Source: an uncultured Chloroflexia bacterium
Lineage (GTDB): Bacteria; Chloroflexota; Anaerolineae; CG2-30-64-16
Reading direction: 5' to 3'
Assembly (NCBI GenBank): GCA_963810095.1
Contig: CAWEMM010000008.1
Coordinates: forward strand, 32,001-96,000
DNA length: 64,000 bases
In this document: positions 1 to 64,000 of the stretch, one piece after another
Layout of the letters: every line of letters begins with the position of its first letter
Numbering within the stretch: the stretch's first letter is position 1
The notes under the pieces: generated by a model
The model's input: the letters and a program-made list of their open reading frames with translations, nothing else
Databases searched by the model: none
Told to the model about the DNA's origin: nothing
Position numbers and translations under genes: made by a program

Positions 1-1645
1 ACGCGAAGCTGGTGTACGAAAGGCCGTGGCCGAACGGAAACAGGACGTCTTGCTGCGCCTTGTCGTAATAGCGATACCCGACATAGACCCCCTCGCGGTA
101 CTGCGCCTGCTTCCCGCCGGTCTCGTAGAACCCGGCAGACGGCACGTCGGCGTAACGGCGGGGATAGGTCTCCGCCAGCTTCCCGCTCGGATTCACCTTC
201 CCGGCCAGCAGCTCGGCTGCCGCCAGCCCACCCGCCTGGCCGGCAAGATAGAGATTCAGCACCGCCTTGACCTTGGGCAGCCAGGGCATCTCGACCGGCG
301 CGCCACCAACGAGCACGACGACCGTGTTCGGGTTCAGGCTCGCGACCTGCTCGATCAGCGCGTTGTGGGGGGCGGGCATAGCCAGGGTAGAACGGTCGTA
401 ACCCTCCGACTCGCATTCCTCGGGGAGACCCGCGACGATCACGGCCGTGTCTGCGGCGGCCGCGCCGGCGAGCGCTTCGGCCAGCAGCGCCCCATCATCC
501 GCACCCTTGAGCGCGTAACCTGCGCAATACCGGTAGTCGAGGCCCACTTGGTCGAACCCGTCGACCAGGGTGGAGAGCCGCGTCGGATTGATGTGCGAGC
601 TGCCCGCGCCCTGGTAGCGGGGCGCTTTTGCCAGCGCGCCGATCAAGGCAATTTTCTGGCCGGACCCGAGGGGGAGGACGCCGCCCTCGTTCTTGAGCAG
701 CACGGCGGAGCTAGCGGCGATCTTCTGCGCGAGCGTGTGGTGCCCGTCCACATCGTAACGGCAGTCGGGCCGGCGATGCTTCACCGCGGCGAAGACCAAC
801 TCGAGCACCCGGTCAACGCTCTCATCCACCCGCGCCTCTGGAAGTTGGCCGCTGCGGACCGCTTCGATCACAGCGTCGTCAAAGTAGCCGCGGCTGCCGG
901 GCATTTCCAGGTCGAGCCCGGCCGCGAACCCGGCCACCCGGTCGTTCGTCGCGCCCCAGTCGGTCACCACGACCCCCTGGAAACCCCACTCGCGCCGCAG
1001 GATCTGCGACAGCAGGCGCTCGTTGTCGCTGCAGTGGACGCCGTTGAGCTTGTTGTACGCGCACATGACCGTCGCAGGCGCCCCATTCTTGACTGCAGCC
1101 TCGAACCCGGGCAGGTAAATCTCGCGCAAGGTCCGCTCGTCGACGATACTGTCGGAAGACATGCGCTCGGCTTCCTGGTTGTTCGCGGCGAAGTGCTTGA
1201 GCGATGCACCCACGCCCCGGCTCTGAATCCCGGCAATCCAGGCCGCGGCCATCTCGCCGCTCAGGTAGGGGTCCTCTGAGAAATACTCGAAGTTGCGCCC
1301 GCACAACGGGTTGCGCTTGATGTTCGCGCCGGGGCCGAGCACGATGTCAATCCCTTCCTGCAGCGCCTCTTCCGCGATGGCTGCGCCCATCTCGGAGAGC
1401 AGCTCCGTATCCCATGAACAGGCCGTCAGGCTGGCGGTGGGGAAGCACGTGGCCGGCACGCTGACGCTGAAACCCAGCGGATCGGCGCCGGCCGCCTGCT
1501 TCCGCAGCCCGTGCGGCCCGTCGGCCAGGACGATGCTTGGGACGCCGCGCTTCTCCAGCGCCTTCGTGCGAAACATGTCGGCGCCCGAGCACAGTGCGAC
1601 CTTCTCTTCGAGGGTCAGCGTCTGGATGATGGCTTGATGCTTCAT
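1..1645 (-). CDS. Glycoside hydrolase family 3 beta-glucosidase (3' end outside window)
   Basis: Minus strand from ATG 1645 reads MKHQAIIQTLTLEEKVALCSGADMF...LADGPHGLRKQ...ATCFP...GPGANIKRNPLCGRNFEYFSEDP...KHFAANNQE...SDWGA. These are typical GH3 motifs. Not in the ORF track because there is no stop in the window. Confidence 0.92.
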   Translation of the reverse strand, partial: MKHQAIIQTLTLEEKVALCSGADMFRTKALEKRGVPSIVLADGPHGLRKQAAGADPLGFSVSVPATCFPTASLTACSWDTELLSEMGAAIAEEALQEGIDIVLGPGANIKRNPLCGRNFEYFSEDPYLSGEMAAAWIAGIQSRGVGASLKHFAANNQEAERMSSDSIVDERTLREIYLPGFEAAVKNGAPATVMCAYNKLNGVHCSDNERLLSQILRREWGFQGVVVTDWGATNDRVAGFAAGLDLEMPGSRGYFDDAVIEAVRSGQLPEARVDESVDRVLELVFAAVKHRRPDCRYDVDGHHTLAQKIAASSAVLLKNEGGVLPLGSGQKIALIGALAKAPRYQGAGSSHINPTRLSTLVDGFDQVGLDYRYCAGYALKGADDGALLAEALAGAAAADTAVIVAGLPEECESEGYDRSTLAMPAPHNALIEQVASLNPNTVVVLVGGAPVEMPWLPKVKAVLNLYLAGQAGGLAAAELLAGKVNPSGKLAETYPRRYADVPSAGFYETGGKQAQYREGVYVGYRYYDKAQQDVLFPFGHGLSYTSFA

Positions 1646-1814
1646 ATAATGAGGGCCATTTCGTGCTTCAGGTTGGGGCGGCCGCAGTAGTTGGTTGGAT
1701 GCCAATACCGTGTTGTGATCGGCCGGATTCCACGTCATTTTACGCGATTGGCGCACCGCTGCAATTGGAGCGGGTCCGTGCGATGCCCCGAGCGGATGAG
1801 GGCACGAGTTTAAT

Positions 1815-1858
1815 CGCAGAAGCTCGCTGGGACCTTCGGTTCCCAACGAGCTTCTGCG
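1815..1858 (-). terminator. Hairpin downstream of tRNA-Leu
   Basis: cgcagaagctcg-c-tggga...tccca-a-cgagcttctgcg inverted repeat just 3' of the tRNA. Confidence 0.5.
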
Positions 1859-1877
1859 TCGCTTATCCAGAGACTAA

Positions 1878-1959
1878 TGCCGACGGGGGGATTTGAACCC
1901 CCACGCCTTGTGGGCAGCAGATCCTAAGTCTGCAGCGTCTGCCATTCCGCCACGTCGGC
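1878..1959 (-). tRNA. tRNA-Leu (anticodon TAG)
   Basis: Reverse complement GCCGACGTGGCGGAATGGCAGACGCTGCAGACTTAGGATCTGCTGCCCACAAGGCGTGGGGGTTCAAATCCCCCCGTCGGCA folds as a cloverleaf with a long variable arm. Confidence 0.96.
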
Positions 1960-2096
1960 GTAGGACGGCGCGCGACTGGCGTCGCCTGGCCGTCAACCTG
2001 CGACGGGTGTACCGTCGGCGCGCAGTGGTGGCGACCTCTCGCCACAACTGCCAAGTGAGCGAAGCTGTGCTTCGCAGGGTCACCGAAGGTGACACA

Positions 2097-2605
2097 CTTG
2101 CCGGATCATACCCCCGATTCTGTGGACCCGTAGGTCTGCCGCCATCTATCTCACTCGGATTGCTCCAAGTGGCCGCGCCTGGCCTGGTGGGTGTGACCCA
2201 CCCTCACCGGTGCGGCTGCGATGAGACCGAACGCGCCGCGCAACGCAACGCGCCGAGCGTTAGCTCGGCTAACGCCAACGAAGTTGGCGCGCTCAGCCCA
2301 CTCACCTTGCTCCTGGCTGTACGCTCGCCTGGCCGGCCGCATTGCTGCGGACCGCCGGTGGGCTCTTACCCCACCGTTTCAGCCCTCACGGCTCGCTTGG
2401 AGGCTCGCGCCTCGCCCCGAGCTTTGCGGGTATGCTTTCTGTTGCGGTTGTAGTCGCACGGCTGTCTCCGGCCGCACGCCCCCACTTGCTGTTTCATGGG
2501 GCAGCTTTTCCGCGCCACCTTGCGGCTCGCGGATAGGAGTCGGGAAGTTCCTCCCCCGGCGCGCTTCTCGCGAAGCAAAACCAGAGGCGACGGCTCACCG
2601 GCAAG
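2097..2605 (-). ncRNA. rnpB: RNase P RNA
   Basis: Minus strand has P1 ends CTTGCCGG/CCGGCAAG and conserved blocks in the correct order: GAGGAAC.., GCAACAGAAA, TGAAACGG..GGTAAGAGC, GGAGCAAG, AGATAGATG, ACAGAA..GGTAT. Confidence 0.9.
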
Positions 2606-2660
2606 TAGAGTCATTTTACATGGCGGAAGAGGCGAAGTCAAAAAGGGGTCGAAACGAGGG

Positions 2661-3347
2661 TTAACCCAGCTCTGCGATGTCCTGCAGCGCGTCGACGTCG
2701 ATCAGCACAACCTTGCCGCGGCGAGTCAGGATCAACTCCTCCCGGCGGAACTTGCTCATCACGCGAATTGCAGTCTCCACGGTGGTGCCGGTCATGTCTG
2801 CCACGTCCTGGCGCGTCAAGGGCAGCTCGATAACCCGGCCCTCGCTGGTGTCTGCGCCGGCCGTCTGGCCCAGCTTGAGCAGGGTGCGCGCGATGCGCTG
2901 CTCCACCCGCTCGACCGCAAGGCTGCGGATCTGCTCGGCCGAGCTGCGGAGACGGATGCCCATGTCGTTGATGACGGTCAGCGCAAACACCGGGAAGCGT
3001 GTGACAAGGGTGAGGCAGTCGTTCCGGCTGATGACCAGGACCGTACAATCTTCGATGGCCTGGGCTGTCCCCGGATACCCGCCACCGTCGAAGACGGCGA
3101 CGCTGCCCAGCAGGTGCCCTGGACCGGCCATCCGCAAGACCACATCCTTACCGTCCGGGGAATGGCGGAGGACCTTGACCTTGCCGGCCTTCACCACGTA
3201 CAAGGCTTCGGGCGCCTCGCCCTCCAGGAAGATGTAGTCGTCCCGCTGGTATTGCCGCTCGCTGAAGATGTCAGCGACCTTTTCCCAGTCGCGGTCCGAC
3301 AGCCCGGCGAACACCGGCAGCGCGGCCAGTATCTCGCGCCGATCCAT
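2661..3347 (-). CDS. Crp/Fnr family transcriptional regulator
   Basis: cNMP-binding fold N-terminus, and C-terminal HTH LTRQDVADMTGTTVETAIRVMS. Confidence 0.93.
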   Translation of the reverse strand: MDRREILAALPVFAGLSDRDWEKVADIFSERQYQRDDYIFLEGEAPEALYVVKAGKVKVLRHSPDGKDVVLRMAGPGHLLGSVAVFDGGGYPGTAQAIEDCTVLVISRNDCLTLVTRFPVFALTVINDMGIRLRSSAEQIRSLAVERVEQRIARTLLKLGQTAGADTSEGRVIELPLTRQDVADMTGTTVETAIRVMSKFRREELILTRRGKVVLIDVDALQDIAELG

Positions 3348-3401
3348 CTACATCTCCGAGATAAAGGTAAGCCAGCGGATGTATGGCACTAGTTGGTGCA
3401 A

Positions 3402-3417
3402 TATGATGCAGGTCATA
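3402..3417. promoter_or_regulatory. Crp/Fnr-type palindromic box TATGA-N6-TCATA
   Basis: tatgatgcaggtcata, 55 bp upstream of the Crp/Fnr gene; possible autoregulatory site (inference). Confidence 0.4.
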
Positions 3418-3494
3418 AACAGGGTGATTATAGCATGCGCCGGAAGGGTGCGCAATTATGAGGGGCGCTTATGAATTAAGGTACAGACGCGCAC

Positions 3495-3532
3495 GGGTGG
3501 GGCCACGGTTCCCGGGGACCGTGGCCCCACCC
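3495..3532 (-). terminator. GC-rich hairpin after VIT-vWA gene
   Basis: cgggtggggccacggt...accgtggccccacccg inverted repeat directly after the stop. Confidence 0.55.
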
Positions 3533-3538
3533 GCAGGG

Positions 3539-5695
3539 TCAGGGCTGTATGGAATACGCCTTGCCCTGAAGGACGACCGTCAGCTGGTCACCCAGGGCGA
3601 GGTAGCGTGCAATCTCGGGACGCTCCGTGAGGAGCTTGAAATAGCGCTCGCTGCCGAACTTGATGAGCTCCGGCTTCAGCTTCTTCGCGTCGAAGGCCGT
3701 GTCGACCCATGCGCCGTTTTGCAGGACGAACGTCTTGTCGCCCACCTGGCGCAGGGCCGAGCCGTCCGGCGCTTGCGGCGCACTGTCGGCCTGCTGCATG
3801 GCCGCCTCGCTCTGAGACTTGGCCACCGCCGCCGCACCCGAGCGGGCTCCGCCCGCGTCAGCGGCAGCTCCCATCGTCGGCGCAGCAGACGGCCCGCCGC
3901 CCATGCCAAAGCCGGGCAGCGGACGCAGACCGGGCTGGACCGTCACGCCGGGTTCCTCGACCAGGAACGAGGTGTACGGCGTGGCGATGCCGTACTTCGT
4001 CGCCAGGTCCTTTACTTCCTGCACCAACTCGGGGTTCGAGCCCTTCAGCCGGATCTGCGTCAGCAGGTAGCCGATCTTGCGTTGGGCCCACAGCCGCGGG
4101 ATGAACTCGCTGCCGCCTCGGTCCACAAAGGTCAGCCCGGTGTAGCGGTTGCTGCGCGCTTTCCCGTCGACCGTCCCCGAGAGCCGGAGGTCGGCCGCGC
4201 CGCCCGCCCGGTAGCGTCCGGCCACCACCAGTTGCGAACCGGCGAACAGGTCGGGCAGCGGGTAGGGATACAGGTCTTCGACCTTCACCCCGCTGAAGAC
4301 CGCCTCGACGTCGACCAGCACCGGCGAACTCACCTTCTGGTAGAAGCCGGACACTTCTTCCTGGATGTCCTGCTCGGGGGCCACGTAGGCGCTCGTGCCG
4401 CGCTGCTTGCTGCTCAGTTGGTCGAGCAGGACGGTGTCGACATCGTAGCCGACGCCGAACGCAAACAGGCGGACCGACTTCGGTGCGCTGGCGCCGATGT
4501 TGGCCACGATCTGGTCCGGGTTGGTCTCGCCTGCGGTGGGCAGGCCGTCCGTCAGGAAGATAACGACCGTTGGCCGGGCAGGGTCTGCGCCGGCGATGGC
4601 CTCCAGCAGGGCCCGGTTGATGTCCGTGCTGCCCGCTGCCCGCAGGCTGTCGACGAAGTCACGGCCCGCCGCCCGCTGGCTCGCCGGCACAGGCTTGTCA
4701 GAGAACAAGCGCGTTGCCGTGCTGAAGGACACGATGTTGAACCGGTCGCGCTCGCCCAGGTTGTCCAACACGTACCTCGCCGCGCCCTTCGCCTGGCCGA
4801 TCTTCTCGCCGTCCATGCTGCCCGACGTGTCGAGCACCAGCACGACGTCCTTCGCGACCGCCTCGCCCTCGGCCTCGGCCGGCGGCGTCACCAGCAGCAG
4901 GAAGTAGCCGTCCTCGTCGAAGGGCTTGTAGCTGAGAAGGTTCACCGCGATGGCATCGGTCGAGACGCTGTAGTAAAGGTCGAAATCACGGTCCGGGCGG
5001 ACGTCCCGGGCTTCATACCCCACCGTCGCTGCCTGATCCCCGCCGCGCACCACTTGCACCGGGTGCGTCGGAGAATAGATCGCGCGCAGCGGCGCACGGT
5101 CCTTCACGTCGACGCTGATCGCCACCTCGGAGAGGGGCCGCGCCGAGAATTTCTCCGTGTTGAGCGGGTAGCGATAGTGAACCAGGCCCGACTGCTGGGG
5201 CAGAACCTGCGTATAGGTCAGCTCGATCCGGCGTTCGCCGTGGGGCGGAATGGGGAAGATGCGGGCCTGGAACGCGCCCCGGCCGGCATACTCGAGCAGC
5301 GCCGGGTCCTTCTGGCGCCGCACGATGTCCTCGTAGATGCGCCGGGCCTCGTCGCGGCCCAACAGCTTTCCCTCCAGCTTTTTCCCGTCCACCCACATAT
5401 CGAAGCTGGAAACCGCCGCGTCCTCGGGCAAGGGGAAGATGTAAGTCCCCTCGACGGCAAAATCCGCGTCGTTGACAAACAGCTGATCCACCCTTGTCGT
5501 TGCCACCTGGTTATCGATCGTGACATTGACCCGGTGGTACTTAACGGTGAGGGGGATGTCGCGCCAGGGAATCGGGCGATCAATGGGGGGCTGCGGAATG
5601 ATAAAGCCGTCGGCCGAGACCGGATGGGCGGCGAAGGCGAGCATCAGCAGCAGCAGGAGAAACAGCAGCCCGAGCGCCAGCAGGGGCCGCTCCAC
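3539..5695 (-). CDS. Exported VIT + von Willebrand factor A domain protein (inter-alpha-trypsin-inhibitor-like)
   Basis: Hydrophobic N-terminus, VIT region (EGTYIFPLPEDAAV..DPALLEY), MIDAS motif DTSGSM, FLTDG. The true start may be ATG 5759 (GAGGAG RBS) with a frameshift. Confidence 0.88.
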   Translation of the reverse strand: MERPLLALGLLFLLLLLMLAFAAHPVSADGFIIPQPPIDRPIPWRDIPLTVKYHRVNVTIDNQVATTRVDQLFVNDADFAVEGTYIFPLPEDAAVSSFDMWVDGKKLEGKLLGRDEARRIYEDIVRRQKDPALLEYAGRGAFQARIFPIPPHGERRIELTYTQVLPQQSGLVHYRYPLNTEKFSARPLSEVAISVDVKDRAPLRAIYSPTHPVQVVRGGDQAATVGYEARDVRPDRDFDLYYSVSTDAIAVNLLSYKPFDEDGYFLLLVTPPAEAEGEAVAKDVVLVLDTSGSMDGEKIGQAKGAARYVLDNLGERDRFNIVSFSTATRLFSDKPVPASQRAAGRDFVDSLRAAGSTDINRALLEAIAGADPARPTVVIFLTDGLPTAGETNPDQIVANIGASAPKSVRLFAFGVGYDVDTVLLDQLSSKQRGTSAYVAPEQDIQEEVSGFYQKVSSPVLVDVEAVFSGVKVEDLYPYPLPDLFAGSQLVVAGRYRAGGAADLRLSGTVDGKARSNRYTGLTFVDRGGSEFIPRLWAQRKIGYLLTQIRLKGSNPELVQEVKDLATKYGIATPYTSFLVEEPGVTVQPGLRPLPGFGMGGGPSAAPTMGAAADAGGARSGAAAVAKSQSEAAMQQADSAPQAPDGSALRQVGDKTFVLQNGAWVDTAFDAKKLKPELIKFGSERYFKLLTERPEIARYLALGDQLTVVLQGKAYSIQP

Positions 5696-5838
5696 GAACG
5701 GACTATGTAACGATCACAGTGCGAGCACCGGTCATGCGACCGTCGGGCAGATGTCTCATGGGCTCCTCCTCGGTGCGACGGGCCAGTTCTGCTGGCTCGT
5801 TCTGCCCTCGTGACGCCCGTTATGGCAAGGGGGTTCCT

Positions 5839-6357
5839 TTACGGCTCGAGGTTGTACGTGAGGGAGCCAATCCACCAGCGGCCGTCGCGCTTGACGAAGG
5901 TCCAGCGGTCGCCTGCCTGGCTGACTTCGCTGCCGATTGCGGTGGTGCTGGTGACGGTGGCCTTGTCGCCGGTCACTTGTACCTGTAGGTCCTGACCGCC
6001 GGCAGACTGGGGGTTGCCGGGAAACACAAGCACAACATAGCGGGAACGGATCGCGTCGCGGCCCTGCCAGGTCGCATCGTCGGACGTGTCGTTCGGGGTG
6101 TGCTTCGCGTCGGTCACCACGGCATCGTCAGCCCACAGCTCCATCAGGGCGCCAATGTCCTGGCCCACAACTGCCGCGCCTTCCGCTGCAACCAGTTGGC
6201 GGATCGCATCCTCGTCGTTCGCAGCCTGCGGCGTCAGGGCCCGCGGCGCGTCGGTGGGCTTGTCACCAAGCGTCGATGCCCGGGGTGCCGTGCACGAGGC
6301 CATGCCGAGGAGCACGAGGAGGGCAATGGAAAAGCAGTAGCGCCAAAGGTGATGCAT
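5839..6357 (-). CDS. NTF2/SnoaL-like fold lipoprotein
   Basis: Lipobox-like LGMASC, then NTF2-like pattern (LMELWADDAVV..GRDAIR..WTFVKRDGRWWI). Confidence 0.7.
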   Translation of the reverse strand: MHHLWRYCFSIALLVLLGMASCTAPRASTLGDKPTDAPRALTPQAANDEDAIRQLVAAEGAAVVGQDIGALMELWADDAVVTDAKHTPNDTSDDATWQGRDAIRSRYVVLVFPGNPQSAGGQDLQVQVTGDKATVTSTTAIGSEVSQAGDRWTFVKRDGRWWIGSLTYNLEP

Positions 6358-6825
6358 GCGTCCTCCGGCTGCGGCAGGCCGGGAGAAGTCTATGTGCCGC
6401 GGGCTTGGCCGGCGACGTGGTCGCTGGCGACGGCGATCATAGCACTGCGGCGAACAGCTCACAAATCTGCAGGTCGGCCCTTTGACGTAGAGCCGTTGCC
6501 GGAAGCGCCGGCCCGAAACGGGTCCCTTGTCTGATGCGCTGCGCCAGCGAACATGTTAGTCTATGAGCAAGTCTGGTGGAGTTGTATTGAGTGTGCCGGT
6601 TGTAGTGGATGGACACCAGGCAGGATGCGTACTGTCTGTATTGATCGTTTCCGCGTTACCCCGTATTGACCCGTAGTGACTGTATTGACAATTGTACCGG
6701 CTGGATGGGCTGACTGACGTTCGTATCGACAGAGTGGAACGAGTTTGGGCTGCGCAGAGTCGAGAGTGTGTAATGAGACTGCGAAGTGTGTGATGGGATT
6801 GCAGGCAGAAGGGCCAGGGTGGATC

Positions 6826-7416
6826 ATGCGAGTGCTGATTTCCATCGGCGCTTTCATCCTCGTGTTCCTGGTCGGCGTCAAGACGGAGTGGGTGTCGGTA
6901 TCCAACGCCGCGCTAACCGGGAGCGATGATCGCGCATACCAGGCCCTCGTGCTGGGACAGACGAGGCCCGACGCAACCAGTGGAGAGTTGATCGACGCCG
7001 CAGCAACTCGCGGCGAGATCAGCTCCGAGCAGGCGCTGCTATATGGCGTCTACCTGGCCTGCGACGACCCCCGGTTACCGGCCCGGTTCCGCGGCGCGGA
7101 CCCGACGCCGCCCGAAAAGAATATCCTGTGGGAAGCGGACGTCGATTGGGCGTCGCTCTCGCCGGATATCCAGCGGGCGCTGAGCGAAGTTCTTCGTCGC
7201 TGCCCCGGCTACTGCCCTGGCATGCAGCGACGACCTCGCCCGCCTTGCGTCAGACGCCACGGTATGGTGGGCGCCGGCGCTGGGCAGCGGGTTTGCGACA
7301 GTCGCAACGGCGCGGTGAGGCACGCGAGACAGCCCAGACCTCTCGGACTTACCCAAGCCCGAGAGGTCTGGGCTGCTCATTGCAGCGCAGTACCCTTTGC
7401 GGCTTCCGAACGTTAA
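6826..7416 (+). CDS. Hypothetical membrane-anchored protein (C-terminus uncertain)
   Basis: N-terminal TM helix followed by ELIDAAATRGEISSEQALLY..DPRLP; the distal part looks non-coding or frameshifted. Confidence 0.45.
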   Translation: MRVLISIGAFILVFLVGVKTEWVSVSNAALTGSDDRAYQALVLGQTRPDATSGELIDAAATRGEISSEQALLYGVYLACDDPRLPARFRGADPTPPEKNILWEADVDWASLSPDIQRALSEVLRRCPGYCPGMQRRPRPPCVRRHGMVGAGAGQRVCDSRNGAVRHARQPRPLGLTQAREVWAAHCSAVPFAASER

Positions 7417-7658
7417 TTTGCACAGGAGGGGAGGTTAACGTATAATCGGGCTATCAGAGCCGTCTAGTCATTGACGGCGTTCTTTATTGTTCAGCCCCGC
7501 CCGCATCGAAACGCCACGGCCGTGCGCGACATTGTGTGAGACAAGTCGCTCTGCCGTCGGCGCTTTTTTATGGGCTTACTGCAGCCAGGGCCGTCAGACA
7601 GGCATGGGCAGGGGACTGAACGATCACACCCCAAGGGGATTTCGAGGCACTACCCGCG

Positions 7659-8132
7659 ATGGACGAACCCAACAGCAACTATCTGACCTCAGACGGGATC
7701 CAGAAGCTACGAGAAGAACTGGACTACCTGATCAACGTCCGCCGACCTGAGGTGGCGCGTCAGATTGCCGACGCGAAGGCCGACGGGGACGTGTCAGAGA
7801 ATGCGGGATACGACGAGGCCAAGAACACGCAGGCCTTCGTCGAAGGACGCATCCTGACGGTCCGTAGTATCCTCAGCAACGCCAAGGTCATCAACCAGAA
7901 TGGCCACAAGGACACGGTCGACGTCGGCTGCACGGTTACGATTCGCGATGCCAAGTACGGCGACGAGGAAACCTACATCATCGTCGGCTCGACCGAAGTG
8001 GATCCGGGCAACGGCCGCATTTCGCTCAAGTCGCCCATCGGCCACGCGTTGATGGGGCACCGTAAAGGCGAGATGGTCGAAGTGCAGACTCCGGGCGGCT
8101 CGGCCGAGTTCGAGATCGTCAAGATCGCATAG
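7659..8132 (+). CDS. greA: Transcription elongation factor GreA
   Basis: GDVSENAGYDEAK and ISLKSPIGHALMG motifs. Confidence 0.97.
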   Translation: MDEPNSNYLTSDGIQKLREELDYLINVRRPEVARQIADAKADGDVSENAGYDEAKNTQAFVEGRILTVRSILSNAKVINQNGHKDTVDVGCTVTIRDAKYGDEETYIIVGSTEVDPGNGRISLKSPIGHALMGHRKGEMVEVQTPGGSAEFEIVKIA

Positions 8133-8169
8133 ACTCGATCCCGGCAAGCTCAACCTGAAAGACCCAACC

Positions 8170-9664
8170 ATGCCAGATACCGACCTTGACCTCAACGACC
8201 AGCAGTTGGTGCGCCGTAACAAGCTGACCGAGCTGCGCGACCTGGGCATTGACCCCTACCCGCAGCGCCTGGCCCAGCCGCGCACGCACACCGCTGCCGA
8301 AGCCATCGCCGCGTACCACGCCGGGCAGCTTGCCGAAGGCCAGAACGTCACCCTGGTCGGCCGCATGGTGTCGGTCCGGGTCATGGGCAAGGCCGCGTTC
8401 GCGCACATCGAAGACGGCAGCGGGCGCGTCCAGATCTACCTGAAGCGTGACGTCCTTGGCGGAGCGCACGTACGACGAGTTCTTCAGAAAGCTCGTCGAC
8501 ATCGGCGACTTCATCGAAGTCACCGGGCCGATGTTCGCCACCCGGACGGGCGAAGTATCGTGCGAGGTCCGCGCGATCGCGCTCCTCTCCAAGACGCTCA
8601 ACCCGCTGCCCGACAAGTGGCATGGCCTGAAGGACGTCGAGACCCGCACCCGACAGCGCTATGTCGATTTGCTCGCCAACCCCGAGGTACGCGAGGTCTT
8701 CCGCACGCGTACCCGCCTGGTTGCCGCAGTGCGCCGCTACCTGGATTCGAACGGCTTCCTCGAAGTCGAGACGCCGATCCTCCAGCCGGTGTATGGCGGC
8801 GCAGCGGCCCGGCCGTTCACCACATTTCACAACCAGCTCGAGCAGGAGCTATTCCTGCGCATCAGCTTCGAGCTCTACCTGAAGCGGCTCATCGTGGGCG
8901 GCTTTGAGCGGGTGTACGAAATCGGCCGCGACTTTCGCAATGAGGGCATCAGCTTCAAGCACAACCCCGAGTTCACGCAGCTCGAGTTCTACGAAGCGTA
9001 CACCGATTACAACGGCATGATGCGCCGGACCGAGGAAATGGTGTGTGCGATCGGCGAAGCTCTAAATGGGGGGCTGAAGGTCACGTACGACGGGCAGGAG
9101 ATCGACCTGACCCCGCCTTGGCGGCGGATCACCATGTGCGACGCGATTCGCGACGCCACCGGAATTGACTACACGCAGTATCCCGACGCGCCCTCGCTCG
9201 CCGAAGCGATCAGGGCCCGAGGGCTGCGCTTTGAGCCGAAAGCCAGCCGGGGCAAGCTGATCGACGGCCTGTTTGGCGATTATGTCGAGGCCACCCTGAT
9301 CCAGCCGACCTTCATCACGGACTACCCGGTCGACATCAGCCCCCTGGCGAAGAAGCGGGCGGACGATCCGACGACGGTCGAACGGTTCGAGTATTTCATT
9401 GCCGGCATGGAATTGGGCAATGCGTTTACCGAGCTGAACGACCCGATCGACCAGCGCGCCCGGTTCGTCGAGCTGCACGCCGCGATGGCGGGCGAGGACG
9501 AGAACGTGCATCCGCTGGACGAGGACTTCCTGAACGCGCTGAGCTTCGGCATGCCGCCCACCGGCGGGTTCGGCACGGGCATCGACCGGCTCACCATGCT
9601 CTTCACCGACCGCCAGTCGATCCGAGAGGTCATCCTCTTCCCGCACCTCCGCTCCATCGACTGA
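8170..9664 (+). CDS. lysS: Lysine--tRNA ligase (class II), apparent frameshift near 8460
   Basis: OB-fold N-terminus in ORF 8170; catalytic core in ORF 8447 (YGGAAARPF, LRISFELYLKRL, HNPEFT, GMPPTGGFGTGIDRL). Confidence 0.95.
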
Positions 9665-9676
9665 AGCGAAGACCAG

Positions 9677-9763
9677 AACACAAAGACACAAGGGCACGAA
9701 GAGACCTGGTATCCGACAAGGACCAGGTCTTCGTTTTCTTGGTGCCTTTGTGCCTTTGTGTTT
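9677..9763. repeat. Long imperfect inverted repeat after lysS
   Basis: aacacaaagacacaagggcac-gaagagacctggt...accaggtcttc..gtgcctttgtgcctttgtgtt. Confidence 0.6.
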
Positions 9764-9775
9764 AGAATAGTCGCC

Positions 9776-11974
9776 ATGCATCCGCTCTATCTCGCCCTGG
9801 TCTGGCACATGCACCAGCCCTACTATCGCGATCTACACGATGGCGGGATCCCGCTGCCCTGGGTCCGGCTGCATGCCGCCAAAGACTATCTCCACATGGG
9901 CGAGGTGCTTGCCCGCCATCCCGGCGTCCACCTCACCATCAACATGGTGCCGTCGCTCGTCGAGCAGATGCTGGACTGGGCCAACGGTGGGCCCGAGGGC
10001 GTGGACGACCTGGCGCGCGTCGCCGAGCAGGAGACGTGGATCGACGCCGACCGCCGCTTCCTCCTCAACCTCTGTTTCAGCGTCAACTGGGACAAGATCA
10101 TCCGCCGCCACCCGCGCTATTCGGAGTTGCTCGACCGGCGGCCGGCCGCGCTTGCCGACCCAGCGGCCTTCACCGATGCCGACTACCGCGACCTGGTCAC
10201 CTGGTTCAACCTGGCCTGGATCGACCCGGGCTGGCGCGAGCGCGACCCGGTCCTGAGCGGGCTTGTCGCAAAAGGACGGGGGTTCACGGTCGAGGACGTG
10301 CGGGCCGTGCACGACAAGCAGCGGGCGATTGCAGCCGCCGTGCTGCCGTTGTACCGCAAGCTGGAGGCGGCCGGCCAGCTCGAGGTGATCTGCAGCCCGT
10401 ATTTCCATCCCATTCTCCCGCTGCTCCACGACAGCGACAGCGCGTGCCGGCCCAGCCCGGGCCTCCCCGTGCCCGAGCCGCCCTACCGTGCGCCCGAAGA
10501 CGTGGCGGCGCAGCTTGCGCTTGCGGTCGAGGCGCACACCCGGCATTTTGGCGCAGCCCCCCGGGGCCTATGGCCCTCCGAAGGCGCTGTCTCGCCCGAG
10601 GTGCTGCCCCTCATCCGGGCGGCCGGCTTCACCTGGCTGGCCAGCGACGAAGCCATTTTGGCACGCAGCCTGGGCCGGAACGTCGATCGGGACGCGGGCA
10701 ACCTGCTGACCGATCCGCGGATGTTGTACCAGCCCTACCGGGTGCTGGCCGGCAGCGAGCTGGGGCCCTACGTCATATTCCGCGATCACGAGCTGTCCGA
10801 CCGGATCGGGTTCCTGTATCAGCATCTGCCGGGCGCGCAAGCTGCGGAAGACATGACCTACCGCCTGCTCGAAATCCGCCGCCGCATCGACGATCCGGCC
10901 TCGCCTTATCTCGTCAGCGTCATCCTCGATGGGGAGAACTGCTGGGAACACTACGAGGCGAACGGCGACGTCTTCCTCGACGCTTTCTACGGCGAACTCG
11001 AGCGGCGCACGGAGCTCAGCGCGGTCACGGTCGGCGAATACATCCAGGGCCGGCGGCCTGCCGCCACACTGGCCCGGCTGGCAACCGGATCGTGGATTCT
11101 GGGCGACCTGACGACGTGGATCGGCGACCCGGAACACAACCGGGCTTGGGACGCGCTGCGCCGTGCGCGCGAGTACCTGGTGGGCCGGGAGAAACCTGGT
11201 TTCTCGTCGGGGGCGTGGCGGGCATTGTATGCGGCCGAGGGCAGCGACTGGTTCTGGTGGTACTCGCACCGCAATAGCTCGGACCAGGACGCCTTGTTCG
11301 ACCGGCTGTTTCGCCACAACGTCGGGGCCATCTACACCGCCCTGGGCGACGAGCCCCCCGTCTGGCTCGCCGAACCGATCTACCAGGCCAGTCTCGCGGC
11401 CGACCACCGGCCGGCGACCGGGTACGTGGCGCCCAAGCTCACTGCTCCGCCACATCCCGGGGAGGCATGGGCGCCCGCCGCCAGCCTGCGTCCAGCCGGG
11501 GCTTCCTCCGGAACCATGCAGCGGGCGTCTGGCCTCATCGAGCGCTGCTTTGTGGGCCACGACCCGACCCGGATCTACCTAAGACTCGATCTGCGCCAGC
11601 CGCTGGACCGGTTCGACACCTTGATCTACCTCAGCGGCCCGGCAACCGCGACGGCCAATCAGCGCGTCGACGCGACCTTCCCCGATCCGGACATGGTCCC
11701 GCGCGAGTTCGCAGCCGCCTGGCAGATCCGCCGCGACGCGGGCCAAAGCTCGCCCTTCCTTTTCGAGGCGCTGGGTCAGGGTGCGTGGCGCGCAGTGGGC
11801 CCGGCAAACGCCGCGGCGGGCGAAAAGGTGCTGGAAATCGAGCTGCCTCTCGCCGTCCTGGGCCTGCACCTGGGCGAAGATGTCAGCGTCTTCGTCGTGC
11901 TGGCGGCGGGCGGCCAGGTGGTCGCCTCGCTGCCCGAACGAAACGCTGCGATCATCCCTCTGCGCACGTTCTGA
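9776..11974 (+). CDS. Glycoside hydrolase family 57 (amylopullulanase-like)
   Basis: WHMHQP, SPYFHPILPLL, GLWPSEGAVS, FRDHELSDRIGF, ILDGENCWE, AEGSDWFWW. Confidence 0.93.
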   Translation: MHPLYLALVWHMHQPYYRDLHDGGIPLPWVRLHAAKDYLHMGEVLARHPGVHLTINMVPSLVEQMLDWANGGPEGVDDLARVAEQETWIDADRRFLLNLCFSVNWDKIIRRHPRYSELLDRRPAALADPAAFTDADYRDLVTWFNLAWIDPGWRERDPVLSGLVAKGRGFTVEDVRAVHDKQRAIAAAVLPLYRKLEAAGQLEVICSPYFHPILPLLHDSDSACRPSPGLPVPEPPYRAPEDVAAQLALAVEAHTRHFGAAPRGLWPSEGAVSPEVLPLIRAAGFTWLASDEAILARSLGRNVDRDAGNLLTDPRMLYQPYRVLAGSELGPYVIFRDHELSDRIGFLYQHLPGAQAAEDMTYRLLEIRRRIDDPASPYLVSVILDGENCWEHYEANGDVFLDAFYGELERRTELSAVTVGEYIQGRRPAATLARLATGSWILGDLTTWIGDPEHNRAWDALRRAREYLVGREKPGFSSGAWRALYAAEGSDWFWWYSHRNSSDQDALFDRLFRHNVGAIYTALGDEPPVWLAEPIYQASLAADHRPATGYVAPKLTAPPHPGEAWAPAASLRPAGASSGTMQRASGLIERCFVGHDPTRIYLRLDLRQPLDRFDTLIYLSGPATATANQRVDATFPDPDMVPREFAAAWQIRRDAGQSSPFLFEALGQGAWRAVGPANAAAGEKVLEIELPLAVLGLHLGEDVSVFVVLAAGGQVVASLPERNAAIIPLRTF

Positions 11975-12138
11975 ACGCCCCTCCCCGTTTGTGTTCCTCA
12001 AGACAGAACCCGCCGGACCCTCCGTGTATGCTTCCCGAGTGAATGATATTTGTCGAGACACAGAAGAAGGTCATTCACAAATGCGATACTCACATATTCA
12101 CTAACGAAGTTCGTCACGATCGGGGAGCGAGAAGAAGA

Positions 12139-14015
12139 ATGCAGTACGGGGCAGAGACCGGCCGGCCGCTCGGCGCGACGTTAATCGACGGCGGGTGCCG
12201 GTTCAGGGTGTGGGCGCCCGCCGCGACCTCGGTCGAAGTCCACGTCGTAGGCTCCGAGGAACGTCTTGTGCCGCTGGTGCGCGGCGCAGGGGGCTACTGG
12301 CAGGCGGATGTGCCGGGGTGCGCTGCGGGGACGCGCTACTTCTACCGGCTGGACGGCTCGACCGACCGCCCCGACCCGGCGTCTCGCTACCAGCCCGACG
12401 GCGTTCACGCGGCCTCCGAAGTCGTCGACCCGGCATTTCGGTGGACCGACGAAGCATGGTGCGGCCTCCCGCTTCAGAAGTACATCATTTACGAGCTTCA
12501 TGCCGGCGCCTTCACGCAAAGCGGCACCTTTGACGGGGTGATCGAGAGGCTGCCATACCTGGCCGACCTCGGCGTGACGGCGCTCGAGATCATGCCCGTC
12601 GCGCAGTTTCCCGGCACCCGCAATTGGGGTTACGACGGCGTGTTCCCCTTTGCCGTTCAGAATTCCTACGGCGGACCCGCGGGCCTGCAGCGCCTCGTCG
12701 ACGCGGCGCACGGCGCAGGACTCGCCGTCATCCTGGATGTCGTCTACAACCACCTGGGGCCCGAAGGCAACTACCTGGCCGACTTCGGCCCCTACTTCAC
12801 CGAGCGGTACAAGAGCGCGTGGGGCGCAGCGATGAATTTCGACGGCCCCGGCAGCGACGATGTGCGGCGTTACTTCGTGGAAAACGCGTTGGTTTGGCTG
12901 CGCGACTTCCACATCGACGCGCTGCGGCTGGACGCTGTGCACGCCATACTGGATTTCTCGGCCGAGACCTTCCTCGAGGAGTTAGCCGCAGCGGTCGAGC
13001 GCGAGGCGGTGGCCCTCGGCCGACCGGCGTACCTGATCGCCGAAAGCGACCTGAACGACCCCCGGATTGTCCGCACGCCCGAGGAGCATGGCTTCGGGCT
13101 CGACGCGCTGTGGGCCGACGATCTACACCATGCGCTCCACGTGCTCCTGACGGGCGAACGGCAGGGCTACTACGAAGACTTCGCCGGCGCCGGCGCACTG
13201 CCCGCTCCGCTCGACTACCTGGCGCTGGCCCTGCGCGACGGGGTCGCCTACAGCGGGCAGTACGCACCGGGGCGTGGGCGGCGTCATGGCAACTCGTTTG
13301 CCGGCATCCCCGCGCACCGCTTTGTCGTCTGCACCCAGAACCACGACCAGGTGGGGAACCGCATGCTGGGCGAGCGCCTCTCGACGCTGCTCTCGCCGCA
13401 GGCCCTCCAGTTAGCGGCCGCCGTGCTGCTGCTCTCCCCCTACCTGCCCCTCCTCTTTATGGGCGAAGAGTACGGCGAGACCAACCCCTTTCTCTACTTC
13501 GTCGACCATACGGACGAAGCACTTGTCGAGGCCGTGCAGAAGGGCCGTGGGGAAGAGTTCGCAGCGTTCATGGCCGGATCCGGGCAGCCGGGGCCCGCAG
13601 GCGGCCCGCCAGATCCGGCGAGCGAAGCCACGTTCGAGCAGTCGAGGCTGAACTGGGAGCGGGCGGACGAAGGCTGGCACACGGACCTGCACCGGCTCTA
13701 CAAGGAGCTGATCGCGCTGCGTAAAGGGGTCCCGGCGCTCAGGCACCTCAGCAAGGCGCATCTCGAGGTGGGGGCATTCGACGACGAGCGTGTCCTCGCC
13801 CTGCACCGGTGGCTCGGAGAGAGCCGGGCGCTGGCACTCTTCAACTTCGCCACCGCGCCCCAACGCGTGGCAGTGTCCCTGCCGGCCGGCCGCTGGGCCC
13901 GGGCTGCCGGCTCCGACCCCGCCCTGCCCCCGCGTTCGTGGTCGACGGTGCACCGGCGGCCCTCACCCTCGCGGGCCAGAGCTTCGCGCTCTACCTGCAG
14001 GAGGTGGTGGAGTGA
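12139..14015 (+). CDS. treZ: Malto-oligosyltrehalose trehalohydrolase, frameshift near 13930
   Basis: FRVWAP, PDPASRYQPDGVH, WGYDGV, DVVYNHLGPEGNY, LRLDAVH, QNHDQVGNR, FMGEEY. Confidence 0.93.
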
Positions 14016-17000
14016 CGTCGGGCGCCCGGCCAAATGCTCCCGCCGCCGGCACCCCGGCGACCTTCCAGCGCCTGCTCGCGCAGGTGCTCGGGCAGCGCCG
14101 TCCGCCCTCGGCAACCTACCGCATGCAGTTCAACGCGGACTTCACGTTGGACCACGCGGTGGCGCTCGTTCCCTATCTCCACGATCTCGGCATCAGCGAC
14201 CTCTATGCGTCGCCCCTGTTCGCCGCTCGAGCCGGCAGCACGCACGGGTACGACGTGTGCGATCCGACACGGATCAGCATCGCCGTCGGGGGCGAGGAGG
14301 CACTGGACCGGCTGGCCCGGGTGCTGGGCGAACACGGGATGGGCCTGGTGCTCGACATTGTGCCCAACCACATGGGGATCAATGACCCCTGCAACACCTG
14401 GTGGCTCGACGTGTTGGAAAACGGGCCGAGTTCCCTGTACGCGCCGTTCTTCGACGTGGCCTGGGAGCCCTCGAAGCCCGAACTGAAGGACCGCGTCCTG
14501 CTCCCGGTGCTCGAGGATCAGTACGGCGCGGTGCTCGAAGCGGGAAAGCTGAAATTGGCTTTTGCGGAGGGCGGCTTCCGAATTGAGTATTATGACAACC
14601 GCTTCCCGGTGGCGCCGGGCACCTATGCGCCGGTTCTGCAAGAGTGGTTGGTCCAGCTGCGAGCGGCCGGCGATGGCGACGCCGGCGGCCGGGACGAAGC
14701 CGCGCTGGAGCTGGAGAGCATCATCACCGCAGTCGGGTATCTGCCGGGCCGGAACGAACGCGACGAAGAACGGAAGCTGGAACGCGCCCGCGAGAAGGAA
14801 AGCATCAAGCGCCGGCTGGCAGCCGTCTGGCAGTCAAGCCCGGCCGCCTTCGGCTCCCTCCAGCGGGCCCTGACCTACTTCAACGGCGACCCGCACGACC
14901 CCCAGAGCTTCGATCCGCTGGACGCGCTGCTCGAAAAGCAGCCTTACCGGCTCGCCTACTGGCGGGTGGCCGGCGAAGAGATCAACTACCGCCGCTTCTT
15001 TGACATCCGCGACCTGGCCGCGATCCGGGTCGAAGACCCCCGGGTGTTCGAGGCGACGCACGGGCTGGCGCTGCGCCTGCTGGCCGAGCGCAAGGTGACG
15101 GGGTTGCGCATCGATCACCCGGATGGCCTGTACGATCCGAGGGCGTACTTCCGCCGGCTGCAGCTGGAATACCTGCTCACGGCGCTGGGCCAGGACGGCG
15201 GCGATGGTGAAGCAGCGGCCCGCACGGCCGCAGAAGCCTGGCTCGATGCCGCGCTCGACGCCGCAGGTGAGGGCCGGCAGCAGGACTGGCCCCTGTACGT
15301 GGTGGCGGAGAAGATCCTGTCAGACACGGAGCCGCTGCCGCTCGACTGGGCCGTGGCGGGCACGACGGGCTACGATTTCCTCGCATCGGTCAACGCAGTG
15401 CTCGTGGATCCTGCGGCCGAGGACAGCTTCACGCGAATATATGCCGATTTCGCGACCCCGGCCGGGGCTGGCGCAGGGGCGGATTTCGAGGCGCTGACCG
15501 TGCAAACGCAGCGCCTGATCATGCGCGAGGCACTGGCCAGCGAGATCAACGAACTGAGCCACAGTCTCGAGCGGGTCGCGGAGCGGAACCGGCACACCCG
15601 CGACTTCACGCTCAACAACTTGCGTGACGCCATCCGCAGCCTCGTCGCCTCGCTCGGCGTGTACCGCACGTATATCGACCCCGAGACCAGGACGGTTTCG
15701 GAGCGTGACCGGCACTACGTCGTCGAGGCGGTCCAGCGGGCCGGGGCGCTCTCGCCACACATCGACCCGTCCGTGTTCCGATTTCTGCAAGAGACGCTGT
15801 TGTTGCAGAACCACGAACAGTTTCATGCGGAGGACCGGCTTGCTCTCGGCACCTGGGTCATGAAGTTCCAGCAGATGACCGGACCGGTGATGGCCAAAGG
15901 GGTCGAAGACACGGCCTTCTACCGCTACAACCGGCTGGTTTCGCTGAATGAAGTGGGCGGACACCCGTCGCTCTTTGGCATTGACCCCGGCCAGTTTCAC
16001 CGGGACAACGAGCGCCGGGCACGCCTGTGGCCCCACAGCATGCTGGCAACCTCGACGCACGACAACAAGCGCAGCGAAGATGTCCGCGCGAGGATCGACG
16101 TCTTGAGTGAAATGCCGGGCGAATGGGGCCAGCGCCTGCTGGAGTGGTCCAGCCTCAACGTCGGGCAGAAGGCGCGTGGCGGGGGGGCCGGCGAGCTGCT
16201 CTTGCCCGACCGCAACGACGAGTACCTGCTCTACCAGACGCTCCTCGGCGCGTGGCCGTTTGCCCAAGAGCCAGAACCCGGTTCGCCGTGGGGTCCGCTG
16301 CTGCCGCCCGGCGACAGCAGCGAGTACAGTGCGTTCGCCGCACGCATCGCCCAGTACATGAACAAGGCCGTCAAGGAAGCCAAGGTCCACGGCAGCTGGA
16401 TCAACCCGGACGAGGCGTACGATCGTGGCGCTCCACAGTTTCACCGCTGCACTGCTTGCGCCCGGCCCGGAGAACCGCTTTCTCCAGGCATTTGCGCCCT
16501 TTGCGGCCCGCATCGCGACCCTCGGGCAGGTCAACTCGCTCGCCCAGGTCGCGCTCAAGCTGACGTCGCCGGGCGTGCCCGACACTTACCAGGGCAGCGA
16601 GCTGTGGGACTTCAGCCTGGTCGATCCCGACAACCGGCGGCCGGTGGATTACGAGCGGCGCCGGGAGCTGCTGGCGGGGCTGCCCACGGCGGGGCCGGTC
16701 GGCGACGGGTTCCTGGCCGGGCTGCTCAGCGCGAGCCACAACGGCCGGATCAAGCTGTTCGTCACCGCCCGGCTGCTGGCGCTGCGCCGGGCCGAGCCGG
16801 GCCTGTTCGACGCCTCCGACTACGTGCCGCTCGAGGTGACGGGCAGCGGGGCGGAGCACGTCGTCGCTTTCGCCCGGCGCAGCGGCGGGAAGACGCTGCT
16901 CGTGATCGTGCCCCGGCTGGCGGCGGCGCTGGCGAATGCGGACGGCTGGCCGCTGGGGCCCGCTGCCTGGGGCGACACGGCCGTCATGTTGCCCAATGGG

Positions 17001-17120
17001 CTGCCCATGGACGGGCCGGTCGACGCGCTGACAGGGCGCCCCCTCCGACTCGACGGAGGCCACCTGCCCGTTGGCGAGGCGCTCCGGTCGCTGCCCCTGG
17101 CCGTGCTGGTGGGAGGATAG
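14012..17120 (+). CDS. treY: Malto-oligosyltrehalose synthase, frameshift near 16425
   Basis: ATYRMQF, GSTHGYDV, DIVPNHM, INYRRFFD, GLRIDHPDGL, AKGVEDTAFY, STHDNKRSED, PGVPDTYQGSE, LVDPDNRRPVD. Confidence 0.94.
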
Positions 17121-17143
17121 CGGGAGCGCCGTCGCCCGAGAAA

Positions 17144-17371
17144 ATCCTGAGCGGAGGGCGGTCCGCAGGAGCGCACGCTCGAAGGATGCCGCGCTCTTCA
17201 CAGCGACTGCTTGCGCTCAGATGCGCCAGACGTGGCGACTGCGGCACCCAGCTAAGCTGGCGCTCCGCTCAGGATGCCTGCGCTTGAAGCATCCTTCGAC
17301 TGCAGGCGGTCCGCAGGAGCGCACACCTTCCGGTTGGGGGGCGAGGCACCCGAGGGGTGCCTCGCCCCTAC
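17144..17371. repeat. Cluster of REP-like palindromes and a 20-bp direct repeat
   Basis: atcctgagcggag / ctccgctcaggat and tcgaaggatgc / gcatccttcga inverted pairs; ggcggtccgcaggagcgcac at 17157 and 17305; ggggcgaggcacc..ggtgcctcgcccctac hairpin. Confidence 0.6.
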
Positions 17372-17619
17372 ACGACCGGGTTGCGTTCTTGGGTGCGAAT
17401 GCAAGCGCATTTGAGGGTGGCCTGGACGAACGCGCCCTGCCCGTGCTTCGCTCCCACGAGGTTGGGGGCAAACAGTCAAAACCGCCAACATTCTAGGCCC
17501 GTGCCCGTAACCTTCTGAAATCTTGTGCGTTTAGATACACAACGCTCACCGCCACCTGATGCCCTTGTCCCAGGTAGTCCCTCGAAGGTGCATCAGGCCC
17601 AACGCATGAGGAGAACCAG

Positions 17620-19458
17620 ATGGACGAACAATCCCCGCGTGCGCCACGCCGCGCCCAAGCCGGTGGCACGGTCGCGCTCCCACTGTTGATCATCACCCTC
17701 GCCGTAAGCATGCTCATAATGGGCGGCCTGCTGCTCCCGTCGGGTGCAAGCGAGGCTGCGGGCCCCGATGACGGCCAGCTGAAGTACAAGGTGCTCATCC
17801 CGCTGGTGTCGTTCAGCCCCTTGCGCCCGAACCCAGGCGGCACGCCAACCCCAACACGGCGGTTTACCCGCACGCCGACCGTACAGGCGGGCCAGACGGC
17901 GACTCCGACGGGCACGGCCACGGCCACCAGCACGGACACGCCGGCTAACACGCCGACCGCAACTGCGACGGCAACGGCAACGCCATCGCCAACCCCGACC
18001 AGCCCGCCGCTTAACACATCGCACGCCGGCCGCTTCACAACCTATGAGGGCAGCAAGACGTGCATGGCCTGCCACCTGCAGCAGACGAAGGACGCTCACG
18101 GCAGCCAACACTATCAATGGAACGGGCCTGCGCCCTACGCCACCGGCCTGACGACCGGCGGCAAGCTGGGTGCGATCAACGACTTCTGCGGCTACCCCGA
18201 CATCAATTGGCTCAGCGTGCTCACGAACATCGACGGCCAACCGACCGACGGCGGGTGCGCCACCTGCCATGGGGGGATGGGCGCCCGGCCGAGCAAAGAC
18301 CAGACCCAGGCGCAGCTCGAAAACGTCGATTGCCTGATGTGCCACTCCGAGACGTACAAGCGCAAGGTGATCAACGACGGCGGCGTATTCAAGCTGGTGC
18401 CTGCGCCCGAGCGGATGACCGTGCCGCTGCTGCAGGCGATTACCGACATCAAAAAGCCGACGAAGGCCAACTGTCTGACCTGCCACGTTAGCTCGGGCGG
18501 CGGCGCCAACAACAAGCGCGGCGACCTCGAACCGAGCCACGTCGACCCACCGCGCACGTTCGACGTGCACATGGCGTCGAAGGCGAACGGCGGGCAGGGC
18601 TTCACCTGCCAGAGCTGCCACATCACGCAGAACCATCACATTGCGGGCCGCGGCTCCGACATCCGCGCCACAGACCTGGACGTGCCGGTGAAGTGCACGA
18701 ACTGCCACAATCAGAAGCCACACGGCAACACGAACATCGACAAGCACACGACCAAACTCGAGTGCAGCGTCTGTCACATCCCGGCGTTCGCCAAGGTGAC
18801 CTCGACAGACATGTTCCGCGACTTCAGCACCGTGGAGGTCAACGAGCCCCGGCGGCTGTACGAGCCGAAAATCACCCGGGGGGCCAACGTGGTGCCGCAG
18901 TACGCCTGGTTCAACGGCACGTCGACGTTCTACGAGTTCGGCCAGCCGATCACGTATGGCCCGAACGGCCGGGTAGTTATGTCGACCCCGAACGGCGGAG
19001 TGAACGATGCGAAGGCCAAGCTGTTTGCCTTCAAGTACCACCAGGCGAGCCAGGCGCACGATCCTGTCAGCAACCGCATCCTGCCGATGAAGATGGGCAT
19101 CCTCTTCCAGGACGGCAACGTCGACCTGGCGATCAAGAAGGGCGTCGAGGCGCTGGGCTGGACCTTGCCGCAGGGGTATGACTTTGTGCCGACCGAGCGG
19201 CTGCTCTCGATCAACCACGAGGTGGCGCCGCACGAGCAGGCCCTCACCTGTGACACATGCCACGCCACCAATGCGACCCGGATGAACTGGGCCAAGCTGG
19301 GCTACACCCCGAAGACGACGCGCAACGGCAAGCCGCTGTGCCAGAGCTGTCATGGTGCGGAAAACGAGGACTGGAGCAACTACTTCTACGGGGTGCACCA
19401 GCAGCACGTGAGCGAGGAACGCATCGCCTGCTCCGAGTGCCACAACTTTAGCCGGTAG
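17620..19458 (+). CDS. Exported decaheme c-type cytochrome, octaheme tetrathionate reductase (OTR)-like core plus 2 extra hemes
   Basis: Ten CxxCH motifs (CMACH, CATCH, CLMCH, CLTCH, CQSCH, CTNCH, CSVCH, CDTCH, CQSCH, CSECH); OTR-like INDFC, DVHM, CHIP and INHEVAP..ALTC segments; N-terminal TM and Pro/Thr linker. Confidence 0.85.
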   Translation: MDEQSPRAPRRAQAGGTVALPLLIITLAVSMLIMGGLLLPSGASEAAGPDDGQLKYKVLIPLVSFSPLRPNPGGTPTPTRRFTRTPTVQAGQTATPTGTATATSTDTPANTPTATATATATPSPTPTSPPLNTSHAGRFTTYEGSKTCMACHLQQTKDAHGSQHYQWNGPAPYATGLTTGGKLGAINDFCGYPDINWLSVLTNIDGQPTDGGCATCHGGMGARPSKDQTQAQLENVDCLMCHSETYKRKVINDGGVFKLVPAPERMTVPLLQAITDIKKPTKANCLTCHVSSGGGANNKRGDLEPSHVDPPRTFDVHMASKANGGQGFTCQSCHITQNHHIAGRGSDIRATDLDVPVKCTNCHNQKPHGNTNIDKHTTKLECSVCHIPAFAKVTSTDMFRDFSTVEVNEPRRLYEPKITRGANVVPQYAWFNGTSTFYEFGQPITYGPNGRVVMSTPNGGVNDAKAKLFAFKYHQASQAHDPVSNRILPMKMGILFQDGNVDLAIKKGVEALGWTLPQGYDFVPTERLLSINHEVAPHEQALTCDTCHATNATRMNWAKLGYTPKTTRNGKPLCQSCHGAENEDWSNYFYGVHQQHVSEERIACSECHNFSR

Positions 19459-19595
19459 CAGCGCCTCGGGCCACAAAGGGCTGCGGGACACATTCTCCCG
19501 CAGCCCCGTGCATGTGCCATACATATCATAAAAATAGACATATGCCGGCCCGCAGTCGTTCGTCGGGCCGGTTTTTGCTTTGCGAGCGCCTGGCG

Positions 19596-19884
19596 GCGAA
19601 GCCAGTTGCACCGCCTGTAGTCAAAGGATGTGTATACTTTTATGATATGTATGCCATATATCAGCCCTGTCTTGAACTTTCTATAGCAGGAAAAAGTGCC
19701 AGACTCGGCTGTGAGTAGCCAGGCTCGCTGGCGCGCCAGCGTAGCTCGCGAAGCCAGTTGCACCGCCTGTATTCGAAGGATTTGTATACTTTTATGATAT
19801 GTCTGCCATATATCAGCCCTGTCTTGAACTTTCTATAGCAGCATAAAGTGCCCGATTCGGCTGTCAGGAGCCAGGCTCGCTGGC
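19596..19884. repeat. Two ~137-bp direct repeats (19596-19732, 19748-19884)
   Basis: gcgaagccagttgcaccgcctgta...ttttatgatatg..gccatatatcagccctgtcttgaactttctatagcag...gccaggctcgctggc occurs twice, offset 152 bp. Confidence 0.92.
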
Positions 19885-21261
19885 ACCCGGCACCCGCAAG
19901 CGGTAGGGCACCTGGCGGCCCGTCTTGGGCAAGCGCTCGACGGCGCCCTGGGCCACCAGGTCGTTGAGCAGCGGGTGCAGGTTCGAGTGGCTGATGCCCA
20001 CCGCCTTCGCTAACTCGGTAAGGGTCAGCGGTTGCCCGCTTTCCCCCAGGGCTTCGAGGATGCGGCCCCGGTTCCCCTGCTGCGCCACCTCTTCGCTCGT
20101 ACCCAGGCACTGCCACAGGCTCGTGGCCGGGTCCCACGACAGCACGAGGTCTTGCCATTCCACGTCGCGCCCGACGACCTTCAGGCTCACGTTGCGCTGT
20201 CCCTGCTCGCGCGACAGCCCCAGCGCTCCGTCGGCCACGGCGCTCTTGGCCGTGGAGCCGATCAGGTCGTCGATTGGGTTGGCTTCGCCCAGGCCGGTCG
20301 GTTTCTTGTGGTGGTCGATGGCCAGGACGGCCAGGTCATGCTCCAGGGCCAGGGCCTGGAGCTGGCCCAGCACCATCGTCATTTCCGACAGGTCCTGCTG
20401 GTCGACCGGGCCCAGCAGGCGGCCCAGGGTGTCGAGCACGACGAGCGCGTGGGGGTTGTCGGCGATGGCCTGCGCCAGCAGCTCCAGCCCGCCGTGGGTC
20501 AGGTAGGGCCAGGCCAGCTCGAAGCGGATGGTGGCGGTGGGCGGCATGTGCAGCCTGCGGGTGCGTTCCTGGAGCCGCCGGGCGTTGTCCTCCAGCGCGA
20601 CATAGAGCACCCGGCCCTGCTCCACGGGCCGGTCGAGCACCTGGCCGCCCGTGCTGACGGCGATGGCGGTCTGCAGCCCCAGCCACGACTTGCCGATTTT
20701 GGGACGCCCGGCCAGGAAGGTGAGCCCGACGGGAATCAACCCGGCGACCAGCATGTGGGCCTCGCCAAGCTTGGCCGCCAGCAGCTCGGCGGCGTCCCAC
20801 GACGTCTGGCGCTTGGGCATGTCGGACGCCGGCTTGGGCGTGACGTACTTGAGCAGCTCCGCGCCGACGTCGGCCAGCGCCTGTTTCCACATTTCGTTGG
20901 GGGGATAGAGCGCCTGCGCCTGCCGCTGGATCAGGGCGAGCGCGTGGCGGCGTTGGGCCAGCTCGCGCACCTCAGCGGCCCAGATGGGGGCGTTGCCGCT
21001 GTAGACATCGCGCGCCATCAGGAGGGTCAGCGCGGTCAGGGAAACCTCGCCGTCCTGCTTGCTCAGTTCGTGGTGCAGCACTTCGGGGTCGATGTAGGTC
21101 CCGCTGCGTGCGAGCTGCTGTCCGGCGGCCCAAATGCGGGCGTTCTGCTCGCCGTGGAAATCGTCCGGGGCCACGTCGAGCAGGAAGTTATCGCCGTCGA
21201 CGAGAGCGCAGGCCAGCAGGTTTGCTTCGGCCTCGGGGTCGTAGAGCTTCGGTTTTGCCAT
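19864..21261 (-). CDS. Mobile-element replication helicase: DnaB-like N-domain + RepA/AAA_25 ATPase + C-terminal HTH
   Basis: DPEAEANLLAC (DnaB N-term-like), Walker A AGRPKIGKSW, VLYVALED, LVVLDTL, DHHKK, winged-HTH tail. Confidence 0.8.
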   Translation of the reverse strand: MAKPKLYDPEAEANLLACALVDGDNFLLDVAPDDFHGEQNARIWAAGQQLARSGTYIDPEVLHHELSKQDGEVSLTALTLLMARDVYSGNAPIWAAEVRELAQRRHALALIQRQAQALYPPNEMWKQALADVGAELLKYVTPKPASDMPKRQTSWDAAELLAAKLGEAHMLVAGLIPVGLTFLAGRPKIGKSWLGLQTAIAVSTGGQVLDRPVEQGRVLYVALEDNARRLQERTRRLHMPPTATIRFELAWPYLTHGGLELLAQAIADNPHALVVLDTLGRLLGPVDQQDLSEMTMVLGQLQALALEHDLAVLAIDHHKKPTGLGEANPIDDLIGSTAKSAVADGALGLSREQGQRNVSLKVVGRDVEWQDLVLSWDPATSLWQCLGTSEEVAQQGNRGRILEALGESGQPLTLTELAKAVGISHSNLHPLLNDLVAQGAVERLPKTGRQVPYRLRVPGASEPGS

Positions 21262-21529
21262 CGCTTCGCCTCCCAGAGCGGAATTAACAAAAAAAGGGGC
21301 GTCCATCTCCGACGCAAATGCGTCAGGATGAACGCCCCGGAAATCTCTCATCGCCGGCGGGCGCAGGTGGGTGTTCGGGGAGGCAGGTCAGTGGCGGCTC
21401 GGCGGGCCTCGCCGTGCGAGTGCGCCGGTCCTTGCCGTGAGGGGGTTGCTCCCGTCACCCGGCAGGGAGAATAACACAAGTGTTCTGATCGCGCAAATCG
21501 GCGTTGGGGGGTTGAGGGGGGCGTGCATT

Positions 21530-21557
21530 TTGACAACGTGCGGCAGTGGATTATAAT
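21530..21557 (+). promoter_or_regulatory. Consensus sigma70 promoter of tRNA-Gly
   Basis: TTGACA (21530) - 16 bp - TATAAT (21552). Confidence 0.8.
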
Positions 21558-21588
21558 GCCAGCCGTGTCTGGCCGAGGCCGGACCGAT

Positions 21589-21660
21589 GCGGGTATAGTT
21601 CAGCGGTAGAACGTCAGCTTCCCAAGCTGGATGTCACCGGTTCGAATCCGGTTACCCGCT
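21589..21660 (+). tRNA. tRNA-Gly (anticodon CCC)
   Basis: GCGGGTATAGTTCAGCGGTAGAACGTCAGCTTCCCAAGCTGGATGTCACCGGTTCGAATCCGGTTACCCGCT cloverleaf. Confidence 0.96.
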
Positions 21661-21747
21661 CTTCACTACGATCCGGTAGTGGTTCTCGGCTACCGGCGCC
21701 ACGTATCTAGTGGCACGGCGCTCAAATCAGGGAGGGAACCATGCCGC

Positions 21748-22680
21748 ATGACACTCAGCTTCGGCAAAACGGTGAACCAGCTGTTCGTGCTTCGCCAGAC
21801 CGCAACCCCTCGATCTGACCCTCGACATTTTCATCACGGCGAAAGAAGGCCGAGCGCTGCACGCCGCGCACCATCGAAACCTATCGCTTGACCCTCGGGC
21901 GGTTCCGCGACTGGCTCCGCGATCAGGAAGTGACGCAGGCCGAGGATCATGCCCGCACCACATCCGCCTGTTCCTGGCCGAACTGGACAAGACAGGGTCT
22001 GGCCGCATGCCTACATCCACATCCATGCCCGCGCCATCAAGACCTGGGTGCGCTTCCTGCATCGCCGAGGAGCTGATGCCGACCGACCCATGGCGAAGGT
22101 CGCGATGCCCCGGCTGGACAAGACGATCCTCCCGGCATTCACACCGAAGACGTAGGCAACTGCTGAACGCTTGCGGCACCGAGCGGGATAAGGCCCTGGT
22201 CGTACTTCCTGCTTGATCGGGCTGCCGCGCAGCGGAGCTCGTGCGCGCTGAACGTTAGGTGACGTGAACAGCAAGAGCGGCAGCGTCATGATCCGGCAGG
22301 GCAAGGGGCGAAAGGACCGCGTCGCTTTCCTGGGGTCAAAAGCGCGCAAGGTACTGATGAAGTACATGATGACCCGTCCTGATGCTCCCGACGATGAACC
22401 GCTGTTTCCGTCGAGCAAGACCGGCGGCGCCTTGACCCCCGATGGCTTGCTTTTGCTGCTGCGCCGCCTGGGCAAGAAGGCCAACGTCCCGCACTGCCAT
22501 CCTCACACTTTCAGGCGCAGCTTTGCCTTGTGGTCCTTGCGGGCGGGCATGAGCGTGTACGCATTGCAGCAGATTATGGGGCACTCCGATTTGAGCGTGT
22601 TACGCAAATACCTCGCGCTGGTCGACCAAGACCTGCATGAGGCACACCGGAAGCATGGCGCGGTGGATACGATGCTGTGA
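21748..22680 (+). pseudogene. Tyrosine recombinase/integrase, 5' half multiply frameshifted
   Basis: C-terminal GKGRKDR, HPHTFRRSFA, LQQIMGHSD..KYL motifs; lies immediately 3' of tRNA-Gly. Could be decay or read errors. Confidence 0.8.
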
Positions 22681-22830
22681 CCGCCGAACTCGCAGCGATG
22701 AAAGGGGCAGATGAGCCGGCTGGTGCAAGGGTGCCAAGGGTGCGTACGGCCCTTCGGCTGACCTGGGGCAAAGTGGGAGCGGCTCCGGCAGTTCCGGAGC
22801 CGCTCGCGTTGTGGCCACGCGTCGCTCAGT

Positions 22831-24525
22831 TCATTTCAGCGGGATGTCCTTCAGGCTGCTTTGCGACAGCTGCGTATTCGGCTGGACGAACTGGTTTTGC
22901 AATAGCAGGTACGCTGTCACCTGCATGTACTGATCATCGGTGAGCGAGCCGGGCGCATCAAAAGGCATAGTGCGGTGGATGAAGCTGTACATCTCGCCCG
23001 CATCGCCGTATTTCTTCAGGTTCTCCTTCGTGCCCCAGAGGGCCGGCGCGGTGACACCTTGCCCCTCCGGCCCGTGACACGCAACGCACCGCTGGTACAC
23101 CGTCTTGCCCGAGGCGGCAAGCACGGCCGCCGTCTGTCCGCTGGCAGTCGCTCCGGCAGCAATTGGCGTGCCGCCAGTTGCCGCGGCTGCGGCCGGTTGG
23201 ACCGTCGGAACCGGCGTGGGCGTGGGCAAGGTCGCCGTCACGACGATGGGATGCGGCACATACGCGCCGTACACATATCCCTGCTGGTTCCACTTCTGCT
23301 TGGCGACGTCGTACTGCACGTTACCCTTGCTGTCGATCGCCCGGGGCGTGATCGTGCCTTGCCCTTCCTTCAGGTTTGCTTCAAACGTCCAGTGCACGCC
23401 CGCCTTCTCCGTGTTCGGCGTCTCCAGTTTTGCCAGCTGCCAGGTCTTGCCGCCGTCCAGGCTGACCTCCACCTTGGCAATCGTCCCGTTCGGCGACCAA
23501 GCCATGCCTTGGATTATCTGCCTGCCGGGCTGCAGATAGGCAGGCCACGGAAGCGCCACCGCACTCTTCATCACCTGCTCGTTCACGGGCGGCCCCTTGG
23601 CAGGCGTGCCTTGCGGGGGCGTGTAGTCCGGCCCAATGAAAACATAGCTGTTGGTGTTCTTATCCGTCCAGATAGGCTTTTCCGACACAGTGATCGACCC
23701 CACCCACTTGATGTTGTTGACGCCGACCCAGCCGGGTACAACAGTGCGCACGGGAAAGCCGTGGTCCCGCGGTAGCAACTCGCCGTTCATGAGGTAGGCC
23801 AGAATGACGTCCTCCTGCATGGCCTTGTCGACGGGGATCGGCCGCTCGACCTTAGGGCCATCCAGGCCGGTTGCCATGACCTGGATCGCGCTCTTGCGGA
23901 TCTTCGCACGGCTCAGAATCGCCGACAGCGGCACGCCCGTCCATTCAGCCACGCCGTAGGCACCAAAATGCCACTGCCCGCCTTGCGCGGGGTTGTTCAT
24001 CTGCGAGGTGTAGAAGGACCGGCCGTTGCCCGCGCACTCGACGTACCGCGTCACTTTGACGGAAGGCATGGCCAGGATGTCGTCGTAGGTGAGCTCGAGC
24101 GGGTTGTCGATACCGTCGCCCTTCACGATGAGCCGCCAGTTTGACACGTCGACAAACGGGGTGCTTTCGTGGCTGCGAACGAAGAAGAGCGAGTCAGGAG
24201 TCCGGTAGCCCTGGTCCACCGCTCGTTCGAGCCGGGTCTCGTAGTTTGCGCCGCCAATCGGGATGAAGAATTGCCCTGGTGTCGGTTTGAGGGTAGGTGG
24301 TCGGGACGGCGCCGCGTGCTGAGCTGCCGTCGTCCCGGCTGTCGCCGCAGCCGTTGGCGTTCCGGTTCCTGCCGCCGTCCCTGCGGCCGTCGTTCCGCTT
24401 GCGGCGGGCGCGGCAGTCTGCGCTGCGCTCGAACCTACCGCCAGGCCGGCTGCCCCGATCGCGGCGCCTCCGGCGCCCAGGGCAGTCAAGAAGTTTCGTC
24501 TGGATACGCGCTTTCTCTGTGCCAT
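22831..24525 (-). CDS. Tat-exported sulfite-oxidase-family molybdoenzyme fused to monoheme cytochrome c (SoxC-SoxD-like)
   Basis: SRRNFL Tat motif; FFVRSH, ECAGNGRS (Mo-Cys), DHGFPVR..VPGWVG..IKW; C-terminal CVACH and RTMPFDAPGSL..YMQVTAYLL. Confidence 0.88.
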   Translation of the reverse strand: MAQRKRVSRRNFLTALGAGGAAIGAAGLAVGSSAAQTAAPAASGTTAAGTAAGTGTPTAAATAGTTAAQHAAPSRPPTLKPTPGQFFIPIGGANYETRLERAVDQGYRTPDSLFFVRSHESTPFVDVSNWRLIVKGDGIDNPLELTYDDILAMPSVKVTRYVECAGNGRSFYTSQMNNPAQGGQWHFGAYGVAEWTGVPLSAILSRAKIRKSAIQVMATGLDGPKVERPIPVDKAMQEDVILAYLMNGELLPRDHGFPVRTVVPGWVGVNNIKWVGSITVSEKPIWTDKNTNSYVFIGPDYTPPQGTPAKGPPVNEQVMKSAVALPWPAYLQPGRQIIQGMAWSPNGTIAKVEVSLDGGKTWQLAKLETPNTEKAGVHWTFEANLKEGQGTITPRAIDSKGNVQYDVAKQKWNQQGYVYGAYVPHPIVVTATLPTPTPVPTVQPAAAAATGGTPIAAGATASGQTAAVLAASGKTVYQRCVACHGPEGQGVTAPALWGTKENLKKYGDAGEMYSFIHRTMPFDAPGSLTDDQYMQVTAYLLLQNQFVQPNTQLSQSSLKDIPLK

Positions 24526-24796
24526 CGTCGCGGTTCTCCTTGTGCCATCACTACATTCACGAACGCGCCTATACGATCGCTGAATCGGGACAGGGCGACT
24601 GCTTCGATCGCCTCTTCATCGTTAGATCATACTACGCGTCAGTGCCCTCGTCATGCTGCGATTGTCGCATCTGCGATCCGTCGCCGCCTAAAAACCCCAC
24701 CGGCGCCGAATACGCGCGTAACGCAAAGGCCAGCGTTGCATCTTAGTCTACCAGGACCCAGATCTCATTCGCGATGATTACCTGGAGGAGGGCAAG

Positions 24797-25390
24797 ATGA
24801 GTGTCAGAGCTGACGGCACCGCATCCTGCAAAGAAGCTGGCCGCCGCAAAGCGGAACCCAAGTTGTTGATTCCGCTGATCGTTGCCTTCACAGGCATCGC
24901 CGTGGTGCTCGCCGGCCTCGTGCTTCTCGGACTCAACGGCTCCTCGTCGTCAGCCGCCGTCTCTGCGCCCCAGGTCGGCCGCCCGCTCGCTGATTTCACC
25001 TTGACCGACCTCTCGGGCAAGCAGGTGCACCTAAGCGACTACGCGGGGCGGCCGGTTCTGATCAATGCGTGGGCCACGTGGTGTCCGCCGTGCCGCGCCG
25101 AAATGCCAGATCTCCAGCAGTTGTACCAGCGGCACGAAGAAGAGGGGTTCGTCGTGCTTGCGGTCAATGCAGGCGAGGACGCCTCGATCGTAAAGAGCTT
25201 CATCCAGCAGAGCATGTTCACCTTCCCGGTGTTACAGGACCCGCAAATGGCGCTCCTCGATGGCTTCGGCGTCCGCAGCTATCCGACGTCGATCGTCGTC
25301 GGCAGGGATGGCAGAGTGAAGCTGGTGCAGGTGGGCATGCTCACGCCCGACGCGATCAAGGGCGTCGTGGAGCCGATGATAAGCCAGTAA
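24797..25390 (+). CDS. TlpA/ResA-like membrane-anchored thiol-disulfide oxidoreductase
   Basis: TM helix, INAWATWCPPCRAEMP. Confidence 0.9.
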   Translation: MSVRADGTASCKEAGRRKAEPKLLIPLIVAFTGIAVVLAGLVLLGLNGSSSSAAVSAPQVGRPLADFTLTDLSGKQVHLSDYAGRPVLINAWATWCPPCRAEMPDLQQLYQRHEEEGFVVLAVNAGEDASIVKSFIQQSMFTFPVLQDPQMALLDGFGVRSYPTSIVVGRDGRVKLVQVGMLTPDAIKGVVEPMISQ

Positions 25391-25402
25391 GGGGCCCGAC
25401 CC

Positions 25403-26298
25403 TCAGACGCTCTGCGTCTCGGTGAGTACATCGCGAAAAGCGCGCGCGGCCGGGCTGAGAGTACGACCGATAAGCCGCACCCGCGTAAAGGTGCGGCGCA
25501 TATCGAGGCCTTTAATCGGCAGAATCACGAGTCTGCCGAGGCGGAGTTCATCGACGATCGTCGCGCGCGAGACGATCGCCAAACCCAGTCCGGCGGCAAT
25601 TGTTTCCTTGATCGCCTCCGTGCTGCCCAGCTCTACCGTATGCTTCAACTGAATCCCTCTCTGGGCGAGCGCGGCTTCGCCGACTTCGCGCGTGCCTGAA
25701 CCCACCTCGCGAATTAGGAACAGCTGGTCTTCCAGCATGCTGGCCGGCAACGGTTCTGCAGCCGCGGTGCGGACAAGGGGATGGCCTGGGGCTGCGATTA
25801 GGACCAACTCGTCAGGCCGCCACGCTTCACACTCGATGCGTTCGTCGGCGACCGGTCCCTCTACCAGCGCGACGTCCAACTGGTACTCGAGGAGCAGGCC
25901 CAGGATGGTCTGCGTGTTCTGGATCGTGAGGCGCAGGTCGATAGCCGGATGGCTGCTCAGAAAGGCCGCAATGACCGGCGGCAACAAGTAGGCCGCAATC
26001 GTCGTGCTCGATCCGACGCGGAGAGTGCCGCGGTGCAAGCCCCGCAGTGCCTGCAAATCCTCTTCGGCAGTCTGCTCGACAGATAGGATCGCGCGCCCCG
26101 CTCAGCCAGCAGCGCACCCGCCTCGGTAAGAGTCAGCTTGCCCGCGGCGCGCTCGAACAACGGCACACCCAACTGGTTCTCGAGTTCCTTCACGGCCTTA
26201 CTCACGGCGGGCTGACTGATGTACAGAACCTCGGCAGCGCGCGAGAAGCTCATGTGCTGAGCCACGACGGTGAAGATCCGCAGCAGATGCAGCTTCAT
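25403..26298 (-). CDS. LysR family regulator (CysL/YeiE-like), frameshift near 26090
   Basis: SFSRAAEVLYISQPAVSKAVKELE HTH; substrate domain GSSTTIA..REVGSGTR..LGSTEAIK. Confidence 0.9.
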
Positions 26299-26414
26299 GC
26301 CATAACCTCTTCTCATACCCCCATGAAAAAGATGTATTTGAATTATACCTGTTGTTGGAGTAAATTGTCACGAGCACTGCAAGTGGCGTGTAGCGAGTGA
26401 AGGAGTGAGTTGAC

Positions 26415-27246
26415 GTGCATCCGGTACTGTTGTTCCTCGTATCGATTGCGGCAGGGTTCGTCGGGGCGATGAGTGGGATGGGCGGCGGCGTGGTCCTGGT
26501 GCCCGCGCTGACGCTTCTTGGAATAGATATCAAGCATGCCATTGCGATCAGCATCGTCTCGGTGATCGCGACCTCAAGCGGCTCAGCGGCGGCCTACGTC
26601 CGCGACCACATCACCAATCTCAAGGTCGGCATGTTCCTGGAGATGTTTACCATAGTGGGGGCGCTGGTCGGCGCGGCTATCACCGTGGCGATCAACCCGA
26701 ACCTGCTGTTCCTGGCCTTCGGCCTCGTCCTGCTTGCATCATGGACCGCGCTGTTCCTGCAACGCAACGTGGCGTGGACGCCCGTCGCTCACGTGGACGG
26801 CTTCTCGCGCTGGCTGGAGCTGAGCGGCTCGTACTACGATCAGGCGGCGGACGAGCAGATCAGCTACCACGCCGGCCGGGCCTACTGTCGGCGGCCCGTT
26901 GATGATGGGCGCGGGGCTCATCGCCGGACTGCTCGGCATCGGTGCCGGCGCGCTGAAGGTCTTGATCCACGACCTGGTGATGGGTCTGCCTCCGAAAGTC
27001 TCCACCACGACCAGCAATCTGATCATCGGCGTCACCGCGCTGGCCGGCACCAGCGTCTACCTGGCTGCGGGCATGATCGATCCGGGTCTTGCCGCGCCGA
27101 TCATCCTGGGCATCGTCATCGGCGCATTTATCGGCACGCGGGTGCTGGTGCGGCTGCGCAATGAAGCAGTGCGCCGCTTCTTCCTGGTCGTGCTCTTCGT
27201 GCTCGGCGCGCAGATGCTGCTGCGTGGACTGGGGGTGCGGCTATGA
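26415..27246 (+). CDS. TauE/SafE (TSUP) sulfite exporter, frameshift near 26890
   Basis: GAMSGMGGGVVLVP, GLLGIGAGALKV, STTTSNLIIGVTA. Confidence 0.88.
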
Positions 27247-27760
27247 ACCGGAAGAACGAACCCGACGGAGTTAGTCGAGCAGGACGAGGTCCGGTCCAGG
27301 GCGCGCGGCAACGGCCACGAGACGATCGCACCCGATAACGGCCAACCGGCCGCATCGGAAACCGAGCCAAGCCGCGCGCCAAGGATAAGGGCCGCGAAGC
27401 AACTCAACATGGATGTCCTCGTCGGCTACGTGCTGGCGGGCGGCGTCATCACGGCGATGGTCCTCATTACCGCCGGCCTTGATCTGGCACTGGGCCGCGA
27501 CAGGCTCGCTGGGCCTGGAATATACGATGGGCGGGATGAACTTCTTCCGGTTCGTCGTGTCTGACGTGGCGACCGTCATCCGCACGGGCTTCGGCCCGCG
27601 GCGCATGATCAACCTCGGCATTGCCGTCCTGATGCTCACGCCCTTCATCCGGGTGGCATCGTCTATGGTCTACTTCGGCGTGATCGAGCACAACTGGAAG
27701 TACACGATCTTCACAGGCTTCGTACTCGCCGTTCTGACGTACAGCCTGTTCCTGAGGTAA
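27243..27760 (+). CDS. DUF1634-like membrane protein (frameshifted)
   Basis: INLGIAVLMLTPFIRV motif; usual partner of this TSUP subtype. Confidence 0.7.
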
Positions 27761-27767
27761 TTGACGA

Positions 27768-28661
27768 ATGAATCCGGTCTTGCTGCAACTCGGTCCCTTC
27801 CAGGTCCACTGGTACGGGATCCTTATCGTATTCGGCGCCGTCCTGGCCGCCTGGCTCGCCACGCACGAGGCGCGTCGCCGCGGGGAGAACCCGGAGCACG
27901 TCTGGAACCTGCTCACCTGGGTGCTGATCCTGGGCATCATCGGCGCCCGGCTGTACCACGTCTTCTCCACCCCCACGGGTGACTTCGCCAACTGGGCCTA
28001 CTACCGGCAGCATCCAATCGAAATCATCGCGTTCTGGAACGGCGGGTTCCGGGGTCTGGGGATCTATGGCGCAGTGATCGGCGGACTGATAGCCGTGGCG
28101 ATTTATGCGCAGCGCCACCAGCTCAAGCTCTTGCGCTGGCTGGACATCCTGGCGCCGGGACTGATCCTCGCGCAGGCAGTCGGCCGGATGGGCAACCGCA
28201 TCAACCAGGAGTTGTACGGTCCGCCCACTACCTTGCCCTGGGCGTTCCATATCAACCCGACCTACCCCTGCCAGGAACCGGCCGGGTCACCCCAAGCTTG
28301 CGGGACGCCCGCAGGCTTGACGGACACCGCCCGCCAGTGGTATGCGACGCACGGCTTCCATCCCACCTTCTTCTATGAGGCGGCCTGGAACATCGTGGGT
28401 TTCGGGTTGCTACTGCTCGCCGCGCGCAAAGGGCCGCGTTGGCTGCGCGATGGCGACGTTTTTTTCCTGTACCTGATCTGGTATCCGCTGGGCCGTTTCT
28501 GGGTGGAGATGTTCCGGCCCGACGCCTGGCGCATGGGTACTTTGGCCACCGCGCAATGGTTTGCGCTGGCCGGCATGGCGCTCGGCGTGCTGGGGTTGGT
28601 CCTCAACCACTGGGGCCGCAGGACGCGGCTGGAAGCAGAAGCCACGAGTTCCGGTGGCTAA
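27768..28661 (+). CDS. lgt: Prolipoprotein diacylglyceryl transferase
   Basis: VHWYG, GARLYHV, AQAVGRMGN..NQELYG, HPTFFYE, RFWVEMFR. Confidence 0.92.
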   Translation: MNPVLLQLGPFQVHWYGILIVFGAVLAAWLATHEARRRGENPEHVWNLLTWVLILGIIGARLYHVFSTPTGDFANWAYYRQHPIEIIAFWNGGFRGLGIYGAVIGGLIAVAIYAQRHQLKLLRWLDILAPGLILAQAVGRMGNRINQELYGPPTTLPWAFHINPTYPCQEPAGSPQACGTPAGLTDTARQWYATHGFHPTFFYEAAWNIVGFGLLLLAARKGPRWLRDGDVFFLYLIWYPLGRFWVEMFRPDAWRMGTLATAQWFALAGMALGVLGLVLNHWGRRTRLEAEATSSGG

Positions 28662-28802
28662 GACGAGAGAGCCCTGGCTTAGCGCTCGCAGGGTCTCGTT
28701 CAAGCTGACCGAAGACAGCGTCGCCGCTTCAGCACCTATCCCGTTGCTGAAGCGGCGATGTGATCGGCCGACGAGTCTCGCCTATGCCCAATCGGCGCGC
28801 CC

Positions 28803-29378
28803 TCAGCCAGCCGCCAAGCGATAGAAATCCATCTGATCCAGTTCGATGTGTTCGACCTGAGAGAAGCCCGCCCGTGTCGCTAGCTCAATAACCTTCGCAG
28901 GCGCGACGCGGTGCGCCAACGGCGGCCCGTAGGGCTGCTCGCGGTACGGCCACTCGAGGATAGCCACCCGCTGCCGAGCCACCCGCCGGGCTTCCCGCAA
29001 GGCAGCCAGCGGATCGTCGGTCTCGTGCAGCACGTGGCCGAGAAACACCAGGTCGAATGCGCCGTCGTCAAAGGGAAGTTGCTCTGCAGGCGCTTCTTCG
29101 AACCGGGCGCCCGGGGCATATTCGCGGGCGTGAAGCAGCAGTTCCGCATTGGTATCGATACCGGTCACGACGAGCCCGTTGTTAGCGAACGCCTCGGCGA
29201 AGATACCCGTGCCTGTCCCCGCGTCCAATACGCTCTCCACAGCCAGGCCTTCCAGGCTGAGCGCCACCACTCGCGGCACCTCGAGCCGTGCAACTCGCTC
29301 AGGAGCCCGCAAGCGATCGGCTGCTCCACTAAAACGGCGCTCGTGAAGAGCGCCCTCGGTCAATTCATCTGTCTTCAT
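28803..29378 (-). CDS. Class I SAM-dependent methyltransferase
   Basis: VLDAGTGTG, AEQLPFDDGAFDLV. Confidence 0.88.
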   Translation of the reverse strand: MKTDELTEGALHERRFSGAADRLRAPERVARLEVPRVVALSLEGLAVESVLDAGTGTGIFAEAFANNGLVVTGIDTNAELLLHAREYAPGARFEEAPAEQLPFDDGAFDLVFLGHVLHETDDPLAALREARRVARQRVAILEWPYREQPYGPPLAHRVAPAKVIELATRAGFSQVEHIELDQMDFYRLAAG

Positions 29379-29559
29379 AACTCTTCCAGACCTACCCTTC
29401 CTGTCGATCACTAAGATGCAGCCAGTCGTGCGGCGTTACGTTCTTCCGCGCTCCAGCCTGCAACCTGGGCTCTGTAACCGCTGATGGGCTGTCAGGCTCT
29501 AATACTCCGCGGACAAAGCGTGCGCTATCATGTACAAACAGATCGACCAGGTTGGAGGG

Positions 29560-30036
29560 ATGATGAATCGTCTGTCAGTCGGCGACCTTGCACCGGACTT
29601 TGGGCTGCCAGATCACGAGGGTAATGTAGTCAGGCTATCCGAGGTCCTTCGTTCGGGCAGAGTCCTGCTGGTGTTCAATCTCGGTTTCATCTGACCGCAT
29701 TGCACCAATCATATGGCGCAGTTGCGTCACGACTACCTACAATTCAAGGCTGCAGATACCGAAGTCCTGGTGATCGTGCCCAACGGGCAGAGGATGATCG
29801 CAAAGCACGTCCAGGAGCATAAGCCGCCTTATCGGATCTTGAGCGACAAGGGTGCTGAAGTCGCCCGGCAGTATGGCGCACAGCCGAAGAACCTCCCGTT
29901 CCTGAGCGCTTTCAGGCCGACGGTGTTTCTTGTAGACAAGGCGGGTAAGATCCTTTACACCAACTACACAGGTTCCTACATCGCGGAACCCGATAACAGG
30001 GAGCCGCTTGCCGTGTTAATACAAGCTGGGATCTAG
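29560..30036 (+). CDS. Peroxiredoxin-like (AhpC/TSA) selenoprotein with UxxC motif
   Basis: Frame MMNRLSVGDLAPDFGLPDHEGNVVRLSE..VLLVFNLGFI-TGA(29692)-PHC-TNHMAQLR continues in frame into ORF 29713; hairpin directly after the UGA. Confidence 0.85.
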
Positions 30037-30114
30037 CCGACGATTAGATCGGCCTGGAGCGACCCGTTCATCAAGACACTGTGGACTTGCCTGATGTCGG
30101 TCTTGCTTGCGCGG

Positions 30115-31324
30115 TCAAGGTCGAGGGCCTCCCGGATTTTGGCCTGGTCCTGGTGCCTGGGGTGTCGACTCCGGTCCTGGTCCCTGGGGTGTCGACTCCG
30201 GCCCTGGCCCTTGGGGGGTTGCCTCTTGTCCTGGCTTCTGCGGCGTTGCACCCTGAACGGGTCCTCGGGCCGTGGGATTAGGACCGGGTCCCTGGGGCGT
30301 ACTCGCCCCTGCTCCCTGAACGGTCGCGCTCGCGCGTGAACCTTGCGGCGTGGAGGTCGCATTTGGTCCCTGGGTCGTAGCCTTCCGACCCGGGCCCTTC
30401 GGTGTCGCACCAGAGATGCCCCCACCGGGAACGGGGGTGTTGCTCGGTGACGGCGTGTGACTGGTAACCGGTGCACGGGTCGGCCCCACTTGACTCCGCG
30501 CGGTTGATCCTGGCGTTGGCGTCGCGTGGACACCTCGCGTGGCGGTTACCGTCGGACCTGCCGTCGCCGGCTTACCGGGCGGCTCAGGCTGCCACATCCG
30601 GCCCGCTGTCAGCCGCACCCGCAGCGCAGCCGCCTGCAGCAACGCCCGGCGCGCAGTCTGTCCCCGCCGCCTCGCCCAGTCGTTCAAGATGCTGGGCCTG
30701 CTCCTGCAGCCGTGCCGCGAGCTCCTCCCGCTGAGGGCCGGACAGACCCGCGGCCTGCGCCGCGACGTCGTCGACGCCCTTCAACAGGGCGGCGACCGCT
30801 CGCTCATCCACTGCCTGCCGCTGGACCGTGCGGTCCAGGTCGCTAAGGCGCCGCTCCACGATCCCCATTTCAGCCCGCGCCCGGCCCTGCAGGCTCGCGG
30901 ACGAGCAATGCCGGGATCTGTTCGGCTGCCACCCTATGCCGTAAGCGAGGTCGCCCGGCTGGCTCGCGGCCACCGCGGCTGTGCTCACCACAAGACACAA
31001 AGAGCGCGACGGCGAACCCGGTCGCAAGACGCGGCATGCCGACCACAACAGCCGGCCAGCGCCACCAAGGAGCAGCACCCGGCTGGCTGCGCCGCTCGTC
31101 GCGCATGATCTCAGCGTTGAGAATTTGCGCCCGCATGCGCTGCCGGCTCGCATTGCTGATCGCATAACTGCGTAACGCGCTCACCTCCGTGGCTGCGGCC
31201 AGCAAAGGCGCCAACTCAGAGTCGCGTGCTCCGGATAGTCGGCCAGGCACGTCGCAGCCGCCTCGCCCACAGCAATGCGGTCGAGACAATGGCCCAGGAC
31301 CTGGCCAAATTCTTCCTCGTTCAT
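30115..31324 (-). CDS. Putative anti-sigma factor (DUF5667-like) with repetitive TPQGPGP tail; frameshifted
   Basis: Overlaps the ECF sigma stop; TM segment then ASQPGDLAYG motif; ~27-nt tandem units at 30130-30330. Confidence 0.6.
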
Positions 31325-31908
31325 TCCCTACCCTGCTTTGTGCCTAACAAGCGGGATAACGTACGCAGCGCCCGATGCTGCAGCCCCTCGATCGCACCTT
31401 CTGTCTTGCCCAAGAAGGCGGCCGTCTGCGCATTGCTCAAGCCTTCGCCGAACTTGCTGATCACCACCAGCCGCTGCTCTTCGGTGAGCTCCTCCAGGGC
31501 CGCCGCTAGCCGGCTCAACGCCTCCTGGCGCTCGACCTCCTCGCACGGATCGGGGCTCTGTAGGCTCACCGGTGCATTGTCGTCAAGGTCCACTTGCGGA
31601 CGCCTTCGCCGGGACCGATGATGGTCCGCGACAAGGTTCGCGGCAATCCGGTACAGCCAGGCGCTGACCGACGAAGCCGGCCGGCTTGCGTCCAGTTTGA
31701 AGCTGTGCACGTGCGTGACAACGCGCAGGAAGACCTCGCCTGTGAGATCTTCCGCCGTGCCGGGATCGCCGGTCCGCGCCAGAATGTAATGGTAGATCCT
31801 GTCGGCATAAAGGTCATACAGGCGCGCGACCGCCCCGGCTTCACCCTCCTGGCAAGACGGGATGATGGACAGCACCTGCGCATCGTCAATGGCTGCGTAC
31901 ATGATCAA
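31321..31908 (-). CDS. ECF RNA polymerase sigma factor
   Basis: AEDLTGEVF, AWLYRIAANLV, LTEEQRLV..GKTEGAIEGLQHRAL. Confidence 0.93.
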   Translation of the reverse strand: MIMYAAIDDAQVLSIIPSCQEGEAGAVARLYDLYADRIYHYILARTGDPGTAEDLTGEVFLRVVTHVHSFKLDASRPASSVSAWLYRIAANLVADHHRSRRRRPQVDLDDNAPVSLQSPDPCEEVERQEALSRLAAALEELTEEQRLVVISKFGEGLSNAQTAAFLGKTEGAIEGLQHRALRTLSRLLGTKQGRE

Positions 31909-32160
31909 TGCTCATATCAACGAGTTCCGGGGACAGGGCATACGGCCCCTCGTCTGCCACTTTCGCGCTGAGTTGTGAAGTATTCTTGAAGAGCGGGTGT
32001 AGAAGAGACGCGTAACGCATATCATGCGAAGGGCCGTATGCTGGCGCGATGCGCGGCGTTTATCCGGTTAAGAACGTGATGCTACCGAGGCAATGCCGAC
32101 CGGCCGGAGGCAGCCAAGGGGCAGCGCCGCTCTTACCACCCAGTCTAAGGAGAAACGACC

Positions 32161-32373
32161 ATGAAACGCATTCTCATGCTCGGCCTGGTCCTGGCCCTGC
32201 TCGCAACCATGATCATCAGCACGGCAGCCTTGGCCTGTGGCGCCGGCGGTGGCACCCAGGCGCGCAACGGAACGACAGCTCAGTACGGAGCCGGCAACGG
32301 CGCGGGCGATGGCACGGGCCCGATCCAGAAGTGCCTCGACCTGAACCAGGACGGTTTGTGCGGGAAGCCCTAA
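32161..32373 (+). CDS. Small secreted hypothetical protein
   Basis: AAGGAG RBS, signal peptide, Gly-rich GNGAGDGTGP, CLDLNQDGLC tail. Confidence 0.7.
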   Translation: MKRILMLGLVLALLATMIISTAALACGAGGGTQARNGTTAQYGAGNGAGDGTGPIQKCLDLNQDGLCGKP

Positions 32374-32429
32374 GCGCTACCATCCTGGCGACAGGATGGC
32401 AGGGTCTTCCCGGGTGAGGTTAACCCTGC

Positions 32430-32495
32430 GAACACGAAGAGACCTTCTGGCGGAGGGTCGCAACAAGCGAACTGCCAGAAGGTCTCTTCGTGTTC
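32430..32495. terminator. 22-bp perfect inverted repeat between convergent genes
   Basis: gaacacgaagagaccttctggc / gccagaaggtctcttcgtgttc. Confidence 0.7.
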
Positions 32496-32543
32496 ATCGA
32501 GGGCAGCAGCGGTGATGAGGGCCGCTGCTGCCCTCAAGCGTAG

Positions 32544-32876
32544 CTACTGCTGACGAGCCGCCAGCCACGTGCGCAGGTTCGTCACCGAGAACTTCTCGCT
32601 CTCCAGGTTCTTGAGCTGAGCCGTCTCGGACGTATCGGCCGGCAGCTCGAATTCCGCGATGATGTCGGTGAGCGACACATTGTAGGCCTTCGTGATGTCC
32701 GCCAGGGTCATCCACCCCTTGATCTCGTCGACGCTCGCACCTGTGGGCGCAGCGCGTTCCCCTGTGGACGTCACTTTCGCCGATACCGACCAGACACCCG
32801 CAGCTTTCGCCCCGCCGAGCACGCCGAAGAACACCGCCAGAATGATGATGCCGAACACAAATGGGTTGATCTTCAT
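32544..32876 (-). CDS. Hypothetical membrane-anchored protein
   Basis: GGAGG RBS, TM helix, EIKGWMTL motif; follows the 4Fe-4S gene. Confidence 0.7.
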   Translation of the reverse strand: MKINPFVFGIIILAVFFGVLGGAKAAGVWSVSAKVTSTGERAAPTGASVDEIKGWMTLADITKAYNVSLTDIIAEFELPADTSETAQLKNLESEKFSVTNLRTWLAARQQ

Positions 32877-32896
32877 AGTAAGCCTCCAACTTCCAG

Positions 32897-33808
32897 TTAT
32901 TTGCCGAAGATCGGCACGCCCAGCTTCAGTTCCAGCGCGCCCTCGCGCGGGCACTCGTCGATGCACTCCAGGCAGCCGATGCAGTCGACGCTCTTGATCG
33001 TCGTCACCTCATGGACCGGCAAGCCCATCGGGCAGGCCTTGGTGCAGATGGCGCAGCTCTTGCAGGCATCGGACTCGCGCTTCAGATAGAACGGGCTGAG
33101 CTTGCTCACCAGCCCGGTTGCCGCGCCCAGCGGGCAGGCGTACCGGCAGAACGGCCGCTCGACAAAGAGCGAGGCGATCAGGACGACGATCAACACGAGC
33201 GTGCCGAGACCGAGGCTCAACTCCAGCAGCCCCCACAGCGCCGCCCATGGGTCGGCGTCACGGAAGACCATGAAGCCGTAGAGGGCGGTGCCAATTAGCG
33301 TCCATGCCAGGACGCCGTACTTCAGGAAGCGCAAGTAGCGATCGAGCACCGCGAGCTTCTTGCCACGGGTTTTCAATGTCTTGACGGCTTTGCGAACCGG
33401 GTAGACCTTCTTCTGGACGAACGCAGAAAAGCTACTGATCATGTCCTGGATGAAGCCGAACGGGCACAACCAGCCGCAGAAGCCATTGCGGGTAACGAGC
33501 GCGACGGCCAGGGTGGCGACCAGCACGACCATATTCGAGAGATGGACGTGGGGGACAGTCTTCCCGCCAGATGCGATGAACGTATACAGGCTTTCCAAGC
33601 CGCCGAACGGGCAGTAGGCCTCCCAAGAGGCGGTCGTGATGGCGCCGTTCTCGCCGACGATGGCATGGCGGATCGCCATGACGAAGATGAACAGGAACAC
33701 GCCCAGCTGGATGAGCCGGCGGAACGTGTGGTGGGTCAGCAGTGCAGCCAGCCCCTTGCGGCGGGGCTTGACTTTACCAAAAGGAGTAGGACGTGCGATG
33801 GTGGTCAT
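32897..33808 (-). CDS. Membrane 4Fe-4S binding protein (NapH/MauN-like)
   Basis: EAYCPFGG, FCGWLCPFG, FCRYACPLG, CKSCAICTKACP, CIGCLECIDECP. Confidence 0.9.
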   Translation of the reverse strand: MTTIARPTPFGKVKPRRKGLAALLTHHTFRRLIQLGVFLFIFVMAIRHAIVGENGAITTASWEAYCPFGGLESLYTFIASGGKTVPHVHLSNMVVLVATLAVALVTRNGFCGWLCPFGFIQDMISSFSAFVQKKVYPVRKAVKTLKTRGKKLAVLDRYLRFLKYGVLAWTLIGTALYGFMVFRDADPWAALWGLLELSLGLGTLVLIVVLIASLFVERPFCRYACPLGAATGLVSKLSPFYLKRESDACKSCAICTKACPMGLPVHEVTTIKSVDCIGCLECIDECPREGALELKLGVPIFGK

Positions 33809-34044
33809 GTTCTCTCCACACTTAACGGGTTGGATCGGCAATTAATGGATTCTTACTGCAAATGCTCGCTTGCAGATTGCGCTAATTGACATCCTAGCGA
33901 AAAGCAGCGAAGAAGCGGTGCGGGAGATATGAAGATGTCATGAAAAGTGCCGGGCGTTACGAGCGCGCACCCGGTCTTGTAACTTCCTGAACGTACCTGC
34001 ATCTCACCGCGTGGAACTTCCATCAATCTATCGAGGAGCTCACC

Positions 34045-34447
34045 ATGAACGAAATGGTCATCGACTTCCCCGGCGGCGCGCGTGTCGACGCTCACTTCAA
34101 CGGCTTCACAGTCATGACCGACCAGCCATCATACGCGCGGCGGCCAGAACTCCGCGCCCGCGCCCTTCTCGCTGTTCCTGGCGTCACTCGGCACGTGCGC
34201 CGGCATTTACGTGCTCGGTTTCTGCCGACAGCGCGGCCTGCCGACGGAGGGCATCCGCTTGGTACAACGCATGGAGAGCGACCCCGCCACGCGGATGATC
34301 TCGAAGATCGAGCTGGAAATCCAGTTGCCGCCGAGTTTCCCGGAGAAGTACAAGGACGCCGTTATCCGCTCCGCCGAGCAGTGCGCCGTGAAGAAGCACA
34401 TCGAAAACCCGCCACAGATGGTCGTGACGACGAAGGTCACAGCGTAA
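34045..34447 (+). CDS. OsmC family protein, frameshift near 34140
   Basis: TDQP..APAPFSLFLASLGTCAG..SAEQCAVKKHI. Confidence 0.85.
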
Positions 34448-34587
34448 CTGCTGCGCGGAACTCGACGGATTTAGTCGCTGGGAGTCAGTGTAACGAACCG
34501 CTGCTGCCAGCATCATAGTGAGCAAGGACGGCGCAAGAGTGCGCAGAGCGCAGTGGGTTCGCCGCCCCGTCAGGGAGGTAGTATCAG

Positions 34588-34785
34588 ATGAAGGCAAATG
34601 AGAGTCACCTGGACCGGATCATCCGCGGCATTTTGGGTGTGGCATTGTTGCTCGTGGCGTTCCTCGCCGTACCGGCGGGTGCGCTGCAGATCGTCCTCGC
34701 CATCATCGGCGTCGTTTTGCTCCTCACGGGGATAGTCGGCTTCTGCCCGCTCTACCGCATCCTGGGCCTATCGACGAAGAGCTGA
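34588..34785 (+). CDS. DUF2892 (YgaP-like) small membrane protein
   Basis: NESHLDRIIR..TGIVGFCPLYRILGLST. Confidence 0.88.
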   Translation: MKANESHLDRIIRGILGVALLLVAFLAVPAGALQIVLAIIGVVLLLTGIVGFCPLYRILGLSTKS

Positions 34786-34809
34786 CGGCAGACCAACCAG
34801 AAGACAAAA

Positions 34810-34841
34810 AACAGCCAGGCGTCTGCCTGGCTGTTGCTTTT
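34810..34841 (+). terminator. Intrinsic terminator
   Basis: aacagccagg cgtctg cctggctgtt gctttt. Confidence 0.7.
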
Positions 34842-35066
34842 CCTCAGCTTCCCGTACCTGCGCGTGGCCTTGCTAAACCCGAGCGCTGGCGATTCAGCTA
34901 CAGGCCGTGGTGGAACAGGTCGGTCGGCTTGGTCAGGGGCAAACCGTGCAGCTGCTGAGAGAGCTCAGTGTCCCGAGGCCCCGGTCAAGTAATCCCAAGA
35001 TCAATACGACAGCCTTCGTAAACGTGGCTGTCGCTTTGCACGCTTTCTTCCGGCCTCGGCGCGCTC

Positions 35067-36521
35067 CTAGATGAGCACTACCGAGCCGGTCAGGTCTGCT
35101 TCCACGGCAGGGGTGCGGGCGAAGAGGTGTGCCATAGCGTCGGCAGCCCGGACGCCCGTCTCCTCTCGATGGGTGCCGTATCTCGGGCCGACGCCCTGCT
35201 CCGTGACGTAGGCGACGTGGTAGCGCCTGCTGGCTGAAACGGGCTCGTCGCCCACATACAGCTCCTGCACACGCTGGCCCTGCGGATTTTCCGCCTTCGC
35301 ATACAGCTTGACGCCCGCCATGCGCTTCAGGTACCCGCCCATCTGCCCGTACGGGTCCCGCGACAGCGTGCGCTCGAGGTTCTCCTCCAGCATCTCGCGT
35401 ATCTCTTCGCCCGTTAGCTCGACGGTCATGACCGGTGGGTTCATCGGAATGATGTTGTAGAGGTCGTTGACAGTCACCGGGCCGGGTGGGATCGGCGCGC
35501 CATACCGCCAGCCGTTCGAGAAGGCAACCTCAGCGCCGGTCGCCCGGAGCAGGCTCTGCAGGAGCACGTTGTCCATCGTGGACTCCAGCATGGTATTGCG
35601 GTTCAAGGCTGTCGCCGTCCGGCCGACCACACGGTCGAGCTCGCCGCGGAACGAACGCATCAGATCGTCCACCTGGGCTTGCATCTCCGGGTCCGGCGCG
35701 ATCTCCTCGCCCACAGTAATCAGCCGGTGGTCCCAGCCCGTCACTCGGCCGTCCTCCACTCGCAGGTCAAGGCGGCCAAGAAACGAGCCGTGGCTGCCGG
35801 ACTGGATGATCACCGTGCGGCCCACGATGGCCGGGCGATAGAGGCGGTTGTGCGTGTGGCTGCTGAGGACGACGTCCGGCGCCGCACCTTCTGCGCCCAG
35901 TTCCTCCGCCATCTGCATGTCTTGCGGGAAGCCGAGGTGCGAGAGGGCGACGACAAGGTCGACGTGCTCCTCGCGGCGCAATCGCCTGACCCCCTCGGCC
36001 AGCTCGTCCTTGCCGAGTGTGAAGCGCACGCCTTCGCTGAAGTGCGGGGGCATCGTCTTGTCGACGATGTTGGAGGCCAGGCCGACTGCGCCGACGCGGA
36101 GCCCTCCCGCCTCGAACACCCTCCGACCTTCGAACACCGCCGCGCCCGTCTCCTTCTCGTAGACGTTGCTTGCGAGCAAGGGATAGCTGAGCTGACCGGC
36201 GACCTTCTGCAGATGCTGTGGCCCGTACGCGAACTCCCAGTGGGCGGTCATCGCGTCGAACGCGAGTGCGTTGAGCAGCGGCACGAGTCCCTCGCCCTTG
36301 GTTTTCACGGCTGGGTACGTGCCGTGGATCGTATCACCGCCGTCGAAGGCGAGGACCGCGCCGGGCCGCTCGTTACGAATCTGCTTCAAAAGGGCCGCGA
36401 TCCGGGCATAGCCCCCCGCCTTGCGATACACGGCCCCGGACGCGGTCCAGAACAGCTCATTGTGCAGCTCGACGTAGCCGTGGCTGTCGTTGAGCTGCAC
36501 CAATGTCAGGTTGCGCTCCAC
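35067..36521 (-). CDS. SoxB-like metallophosphoesterase/5'-nucleotidase-fold protein without signal peptide
   Basis: NDSHG, DGGDT, AHWEF (SoxB-type, not GNHEF), LSHLG, SHTH, SNGWRYG, DPYGQMGG. Confidence 0.8.
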   Translation of the reverse strand: MERNLTLVQLNDSHGYVELHNELFWTASGAVYRKAGGYARIAALLKQIRNERPGAVLAFDGGDTIHGTYPAVKTKGEGLVPLLNALAFDAMTAHWEFAYGPQHLQKVAGQLSYPLLASNVYEKETGAAVFEGRRVFEAGGLRVGAVGLASNIVDKTMPPHFSEGVRFTLGKDELAEGVRRLRREEHVDLVVALSHLGFPQDMQMAEELGAEGAAPDVVLSSHTHNRLYRPAIVGRTVIIQSGSHGSFLGRLDLRVEDGRVTGWDHRLITVGEEIAPDPEMQAQVDDLMRSFRGELDRVVGRTATALNRNTMLESTMDNVLLQSLLRATGAEVAFSNGWRYGAPIPPGPVTVNDLYNIIPMNPPVMTVELTGEEIREMLEENLERTLSRDPYGQMGGYLKRMAGVKLYAKAENPQGQRVQELYVGDEPVSASRRYHVAYVTEQGVGPRYGTHREETGVRAADAMAHLFARTPAVEADLTGSVVLI

Positions 36522-37937
36522 TAGCGCACCTTTGCCCGGGCGCCGTGGCCGTTCAAGGATATCTCCAACCCGGCCTGCTGCCAGGCCACCGTGCCGCCAA
36601 GGACGTTGTAGACCTTCTTGAAGCCCTTCTGCCCCAACAACGCGGCGGCCGACTGGCTGCGGTTGCCGTGTGCGCAGATGACCGCGACCGGCTGTGTCTC
36701 GTCGATCTCGGCTACGCGGTGCGGCAGTTGGCCAAGGGGAACGTTCACTGCGCCGGGAACGTGGCCCTGGCTGAACTCCCAGGGTTCCCGGACGTCAAGA
36801 ACGAACGGCGCCCGCTCCTCCTTCAGCATGCCCGCGAGCCGCGCCGGCGTCACGTCCTCGACATCGCCCGAGGCTACCGGCAGGCGGTGGCTGCGCCACG
36901 CCTGCATGCCGCCCTCGAGATACCCCACGACCTTGTCATAGCCGACGCGCGCGAGGGCCATAACCACGTCGCGGTAGACCTTCTCGTCGTCCAGCAGCAG
37001 GATCAACGGCTGGCCGGGCTGCAGGACGAACCCGGCCGCGGTTGCTCACCTGGTTATCGGCCTCGACGTGCACCGAGCCGGGGACGTGCTCCGCGATGTA
37101 AGCGGCCTTCGACCGAATGTCGAGCAGGCCGGCGCCCTGGCGGAAATAGGGCACCGCATCCTCGAGCGACAGGGCCACCGGCCGGACTTCGCCGAGCGGC
37201 GCCGGGCCACGCCGGTTCATGGCCTTAATACGCTGGTGGTTGCCCGGCTGCTCCGGTAGGTTCGTGGTCATGTACTCGACGAACGCTTCCTTGTCAGTGA
37301 CCTGCAATGAAGGGTTGTGCTTGCGTTCGAAGCCGAGCGTCGTGCTCCGCACGCTGCCGATCGCGCGGCCGCACAGCGAGCCCGCTCCATGACCAGGGTA
37401 AATCAGTAGGGCGTCCTCCAGCTTCATGACCTTGTCGAACAGGCTCTCGTGAAGCTGGCCGGCGAGGTCACGCGCTGCGTCGGCGCCGACCAAGTCCGGG
37501 CGGCCCACGTCGCCCACGAAAAGCAGGTCGCCAGTCAGGGCCATCCAGGGCTCAGCCGAGCGGGTACTGTCGGCAATAAGAAGGGTTATGCTCTCGGGCG
37601 TGTGGCCCGGCGTTGCTGCCACCTGTATGCGGACCGCACCCAGCTCCAGCACATCACCGTCGTGCAATGGCTGGTGCGCGAACTTCGCCTCGGCAGCTTC
37701 GTGGATGAAAATCGTCGCGCCCGTCCGGGCTGCCAGGTCCGTGTTGCCCGAAACATGATCGGCATGCAGGTGGGTCTCGATGATGTGCGTTATCTGCATA
37801 CCCCGGCGCTGCGCGGCGTCAATGTAACGCTCGACGTCACGGTCCGGATCGATCACGGCCGCGATGCCCTTGGCTTCGCAACCAACCAGATACGAAGCGC
37901 ACCCCAACCCTTCCACAAAGAACTGTTCTACGTACAT
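36521..37937 (-). CDS. Persulfide dioxygenase (MBL fold) - rhodanese - rhodanese fusion (CstB-like), frameshift near 37035
   Basis: ETHLHADHVSG, TPGHTPES, GDLLFVGDVGRPDL, GHGAGSLCG; C-terminal rhodanese CAHGNRS. Confidence 0.88.
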
Positions 37938-37946
37938 GTTACTTCC

Positions 37947-38722
37947 TCACACAATCAACTTAGGCAAGTTGTCCTTCAACAGAAAGACGCCCAGCACGAT
38001 GACGAACAATGCGAATGCCTGCTTGAGACGGGCCGCTGGCAGACGGTGCGCCAATCTCGAGCCGACAAAGGTGCCGCCCAACCCGGCGGCGACAAACACC
38101 ATAGTGAGGCCCAGGTCGAAAGGTCCCCGGGGGACACGCCCTGGTCCAAATGGCCCAGCAACCCGGCCGCGCTGTTCGCCGCAATGATGATAAGCGACGT
38201 GCCGACGGCCTGGTACATGGGCAGGCCGACGAGCATCACCAGCGCGGGCACGATCAGGAACCCGCCCCCGACCCCGAGGATCCCCGTAAGCAGTCCAACG
38301 CCGGCGCCGGCCAGCAGCGTCACCCACCACGGCCGCGCCTGGCCCGCTTCGCCTTCGCGCCCCCGGCGCAACAGCATCAGGACGGCGACCACCAGCATCA
38401 GGACGGCGAACGCGACGAGCAGTGCCGCGGACGAGAAATGCTTTGACAGACCCGCCGCCATGTACGCGGTGATCATACCCGCGCCGCCGAAGATCGCTGC
38501 CACCTTCCAGTTCAGCGTCCCTTGCCCGCCGTGGAAGGCCGCACCGATGAGGCTGTTGCCGCCGACAATAGCGAGCGAAGTGGTCACCGCCGCTTGCGGC
38601 GATTGGCCCACGAGGTAGACCAGCGCGGGCACGGTGAGGATGGACCCACCGCCCCCGAGAAGACCGAGCGATAGCCCGATAGCAAAACCCAACACCAGAT
38701 CCAGCGGAACTCCTGTCAACAC
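37947..38722 (-). CDS. TauE/SafE sulfite exporter, frameshift near 38135
   Basis: GLLGGGGSILTVPAL, GVGGGFLIVPAL, AVGTSL. Confidence 0.9.
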
Positions 38723-38921
38723 GTCACACTTCCTTCAACACTCCATACCCTGTCCGACCGGACTATCTGATGCAAAAGGGGCCGAGAAGGATACACCCGG
38801 GGAGTATGCCCACCCAGCAGCGCCTGGGCAAACGAAAAATCGGGGCAGCGCGTACGGCGCGGCCCCGATCTCCAATTCGTCCGCCGGCGAGAGCGCTAGT
38901 CCACCCCGCCAGCCCCTTCGA

Positions 38922-39492
38922 TTAGCGGTTCCAGCGCCCCCCGCGGGTCCCGGCCATCGGGCTCTGCCCGGCGAAGGCCGGCCGCCCCACGTTCGTGCGC
39001 TCGGCCTGGAGCTTCACGTGCTCGGCCATGTTGCTCAGCATGTAATCCGCTTGCGCCTGCGTGATCTTACCCGCCGACAGCAGTTCGTTCACGCTCGCTT
39101 TGCGGACCTCGAGCAACTTAGCGATCAGCGTATCCTCATTGATGCCCTTGCTCGCCGCGATCTGGACCAGGGACTTGCCCGCCAGGCGCTCCGCCTGCAG
39201 TTGCTCGACGGTGAGGCCGAGGATGCTGGCAGCATCGTCATTGTCACCGGCCCATTCCGGTGCACCTCGGCGGGCGCCCATGCCCATGCCCTGCGCCTGC
39301 CCGTTCACGAGGCCCGTGCCCGGGGTATGGGCGCCGTTCCCGGGAAGCGTTGCCGGCACCGTAGCCGTAACCGCTACCCGCTTGCGTGCCCGGGACCGGG
39401 GTCGCCGGGGCAACCGGGGCCGCGAAGGCCGAGGTGGCGAAGGCCGCGGTCAGGGCCGCGACCAGGACTGCGATCATCAGGAACTTCTTCAT
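38922..39492 (-). CDS. Secreted hypothetical protein (frameshifted)
   Basis: Signal peptide MKKFLMIAVLVAAL; LAGKSLVQIA..GKITQAQAD motif. Confidence 0.7.
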
Positions 39493-39576
39493 CGTGTAAT
39501 CCCTCCGTTGTGTCTTCTTGTTGAGATGTAGCTCAGCAGTGTTTCCTGCTTGCTGATCATAGGATAGCGGAGGGTT

Positions 39577-39637
39577 GTGAAGGGCCGGTGAACGGCGTGT
39601 GCGCGTGTGGCGAAACGCGCGTGAAGTTGGGGTGAAT
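39577..39637. promoter_or_regulatory. 11-bp-phased GTGAA direct-repeat array (response-regulator-type operator)
   Basis: gtgaag 39577, gtgaac 39588, gtgcgc 39599, gcgaaa 39610, gtgaag 39621, gtgaat 39632; minus-strand -10-like TATCCT at 39561-39566. Confidence 0.55.
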
Positions 39638-40099
39638 TGTGCGCCAAGTCAAGCGGGCAGCGCCTACGCGCTAGCGTGCAGCCGGGGACCGGCCGACCCC
39701 CTAGCCGGTCCCCGCGACTGCCTGGCGCCTGGCCCTCGGCCGAAGGTCGGCCAGGGTCAGCTCATTCCGAGGAAGTCACACTCGTCCGTACTTCAGATCG
39801 TGCTGCGGGTGCGCCGCCTGGCCTGCCCGGCATCCCGCCTGCCCTGCAGAAACAGCAGGCCGACGATGGCCAGCCAGGTAGCGATGCGTATCGTCATTGC
39901 CTGCAGGCTTTGTGCCGCGACGGCATATACTGGGACTCATACAGGTGTGTATGCGAGCACGGATGCATCACACGAGGGTAAGTGTAGCGCCAACGGTGAC
40001 GTGTCACTCGGCGTTCGCCCCAGAGACCGGGCCGCCGGTGACACCCATCCCCGATCACGGCTACACTGCGCAATGCGCAAGTCGTCTCATCTCGGACCC

Positions 40100-40403
40100 C
40101 TAGTATCGCAGTTGCCGGTCTCCGACCTCCAGCCCGCGCGCCGCCTCCATCCGGCAGGACCAGGATCGTGCCGGGACCTACCGCGTACCGCTCTCCGTCG
40201 ACCGTCATCCACCCCGTTCCGTCAACGAAGTAGTAAACGCTCAACCCCTCGGGGTGCACCGGGATGCGCTGCCCCGGCTCCAGGCCCGCAACCAGCGACT
40301 TCATCTGGTCGGAGTCCAAGAGGACTTGTTGCCAGGGCCGGCGGGTGAAAACGCGGCTCGTTCCCGCACATCCTGTATGTAGATCGTCTCCATCGTGGTT
40401 CAC
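40100..40403 (-). CDS. Cupin domain protein (ends uncertain, frameshifts)
   Basis: LEPGQRIPVHPE..YYFVDGTGWMTVDGE..GPGTILVLP. Confidence 0.65.
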
Positions 40404-40669
40404 ACTCCTGACTTATCAATGGGCGGGCCGCCGGCGCCGCCGTTCGTTCCGGGCTGCTTCGAGGCAGTTGCCCGTGCTAGAATGTCCAGAAATTCGTCCA
40501 GAGGGACGCGATGGATGCGGGCCGCCCACTCCACGCTGACGGCCTTCGCAGCCAGCGCTCGCACCGAGTAGCGGCCCACCTGCTGCACCCCGAAGACCTC
40601 CATCACCTCGGCGATATCCCCATACTCCCGAAGGATGTCCGCCACGCGCGTATCCTTGTCGATCTTCAT
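40400..40669 (-). CDS. DUF1858-like small protein
   Basis: IDKDTRVADILREY..SVEWAARIHRVPLDEFL. Confidence 0.65.
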   Translation of the reverse strand: MKIDKDTRVADILREYGDIAEVMEVFGVQQVGRYSVRALAAKAVSVEWAARIHRVPLDEFLDILARATASKQPGTNGGAGGPPIDKSGV

Positions 40670-40756
40670 CCCTGACCTCGGTCCTTCGGCAGACGAGCGC
40701 AGTTGGTCGTACAATCCGCTGCGCCCGTCGCTTTCGCCGGCGCCAGCCAACGCCGC

Positions 40757-41047
40757 TCAAGCGCGTGGCTGGGTTCGCTGCGTGACCTTCACAGTGCTCA
40801 ACTGCTTCCGGATCGCGGGCCCGCCGAGCGGGTAGCCCAGCGCCTTCGCGATCAGGCAGAAGTCGAAGAGGCCTCCGCTCATGGGCACGAGGGAAACGAG
40901 GCTCATCACGAAGCCCGGCGTCCCCCGCACTACGAACTGCCCCAGGCCCAGAATCAGCAGGCCAGGCACGATCCGACCGATGCGCCCCGACGGTCCTGTC
41001 ATCAGCTTCACGAACTTCTCCGATCTTTCCGTGTGCATCTCTTTCAT
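40757..41047 (-). CDS. DUF2892-like membrane protein
   Basis: GRIGRIVPGL..LVPMSGGLFDFCLIA. Confidence 0.6.
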   Translation of the reverse strand: MKEMHTERSEKFVKLMTGPSGRIGRIVPGLLILGLGQFVVRGTPGFVMSLVSLVPMSGGLFDFCLIAKALGYPLGGPAIRKQLSTVKVTQRTQPRA

Positions 41048-41114
41048 CTCCAATCTCACCTGATACGACCAGCCTACATCGCTCGAGGCTCGAGTGCCTC
41101 GACTTTTGTCGGAA

Positions 41115-41585
41115 TTACGGTTCAACTGCAACATCTGCTCGAACCGGCTCAGCCTCGAGCGCAACCCGTTCCGTGGCCGCCTGCACCGAGCGCCCATGTG
41201 CGGCCCTGTCTCCGCCGGGAGCGCGAAGCCGCACCAGCTGCACGAGCAGCGTTGTGGCCACGATCAGAACCAGCGTGCCGCCCGCGACGAGCATGGCCTG
41301 GTTGACCAGCGGGATGGCGATGAGGAGCGCAATGAGCCCTGCGTTAAGGATCAGCCAGATGCCCCACTGCATGCGGGGTTTCGGCTTGCCGGCGCGCGAC
41401 GCAACCAGCGCGGGCAGCGCGCCGAAGAGCACCTGGGTCAGCACGCCGAGCGTGATGAAGTGGACCTGCAGCCAGCGCAGACCGTTGGCCGCGGGCAACA
41501 CGTCGAACCGGATCAGTGACGACCCGGCCATGGCCACGATTCCCAGCGAGAAGTAGAGCAGGGCCATCAGGTAGTATCCGTACAT
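41115..41585 (-). CDS. Hypothetical membrane protein (possibly truncated)
   Basis: GGAGG RBS, four TM helices, VHFITLGVLTQ. Confidence 0.6.
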   Translation of the reverse strand: MYGYYLMALLYFSLGIVAMAGSSLIRFDVLPAANGLRWLQVHFITLGVLTQVLFGALPALVASRAGKPKPRMQWGIWLILNAGLIALLIAIPLVNQAMLVAGGTLVLIVATTLLVQLVRLRAPGGDRAAHGRSVQAATERVALEAEPVRADVAVEP

Positions 41586-41899
41586 CTCATCCTCCTACCA
41601 TCTATTCTGGCGTGCGAGCCTGCGTTGCGGCGGGGCAGGCTGCGAGCTGCCTCCGCCCGTATCCGTAAACGCACCTGCCCATCGTCCACACTGCTGATGA
41701 GGCCCAGCGGCAGGTGGTAGTATTCGAGCGTCGTGTGCGGGCGAGCCATCACGACGCCCGTCGATTTGCCGGCCGTATCCAATTCGATCGCCGCGACCCA
41801 GCCAACCTCGTGGCCGTCGGTGCTGATCGCCGGCATGCCGCGACTGACCCGGCACTCGCCGCAGTCGTCGCCGCCCGGCCAGATGCTCCCGCTTTCCAT
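41567..41899 (-). CDS. PRC-barrel-like hypothetical protein
   Basis: GMPAISTDGHEVGWV..LPLGLISSVDDGQVRL. Confidence 0.5.
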   Translation of the reverse strand: MESGSIWPGGDDCGECRVSRGMPAISTDGHEVGWVAAIELDTAGKSTGVVMARPHTTLEYYHLPLGLISSVDDGQVRLRIRAEAARSLPRRNAGSHARIDGRRMRCTDTT

Positions 41900-42562
41900 C
41901 AGGATCGGCTCGTTGCCTTCGTCGTGAAGCGGTTCTCCGGTCGCGCTTTGCTTGTTGCGGTCTTCGAGTCATCTTGTTGCTCCTCTTCGGCGTGCAGCAT
42001 ACGCGGGGAGCTCGTCCGCGTTCTCTGACTTTTATCGGATATGGGAGGCAAAGTGAGCGAGTCGCAAAACCGACAAAAGTCTTGGAATGCAGCGGCGGGC
42101 GCTACACTGCGTTCAAAAGTCGGGGTGAGGGAGGGTAGTATGGCAACGGGACAGTTGTAGGGACTGGCAATCGAGCGAAGCTGACGCGGCTTGATTGGCT
42201 GAAACGGGGTGGAGCGGCGCTACTAGCGTCGCCGCGGTGCTACTGGTTCAGGTCGTGGCGCTGACGCTCCGGCCGGAGCTTGTCCAGTTCAAACCACTGG
42301 ATTCGTACCCGTACGTGCTCTTCACGGTCATTCCGGCGTTGGGTGCGACGGCGGTCTTTGCCTGGCTGGCGAACGCGGAGGCGACCCGTCGCTAAGTCCT
42401 GCCGATCGGGCGGTCGTTTGCTGCTCAGCTTCATCCCGACTATGCGCTGCCGTTGGCGGGCAAGACGCTGTTGGGGAGCACCGTGGCGCGGGATGCATGC
42501 GGTGGCGGGCATCGTGACGGTGCCACCTCGTTATCAGCTATCGCAAGCAGGTGGGTAGGTAG

Positions 42563-43820
42563 ATGGGACACTCGGGAAAGCCTGAGGTGGTGTGGTCGGT
42601 GCAGGCCCGGCCGGGATGCTCCTGGCCTACCTGCTCGTGACGAACGGCATCTCCGTGCGTGTGCTCGAACGGCATCCGGACTTCAAGCGGGAGTTCCGCG
42701 GGGAAGGCATCCAGCCATCGGTCATGCAGACCCTGGACGAGCTGGGCTTTCTGCCGCACTTGCTTGAGCGAGGGATCGCGGTTTCGGCACACCAGGCGCA
42801 GATCTTCCTCGACGGCCAGCCGGTGGCGACCCTGGACGGCAGCGAGGCGGAGGCGGGGGATTTCGGGCTCATCGTTTTCCAGGAGGGCTTTCTCGAGTTC
42901 CTCCACCAGCAGTGCAGCCAGTACGAACACTACCGGCTGGATATGGGTGTGACGGTGACGGGCATCGTGCGCGAGGATGGCCGGGTGGCGGCGGTCAAGA
43001 GCGCGTGACGCGGGACGGCAAAGAGGCCATTGTCGCAGGGGACTTCTTCGTCACGGCGGCCGGGCGGGGCACCGGCCTGCGCGGCCAGGCCGGGCTCGGC
43101 GCCGAGGTGCTCGAGTCGAGCTTCGATATCTATTGGATGAAGTTCGACCCGGCGGAATTGTTGGGAGGTGACGCCCTCGTCCCGGACGGTTTTCACGCGT
43201 ACCTGCAAGACGAATCCATGTTCATCTTCTACCGGACCTACGACCAGCGCATTCAGGTCGCGTGGGGCAAGCGGGGCTGGAACGCGGCGGGGCTGCGCGA
43301 TCTGGCAGGCCTGAAGACCCAGCTGGTCCGGGAGTCGCCGGCCCGGTTCCGCGCGATGATCGCGCAGCAGTTCTCGGAGCAGACGGAGCGGCAGCTGCTG
43401 AAAGTGGCCTGTGACCGGCTGGATGCGTGGCACGTGCCGGGGATGCTGTTCCTGGGCGACGCGGCGCACACCATGTCGCCGGTCGCGGGCCAGGGCATCA
43501 ACCTGGCAATCCGTGACAGCATCGTGGCTGCGAATCACATGATTCGAGCCCGGGAAGCGGGCAGACCATGGGACAGTGCGATGTGTCAAGCGATCGAGGA
43601 TGAACGGCGACCGGAGGTCGAGGCGATGCAAACGTTCCAGGTGCGGCTGGGGCATCTCATGCTGGGCGCGCCGCGCTTGCAGCGCCGCCTGTTCTTCCGC
43701 TTCGGGCTGCCATTGCTCTCAGCGCTCGGCCTTCGCCAACGGTTCGTGCGCCAGGTCCAGCGAGGCGTGGTGGACCTGCGCGTCGAATACCCTGTACCGC
43801 TACGAGTCGTCGCCGTCTAG
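42563..43820 (+). CDS. FAD-dependent monooxygenase (frameshifted)
   Basis: VGAGPAGM, LERHPDFKREFRGE, LGDAAHTMSPVAGQGINLAIRD. Confidence 0.85.
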
Positions 43821-44502
43821 GCGTCGACGCTAGCCTTCGCTTCCAGCCCCGTGCGGTTGGCGATGCGGATCTGGTGGCGGTCAACCTCGATCAGCCCTTC
43901 AGCGACCAGGGTGCGGAGGGCCCGGTTGAGCACGTCGGGAACGGTGCCCAGCCGGTTGGCCATCTCACCTTGAGTGGCCCACCGACGCCTGGGGACAACA
44001 TCCGTCGTTCGCATTCTCAACCAGCAGCCGCGCCAGCCGGGCCGTGACGGTGCGCAGCGACAGGTCTTCCACTAACGAAAGTAGTTGCAGCGCGCGGCCG
44101 GCCAGGGTTTGGACCACCAGCGTGGCGAAAGCTGGCTGCTCGAGCAGCCCCAGCACGGCAGCTGCGGGGATGAACCAGACCTGCGCCAGTTCGAGCGCTA
44201 CGACAGTGGACGCATTCGGCCTGCCGGCAAACATGGTGAAGTCGCCGAACACCTCGCCCGGGCCGACGACTCGCAGCGTCTGTTCTCGTCCGGAAGGCGA
44301 CGACTTGAGGGACCGCAGCCAACCGCTCTCGACCACGTGCATGCCCGTGCACGGTTCTCCCTCGAGGAGGACGATCTGGCCGGCCTCGTAACGCCTTGGG
44401 ACGGCAGTGCCGGCAAGGATCGAGCAATTGGGCCTGGTCGAGCCCGGCGAAATAGGGAACTTGCGACAGAAGGTGGACTGGCATGCCCATCGTCATGTGC
44501 AT
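43817..44502 (-). CDS. Crp/Fnr family regulator (multiple frameshifts)
   Basis: LLSQVPYFAGL, SPSGREQTL, LVEDLSLRTVTARLA, TQGEMANRLGTVPDVLNRAL, spread over several frames. Confidence 0.8.
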
Positions 44503-44804
44503 TTTCCTGACTGTGACGGGCCAATCTCGCCCGCACAAACTCAAGCGACGCCGAAGTTGCTGAGAATTATGTCATGTCTAAGAAGTCCTTCGCGCCGCTA
44601 ACGCTAGTGTTCGGGAAGTGGGGGCCGATCCGCAGCTTGGAGGTCCGGCCTCCCCGACCAGGCGCTTTCAGGGGCAATCGTGCGATCCTCAACCTTGCGT
44701 CGGTGCGCACAAGTCCGCAAACGCCGGAGCGTCTGCCTGCGCCTTGTGCCGAAGTGTGCGTGAACCTGAGTCGTCGGTGATAGCCGCAACCTCCGGTAGT
44801 GGAG

Positions 44805-45065
44805 TCATGCCCCGGTCCAAGCCGTTGCGCTCGTTTTGGCGGACGTTAGGGCCTCCGGCCAGAACACGAAGTACGCGATCGGCCCGGCGAAGCTGACGGA
44901 CGCGGCCAGGGTCCAGAGCCGCCTGTCGCCTCTGATCCTGTCTGCCGGGCGATGCCAGATATCCCAGAGTGCCATGGTCAACAGCTTGAGCTGCACGGCT
45001 GCCGCGATCTTGATCGCATTCCGTTGCCTCTCCGTCAAATCGTTCCACGTTTTTCGCTGCGTCAT
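44805..45065 (-). CDS. Small membrane protein (PLDc N-terminal-like)
   Basis: ALWDIWHRPADRIRGDRRLW..GPIAYFVF. Confidence 0.6.
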   Translation of the reverse strand: MTQRKTWNDLTERQRNAIKIAAAVQLKLLTMALWDIWHRPADRIRGDRRLWTLAASVSFAGPIAYFVFWPEALTSAKTSATAWTGA

Positions 45066-45412
45066 GGTAAGTCCCCTTTAGCAAGTCCGTCCGTAGGTTC
45101 GCCCAGGTCGTCGCGAATCAGCCCCCGCGGCCGGATGCCGACGCGCCAGGCCGCGGCGGCGAGCGCATGCGATGCGGTCGGGGCGCCGAGAATCAGCAGC
45201 AGGATCAGAACCGCGGCCTTCCCCGCGCCCAGCGGCGTCAGCAACGTCGCCGCGACGAGCAGCAGGACGACGCCAAACACGCTCACCTTGCCTGTCGCAT
45301 GCAGCCGCGTGTAGACGTCGGGCAGGCGGATAAACCCGATCACGCCGACCAGGGAGAAAGCAGTTCCGACGAGGACGGCCAGGATGGCCAGCACGAGCCA
45401 GATCTCTTCCAT
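45062..45412 (-). CDS. mnhG: Mrp/Mnh antiporter subunit G
   Basis: RLPDVYTRLHATGK..APTASHAL. Confidence 0.92.
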   Translation of the reverse strand: MEEIWLVLAILAVLVGTAFSLVGVIGFIRLPDVYTRLHATGKVSVFGVVLLLVAATLLTPLGAGKAAVLILLLILGAPTASHALAAAAWRVGIRPRGLIRDDLGEPTDGLAKGDLP

Positions 45413-45691
45413 CTAGAACATCCTCTCATCGGCCACGTATTTCGCCAGCGCGATCGCGCCGACGAAGCCCAGCGCAGCCAGGCCCAGCGCCACGTCGATG
45501 TACAACGCGTTCCGTTCGATCACGGCGATCAGAACCAGGATCGCCAGCATGAGCGTCGTGACCAGGTCAGCGCCAATCAGGCGGTCGATGAGGTTTTCTC
45601 CGCGCCAGACGCGATAGACGCTAACGGCAATCAGCGCCACGTGGATGCCCAACGAGATGCTCAGGACGAACGCCAGGACCTGCTCGAGCAT
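45413..45691 (-). CDS. mnhF: Mrp/Mnh antiporter subunit F
   Basis: DRLIGADL..YIDVAL..LGFVGAIALAKY. Confidence 0.9.
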   Translation of the reverse strand: MLEQVLAFVLSISLGIHVALIAVSVYRVWRGENLIDRLIGADLVTTLMLAILVLIAVIERNALYIDVALGLAALGFVGAIALAKYVADERMF

Positions 45692-45708
45692 GCGCGAACA
45701 CGTCGCTC

Positions 45709-46192
45709 CTACTCCAGAATGTGGCTCAAGCAGCCGCCTGCGCAAGGAGTGCGCCGCGGCGATGGTCTCCTCCGCGTGCGACGCGTCCAGGCAGTGGACA
45801 TAGAGCGTCGCCCTCGTCGTCGACGCCGACCACCAGCTCGCCCGGCGTCACTGAGAGGGCATGGCTGCTGAGCGCGACGCCGAGCTCGCTCTCGCACTCG
45901 GAGGGTATCGCGAGGATGCCGGGCCGGATCGGGAGCCGGGGATTGAGGACGATGGCCGCCACGCCGATACCGCTGCGCACGATATCCAAGGCGAGCAAAC
46001 CGGCATAGCGGGCCAGCGCCCACAACGCCACCGGCAGGCGCCGCAGTCCTCACCGGGGAGCTTGCCGGTCGCAGGAGGAACGCAACGAACGCGGCAATCA
46101 GAAGCCCAACGAACACGTTGTTCCATGCCAGGTTGCCTGACAGCGCCAGGTAGATGGCCGTCACGACTCAGGATCGTCCAGACGTAGCCCAC
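45709..46192 (-). CDS. mnhE: Mrp/Mnh antiporter subunit E (frameshifted)
   Basis: PIRPGILAIP..SVTPGELVV. Confidence 0.85.
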
Positions 46193-46200
46193 CTCTCCCC

Positions 46201-47683
46201 CTATCCGCCCAACACGGCCGCGATATACGATGCGGGCGAGAGCAGCGACGCGCTCACCGCCAGCGACAGGCGCAGCAGTGGCTCGGCCCACAGCCCCAGG
46301 AGCACGCACAGCCCGATCAACAGGGCCGGCGCGACGAGATGATCGCCCGCCGGCTTGGCCTTGTGCCCTTCGGGGAGCGGCTCCCACCAGATGAGCTGGA
46401 AGGCGCGGATCACATACAGCAACGTCAGGATGCCGCCCACGCCGACCAGGAAGACGGCCACGAAGTGCTCGGCCGAGATGCCGCTGCCGAAAACGAGCAG
46501 CTTGCTCACGAAGCCATTCATCGGCGGTATGCCGGCGAGCGCCAGCCCGCCGAGCAGGAACAGGCCGCCGGCAAAGGGCGCGGCCTTCCCAACGCCCGTA
46601 AGTGCGGAAAAGGCGGCCGACTTCGGCGACGCCCGGCTCGCCATCGCGCCGGCCAGCATCAGCATGCCGGCCTTCACGAGGCTGTGATTGACAGTGAAGA
46701 CGATGGCAGCCGTGATCGCGAGCGGCGAGCCCCAGCCGATCGCGACCAGGATGTAGCCGACCTGCGCCAGGGTCGAGTACGCCAGCATCCGCTTGGCGTT
46801 AGTCGCGCCCAGGGCCGTCAGCCCGCCGAAGAGCACGCCGGCCACGCCGAGCACAATCAGCAAGGGCCGCAGCGGGAAAAGCCCTTCCGGGAGCAGCAGC
46901 GTGGTCATGCGCAGGAAGCCGTAGACGCCGACCTTCACGACGACGGAAGAGAGCATGGCGCTGACGGCGGTCGGCGCGGCCGTATGGAAGTCGGGCTGCC
47001 AGAAGTGGAAGGGCACGACCGCGCTCTTGATCATGAAGAAGGCGGTCATGAGCGCCACGGCCGCGGGCAGGAGCGGCGCCGCGGGCTGGGCCGCGATGCG
47101 GCGAGCAAGGTCGGCCAGGTTGAGCGTGCCGTACGACGCGTACAGGCTGCCGGCACGCGAGCAGGAGCAAGACGCCGGCGACCAGGCTCATGTAGAAATA
47201 CTTGTAGGCGGCTTCCACGCCCAGCCGGTCATCGGCCAGGGCCGTCAGACCTGCGCCGGAGATGACAAGGAGCTCGGAGAAGACGAAGATATTGAACAGG
47301 TCGCCGGTGAGCATGACGCCGGTGAGACCCGCACAGAGGGTCAGGAACAGCGGGTAGAACGCCGGGTAACGGATGCACTGGTCGCCTGCGCCGAGGCTGT
47401 AGATGATGCCGGCGACGATCACGGCCTGCGACATGACGGCCATGGTCGCGCCCAGCAGATCGGCCGCGAAAGTGATGCCGTACGGCGCGGGCCAAGTCCC
47501 GAGCTGATAAACGACCGGCCGGCCCTGAGCGCCACACCTCGGCCAACAGCGACGACTGGCTGACGCGCAGGACACCAGTGCGGCGGCGAGCGCCCAGTAG
47601 CCGGCGCCGCGGCCCAGCCGGCGGGCGGCGAGCGCCAGCACCGCGCCGAAGAGCGGGATCAGGACCGGCAAGAGGACGAGCAT
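46201..47683 (-). CDS. mnhD: Mrp/Mnh antiporter subunit D (frameshifted)
   Basis: TGDLFNIFVFSE, KSAVVPFHFWQPD, KRMLAYST, LAGIPPMNGFVSK. Confidence 0.9.
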
Positions 47684-47684
47684 C

Positions 47685-48017
47685 TCAACCCTTCATCCCC
47701 GCGACCTCGTCGGAGTCGCTCGTGCGGTAGCGGATCGTGATCACGTAAACCAGGGCCAGGATGAAGGAGAAGGCCGCCATGCTGATCACGATGGCGGTCA
47801 GGATGAGCGCCTGCGGCAGCGCGTCGCTGCGTTGCCCGGTCGCCGTCGCGTACGCGGGAATGAGCCCCTGGTAGGCGCCGGTTGCGAGCAGGAACAGGTT
47901 GACCGCGTTGGACAGCGCCATGACGCCGATGGCCGAGCGCAGCACGTTGCGGCGGAGCAGCTGGAATACGCCGATGCCAAAGAGCGCGCCGATCGCCAGC
48001 GCCTTCAATAGATCCAT
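47685..48017 (-). CDS. mnhC: Mrp/Mnh antiporter subunit C
   Basis: SNAVNLFLL..DALPQALILTAIVI. Confidence 0.92.
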   Translation of the reverse strand: MDLLKALAIGALFGIGVFQLLRRNVLRSAIGVMALSNAVNLFLLATGAYQGLIPAYATATGQRSDALPQALILTAIVISMAAFSFILALVYVITIRYRTSDSDEVAGMKG

Positions 48018-48022
48018 CTTGC

Positions 48023-50917
48023 CTACTGCTCCATTTCCACCGGCCGGTCCTTCGGATGGCCGATCGCTTCCAGGATGAACGAGACGCCGCCGAGCACGGC
48101 GGCGAAAATGGCGACCTCGAAGACGAACGACGTGCTCAGATGGAAGCCCGCGGGCAGGACCAGGCCGGCGGCTTTCCCGTAGTCGAACTGGGCGAAGAAC
48201 TCGTCGGCGAGAAACGCAGCCAGCGTGCCGTTCACCAGCGCGATGAGCAGGCCGCCGACTATCATGCGGGCGGGGCGCAGCCACCAGAGCTGGCGCTGGG
48301 TCTCGGCATACCCGAAGACGACGTACCAGAACGAGACGGCCAGCCCGACGATGACAGCCGCGGTAAACCCGTCGCCGCCCTGGTTATGGCCGTACATCAT
48401 CTGGACCGCGGCGAGGACCAGGCTGAGCGGCAGCAACGCATAGCCCAACACCCGCACAAGCGGCGAGGTCCGGCCGCCCGAAATGCCCAGGATACGCGGG
48501 ACATCGCTCCGGGCGTCGTTGCGAACCTCGTCCGGGCGCAAGACATGTGCCGGCATCCAGGGCTTGTGCGCCGCATAGCGCAGCAGGGTGTACACGGCCA
48601 GCCCGGCCATGGCGAATACGGCGATCTCGATGAGCGTGTCGAAGCCGCGAAAGTCGATCACGACGGCGCCCACGATGTCGGCCGCGCCGACGGCCGGCTT
48701 GGCGTTGGCCTCGTAGTAGGGCGTCACGGCCGACGGCCGCGGGCGCGAGGCGAGCGCAACGAGCGCCAGCGACGCGACGAGCAACCCGGCGCCCGTGGCG
48801 ATCGACGGCATCGCGGATCAGGCCGGGCCGGCTCTGCGCGAAGGTGAACTCAGAGGCCCGCTCGCGCTCGGCACGCGGCAGGTTGCTCAAAGTGAGCGTC
48901 AGGATCACGACGCTGAGCAGGTCGACAACCACCTGCACGAGCGCAACGTCGGGCGCAGGCTCGAGGGCGATGATCACCGCGACGGCAAGCCCGGACGCAC
49001 CAAGCGCCAGGATCGCGGGAAAATCACGGCGCAGGAAGACGCTGAGCAGCGCGGCGCCGGCGGCGAGCAACAGGGTGAACAGCCGCAGAATCGCCAACTC
49101 GTCCGTCAGGTCCAGGGGCGCAAGCTGAGTGGGCAGCGGCACGCCGCCGAACAGCACCACCAGCGCCAGTACGCCGGCAATGATCACGAAGAGGTACCGG
49201 CGGAGCTGGCCGCTCTGCGTACGGGTCGCGAGCGCACCCGCCGCGTCGAGCCCGGCGATCACGCCGTCGTAGACCTGGTTGAAAGAGAAACGGCCGCTGA
49301 GCGAGCTGGCAGCGAGGCGGGCGCGCAGGGGGTCGCGGAAGATGAACAGCAGCGCGCCGATGCTGATGGCGATCGGCGCTCAGAATCAAGGGCGGGTTAA
49401 TACCGGTCCAGAAGGCCAGCGAGACCTTGACCGGCGCGCCGTATGCGGCGCCCGCCGCAGCGGCCAGAAAGCCGGCCAGGAAGGCAGGCTCGGGCCCGAT
49501 GCCGACGAGCAACGAGAGCAGCGCGGGGATCGCGGGCGTCGCGATCATCGGCCAGGGCGCCTCGTGGCCGCGCACGGACGGATCACGCGGGCGGCCGAAG
49601 AACGTATCCCACACGAACAGGCCGGCCTGCGCGAGCAAGAGCGCGCCGGCGGCCACTGCCGCGGCCGGAAAGAGCAAGTTGAGCGCGGCGGGGACCGCAG
49701 GATGGATCACCGTGGCGAGCAGGGTCTCCTTGGCCAGGAAGCCGAAGAGGGGCGGCAGGCCGGCCATCGAGAGCCCGGCGATGATGCGCAACCTCGGCCG
49801 TTACGGGCATCCACCGGCGCAACCCGCCCAGCCGCCGGAGATCGCGGGTGTGGGCCTCGTGATCGACGCTCCCGGTGACGAGAAAGAGCGCGCTCTTGTA
49901 GAGCGCGTGGGCGAGGACTGCGATGACCAGGGCCTTGAACGCGATGTCCGTATCCTGGCCGATCAGCATCACCATGGCGCCCAGTTGGCTGATCGTCGAG
50001 TATGCCAGGAGGCCCTTGAGATCGTTCTGCCGGAAGCCCTGGTACGCGCCGAGCAGCATCGTGACCAGGCCGACGAGGCTGAGCGTCCAGAACCAGGCAT
50101 CGGTTTGACCGATTGCCGGGTTCATCCGGGCGAGCAGGTAAATGCCGGCCTTCACCATGGTGGCCGAGTGCAGATAGGCGCTCGCGGGCGTCGGCGCGGA
50201 CATCGCTTCGGGCAGCCAGATGTGCGCCGGGAACTGCGCGCTCTTGGTGAAGGCGGCAAAGGCAAACAACCCGAAGACGGGGAGATACCACGGGCTGCTG
50301 CGCAGCAGGGCGCCACTGGATAGGACGGTCTGGAAATCGACTCCGCCGGCGATCGAACCGACCCAGACCACGCCCGCCAGGAGCGCGATCCCCCCGCCGC
50401 CCGTGATGAAGAGCGACTTCATGGCGGCTGCCCGCGCTTTCGGGTCCTTCTGCTTGTACCCGATGAGCAGGAAAGAGGTGATGCTCGTGCACTCCCAGCA
50501 GAACCAGAGGGTCACGAGGTCGCCGGCCAGCACGAGGCCGAGCATGGCCGCCATAAACAGGAACAGGTACGCGTAGAAGCGCGGCGCCGAGGGGTCGTCC
50601 GCGAGATAGTAGCCGGCATAGATGACGACAAGGGCGCCAATGCCGGTGACCAGGAGCGCAAACAGCCCGGCCAGGCCATCGAGGTAGAACGAGACGCTGA
50701 GGCCGAGCGACGGCATCCACGGGAGGGCCAGCGTCTCAGGGGGCGCGCCTTTTGCGGGAATGAGGGACAGCAGCAGTATGAAGGCGAGGGCTGGCAGCAA
50801 GGCCAGGACCCAGCCGGCCACTCGGGGCGAGACGCGGCCGAACCACGCACGCCAGGCAACTGCAACGAGTGCGCCGGCGAGGCAGAGCAGTAGCGGGACC
50901 AGCAGCGTGACGTCCAT
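48023..50917 (-). CDS. mnhA: Mrp/Mnh antiporter subunit A (A+B fused; frameshifted)
   Basis: TKSAQFPAHIWLPEAMSAPTPASAYLHSATMVKAG, APDVALVQ, DFRGFDTLIE, GHNQGGDGF. Confidence 0.9.
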
Positions 50918-51019
50918 GGGAAGTGAGCGGCGCCCAACTCAACTGCGCTATTCTAGCACGGCTGGCTGGCGAACGCGGGCCGGATAGCCGCCGTGTCGTC
51001 GAAGGGCGGCACCGCGGCG

Positions 51020-51469
51020 CTATTCGTCCCTGGCCAGCAGGCGAATGATATCTGCCCGGGTGATGATGCCGACCAGGCGCCCGGCCTGCAACACCAGGAC
51101 CCTCCCGATATCGTGCCTGGCCATCTCCCAGGCGACATGCCCGATCGAGTCGTCTGCACCAACCGTCACGGGATTTCTGCCCATGATATCGGCCGCCGTA
51201 TGATGGCGAGCGGCAGCATAGATGTCTGCGAGCCGCTCAGGCTGGACCCATTCGGCAAAGAGCTTCGGCATCTTTACAGCTGAAAATGGCATCCCCTTCT
51301 GCTTCAGGAACAAGTCGTTTTCAGTCACGATCCCAAGGACACGTCCTTCCCCGTCAGTCACCGGCACGCCGCCAATCTTGCGCTCGGTCAGGAGCCTGGC
51401 GATTTCGGCGACTGTCGTTTCAGGTCGTACGGTGACTGGGTTGGCGGTCATGATCTCACTAGCTTTCAT
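51020..51469 (-). CDS. CBS domain protein
   Basis: IMTANPVTV..GGVPV..LGIVTENDL; second CBS LVGIITRADI. Confidence 0.9.
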   Translation of the reverse strand: MKASEIMTANPVTVRPETTVAEIARLLTERKIGGVPVTDGEGRVLGIVTENDLFLKQKGMPFSAVKMPKLFAEWVQPERLADIYAAARHHTAADIMGRNPVTVGADDSIGHVAWEMARHDIGRVLVLQAGRLVGIITRADIIRLLARDE

Positions 51470-51511
51470 CTTGCTGACTCCGTCGATATTGTTCAAATCT
51501 GTCTGAAGGGG

Positions 51512-51877
51512 TCACGTGGCGTAGTTCTTCCGGTTCTCGCCGCGCACCTTCAGGACAGGGACCGCGAACATGAAGCCCGAGTTAGGGCGGTCCAGGTCAC
51601 CCAGGATCGCCTCCGTTGCGTGGAAGAAAGCATCGAGGTCGACGCGGTCTGGCAGCACGGTGAACAGACTGCGATGGTGCAATTCCTCGCGCTCGAGCAG
51701 GCTGCGCAGACCCGGGAACAGCGGCAAGTCGTCGCGCAGCGCGTTCTGGGCCAGGTACTGGCCGGCGCCGCTGCTTTCGAGGATGGTAATGCCGCCTGCG
51801 CCGGCAGCGTGCCAGCCGTTGATGATATCGTTCAGGCGGTCAGGGTCGAGCAACACGAGCCATACCATTGTTGACAT
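51512..51877 (-). CDS. PII-like small protein
   Basis: GAGGITILESSG..GDLDRPNSGFMFAVPVLKVRG. Confidence 0.7.
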   Translation of the reverse strand: MSTMVWLVLLDPDRLNDIINGWHAAGAGGITILESSGAGQYLAQNALRDDLPLFPGLRSLLEREELHHRSLFTVLPDRVDLDAFFHATEAILGDLDRPNSGFMFAVPVLKVRGENRKNYAT

Positions 51878-51890
51878 GCGAAGTTCACTC

Positions 51891-53115
51891 CTATGCACCA
51901 TTTGAGGCTTGGGGCGCCGGCGCGGCGGGCTTGCGTGCGAAGACGACGCGGAGCAGGATCGGCGTCACAAGCGTGGTGACGAGCACCATGATCACGGCGA
52001 TGGAAATCAGGTCCGGGGGCACGACGCCGTTGATGACGAGCAACTGCGCCACGATCAAGCCGACCTCGCCACGCGAGATCATGCCGACGCCCAGCCTTAA
52101 CGACTCTGCCGCGGGAGAAGCCCCCCAGGAGGGCGCCAGCCCCGCTGCCGAGAACCTTCGAGATCACTGCCACGACCGTGAGGAGCGCTGTCAGGAGCAC
52201 CAGTTCGCCGCGAAGCGCCCAGATGTCAACCTGCAGGCCAATGTTCACGAAGAAGATCGGCACGAAGAAGCCATACGCGAGCGCACTGATGCCCTCCTCG
52301 ATCCGACGGTGCGACCGCGCGCGTCCGGCAAGGATGCCGGCAAGAAATGAACCGGTGATCATGGCGACGTGGCCCACCACCTCGGCCGACCAAGCGAAAA
52401 GCATCGCGACTACCGCTGCCGTAGCCAGCAGTCCCTGGCTGATCGGCAGGTGATCCACCCGATTAAGCAAACGCGGGACCAGGATCCAACCCAGCCCGCC
52501 GAAGAGGGCGACATAGAGCACCACCCGGCCCAACAGGACGGCGATATCAGCCGGGCTTGAGCCACCGCCCGTTGCGATGGCGAGAAATATCGAAAGGAGC
52601 AGTATGACGAGGACATCATCGACTACCGCCGCCCCGAGCAGCGCAACACCTTCGCGGCTGCGCAACACGCCGAGCTCGAGCAGGGTCTGCGCCGAAATGC
52701 TGACGCTCGTTGCGGTGAGGAGCATCCCAATGGCGATCGCCTGGGTCGTCTCATAGCCGAATGGAAGCGCCACGCCCGCGCCCATGACCAGGGGTACGAT
52801 GACGCCAAGAAGGCCCGCAAGGATGACCACTTTCCCGGCCTTGCGCATCTGGCTCAGGTCGGCCTCGAGGCCGGCCAGGAACATGAGCAAGATGACGCCA
52901 AGCTCCGCTAGCTCGGTGATCGTCTCGGGCAGCTGCTCACTGGTGAGGAATGGCAGCGCCTGGATGTTCATGAGCGAGGGGCCCAACAGCAAGCCGGCCA
53001 GGATCTCACCGAGCACGGCCGGCTGGCGAAAGCGCGTGCTGAGGTAGCCCGCAGCCTTGGCAACGGCGATCAGGACACTCAGCTCAAACAGGAGCTGTAA
53101 GACTGGCGACAACAC
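51891..53115 (-). CDS. Cation:proton antiporter (CPA2), frameshift near 52110
   Basis: QPAVLGEILAG, ATSVSISAQTL, AAVVDDV, MISRGEVGL. Confidence 0.9.
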
Positions 53116-53121
53116 AACCTC

Positions 53122-53523
53122 CTACTCACTCGCTTGCCATATCTCGGCCAACCAATCGAAGATCACCCGGTTCAGCAGCTACAGATTGTCGACCTGGCAG
53201 TGCGCTGCTCCGCCGATTTCCTCAGTGAGGATAGCCAGCCGCTTGCGCGGGTTCGGCAGGCGCTCGTACGTCTGCCGCGTCTGCTCCAGCGTCGCCTGCG
53301 CCTCGCTTTCGCCCGCGATGCGGCGGGTCAGGGCCGGCCGGGGAGCCTGCCAGCTCACGGCGTCGCCGTCTCCGATTCGCTCGGCCGCTTGATAGCACAC
53401 TCACGCGTCGCTGCCGCAGACGGCCTGCCGGCCCAGGATCCACGAGAAGTAGTAATCCATATCCTTGTGCTCGAAGCGGTATTTCTCCGCGCTGCGCCGC
53501 GCAACTGGCTGTGCGTCGGTCAT
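53122..53523 (-). pseudogene. Internally deleted alpha/beta-hydrolase remnant with two in-frame stops
   Basis: One frame: DMDYYFSWILG..GSDA-TGA(53403)-VCYQAAERIGDGD...GAAHCQVDNL-TAG(53181)-LLNRVIFDWL; family assignment from recalled motifs. Confidence 0.55.
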
Positions 53524-53551
53524 AACTCACCTCGTCTGACCGGCCGGCGGG

Positions 53552-54541
53552 TCACGGGCCGATCCCCCGGGTATAGAGGAATGCCAGGCCTGCGCCATAG
53601 ACGACGATGATCGCGAGCGCATCGGCTTCCACGAACAGCAGGCGCCGCTCGACACGTGCCAGGTTGCCGATCAGGGCCAACCCAGTGAGCACGAGGCCGA
53701 GGAGCGCGACCAGGGCGAACGCGGGCGGAATGGCGCTCAGGAAGGGGCCGGGCCGGTAGAAGAAGTCGCTAATGCCCAGCGCCAGCATGTTGAACGCGTT
53801 GCTGCCGAAGAGGTTGCCGATAGCGAGGTCGTAGGCGCCCAGACGCACGGCCGCGATCGAGGTCGCGACCTCGGGCAGCGAGGTCACCACGGCCACTAAC
53901 GCCGTGCCGACGAAGCCCGTCCCCATCCCCGTCAGCTCGGCAATCTGCTTGCTGCTGCTCACCAGCCACGGTGAGACCAGCACCAGGATGAGCGTGGCGC
54001 CGCCGAAACCCAACAAGGCCACCCAGAGCCGCGGCACACCGGCCAGCTCTTCCGGCTCGAGCGGCGTCTCACCTGCCGCGGCATTGTTGGACTGTATCAG
54101 GCGCACGCCGATGACATAGGTGGCGATCAGCAACAGGCTGTCGACACCGACATGCCCGATGGTGATGTCGACGTCGGCCAGAATGAAGAATGCGGCCATC
54201 CCGATCAACAAGGTGGCCAGGCTGGCGGTGAGCGCATGCTTCAGGGCGACGCGGCGCAAGATGCGGGCCTGGCGGCCAACGACATCGAGGACGGCCAGCA
54301 GCAGCATGTTGAACATGTTGCTGCCCATCAGGTTACCCGCGGCCAGCTCGGGCACACCCTGGCTAAAGGCGTTGATCGTCGTCAGAAGCTCGGGCAGCGA
54401 GGTCGCGCCCGCGAGCAGCAACGTGCCGACGAAGAGGCGGCCCAGGCCGGTGCGGGCGGCGATCGCATCGCCGTACTGTGCGAGCTTCGTCGCGGCAAAT
54501 ACGAGCAGCGCAGAGCTGCCGAAGAAGATGAGCCAGGGCAC
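53552..54541 (-). CDS. Sodium:calcium exchanger family protein
   Basis: Two alpha-repeats ATSLPEL..GNLMGSNMFN and VTSLPEV..GNLFGSNAFN. Confidence 0.92.
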   Translation of the reverse strand: MPWLIFFGSSALLVFAATKLAQYGDAIAARTGLGRLFVGTLLLAGATSLPELLTTINAFSQGVPELAAGNLMGSNMFNMLLLAVLDVVGRQARILRRVALKHALTASLATLLIGMAAFFILADVDITIGHVGVDSLLLIATYVIGVRLIQSNNAAAGETPLEPEELAGVPRLWVALLGFGGATLILVLVSPWLVSSSKQIAELTGMGTGFVGTALVAVVTSLPEVATSIAAVRLGAYDLAIGNLFGSNAFNMLALGISDFFYRPGPFLSAIPPAFALVALLGLVLTGLALIGNLARVERRLLFVEADALAIIVVYGAGLAFLYTRGIGP

Positions 54542-54905
54542 TAGCGCACTCCGGGATCGGTGGCGCGAGGCGGGGCTCCCTTCATGAAAGCCAGGGGCCA
54601 GGCAGCCCAACTCCCGGCGCCCGAGACTGCGAGATCGCCCACCACCAGTTCGGTGGCCGTCAGGCACTGCTCTGCCGCCGCCTCGATCGGGGACGATGCC
54701 GAACAGGGTGAAGTTGGCCTGTTCGGTTTCAATCCCGAGGTTCTCGACGTTGCGCCGCGCGATGTACAAGCCCGAGCGCGGAACGGCGCCGGTGCGCTCC
54801 TGCGCCTTCGACCGAGGTGAGGCCCACTGCCCCCGACTTTGTCCAGCCTGCCACTACTTCATCGAGGTGATCCACGTCATCCAGGACCAGCATGATCATG
54901 AACAC
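54541..54905 (-). CDS. Second PII-like small protein (frameshifted)
   Basis: MFMIMLVLDDVDHLDEVVAGW..NFTLFGIVP..ATELVVGDL..AWPLAFMKG aligns by eye with 51512-51877. Confidence 0.65.
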
Positions 54906-54908
54906 CTT

Positions 54909-56021
54909 CTACGCCTCCCAGGAACGCTCGCCTTCCATCACGAACTGCGTCAACTCCGAGACGCTCAACTTATCGATACCCAACTTGTCGAGCGTCCGTC
55001 CCCGCCGCCAGTAGTCGGTGCGGTGGATGACGCACGCCAGCCGAATGATGGCATCCATGCCGCGGACCGAAACCCCGAAGTGCTGGCCGAGCGCCGCGAT
55101 GGGCACGAGGCTCATCGGCACGTCTTCGAAGATGTAGCGATGGTTGAGGGTGCTGGGCGCATTGATGCCGAAGTACCCCGGCTGGTTGTGAATCGCTTCG
55201 TTGAGGTCGGCGCCATCCGCATCATACGCCAGCTTAAGCCACTCCAGGCCGGTGCGCCCGCGCAAGCCGAGCGAGGCGGCCACGGTTACGCGCTCGCGGT
55301 CCAACGCTTCGAGCACGCGGGCAACCGACTGCGTCACGCCGTCAATGTAGAACTGAAAGTCGCCGTGTGTGGATTCGATGCGCCCGGCGTTCAGGATGGT
55401 AAGCGCCGGGTGAAAGATGGCGCCCATGTTATTGAGGCCGGTGTGTAGGACACTAACGCCGTCGATGTACTGGGGGTAGGCCGGTAGCAGCGCGTCCAGC
55501 ACCCGCGGCGTGCGCGTCGCAGGTAGTGCGGCGACGGGCACGGCCTCTTTGATGCGGAAGATGCGCGCCTGGGCCGGACCGTCCGAGCGGCTGGCATAGA
55601 TGAACGTTTCGGCCTCGGCGACCGTGACGTCGGCGCGGCAGCCGTGATCGCGCAGCACCTTGTCGAACTCGATGGCGCCCAGTGTGCGGCCCGGATGCAA
55701 GACAAGGATCTGGCCGTCTCGGAGGTGCGGCGCGGCAGCCTTCGCGATATCGGCGTGGGCGGAAGAAGGCACCACCACCATGACCAGGTCGGCAGCGGCG
55801 AGCGCCTCGGCCATGTCGGACGTGACACACCCGATGCGGCCGAAGCCCCGCGGCCCGTCGGCGCTCTCCAAGTCGATGCCGCCGCGTGCCTTGATGGCGG
55901 CTACCCGCTCGGGCGTCCGGTTGTAGAGCGTGACCTGGCAGCCCAACAAGGCCAGGTGCGCGGCCATCGCCTTGCCGCCGTGGCCCGCGCCGATCACGGC
56001 ATAGGTTCGAGATGTCGGCAT
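54909..56021 (-). CDS. NAD/NADP octopine/nopaline (opine) dehydrogenase family protein
   Basis: AVIGAGHGG Rossmann motif, NMGAIFHP, FQFYIDGVT, RYIFEDVP. Confidence 0.9.
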   Translation of the reverse strand: MPTSRTYAVIGAGHGGKAMAAHLALLGCQVTLYNRTPERVAAIKARGGIDLESADGPRGFGRIGCVTSDMAEALAAADLVMVVVPSSAHADIAKAAAPHLRDGQILVLHPGRTLGAIEFDKVLRDHGCRADVTVAEAETFIYASRSDGPAQARIFRIKEAVPVAALPATRTPRVLDALLPAYPQYIDGVSVLHTGLNNMGAIFHPALTILNAGRIESTHGDFQFYIDGVTQSVARVLEALDRERVTVAASLGLRGRTGLEWLKLAYDADGADLNEAIHNQPGYFGINAPSTLNHRYIFEDVPMSLVPIAALGQHFGVSVRGMDAIIRLACVIHRTDYWRRGRTLDKLGIDKLSVSELTQFVMEGERSWEA

Positions 56022-56047
56022 GTTTCCTCCTCCGCGCAGGGGCTTCC

Positions 56048-57394
56048 TCAGTCCTGCGGCGCGCCCTTGGTGCGTCCCATCCAGTCCAGGTTCGCAAACT
56101 CGCCGAAGTGCTCCTTGAAGATGCGGTAGTACTGGAGCTCTTCCTTCGTCCGCAGCTGCCAGCCGTTCGGCAGGACACGCTCGGCCTCGAAGTCGCGATC
56201 CGAAACGCGGCTGCCCGCGTAGTCCGCCAGCAAGTCGCCAACCCCCGCGCCCTCCCAGAACTTGGACTTCGTCCGGGTGAGGATCTTGTCCGGCAGCAGG
56301 CCGATTAAAGCCTGGCGCAGGATCCACTTTTCGACGCCATCGCGCAGCTTCAGCTCGGTGGGTATGCGCAGCGCATAGTCGACGAAATCAAGACCCAGAA
56401 ACGGCACGTGCGCGAGCAGGCCGTGCGCCGCAGAGCAGCGGTCGACCCGCTGCAGCGCGGTGTTGTGGAGGCGCTTCGTGATGTCGAGCAACTCGGAGGT
56501 CAGCGCGGCCTGCGGCATCTCCTTCAGGTAGGCGTAGCCGGCGAACAACTCGTCGCCGCCCTCTCCCGAAAGAGTGGCCGGCGCATAATCCGCCGCGGCG
56601 CGACCGGCGAGGTAGTTGATGATGCTGGAGCGCACCAGCAGGGCATCAAATGACTCGAGGTGATAAATGACAGCCGGAAGCACGGCGAGCATTTCGTCGA
56701 AAGTGACCTCGATCTCGTGGTGTTGCGAGCCGATGAAGGATGCGACCGTGCGAGCCGCGGCCAGATCCGGCGCGCCGCATACTCCTGCCGCAAAGGTGTG
56801 CAAGCGACGCACGGTGCGGGCGGCAAGCGCCGCGATGCCGCTGGAATCGAGGCCCCCCGAGAGCCAACATGCCATGTCGTCCTCGTCCGTGACGCAGTCC
56901 TGCACCGCGGTTGTCATTCGCCGCCGCAAATCCTTCGCAACGCTCGGAAAATCGGCTGCGATGGGTGGTTCGGAATGAAGCCGGTAGAACGGTCGGATCT
57001 CGGCCCCGTCGTACAGGGTGCCGGGAGGCAAGGAACGCACCTCCCTCGAAAATGGCAGGAGCGCCTTGACTTCCGAGGCGAAGTATAGCGCCCCAGCGTC
57101 GCCGTGCGTGTAATACAGCGGCGCAACGCCGAGCGGATCGCGCAGCAGGCTCAACCGGGTCATCTCCGCGGTCGCGCGCGCCATGCGGCCTGAGCCCGCA
57201 CTGTCTTGCGCGGCCTGGGCGCGCTCGAGGGTTTGCCCTGCGAACGCCTGGCTACGCGACCACGCCACGCCCAGGGTCGCGGCCTCGGTCTCGATCACCG
57301 CGCGCCCAGCGGGGCCGCGGTGCGCCTGCACAGCCAACATGGACTGGACGTCGGAACGCGAGCATGGCGGGCTACAGCCAGCGATTGCTGACAT
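56048..57394 (-). CDS. Asparagine-synthetase-like ATP-dependent amide ligase lacking the N-terminal catalytic Cys
   Basis: Starts MSAIAG (AAGGAG RBS); HRGP, RDPLGVAPLYY, FASEVKAL, LSGGLDSS, SGEGGDELFAGY. Confidence 0.87.
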   Translation of the reverse strand: MSAIAGCSPPCSRSDVQSMLAVQAHRGPAGRAVIETEAATLGVAWSRSQAFAGQTLERAQAAQDSAGSGRMARATAEMTRLSLLRDPLGVAPLYYTHGDAGALYFASEVKALLPFSREVRSLPPGTLYDGAEIRPFYRLHSEPPIAADFPSVAKDLRRRMTTAVQDCVTDEDDMACWLSGGLDSSGIAALAARTVRRLHTFAAGVCGAPDLAAARTVASFIGSQHHEIEVTFDEMLAVLPAVIYHLESFDALLVRSSIINYLAGRAAADYAPATLSGEGGDELFAGYAYLKEMPQAALTSELLDITKRLHNTALQRVDRCSAAHGLLAHVPFLGLDFVDYALRIPTELKLRDGVEKWILRQALIGLLPDKILTRTKSKFWEGAGVGDLLADYAGSRVSDRDFEAERVLPNGWQLRTKEELQYYRIFKEHFGEFANLDWMGRTKGAPQD

Positions 57395-57406
57395 TGGTTG
57401 CTCCTT

Positions 57407-59058
57407 CTACTGGCCGGGCAGATCCAGCGCAGCCAGTCGCGTTGCCTCGGGCAAGACCTCCGTGCCGCTTGGCCCGACCGCCACGCAGGCGCCCCGGCGA
57501 TCGATACGCGTCACGACGGACCCGCGCCCGAAGCGGTTGTTGCGCAGCTGCGGCGCGTCGAGGATGCCACTCGTCACGGCGGCGCACAGGGTGCCCGGAT
57601 CAGTAAAGGGATCGTGTACGCCGGTCCCGGCGCGGCCGCCGATCGCTTGGAGTGTCAGCCGAGCTTCTGCCGCCAGCTCGGCGGCGCGTTCCTGCACGCG
57701 CATCGTTTCCAGCATGTCCGGCGCGCCGGCCAGCGCGTTCTCGATGGCCCGCCGCGCCACCTTGCATGCCGCAATCACATCCTCGGCCGTCGCCGCGTGG
57801 TGCGCCTCGGTATGGCCCACGACGTGCACGATATGCGGCTTGAGGGCCATCTGCAGATAAGTCGCTGCGGCCAGGTGGCCGCGTGCGGCCTCGGGATCCA
57901 GCGGGTGGCTCAGCAGGCCGACGCGAACCTGACGGTAGATGCGGAAGTCCTCTCCAGCGAGCGGCTCAATGAGTTGGAGACACGCCTGCATCTTCGCCAG
58001 ATCCATGGCATCGGACAGGCCCGGTGGGCTGTTGAACATGAATTGCGCGATGTAGTCGTGGACGCCGGACGCGCGCGGCGTTGTAGGCGGAGAGATAGGC
58101 GGCAACGACGAAGACGACGTCCGGCGCATCGCGCATGCCCCAGTGATGCGGCTCGTTGAGCTCGACGGGGATATTCGCTCGACCCGTACCAGGCCATCAA
58201 CTCCTGATGGAGACGGATCGACGACGCCAGGTCGTGTGGCCCGCGGCCGTCCATGGCGTTGAACCAGAAGAGCGGCACTGCCGCCCACGCGATGTTGATG
58301 GTATCCACGTACATCTCGGCAAGACGCACGAAGTCGTCAGTTCCCGAGTAGGTGCGCATGAGGGGGAAGTTGCCGCGGCGGCTGGCGGCATAGAGCGCGC
58401 GGTAGTTCTCCGGGCTCCGCACCGGCACCCCGCCGGCGCCGGTGCGCCGCGGGTCCTGGCGCTCCGGATGAAAGAAGTTCTCCTGCGCATCCTGGTCCGT
58501 GCCGAGCGAGATGACGTCGAGCACCTTCGCGTCGGCGATCTGCACGATCCCTGCCAACGTCGCTTCCATCGTCGGCAGGCCGAAATGGTGCCGGATCAGC
58601 GGGTACGGCGCCTTCCAGGCGATCCGCTCGACGGTCGACTGCGGGTAGGCATCCTCAGTTGCGGCTGCGGGGGAACCGCGCAGATATGCGGTTACTTCTT
58701 CAGGCGGCTGCGAGCCGTCGAAAACCCGCTCGAAGAAGCCGATCCTGGCGGCCCGTTCGGCCACGGGCGGCGTGCCGCCGAACGCGAACCGCACCCCACG
58801 CTCGCGGAGGTCGTCGGCCGCCTCGGCGAACTCGGCCAACAGCCGCTCGCCGGTGTCCGGTGTCAGACGGTACGAGATGCCGACGAGGTCCGCGCCTTCA
58901 GTCACCGCTACGTGCAGCACTCGCTCCACCGGTACTGCGGGGCCGAGAAAGACCGTGCGCCAGCCGGCCGCCTCCGCGAGGCGCAGGAAGTTCATCACAC
59001 CCGCGACGTGCACGCACTCCCCTAACGCGGCGGCCACAACCGTCTTCTGTCCCACCAT
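57407..59058 (-). CDS. Cobalamin-binding-domain enzyme (B12 domain + probable TIM-barrel), frameshifts near 58080-58190
   Basis: GECVHVAG (His-on motif variant), GISYRL, FGGT; long conserved-looking C-terminal catalytic region. Confidence 0.8.
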
Positions 59059-59098
59059 AAACGGCGCCCCTCTCACGGAAATTTCATCCGCATTCATC

Positions 59099-59150
59099 TT
59101 GACAAAGGATCATTCCTCCCTATACTACAAGTGTTACTTCCCGGTGTCAA
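59099..59150. promoter_or_regulatory. Overlapping divergent sigma70 promoters
   Basis: Plus: TTGACA 59099, 16 bp, TATACT 59121. Minus: TTGACA (59150-59145), 17 bp, TAGTAT (59127-59122). Confidence 0.65.
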
Positions 59151-59174
59151 GTCGCACCCCAGAAGGAGCGCAAG

Positions 59175-59999
59175 ATGGCGCAAACCGAACCCCTACCCAA
59201 TCTTTTGCTGATGATACGTGGACTGCTGCCCTCGCTCAACGAGCAGGAGCAGAAGGTCGGCCAGTACGTGCTGGACCACCCGTACGAGGTCATCCATCTC
59301 GCCATGGTGGAGCTTGCCGAGCGCTGCGGCGTCGGCGACACGACGATCTTCCGCTTCTGCCGCCGGGTGAAGACGGAGGGGTACCAGGATTTCAAGATCG
59401 CCCTCGCGCAGGAACTGACGCCCGCCAACCCACCCGTGTACGAGGCGGTCGCGGCGGGCGACAGCGCGGCCGCGGCCGCGCAAAAGGCGATCGCCGGCGA
59501 CGTCAAGGCGCTGGAGGACACGCTCCGCGTGCTCGACCTGGCGGCGTTGGACCGGGCCGGCGACGCCCTGCTGCGGGCGCGACGCGTCGACGTCTACGGG
59601 TCGGGCGGCGCCGCGGTCGCCGCACACGAGCTGCAGTACAAGCTGCTGCGGCTCGGGCGTGCGCGCGCTGGCGCTCACCGACGCGCAGATGGAGGTCATG
59701 TCCGCCGGGATGCTCACGGCAGACGACGTGGCGGTGGGGTTTTCGCACTCGGGCACGGCCGCGGACGTGCGTCAGGCGCTGGCCAAGGCGAAAGAGTGCG
59801 GCGCGACCACGATCGCGGTCACCAACCACCCAGCCTCGCCGATCGCACAGCTGGCCGACATCAGCCTCTGCACGGCCGCGCAGGACGCGGTCGGGCATGG
59901 CTATCCGCTGGGCGCACGGGTAGCTCAGGTCGGCCTGATCGACGTGCTGTATACGTGCCTCTTGCTCAAGCAGGGAAATGCGGTCCGAAGCTCAAATAG
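59175..59999 (+). CDS. MurR/RpiR family regulator (HTH + SIS), frameshift near 59658
   Basis: ELAERCGVGDTTIFRFCRRV..GYQDFK; SIS motifs YGSGG, FSHSG, AVTN. Confidence 0.9.
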   Translation: MAQTEPLPNLLLMIRGLLPSLNEQEQKVGQYVLDHPYEVIHLAMVELAERCGVGDTTIFRFCRRVKTEGYQDFKIALAQELTPANPPVYEAVAAGDSAAAAAQKAIAGDVKALEDTLRVLDLAALDRAGDALLRARRVDVYGSGGAAVAAHELQYKLLRLGRARAGAHRRADGGHVRRDAHGRRRGGGVFALGHGRGRASGAGQGERVRRDHDRGHQPPSLADRTAGRHQPLHGRAGRGRAWLSAGRTGSSGRPDRRAVYVPLAQAGKCGPKLK

Positions 60000-60012
60000 T
60001 GGGGAGCCAGCA

Positions 60013-60495
60013 ATGATCGCCTCGTGCATGAAACGCCAGGTGGTGTCGGTTGGGCTGGAGACGACGGCTGAAGAGGCCGCGCGCCTCGTCATGTCGCACC
60101 ACATCGGCACGCTGCCGGTGGTAGATGAGCAGGGCGTGCTGGTCGGGGTCGTCCGCCTGCAAGACCTGCTGCAGGTGTTCATGCCCGACTTTGTGGCGCT
60201 GCTCGACAACATCGACTTCATTCCCAGCTTCGGCGCCGTCGAGATCCTGCAGCCCCACGACCTGCCGGGCGCTCGGAATCGGCCGATGCGAGACCTGATG
60301 CAGGAGCCGGTCTCGGTCGAGCAGACGTCCGGGTTGCTGCGCGCGCTCGCAACACTGTCCAAACACCAGCTGGCGGATCTGCCCGTGGTCAACGACGCGG
60401 GCGCGCTCGTCGGCATCGCCTCGCGCGTGGACATCGCGGCCGAGTTCTTCGCCCGCTGGCTGCAGGCTGCGTCGTCGCAGCGGCCGCAGCGGTGA
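60013..60495 (+). CDS. CBS domain protein
   Basis: HIGTLPVVDEQGVLVGVV; LPVVNDAGALVGIASRVD. Confidence 0.85.
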   Translation: MIASCMKRQVVSVGLETTAEEAARLVMSHHIGTLPVVDEQGVLVGVVRLQDLLQVFMPDFVALLDNIDFIPSFGAVEILQPHDLPGARNRPMRDLMQEPVSVEQTSGLLRALATLSKHQLADLPVVNDAGALVGIASRVDIAAEFFARWLQAASSQRPQR

Positions 60496-61788
60496 ACCTG
60501 TCCCAGTTTGCCGCAACCGCGGTGTTCGTGGCCACGTTTGTCGCCATCCTGTCCGAGCGTCTGCACCGGACGATCGCGGCGATGGCCGGCGCGGGCGTGA
60601 TGCTCGTCGTCGGGATGATCGCTGGGCTTCTACGACCAGGAAGCGGCTCTGCGCGCGATCGACTTCAACACGCTCGGACTGCTGCTCGGCATGATGATCC
60701 TTGTCCGCATGCTGCAGCAGACCGGCTTCTTTCAGTTTGCCGCGATTGCGGTGGGGAAACGGGCGCGCGGCCGCCCGCTCCTGCTCCTTGTCGCGCTGGG
60801 CACGCTCACGACGGTCCTCTCGATGTTCATGGACAACGTGACCACCGTCGTGCTCATCGCGCCGGTGACGATCCTGATCGCCGAGATCCTGGGCATCAGC
60901 CCGATCCCGCTGTTGATGGCTGAGGCGCTGCTTTCCGACACCGGCGGCGTCGCGACCCTGGTGGGCGATCCGCCGAACGTCCTGATCGGGTCGGCCGCCG
61001 GGTTCAGCTTCGTTGCCTTCCTCACCCACCTCGCGCCGATCGTGCTGGTCGCCTGGCTGGTCGCACTCGTCGTGCTGCGGATCGTCTTTCGGCGCGAGCT
61101 CAAGCAGGGGCCGCGGGACGTCGCTGCGCTGCTCGAGATGGACGAACGAGCCGGCCTCCACGATCCGGTCGCGCTGCGGAAGATCCTGATCACGCTGGGC
61201 GGGGTCATCCTGTTGTTCTTCCTGCAGGAGCGGCTGCACCTCGCGCCGGGCGCCATCGCGCTGCTGGGAGCCGCGGCCGCGCTGCTGTGGGTGCGCCCGG
61301 ACGTCGAGGAGACGCTCCGGCACATCGAGTGGCCCGTCCTGCTGTTCTTCGCGGCCCTGTTTGTCGCGACCGGCGGACTGCAGGCTTCAGGCGTTCTGGC
61401 GCTGCTCGCCGACCGGGTGGCGGGTCTCGCCCAGGATGACCTTCTGGCCGCGAGCTTACTCATGCTCTGGCTGGCTGCCGGCATCTCGGCAGTCGTCGAC
61501 AACATCCCGTTTACGATCGCGATGCTGCCGGTCATCGCACAGCTGGGCACGCTGGGCGTAAATGCCGTCCCGCTCTACTGGGCGCTGGCCCTGGGTGCGG
61601 GGTTCGGCGGAAACGGGACGCCGATCGGTTCAACCGCTAACGTAATCACCGTTTCGCTCAGCGAGAAAACCCGCACGCCAATCACGACGCGCATCTGGCT
61701 GCGTTCGGGGCTGCCGGTCATGCTGGCGACGTGCGCGGTTGCGACGTTGATGTTCGTCCTGTTCTTCGGCTGGATGCAGACGCGGTGA
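60492..61788 (+). CDS. ArsB/NhaD (IT superfamily) permease, frameshift near 60630
   Basis: DNVTTV, TLVGDPPN, SAVVDNIPF, GGNGTPIGSTANV. Confidence 0.9.
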
Positions 61789-61815
61789 CCTCGCGCGGGA
61801 CGGAGGCACGGTAGG

Positions 61816-61995
61816 ATGCAGCGACTTCCGATCCTGGTGGTCTTGCTCAGCGCGCTGGGCGGGATCTGGTTTCTGGTCCTGGCGGTGCAATTTCTGCGCC
61901 GGGGCGACTGGACGATGGCCGTGCTGGCCGGCGCGGCGGGGCTTGGTCTGTTGTGGTTGGCACGCGAGGATTTCTCCGGGGCGCGCCGGCTATAA
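61816..61995 (+). CDS. 59-aa two-TM hypothetical protein
   Basis: GGAGG upstream; MQRLPILVVLLSALGGIWFLVLAVQFLRRGDWTMAVLAGAAGLGLLWLAREDF. Confidence 0.55.
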   Translation: MQRLPILVVLLSALGGIWFLVLAVQFLRRGDWTMAVLAGAAGLGLLWLAREDFSGARRL

Positions 61996-62302
61996 GGTAT
62001 TGACGCTGTGCGGCCGGTTTGTCTCTGCCCGCAGCAACGCCCGCGCTGACGGGGTCACCGGGAAGTCAAGGGACAGAAGGCGGAGATAAATCTCAGCCCT
62101 GCGCAGAATTCTCGTCCCCTACAACGAGAGTGCGACCCTCATCAAAGGTGAGCCACGAGACTTGCTGGCCGAGCAGGCCCGCATCGCAAGCGCGCAGGCT
62201 CGGCGATCCCATCGTACACACCACCAGCCTGACCCACATCATATACAGGGCGCTCCAATGGGTGTAGAATATGCAAACATTGGTATATAGGGAAGAGAGC
62301 AT

Positions 62303-62692
62303 ATGGGAATGTATGAACGACAAGCAGCTTTGCTAAAGGCCATCGGCCATCCGGTGCGCCTCAAGATTGTCGATTTGCTGCGGACGGAGTCAGAGTGTGT
62401 CTGCCATCTGTCGACTGCGCTGGACAAACCGCAGCCCTATGTATCCCAGCAACTGGCGATCTTGCGCAATGCCGGCGTGATCGTAGACGAGCGTGACGGC
62501 ACAAACATCTTCTACCGCCTTGCGGACGACAATGTCGCGCGCCAGGTGACGGCGGCTTGCCAGGACTGCGACGATGCGGACGCGAACGGCGATGGGAATG
62601 GCCAAGCCAGCCGGATGTTGGCCGACTGCAACTGTCCGAAGTGCTTGATGGCGCGCGGACTGGGCGCGGAAGCACACCAGGTCAAGTGCTGA
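62303..62692 (+). CDS. arsR: ArsR/SmtB regulator with Cys-rich tail
   Basis: KAIGHPVRL, ECVCHL, VSQQLAILRNAG; upstream of acr3. Confidence 0.88.
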   Translation: MGMYERQAALLKAIGHPVRLKIVDLLRTESECVCHLSTALDKPQPYVSQQLAILRNAGVIVDERDGTNIFYRLADDNVARQVTAACQDCDDADANGDGNGQASRMLADCNCPKCLMARGLGAEAHQVKC

Positions 62693-62783
62693 ACCGATTA
62701 TGCGGCGAGCGATCCTGTTTCGTCGTTGACGGGGAAAAGCCCTGGTCCTTCACACAACATTCTACCCCCTGGAGGCATGCATT

Positions 62784-63065
62784 ATGACCCTACACATCAA
62801 GATTCTCGGCGGCGGTTGCGCCAACTGCGACCGTCTGGCCGCGAAACGCCAAGCAGGCAGTAGCCCAACTTGGCGTGGAAGCGACGTTCGAGAAGAGCGG
62901 CGACTACACGGAGTACCCCGGTACAGCCTGCTGGCCACGCCCGGCTTGGTCGTGAACGACAAGCTCCTAAGCGGCGGCCGCGTCCCGTCTCCCGAGCAGA
63001 TCGTGACGATGTTGGCTAACGTTCTGGCAGGCGGACGCCAATTAGGCCGGCGCCCCACGCAATAA
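62784..63065 (+). CDS. Small redox-active disulfide protein (thioredoxin_3 family), internal frameshifts
   Basis: [29 protein letters not shown]. Confidence 0.8.
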
Positions 63066-63094
63066 GGCCTTCATCCATTCGAAGGAGAAACATT

Positions 63095-64000
63095 ATGGCT
63101 CACTCGGCAGCTGCAGCGGCGCCCGCTGCCCGAAACGGCTCTCAACGCTGGACCGTTTCCTGACCTTGTGGATCTTTCCTGCGATGGCCCTCGGCGTCGC
63201 CATCGGCTATCTCATCCCGGCCTTCGGAATCTTCATCAACAAGTTCCAGGTGGGCACCACCAACATCCTGATCGCCATCGGCCTGATCCTGATGATGTAT
63301 CCGCCGTTCGCCAAGGTGAAGTACGAGCGCCTGCCCGAAGTCTTCCGCAACACGAGGGTCCTGGGCATGTCGCTCGTCCAGAACTGGATCATCGGCCCGA
63401 TCCTGATGTTCGTGCTGGCCGTCATCTTCCTGGCCGGCTACAACCAGGAGTACATGACCGGTCTGATCCTCATCGGCCTCGCGCGCTGCATCGCCATGGT
63501 CATCGTCTGGAACGAGCTGGCCAAGGGCGACACCGAGTACGCGGCCGGACTGGTGGCCTTCAACAGCGTCTTCCAGGTGCTCTTCTACAGCGTCTACGCC
63601 TACATCTTCATCACCGTCCTGCCGCAGGTGCTGGGGCTGGAGAGCGCCACGGTCCAGATCAGCATCGGCGAGCTGGCGCGGACGGTCTTCATCTACCTGG
63701 GCATCCCCATGATCGCGGGCTTCGGGTCGCGCTTCATCCTGCTGCGCCTTAAGGGCCGGGAGTGGTACGAGACGAAGTTCATCCCCCGCATCAGCCCGAT
63801 CACGCTGGTCGCGCTGCTCTTCACCATCATCGTGATGTTCAGCCTGCAGGGCGAAACAGATCATCAACCAGCCGCTGGATGTGGTGCGCATCGCCATCCC
63901 GCTGGCGCTCTACTTCGTGATCATGTTCATGGTCACGTTCTGGATGGGGCGCCGCGCAGGTGCGAACTACAAGATGACGGCGACGATGTCGTTCACGGCC
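63095..64000 (+). CDS. acr3: ACR3 family arsenite efflux pump (runs off window; frameshifts)
   Basis: [48 protein letters not shown]. Confidence 0.92.

Follow-up and report, generated by a model that had tools for sequence, protein, structure and literature searches.

The last gene of a compact minus-strand operon in an Anaerolineales genome is predicted to encode a cytoplasmic sulfohydrolase of the SoxB type which, on balance, would operate independently of SoxYZ and release sulfate from R-S-SO3(-) or R-S-S-SO3(-). The operon occupies positions 35067-38722 of the stretch analysed (hereafter the window; 64,000 nt), which derives from a genome of 6.13 Mb on 16 contigs, estimated to be 88.5% complete. 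The predicted hydrolase is preceded by a TauE/SafE-family anion exporter and by a CstB-like persulfide dioxygenase (PDO) that carries two rhodanese domains (PDO-Rhd-Rhd).

The exporter gene (37947..38722, minus strand; PF01925) and the PDO gene (36521..37937, minus strand; assigned by Pfam and structure-sequence alignments) are separated by 9 nt (TGA at 37949-37947, ATG at 37937), and not by the 10 nt given in an earlier note on this DNA. A Shine-Dalgarno-like GAGGAAG, read from the sequence (37942..37948, minus strand), overlaps the TauE stop and lies 4 nt 5' of the PDO ATG. The third gene (35067..36521, minus strand) is an intact ORF with a GTG start that encodes a SoxB-like, predicted dinuclear metallohydrolase of 484 aa; as had been noticed before, its start and the TAG stop of the PDO gene share one base, at 36521. 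A terminator-like hairpin with an 11-bp stem and a T-rich tail, a consensus match only, is found ~230 nt 3' of the SoxB-like stop (34810..34835, minus strand). It likely marks the end of the operon; four such sites occur in the region against 3.0 expected. Gene order and the one-base overlap therefore bear out the previous description of three coupled genes on one strand, but that description overlooked that two of the reading frames are broken. With two relatives as reference (L007 and L014), a 14-nt insertion at ~38128-38141 breaks the TauE frame, and the PDO frame is broken within the first rhodanese domain by a 1-nt insertion at ~37036-37038. Because of these insertions the exporter appears in the assembly as ORFs 37976-38722 and 37947-38330, and the PDO as ORFs 36936-37937 and 36521-37006. 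Both could stem from errors of the assembly or from variation among strains.

HMM, motif, tree and fold concur in setting the third protein with SoxB rather than with the nucleotidases, in line with the original proposal. The top NCBIfam match is TIGR04486 SoxB (333.7 bits, model positions 106-517 of 556), as compared to 135.4 bits for the next family, NF006934, and 116.9 bits for UshA; the score stays below the curated cut-off of this equivalog (550 bits), and five further family members score 329-359 bits. The Pfam domains 5_nucleotid_C (PF02872, 84.3 bits) and Metallophos (PF00149, 23.2 bits) were identified. Among PDB sequences the best match is SoxB of T. thermophilus (2wdc, 160.9 bits), and for the AF2 model (pLDDT 92.9) the best Foldseek match is again SoxB (2wdd, TMq 0.91), with nucleotidases at 0.83-0.86.

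The metal motifs D-x-H, G-D, H195 and H222-x-H224 are conserved. Residues 92-97 read TAHWEF, so that the SoxB-type HWEF does replace the nucleotidase GNHEF, and the N-x-G-G-I-R region of nucleotidases has become SNGWRYG, as it has in SoxB. The protein belongs to a tight clade (fam480) of ~480-aa proteins, which retain 53-63% identity although they come from various bacterial phyla and from methanogens. H94-W95-E96 is common to this clade and the true SoxB proteins, where the 26 nucleotidase rows of our alignment have N-H-E; H94 and W95 are invariant in 36/36 family members, and in the sequence of PDB entry 4uwq, the trapped SoxB-SoxYZ complex, the Trp of HWE is replaced by Cys. The clade and true SoxB also share D60, R308, D317, S335/G337/R339/G341, P390, Q393, G395 and R400. 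Of these shared positions, H94-W95-E96, S335/G337/R339/G341 and R400 are found in 6/6 true SoxB rows and are not the majority residue in the 26 nucleotidase rows. In a quick IQ-TREE analysis of 57 rows (6 true SoxB, 18 fam480, 7 from three other SoxB-like groups and 26 other members of the 5'-nucleotidase family), a branch with SH-aLRT 98 sets true SoxB, fam480 and the three other SoxB-like groups apart from the 26 remaining rows. In the phylogeny that had been called for, the protein thus groups with SoxB and not with the nucleotidases. True SoxB (SH-aLRT 100) is sister to a SoxB-like group (95) that holds fam480, which itself falls outside the true SoxB clade. Since its score does not reach the equivalog cut-off and its position is not within that clade, SoxB chemistry is extrapolated to the protein, a predicted two-metal enzyme that probably uses Mn.

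SoxB proteins are distinguished by a Tat signal and a periplasmic location. The six true SoxB begin with a twin-arginine RRE(F/L)/RRDF motif, whereas the N-terminus of the SoxB-like protein reads MERNLTLVQLNDSHG and its first metal motif, D12-x-H14, begins 11 residues past the start codon. The 91 open in-frame codons 5' of the GTG, which overlap the rhodanese reading frame, are Arg/Pro/Gly-rich and revealed no hydrophobic stretch. The claim that the protein starts at its catalytic domain and lacks a signal peptide is borne out, the latter also for an upstream start. The Sox carriers, reported before as missing from the window, were not found on a larger scale either: searches of all 6.13 Mb of the genome (88.5% complete) revealed no SoxY, SoxZ or SoxA, SoxX yielded cytochrome matches below threshold only, and no protein of the genome attains the SoxB cut-off. 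In five other genomes that bear the family, SoxY (0/5) and true SoxB were likewise not found.

The longer TauE ORF (37976-38722) scores 143.5 bits against PF01925 and covers model positions 3-204; positions 188-237 are matched, with 31 bits, by the C-terminal piece, which lies in another frame owing to the 14-nt insertion. In the PDO, Lactamase_B (60.1 bits) and a C-terminal Rhodanese domain (98.3 bits) were recognized, together with a THLHADH motif, a PGHGAGSLCG loop and, in the rhodanese, the loop CAHGNRS. The full length of an orthologue without the frame break (P0121) can be aligned to 3tp9 (289 bits), and its residues 1-447 to CstB of S. aureus (3r2u, 212 bits); C189-G190 and C421/R426/S427 are invariant in 36/36 PDO relatives. 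As expected of a CstB-type PDO-Rhd-Rhd, the PDO thus combines an MBL-fold dioxygenase domain and a Cys-Gly active-site loop with a C-terminal rhodanese that carries a catalytic Cys, which confirms its previous identification as CstB-like; in the assembled window it is not one unbroken reading frame. For CstB itself, the self-S-sulfonation that had been called established is reported in a 2026 preprint, according to which the mobile S-sulfonated loop moves ~27 A to the rhodanese site, the Cys-S-sulfonate meets a rhodanese persulfide there and thiosulfate is the end product (PMC12934615).

The gene is found in 3/40 relatives searched and is therefore accessory; the module is mobile and is borne by conjugative plasmids as well. 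Methanogens and further strict anaerobes also contain fam480. In 30/79 family loci a PDO, rhodanese, TauE, SOR, DsrE or YeeE gene lies within 6 kb. When only loci of at least 12.5 kb are considered, sulfur genes are near 22/45 (11/34 without Pontibacter and Hymenobacteraceae) as compared to 1/20 control loci around other 5'-nucleotidase paralogues, a comparison in which the neighbour queries came from the family's own loci and so favour detection there, all controls belong to a single phylum and loci from related genomes do not count as independent. Of the 51 loci that span 10 kb or more, 27 have no nearby sulfur gene detected by the queries used. The proposed pairing with a PDO-rhodanese does recur: PDO-Rhd genes lie within 6 kb in 10/79 loci and are directly adjacent in 7; the two genes occur in either order, and the hosts belong to several phyla. 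Where SOR adjoins the SoxB-like gene, the order SOR, SoxB-like gene, TauE is observed in 4/5 loci. The annotated plasmid islands of Sphingobium and Pontibacter contain genes for ArsR, MBL-fold, YeeE, TauE, DsrE and rhodanese proteins, and remoter SoxB-like genes (Sporosarcina, Cohnella, haloarchaea) are also near TusA/DsrE/MBL/TauE genes. Our literature search found no paper on the fam480 family.

The proposed route starts from the CstB-like PDO-Rhd-Rhd, which with O2 would bring persulfide sulfur to the level of sulfite or thiosulfate. The hydrolase would then split a thiosulfonate-level species into sulfate and a thiol or persulfide, and the TauE protein would export the oxyanion. Candidate substrates are -S-S-SO3 bound to Cys or to a low-molecular-weight thiol, S-sulfonate, and free thiosulfate or polythionate. 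SoxB hydrolyses trithionate in vitro and binds the SoxY thiosulfonate; SoxY-S-sulfonate is reported to be a poor substrate and the thiosulfonate Cys-S-S-SO3 a good one, and an S-sulfonate without the sulfane atom to be too short to reach the metals (PMC5336275). Because SoxB prefers the SoxY thiosulfonate, the Cys S-sulfonate named in the earlier note is a less likely adduct than a thiosulfonate. A substrate specific to one partner is unlikely as well, since SOR, DsrE, YeeE and TsdA-like genes are also found as neighbours and no sulfur gene was detected near 27 of the 51 longer loci. More generally, the ~480-aa HWE clade could be a widespread cytoplasmic thiosulfonate/S-sulfonate sulfohydrolase that together with CstB-like, SOR, DsrE, rhodanese and YeeE/TauE proteins turns sulfane sulfur into sulfate by a route independent of SoxYZ, dispensing with a sulfite-oxidising redox enzyme and working in one version in anaerobes (methanogens, sulfate reducers) too. 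We put this wider reading forward as tentative. Against the sulfohydrolase role proposed for the operon counts that an O2-dependent PDO or SOR is not a possible source of substrate in methanogens and other strict anaerobes with fam480.

A more specific version, close to that of the earlier note, has the hydrolase dock on the CstB-like protein and cut the S-sulfonate on C189 (GSLCG) or the thiosulfonate on C421 (CAHGNRS), so that the pair would yield sulfate instead of thiosulfate. The one-base translational overlap couples these two genes, direct adjacency in either order recurs, neither the Cys-Gly loop nor the rhodanese Cys varies among the PDO relatives, the S-sulfonated loop of CstB is mobile over the distance given above (PMC12934615), and true SoxB works on a protein-bound Cys adduct (the 4uwq complex). 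We nevertheless regard docking as rather unlikely: 69/79 family loci are without a PDO, SOR, DsrE, lone rhodanese and YeeE recur as other partners, and the identity of 53-63% throughout the family is easier to reconcile with a small or generic substrate that all members share. The reported short reach of an S-sulfonate without sulfane atom (PMC5336275) also argues against it, as does, as weak evidence, that no fusion of the two proteins occurs among longer proteins (one unrelated 899-aa match). Alternatively, the substrate might be free polythionate (trithionate or tetrathionate) or thiosulfate, independent of the PDO product, as proposed for a 'SoxB' of Erythrobacter flavus 21-3. There, a thiosulfate-induced cluster combines TsdA with three SoxB-like '5'-nucleotidases' and an MBL-rhodanese Sdo in a genome described as lacking a Sox complex, and deletion of one SoxB-like gene abolished sulfur globules and lowered sulfate (PMC7608252). 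Cleavage of trithionate by SoxB in vitro (PMC5336275) agrees with such a role, and 14/79 family loci have a gene for a TsdA/CCP-type cytochrome no farther than 6 kb away. But TsdA is periplasmic, whereas the SoxB-like protein has no signal peptide; in Pontibacter it is a secreted paralogue of 550 aa, rather than that of 480 aa, which has the TsdA-like cytochrome as neighbour; the E. flavus gene whose deletion had this effect may be another paralogue than the counterpart of the signal-less clade; and the operon in the window has no TsdA-like gene. This possibility we consider unlikely.

A role as a conventional nucleotidase or phosphoesterase of the cytoplasm (acting on NMPs, UDP-sugars, or sulfonucleotides such as APS or PAPS), with sulfur neighbours that are coincidental or reflect sulfonucleotide turnover, would agree with its two Pfam domains, with the NCBI name of members, with an end-to-end alignment to E. 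coli 3ivd (123.9 bits) and with the GNHD-type 505-aa paralogue that is frequently co-located with the family gene. It is highly improbable, however, given the SoxB-fashion replacement of both nucleotidase hallmarks (the 26 nucleotidase rows and 3ivd retain GNHE and GGIR), the position in the tree and the excess of sulfur genes over the nucleotidase-paralogue loci. Finally, the module might be decaying here, with TauE and PDO as true pseudogenes and the hydrolase as a partnerless leftover. The two frame-breaking insertions would fit this, the 14-nt one is not explained by a simple homopolymer slip, and the patchy presence among relatives points the same way. Yet a public run (X2) provided one short-read contig per site (records 11 and 13, depth 2 and 3.5), otherwise near-identical, in which the insertion is absent; both relatives have TauE and PDO intact, more genes in the window look split, as in an indel-prone assembly, and the hydrolase ORF is intact and strongly conserved. 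Decay is thus quite improbable.

In heterotrophs, the detoxification of sulfide through SQR, PDO and rhodanese is generally taken to stop at sulfite or thiosulfate, and the formation of sulfate is usually ascribed to the periplasmic Sox system, to SoeABC/Sor enzymes or to the APS route. A cytoplasmic hydrolase that converts sulfonate to sulfate would add a redox-free final step to this detoxification, and thiols that sulfite has S-sulfonated could be repaired or detoxified by it as well. The module poses the question whether a partner enzyme can divert the thiosulfate output of CstB, and the presence of the family next to cytoplasmic sulfur genes across many phyla hints at a sulfate-forming step without the SoxYZ carrier. 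Members of the clade are named 'SoxB' or 'S-sulfosulfanyl-L-cysteine sulfohydrolase' by JGI and 'bifunctional metallophosphatase/5'-nucleotidase' by NCBI. Because of these conflicting names, soxB surveys (KO, loose HMM thresholds) may assign the Sox pathway to SoxYZ-less Anaerolineae, methanogens, Desulfobacterota and Bacteroidota; if our reading is true, many metagenomic 'soxB' calls in such lineages represent cytoplasmic chemistry, not the Sox pathway.

With SoxB (T. thermophilus 2wdc/4uwq; Paracoccus, Rhodobacter) the protein shares the two-domain metallophosphoesterase/5'-nucleotidase fold, the HWE, the S-x-G-x-R-x-G of the C-domain and R400. It is ~80 residues shorter, has no Tat signal, and is 32-37% identical to annotated plasmid soxB genes (tblastn) and, in the fold alignment, 24-25% identical to SoxB of T. 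thermophilus. The Sox system differs further in its SoxYZ and AX, which were not found in this genome; the neighbours here are cytoplasmic sulfur genes. UshA/CD73-type 5'-nucleotidases and E. coli c4898 (3ivd) are alike in superfamily, domain order and metal motifs, but differ in having GNHEF and the NxGGIR region instead of the SoxB-type residues, and lie on the opposite side of the 98-supported branch. The S. aureus cst system resembles the operon in that the PDO is homologous to CstB along its full length and is accompanied by a TauE-family exporter, and cst-like TusA/DsrE/MBL/TauE sets adjoin the remoter SoxB-like genes in Sporosarcina and Cohnella. The cst operon of S. aureus is not known to contain a SoxB-like gene. 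Furthermore, CstB ends at thiosulfate (PMC12934615), whereas here a hydrolase is translationally coupled downstream of the PDO. The nearest precedent is the cluster of E. flavus 21-3, with TsdA, the 'SoxB' D0Y83_01365, two SoxB-like paralogues and the MBL-rhodanese SdoA (PMC7608252). Its proposed substrate, free tetrathionate from periplasmic TsdA, sets it apart from the window, which is without TsdA. In layout, the cluster resembles the Sphingobium and Pontibacter islands with fam480 members, and it likewise groups SoxB-like '5'-nucleotidases' with an MBL-rhodanese dioxygenase outside any Sox complex, with genetic evidence, as described for that strain, of a SoxB-like role in the formation of sulfate and S0 (PMC7608252).

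The operon at 38722-35067 (minus strand) ends in a gene for a hydrolase that has a SoxB-type catalytic core and lacks a signal, in a genome where SoxYZ was not found; the gene is translationally coupled to a CstB-like gene and a TauE gene, and its relatives have recurrent cytoplasmic sulfur-trafficking neighbours. The three genes are tightly packed. The TauE/SafE exporter family gene (PF01925, 143.5 bits) runs from 38722 to a TGA stop at 37949-37947, which is spanned by the sequence GAGGAAG on the same strand. The second gene, encoding a persulfide dioxygenase with two rhodanese domains (PDO-Rhd-Rhd; metallo-beta-lactamase and rhodanese domains), starts with ATG at 37937. The gap between them is 9 nt and not the 10 nt claimed in the earlier note. 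The overlap described there is confirmed by direct reading of the sequence: the TAG stop of the PDO gene and the GTG start of the hydrolase gene (36521-35067; Metallophos and 5_nucleotid_C domains) have base 36521 in common. A terminator-like hairpin is found at 34810-34835. A promoter scan gave 0 sites, and only 5-7% of the sampled words were present in three RNA runs.

Two of the three operon genes are frame-broken in this assembly, both breaks having been missed in the earlier note. Alignment with the relatives L007 and L014, which carry the same operon, places an insertion of 14 nt in TauE (about 38128-38141) and one of 1 nt in the PDO, within its first rhodanese domain (about 37036-37038). 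In L007 and L014, whose hydrolases are 82% and 73% identical to that of the window, each operon gene is one intact ORF and the order is unchanged. In the public short-read run X2, record 11 (36923-37074) is without the one extra letter and record 13 (37999-38258) without the 14 letters, the remainder being near-identical to the window; this evidence consists of a single short-read contig per insertion site, at a depth of 2-3.5. Since both the X2 contigs and the relatives are without the insertions, the breaks are either errors of the assembly or variants between strains, and alleles with intact frames do exist. Split or truncated-looking genes were also seen elsewhere in the window, e.g. at 25403-26056 (-), 43965-44342 (-), 45062-50917 (-) and 12043-17287 (+), among them the substrate domain of a LysR protein that lacks the HTH, part of a cNMP-binding domain, fragmented Mrp/Mnh antiporter subunits, and a pair of long ORFs that overlap in different frames. 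Broken genes across the window suggest an indel-prone assembly, rather than decay confined to the operon.

The hydrolase gene itself is real, intact and well conserved, and belongs to an uncharacterised family. The protein has 484 aa and begins MERNLTLVQLNDSHG, from which it follows that the first metal-binding motif starts at residue 12. The earlier note's view that it is signal-less holds: signals were seen in six annotated SoxB proteins, where a twin-arginine signal opens the sequence, and in two secreted SoxB-like paralogues (Tat or lipoprotein), and none in the members of its clade. The 91 open in-frame codons upstream, which overlap the rhodanese frame, are Arg/Pro/Gly-rich and without a hydrophobic stretch. 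The top NCBIfam family is SoxB (TIGR04486, 333.7 bits over model positions 106-517 of 556, cut-off 550), followed by the cyclic-nucleotide phosphodiesterase/nucleotidase family NF006934 (135.4 bits) and UshA (116.9). SoxB also leads among PDB sequences, where T. thermophilus SoxB (160.9 bits) precedes the E. coli nucleotidase 3ivd (123.9) and UshA (about 70), and in Foldseek searches with an AlphaFold2 model (36-row alignment; pLDDT 92.9, pTM 0.91), in which SoxB structures lead (TMq 0.90-0.91) and 3ivd (0.83) and other nucleotidases follow.

A protein search with the hydrolase yielded 3080 matches among 8000 scored candidates. The best 120 of these (360-485 aa, 57-100% identity) come from Chloroflexota, Methanoculleus and others, and the source names of the 120 matches listed are divided between 'SoxB / S-sulfosulfanyl-L-cysteine sulfohydrolase' (JGI) and '5'-nucleotidase' (NCBI). 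In a scan that took a single genome for each species, 254 stretches were confirmed; 79 loci were kept, from Anaerolineae, Desulfobacterota, Nitrospirota, Bacteroidota (many Pontibacter), Bacillota, Planctomycetota, Methanothrix, Methanobacterium, Methanoperedens and more; outside the genus the identity is 53-63%. A tree was built from 57 rows (18 clade members, six annotated SoxB, seven other SoxB-like proteins and 26 other 5'-nucleotidase-family proteins) after removal of six short or partial rows (L002, L003, L004, L006, L110, L118). The 26 came from 101 genomes sampled in one phylum, that of genome G001; no true SoxB over the cut-off was found in this sample, and the soxB genes were taken from plasmid records instead. 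A branch with an SH-aLRT support of 98 sets the 26 others apart from every SoxB and SoxB-like row, the SoxB-like assemblage (95) is sister to true SoxB (100), and the signal-less family of the hydrolase, the 480-aa clade, is monophyletic (100). The SoxB-like character proposed earlier stands in that the protein lies on the SoxB side, apart from the other nucleotidase-family rows; its clade lies in the sister group of true SoxB and not within true SoxB itself. Because the tree is a quick LG+G4 search with an outgroup from one phylum, the deep branch order should be taken with caution.

The motifs agree with the earlier reading. H-W-E is common to the clade and true SoxB, N-H-E is found in the 26 others and N-W-D/E at the same position in other SoxB-like groups; the nucleotidase 3ivd retains GNHEF and NsGGIR. 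Clade and true SoxB also have in common D60, R308, D317, S335-x-G-x-R339-x-G341, P390, Q393, G395 and R400. In 4uwq, a trapped SoxB-SoxYZ complex, a Cys stands in the chain at the position of the HWE Trp. Read, as are all roles of single active-site residues here, from the alignment and from the title and sequence of the 4uwq entry, the Trp position would fit the carrier-Cys site.

In line with the absence that the earlier note saw in the window, SoxY, SoxZ and SoxA were not found in the genome itself (88.5% complete), where the search for SoxX gave only weak cytochrome matches and no protein above the SoxB cut-off was found. Neither true SoxB nor SoxY was found in five other clade-bearing genomes, including that of the isolate Pontibacter roseus. 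The hydrolase gene is present in 3/40 relatives of the window genome (two of the three are among seven congeners), so the module is accessory and probably mobile. Two other genes of the window were noted. A molybdopterin oxidoreductase of 564 aa that ends in a cytochrome c domain (22831-24525, minus strand), about 10.5 kb from the operon and followed by a thioredoxin/AhpC-like gene (24797-25390, plus strand), resembles the SoxC/SorA/SorT sulfite dehydrogenases (TIGR04555, 230.9 bits, below the cut-off of 420). A NapH/MauN-type membrane ferredoxin (32897-33841, minus strand; TIGR02163, 93.9 bits, below cut-off) is encoded about 1.2 kb downstream of the hairpin.

The intact orthologue of the second gene product in L007 (P0121, 471 aa) gives full-length alignments with 3tp9 (289 bits) and with S. 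aureus 3r2u (212 bits); we take the latter to be CstB. In 36/36 PDO relatives the loop P-G-H-G-A-G-S-L-C-G and the rhodanese residues C421/R426/S427 are invariant. In a 2026 preprint (PMC12934615), CstB is reported to place a sulfonate on its own loop Cys, in a Cys-Gly pair, and then to pass it to the persulfidated rhodanese Cys, giving thiosulfate. Given the alignment to 3r2u, the invariant residues and this reported mechanism, the label 'CstB-like' is sound. A complex prediction for the L007 SoxB-like and PDO-Rhd-Rhd proteins (36-row alignments each; score 0.00, mark 0.32) is neutral as to binding. In a search of longer proteins, of 848-2420 aa, a fusion to a PDO or carrier was not seen, which is weak evidence; the one protein returned, of 899 aa (PF02872 and PF00873, source name SecF), is probably a gene-call artefact.

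The pairing with PDO-Rhd, which the earlier note proposed to check, recurs: tblastn with the window's own proteins detected one within 6 kb in 10/79 loci, leaving 69/79 without. Seven are directly adjacent, upstream in L007, L014, L016 and L027 and downstream in L019, L020 and L024; hosts are Anaerolineae, Peptococcaceae, Acidaminobacteraceae, Pirellulales, an FCB-group bacterium and Methylomirabilota. Unbiased neighbour clustering, with Pfam on representatives, returned PDO-Rhd or rhodanese, DsrE-like, YeeE (Sulf_transp), sulfur oxygenase reductase (SOR) and TauE proteins, as well as TsdA/CCP-type cytochromes, YeiH, TlpA, DoxX, P-type ATPase, DUF202, catalase and DJ-1. In high-GC loci, L007 among them, genes were mis-called by the greedy choice of ORFs; the clustering counts are therefore lower bounds, and tblastn counts were used instead. 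With a fixed query set, PDO (10), Rhd (19), TauE (6), SOR (5), DsrE (15) or YeeE (6) was found in 30/79 loci, and TsdA-type cytochromes in 14/79; no sulfur-related gene was detected by this set near 27/51 loci of at least 10 kb. In five loci (L022, L023, L045, L048, L072) the hydrolase gene is directly preceded by SOR (PF07682; the L023 representative scores 500 bits); in the first four TauE comes next after the hydrolase, and in L023, L045 and L048 a signal-less paralogue of 505 aa, in which the GNHD motif is canonical, comes after TauE. Within 6 kb on either side of 20 other 5'-nucleotidase-family genes, any of these sulfur genes occurred in 1/20 control loci, as compared to 22/45 clade loci of similar length (Fisher p 0.0005), or 11/34 without Pontibacter and Hymenobacteraceae (p 0.02), figures obtained with queries from the clade's own loci, a one-phylum control and related, non-independent genomes.

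Annotated plasmids give the same picture. The island of Sphingobium pANTQ-1 comprises DsrE, ArsR, peroxiredoxin, MBL-fold, YeeE, DUF6691, a phosphatase-flavoprotein fusion, TauE, TlpA, DsbA, the hydrolase, a binding protein, cytochrome bd, a 455-aa MBL-fold protein and DUF202. A Pontibacter akesuensis plasmid carries three SoxB-like paralogues with rhodanese, a YeiH-type exporter, DsrE, DoxX and YeeE. Such a clustered trio (plasmid locus L125, 4156-11085; also G004:C2:397391-404236) consists of a secreted 550-aa protein adjoining a c-type cytochrome, a 481-aa signal-less HWE protein and a 506-aa GNHD protein. More distant SoxB-like genes adjoin TusA/DsrE/MBL/TusA/TauE sets in Sporosarcina and Cohnella, and TauE plus an MBL-fold or rhodanese gene in haloarchaea. 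Two other arrangements were observed. In about 10/79 loci (L012, L018, L034, L049, L051, L059 and others, Methanothrix and Methanoperedens included) the gene directly before the hydrolase encodes a type-II P-type cation ATPase (about 830-890 aa), often with a DUF202 or DsrE-like gene alongside; the ATPase may supply metal. In L021, L031, L054, L075 and L078 (Nitrospirota and Desulfobacterota MAGs) the hydrolase follows three cytochrome c genes, one CCP/TsdA-type and two others, sometimes with DUF202 and an ActD-like gene.

The most likely mechanism is that the putative hydrolase would cleave the terminal sulfonate of R-S-SO3 or R-S-S-SO3 species, yielding sulfate. The earlier note had proposed plain Cys-S-sulfonate on the CstB-like partner as its substrate. 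In PMC5336275, SoxB is reported to cleave trithionate, the SoxY thiosulfonate reaches the SoxB metals, and a plain S-sulfonate is too short and fails to support the pathway. Because of these reports, putative substrates at the thiosulfonate level are favoured over plain Cys-S-sulfonate. Candidates would be the adduct expected where a CstB-type sulfonate meets a rhodanese persulfide, and the adduct of tetrathionate with a thiol. Since the partners are varied and conservation is high, we would argue for a generic or small substrate of the putative hydrolase.

In our literature search, neither a SoxB-like family that lacks a signal nor a link of such a family to PDO, SOR or DsrE was found described; in two papers 5'-nucleotidases are mentioned solely as outgroups or false positives for soxB. 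The closest experimental precedent for SoxB-like proteins without a Sox complex is E. flavus 21-3, described in PMC7608252. Its genome lacks the Sox complex, and a thiosulfate-induced cluster there encodes TsdA, three SoxB-like '5'-nucleotidases' and the MBL-rhodanese Sdo; deletion of one SoxB-like gene abolished sulfur-globule formation, and the authors propose that free tetrathionate is hydrolysed. As a set, the three 'SoxB-like' genes of the E. flavus cluster are matched by the paralogue trio described above.

Follow-up and report, generated by a model that had tools for sequence, protein, structure and literature searches.

The genes for a predicted cobalamin (B12)-dependent isomerase, an AsnB-like ligase and an opine dehydrogenase (ODH) head one tightly packed minus-strand operon in the window (the whole 64,000-nucleotide stretch analysed), and this arrangement exceeds chance, because the triad recurs in other loci. 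We tentatively propose that the operon could belong to a B12-dependent pathway, so far undescribed, that would make a small nitrogenous solute from the glutamate/aspartate pool in salt or ion stress—a reading we hold as possible, a little short of probable. The relevant features of the window are as follows.

45062..50917, minus strand: Mrp-type multisubunit Na+/H+ antiporter genes A, B, D, E, F and G (Proton_antipo_M, MnhB, MNHE, MrpF_PhaF, PhaG_MnhG_YufB)
51512..51901, minus strand: second small PII-like gene, intact, 129 aa
51832..53115, minus strand: CPA2 family cation:proton antiporter (Na_H_Exchanger 2.8e-55; TIGR00932 9e-55)
53552..54545, minus strand: Na+/Ca2+ exchanger (CaCA) family transporter (Na_Ca_ex 2.3e-34, Pfam)
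54541..54899, minus strand: small PII-like gene, about 119 aa, in three frames, starting 9 nt past the ODH stop and ending approximately at the exchanger start
54909..56021, minus strand: predicted ODH of the carboxyethyl-norvaline dehydrogenase type, intact, 370 aa from an internal Met (Octopine_DH 8e-47, Pfam)
56048..57394, minus strand: predicted Cys-less AsnB-type ATP-dependent amide synthetase, intact, 448 aa, with a reduced N-terminal domain
57407..59097, minus strand: predicted fused GlmS-GlmE-like cobalamin-dependent isomerase gene, in three frames here (start 59097 or 59058)
59099..59150, no single strand: divergent, overlapping sigma-70-like promoter sites within the 77 nt that separate the B12 gene from RpiR
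59175..60010, plus strand: RpiR/MurR-type regulator, HTH_6 + SIS (HTH_6 4e-18, Pfam)
60013..60495, plus strand: CBS-pair protein (CBS 6.8e-23, Pfam)
60691..61788, plus strand: CitMHS/ArsB/NhaD-superfamily ion transporter (CitMHS 6.7e-71, from profile position 48)

The spacing within the operon, 12 nt between the B12 and AsnB-like genes (57407-57394-1) and 26 nt between the AsnB-like and ODH genes (56048-56021-1), agrees with the three tightly spaced genes described in an earlier note on this DNA. Close packing continues from the B12 gene through the PII-like gene to the Na+/Ca2+ exchanger, with successive gaps of 12, 26, 9 and ~0 nt, and the operon then runs on into the CPA2 and Mrp antiporter genes, several of the latter being split across frames. 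The PII-like gene between ODH and the exchanger was missing from the earlier note's list; its P-II matches fall below the Pfam cut-off and are weak (E 4e-4 to 0.07), and homologues hold the same position in loci L001, L002 and L003. The listed exchanger ORF extends to 54769, with homologues aligning only from about residue 57, and the protein is 53-70% identical to its counterpart in L001, L002, L003 and L010.

Upstream, the intergenic gap carries predicted promoters on both strands, one at 59099-59126 on the plus strand (TTGACA-16-TATACT, 11/12 match) and one at 59150-59122 on the minus strand (TTGACA-17-TAGTAT, 10/12 match). These overlap back to back and are two of the three sigma-70-like sites in positions 53400-60800 (7.4 kb; 3 versus 0.6 +/- 0.9 in shuffles), in line with the proposal of a divergent RpiR gene sharing overlapping promoters. 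The identification of RpiR itself stands on its HTH_6 match, but its listed end at 59999 closes only a frame-shifted ORF: the gene has one frame change near 59655, and because past that change no stop precedes the CBS pair, 59999 is not the gene end. RpiR is not conserved: it was found in none of the 15 orthologous loci. Beyond it, the CBS-pair gene adjoins the AsnB-like gene in L003, L009 and L010, where it is likewise paired with the CitMHS transporter gene; the N-terminus of the transporter in the window probably lies in another frame.

The three frames of the B12 gene (59058-58168, 58184-58077 and 58075-57425) are colinear with an intact orthologue in L002, to which they are 82, 86 and 70% identical, in frame order; translation could begin at 59058 instead of 59097. 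B12-binding is detected above the Pfam cut-off (E 6.5e-10, 39.3 bits versus 32.1), Met_asp_mut_E only weakly and below it (1.3e-3, 17.7 versus 26.6 bits), and none of the NCBIfam models covers the protein. Structure prediction and comparison with mutases had been suggested in the earlier note: the AF2 model of the L002 orthologue (pLDDT 93.9, pTM 0.87) has as its best Foldseek match glutamate mutase E (1cb7_B, E 1.4e-16, TM 0.59/0.66, 14% identity), followed by ornithine and lysine aminomutases and methylmalonyl-CoA mutase, while its N-terminal domain matches GlmS (1i9c_A, TMt 0.75). His17 is nearly invariant across 30 sequences, and this subfamily has Cys in place of the Asp of the DxHxxG motif. 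Three relatives (P0279, P0285 and P0292) carry a fused reactivase, GlmL/MutL. A fourth, P0249, has a glutathione-synthase/RimK-type ATP-grasp ligase joined to it, a further tie between mutases of this type and ATP-dependent amide formation on a Glu-like acid. Of the two functions first entertained for the protein, mutase or methyltransferase, the former accords with the Foldseek match and the GlmL fusions; the methyltransferase reading was rejected on these grounds and because no B12-binding_2 cap domain was reported in the Pfam scans of the window or its neighbours. The model points to an adenosylcobalamin isomerase from an uncharacterised family, with GlmS-like and GlmE-like parts fused in one chain. 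No GlmL or adenosyltransferase gene turned up in the Pfam results for those window ORFs that were scanned.

Turning to the ligase, the protein has a strong Asn_synthase match (5.5e-61, Pfam) and a mere remnant of GATase_7 (6.4e-8, profile positions 80-122 of 123 only). Cys at position 2 is found in 0 of 22 aligned relatives and 0 of 7 in a second set, which upholds its description as Cys-less. It retains the PP-loop SGGLDS and the SGEGGDE segment, and has DALLVR at the position of E. coli AsnB DVTTIR, a segment reported from mutagenesis work to bear on aspartate binding. Identity to canonical long AsnB forms is 36-47%, and scores against two curated AsnB models fall below their cut-offs (NF006949, 325 bits versus 499, E 7e-97; a second model, 224.5 versus 267.1). 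Judged by these features, the ligase is a predicted AsnB-type PP-loop amide synthetase that must use free ammonia or another amine as its nitrogen source, because the glutaminase nucleophile is absent. Among solved structures it is much closer to AsnB (1ct9, 5.5e-52) than to beta-lactam synthetase (1.1e-17) or CarA (1e-14), so that the lactam-forming activity earlier considered for it gains no special support. The third enzyme aligns end to end with 1bg6 (1.1e-77 across residues 3-355) and is 84% identical to its L002 orthologue; the original assignment as an opine dehydrogenase is borne out, and the protein is predicted to be NAD(P)H-dependent and of the genuine opine-dehydrogenase type.

The full triad is present in 3 of the 15 orthologous loci (L002, L004 and L010, from two phyla), or 3 of the 9 having at least 4 kb on both sides, compared with 0 of 65 control loci of other AsnB-family members; co-occurrence elsewhere had been set beforehand as the test that could refute a link. 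Gene order differs among the three loci, yet the genes are contiguous in each. ODH accompanies the ligase in 6/15 orthologous loci and the B12 gene does so in 3/15 (each 0/65 in the controls), and ODH and the B12 protein form one ORF in P0268 and P0336. Their identities to the window proteins also fall together, at 84/83% (L002), 74/71% (L010) and 52/49% (L004) for ODH/B12, whereas the ligases of the window and L002 share only 59% identity. Four of the nine fully flanked loci (L006, L009, L011 and L012) have the ligase without the B12 gene and ODH, and in L001, a near relative, the ligase has been kept while the B12 gene and the greater part of ODH have been lost. The triad is thus a tight ODH-B12 pair with a looser ligase and, given this solo occurrence and loss, need not form one obligate three-step pathway.

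Ion-related genes recur around the ligase. By tblastn, the ion-transport and CBS proteins of the window have matches in 6/15 orthologous loci versus 1/65 controls. Pfam analysis of neighbours places beside the ligase a tandem c-di-AMP receptor DarA (L001, L002), DUF5698/DUF2179 (L003, L005, L006, L009, L010), a CLC channel (L004), TrkA-domain proteins (a Na/H exchanger in L014 and a K+ channel in L015), mannosylglycerate-hydrolase-like and glycosyltransferase genes (L005), and glutamine synthetase (L009). The suggested salt-transport context is therefore sustained. As a point against the proposed route, however, the linkage to transporters could stem from a common regulon and not from a common pathway.

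In the route we propose, the mutase would rearrange a glutamate-type skeleton to a 3-methylaspartate-type skeleton, the AsnB-like enzyme would adenylate and then amidate the beta-carboxylate, and ODH would reductively couple the amine with a 2-oxo acid such as pyruvate; that precisely this three-step chemistry applies is improbable. Against the proposal, its product would be anionic. Also counting against it are the solo occurrence of the ligase and its greater divergence from L002, the Cys in the DxHxxG motif, the low identity of the barrel to GlmE with a sub-cut-off Met_asp_mut_E match, the lack of GlmL and adenosyltransferase hits among the ORFs scanned, and the broken frame of the B12 gene in the window. 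In the part of the literature library covered by our search, no paper links a B12 enzyme, an AsnB-type ligase and an ODH, consistent with the earlier statement that no characterised pathway has this combination.

Several other explanations were weighed. The three proteins could share no pathway and be separate salt/alkali-stress enzymes in one regulon, the ligase an ammonia-dependent asparagine synthetase (for solute, nitrogen store or ammonia detoxification), ODH a fermentative NADH sink, and the B12 enzyme engaged in something unrelated. The closeness of the ligase to true AsnB (1ct9, NF006949, canonical long forms), its presence by itself next to ion transporters in L003, L006 and L009, its retention in L001, and a divergence that fails to track that of ODH and the B12 protein all agree with this; the contiguity of the triad in three shuffled orders and two phyla, the single ODH-B12 ORFs and mutase/ATP-grasp fusion, the scores under both curated cut-offs and the DALLVR replacement do not, and we consider it rather unlikely. 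Alternatively, by analogy with lysine and ornithine fermentation, the ODH-B12 pair could be catabolic, the mutase rearranging an amino acid and an NAD-dependent dehydrogenase oxidising the product, or ODH cleaving an imported opine-like compound, with the ligase unrelated. Lysine and ornithine fermentation pair a B12 mutase with a dehydrogenase, the Foldseek matches include ornithine 4,5- and lysine 5,6-aminomutases (E 6e-12 to 8e-10), and carriers are by name mostly anaerobic fermenters (Anaerolineales, Ignavibacteriaceae). However, no conserved Lys for PLP was seen among the invariant or nearly invariant columns of the B12 domain, thiolase, lyase and uptake genes do not recur in the neighbourhoods, and the genes conserved nearby encode ion transporters rather than nutrient importers; moreover, the presence of an ATP-consuming ligase next door, or in P0249 of a fused ATP-grasp domain, fits biosynthesis. 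We consider catabolism unlikely.

The module might instead make an opine-type aminopolycarboxylate metal chelator resembling staphylopine, with the CitMHS and Na/Ca-exchanger transporters carrying the metal complex or divalent cations. Opine metallophore pathways end with an ODH, CitMHS-family carriers transport metal-citrate complexes and the CaCA family handles Ca2+, but no nicotianamine-synthase-like domain was reported in the Pfam scans of the window or neighbours, ABC importer or TonB genes do not recur, and the c-di-AMP receptor, CPA2, Mrp, K+ channel and CLC partners point to monovalent-ion/osmotic control, making a chelator highly unlikely. Finally, the B12 gene, and hence the module, could be decaying in this genome: the B12 gene changes frame twice, the PII-like gene at least twice and RpiR once, and natural loss of the ODH-B12 pair is possible, as in L001. 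We regard decay as very doubtful, given that, apart from the frame changes, the B12 reading is colinear with and 70-86% identical to the intact orthologue, and that its aligned stretches are free of stops. Sequencing or assembly indel error is the likelier cause, because unrelated genes of the window are split likewise (MrpD-like, 46201-47683; alpha-amylase genes, 12043-17287; CitMHS); a LysR at 25403-26056 lacks its HTH, and MNHE and FAD_binding_3 match only from profile positions 43 and 138.

Compared with known systems, the B12 protein shares with GlmS/GlmE a cobalamin-binding Rossmann domain with a conserved His and a TIM barrel, and some relatives carry fused GlmL. It differs in fusing both subunits in one ~545 aa chain, B12 domain first, in a barrel only 14% identical to GlmE with a sub-cut-off MutE match in the window, and in the DxHxxG substitution and absence of NCBIfam matches. 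The ligase has AsnB (1ct9) as its closest solved relative, with a PP-loop, SGEG-DE segment and C-terminal Lys-containing segment in common, but has no N-terminal Cys, an N-terminal domain of ~150 aa with only the GATase_7 remnant, sub-threshold scores and the altered DVTTIR segment. Beta-lactam synthetase and CarA are likewise Cys-less AsnB-fold enzymes, acting on secondary-amine carboxylates, but are far more distant, and clavam or carbapenem genes are not nearby. ODH resembles Arthrobacter N-(1-D-carboxyethyl)-L-norvaline dehydrogenase (1bg6) in its Octopine_DH domain and GAGHGG dinucleotide fold, although its gene adjoins, or in relatives is fused with, that of the B12 isomerase. At the pathway level, AsnO and Ngg ligase make N-acetylglutaminylglutamine amide (NAGGN), an amide-type compatible solute formed under salt stress, and so pair an AsnB-family enzyme with an ATP-dependent ligase; however, AsnO uses glutamine via Cys, NAGGN synthesis proceeds without a B12 enzyme or ODH, and with TIGR03104 the ligase here reaches 105.6 bits where the cut-off is 570.1. 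In pyrrolysine biosynthesis, a radical mutase (PylB) yields a methyl-branched amino acid, an ATP-dependent ligase (PylC) forms an amide and an NAD-dependent dehydrogenase (PylD) acts last. Although these belong to entirely different enzyme families (radical SAM, ATP-grasp and PylD fold), the proposed triad would follow the same mutase/amide-ligase/dehydrogenase logic, a likeness of logic only, with no homology claimed.

The dehydrogenase, ligase and B12 genes that the earlier note had described as adjoining on the minus strand were recovered as such from their ORF positions, their intergenic gaps of 26 nt (ODH/ligase) and 12 nt (ligase/B12) and their Pfam domains. The features of the region are as follows.

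54909-56021, minus strand: opine dehydrogenase (ODH) gene, Octopine_DH 8e-47 (Pfam)
56048-57394, minus strand: AsnB-like ligase gene, Asn_synthase 5.5e-61 with a remnant only of the glutaminase domain (Pfam)
57407-59097, minus strand: B12 gene, B12-binding 6.5e-10 (Pfam)
from 59175, plus strand: divergent RpiR gene, HTH_6 4e-18 (Pfam)
54899 to 54541, minus strand: PII-like gene of ~119 aa, spread over three frames, start 9 nt past the ODH stop
51512-51901, minus strand: second PII-like gene, downstream of the triad
45062-50917, minus strand: Mrp antiporter subunits, downstream, same strand as the triad
downstream of the triad, minus strand: CPA2 antiporter gene

The first PII-like gene ends at about the start of a Na+/Ca2+-exchanger-family gene. 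With the PII-like, exchanger, CPA2 and Mrp genes following on the same strand, the triad heads a tightly packed ion-transport operon, as had been supposed. The divergent RpiR gene with overlapping promoter-like sites was likewise recovered: the 77-nt gap between the B12 and RpiR genes holds two overlapping predicted sigma-70-like sites in opposite orientation (11/12 and 10/12 positions matched), and the 7.4 kb scanned contained three such sites, against 0.6 +/- 0.9 in shuffles. A terminator scan returned four sites versus 4.1 expected. No cobalamin or c-di-AMP riboswitch reached gathering score in an Rfam search of the whole window, which returned two tRNAs only.

Neither the ligase nor the ODH gene is broken in the window. 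The B12 gene is distributed over three frames (59058-58168, 58184-58077 and 58075-57425; 82, 86 and 70% identity to an intact orthologue) and is otherwise colinear with that orthologue. The RpiR gene changes frame near 59655, and from there the reading stays open into a CBS pair; within 59175-60495 (plus strand) no stop follows the SIS domain ahead of the CBS pair, which in other loci is a separate gene of 155 aa, and the run-on is either a real fusion or a lost stop. Other frame-split genes in the window include an MrpD-like gene, a LysR gene without its HTH, MNHE, a FAD-binding gene, two alpha-amylase genes and CitMHS, and many genes across the window begin or end within a domain or continue in an overlapping frame (e.g. 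25403-26316, 42912-43820, 45726-46031 and 46201-47683). This pattern points to single-base indels as a common error throughout the contig, and we read the frame splits as probable assembly indel error rather than gene decay. One region so affected, at 9758-17287 (plus strand), carries a GH57 gene and, after it, two genes of the alpha-amylase family whose frames overlap, the first with CBM48 and DUF3459. This is another solute-related locus, and its genes may encode trehalose- or glycogen-related enzymes.

Related loci were gathered from genome_contigs by scanning with generic AsnB peptide patterns, and for that reason only 15 of the 80 loci listed (L001-L015) carry a true ligase orthologue (43-63% identity); the other 65 AsnB-family loci served as controls. 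The earlier expectation that the three genes would co-occur elsewhere was upheld: complete triads are present in L002 (ligase, tandem c-di-AMP receptor DarA, B12, ODH), in L004 from Ignavibacteriaceae (ODH, B12, ligase) and in L010 (B12, ODH, ligase), versus no B12 or ODH match in any of the 65 control loci listed. ODH lies beside the ligase in six of the 15 orthologous loci listed. Of the nine loci flanked on each side by 4 kb or more, three have the triad, one (L013) ODH with the ligase, one (L001) a remnant, and four (L006, L009, L011 and L012) the ligase alone. The proposed RpiR regulator fared differently in its two parts: the divergent gene is present in the window, but its conservation beside the module was not found, tblastn with both halves matching none of the 80 loci listed, the 15 orthologous loci included.

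The remnant locus L001 shares ~91% DNA identity with L002 over a common flank. When L001 9491-10076 is set against L002 9419-12712, L001 is without ~2.7 kb in which the B12 gene and ODH, apart from its last 45 codons, would be expected to lie. The ligase, DarA, PII-like and exchanger genes are all retained there; the gap is either a natural ODH-B12 deletion or an assembly artefact. Identities to the window proteins in L002, L010 and L004 are 84/83, 74/71 and 52/49% for ODH/B12, values that those of the ligase (59, 52 and 49%) do not track. From the locus counts, the loss in L001 and this tracking of identities, we conclude that ODH and B12 form a tight pair, with the ligase as a frequent but separable partner. 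Equal longest-contig sizes in the ligase and B12 search lists (P0015/P0141, 47641; P0085/P0195, 160422; P0065/P0137, 22394) suggest, as a soft lead, that such entries share contigs; four more pairs are of equal but short size, which could be chance.

By sequence, the dehydrogenase is assigned to the opine dehydrogenase family, with a predicted Octopine_DH helical domain and an N-terminal NAD(P) Rossmann fold. It scores 159.5 bits against a cut-off of 30 for Octopine_DH (PF02317) and matches N-(1-D-carboxyethyl)-L-norvaline dehydrogenase over its full length (1bg6; 1.1e-77, residues 3-355). The GAGxGG motif is invariant in all five ODH sequences, and the L002 orthologue is 84% identical. The closest characterised relative prefers neutral amino acids. 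A Cnt-type opine metallophore cluster is not supported, there being no nicotianamine-synthase-like CntL among the Pfam hits of the window and neighbouring ORFs.

The ligase belongs to a family of ~447-aa proteins drawn, by source names, from several phyla. The claim that it is a Cys-less AsnB-type enzyme stood: residue 2 is Ser, Ala or Thr and never Cys in 22/22 and 7/7 aligned members, so these proteins are without the glutaminase nucleophile, and a glutamine-hydrolysing AsnB was rejected on this ground. The SGGLDS PP-loop is invariant and the SGEGGDE segment is kept. Among solved structures, E. coli AsnB (1ct9) is the closest at 5.5e-52, and beta-lactam synthetase (1jgt, 1.1e-17) and carbapenam synthetase (CarA, 1q15, 1e-14) are far more distant. 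The curated AsnB models score below their cut-offs (NF006949, 325.2 versus 499; TIGR01536, 224.5 versus 267.1), and the NAGGN amidotransferase AsnO was rejected at 105.6 bits versus 570.1 (TIGR03104). A search for longer or fused forms of the ligase subfamily passed 44 of 8000 scored candidates, none of them of that subfamily; the best of the 44 are canonical AsnB forms of 36-47% identity. There is also a subfamily of longer Cys-less ligases, of ~490 aa, whose N-terminal domain is more complete. In L011 (7680-13017) its gene is followed by hydantoinase/oxoprolinase B and A genes, and in L013 it is preceded by ODH.

Turning to the B12 protein, PF02310 is above its Pfam cut-off in the window protein, and the Rossmann domain begins at about residue 5. 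The cobalamin-ligand His17 is nearly invariant across 30 sequences, with Cys in place of the motif Asp (G[ED]CVHVxG instead of DxHxxG). More distant paralogues of ~620 aa (P0307, P0309, P0313, P0318 and P0326) carry a canonical DPHTxG, and in them an insert separates the B12 domain from the barrel; for a 618-aa cluster, the ESM Atlas gives Bacteroidota as the commonest phylum. The intact L002 orthologue was modelled with AlphaFold2 from 30 sequences (pLDDT 93.9, pTM 0.87). Its best Foldseek match in the PDB is glutamate mutase E (1cb7_B; E 1.4e-16, TM 0.59/0.66, 428 columns, 14% identity), followed in order by ornithine 4,5-aminomutase, methylmalonyl-CoA mutase and lysine 5,6-aminomutase, and its N-terminal domain matches GlmS with a TMt of 0.75. 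This predicted structure supports a GlmE/MutE-type TIM barrel. By sequence the match to Met_asp_mut_E is weaker (17.7-22.6 bits versus a cut-off of 26.6, P0249 alone lying above it at 27.5), and PDB searches with a single B12 sequence, a profile or P0249 aligned the B12 and ATP-grasp domains and did not align the barrel.

A B12 domain serving either a mutase or a methyltransferase had been envisaged. The first part stands in the mutase-like fold, with 1cb7_B the leading match; the second does not, a methyltransferase corrinoid protein being rejected in that Pfam reported no B12-binding_2 helical cap at E up to 0.01 and the NCBIfam corrinoid models gave 19-34 bits against cut-offs of 215-450. 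Three distant relatives (P0279, P0285 and P0292) are fused to a GlmL/MutL reactivase (MutL 7e-76, 2e-82 and 2e-55; GlmL NF040745 2.6e-75, below its cut-off), and the GlmL part of P0279 found no match in the window by tblastn. One further relative is fused to a glutathione-synthase/RimK-type ATP-grasp ligase, and two are single ORFs in which the ODH C-terminus runs into the B12 domain; these shared ORFs suggest that substrate may be channelled between an NAD(P)H-using enzyme and a radical one. On the fold evidence, the conservation of His17, the missing methyltransferase cap and the fusions in relatives, the protein is best described as a putative fused GlmS-GlmE-like adenosylcobalamin isomerase. 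The intact L002 query has 7363 relatives at E <= 0.001 among 8000 scored candidates (90% clusters), the best 120 of which are 77-94% identical and ~545 aa long; among 50% clusters, 868 reach E <= 0.001 and 227 reach E <= 1e-30. The best 120 carry unspecific or mistaken source names ('cobalamin-dependent protein', 'methionine synthase', 'methylmalonyl-CoA mutase cobalamin-binding subunit'), and NCBIfam holds no curated model for the family. The ESM Atlas, entered with the homologue P0173, returned unnamed cobalamin-binding clusters and, as leads, clusters of MutL and GlmE (0.78).

The neighbourhood of the ligase in other loci points to ion homeostasis. Ion-transport and CBS proteins of the window matched six of the 15 orthologous loci versus one of the 65 controls (loci listed). 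A tandem DarA (NF058593, 173 bits versus a cut-off of 140) is encoded at L001 9363-10073 and L002 9291-10001, in L002 between the ligase and B12 genes, and the position of this predicted receptor ties the putative module to c-di-AMP signalling. The commonest immediate neighbour of the ligase, in five of the 15 orthologous loci listed, is a membrane protein of ~190 aa with DUF5698 and DUF2179, no homologue of which was found in the window by tblastn. Other neighbours (Pfam, NCBIfam) are a CLC channel, and Na/H exchangers and K+ channels with TrkA domains; mannosylglycerate-hydrolase-like genes, glycosyltransferase genes and glutamine synthetase also occur. The positions of two recurrent proteins in these loci are as follows.

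DUF5698/DUF2179 protein: L003 2136-2714, L005 1891-2463, L006 7397-7969, L009 3660-4241, L010 9380-9958
PII-like small protein: L001 10217-10576, L002 12864-13211, L003 4437-4880, L010 15940-16311

The PII-like protein, of ~120 aa and with weak likeness to P-II (Pfam E 4e-4 to 0.07), recurs across the window and the loci, either directly upstream of a Na/Ca-exchanger gene or after a CPA2 gene, and in L010 it is also the C-terminal part of a DUF389 protein of 600 aa. A role in regulating the antiporters by binding a signal is possible. A CBS-pair gene and a CitMHS/NhaD-superfamily transporter gene at 60013-61788 (plus strand) form a pair conserved in L003, L009 and L010, accompanying the ligase in these three loci even without the B12 gene and ODH.

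The genes of the three enzyme types, tightly packed in one operon, are recurrently linked to each other and to ion-homeostasis genes, and the module would serve to make a small, nitrogen-containing solute when cells meet salt or ion stress. We tentatively propose, as a possibility well short of even, that the B12 protein is the first of a new class of carbon-skeleton mutase dependent on adenosylcobalamin, partnering and sometimes fused to ODH, and that with the Cys-less AsnB-type synthetase it would yield a new amide-bearing N-carboxyalkyl amino acid, an osmolyte used in Chloroflexota and some Ignavibacteria under c-di-AMP/ion-homeostasis control. In the most economical route, the B12 enzyme would rearrange a glutamate-type to a 3-methylaspartate-type skeleton, the ligase would amidate the aspartate-like beta-carboxylate with free ammonia, and ODH would reductively couple the resulting branched amino acid, by then neutral, with pyruvate. 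This chemistry in this order is a guess, and a long shot; an N-(1-carboxyethyl)-3-methylasparagine-type compound is one candidate product.

Three other readings bear on the same genes. The three could act in stress independently of one another, the ligase simply making asparagine from ammonia, an account that fits both the match to E. coli AsnB and the loci where the ligase stands alone; the sub-threshold AsnB scores and the recurrence of the triad in three gene orders speak against it, and we consider the account unlikely. A catabolic mutase-dehydrogenase pair would suit the Foldseek matches to ornithine and lysine aminomutases; the ligase that completes the triad in three other loci and the ion-transport surroundings sit better with solute synthesis, and catabolism seems distinctly unlikely. 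An opine-type metallophore, suggested by the dehydrogenase family and set against the want of a CntL and a neighbourhood of CPA2, Mrp, K+ channel, CLC and c-di-AMP receptor genes that points to monovalent-ion and osmotic control, is the most improbable of the three.

Should the osmolyte proposal be true, no earlier route to a compatible solute would have depended on B12. Such a product would help to account for the tolerance of Anaerolineae-type bacteria to salt and ammonia, since we know of no osmolyte described in them, and the link to a c-di-AMP receptor offers a testable tie between a second messenger and solute synthesis. A search of an open literature library found no paper linking the three enzymes. 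Compared with known systems, the ligase differs from AsnB in a segment presumably involved in aspartate binding, where mutagenesis implicates DVTTIR and the window ligase has DALLVR. Few kinds of adenosylcobalamin isomerase are known, and identifying the substrate of this large, highly conserved family, as yet without a curated model, would add a reaction to B12 enzymology. Each of the three enzymes belongs to a known superfamily, and the B12 family is the newest part.
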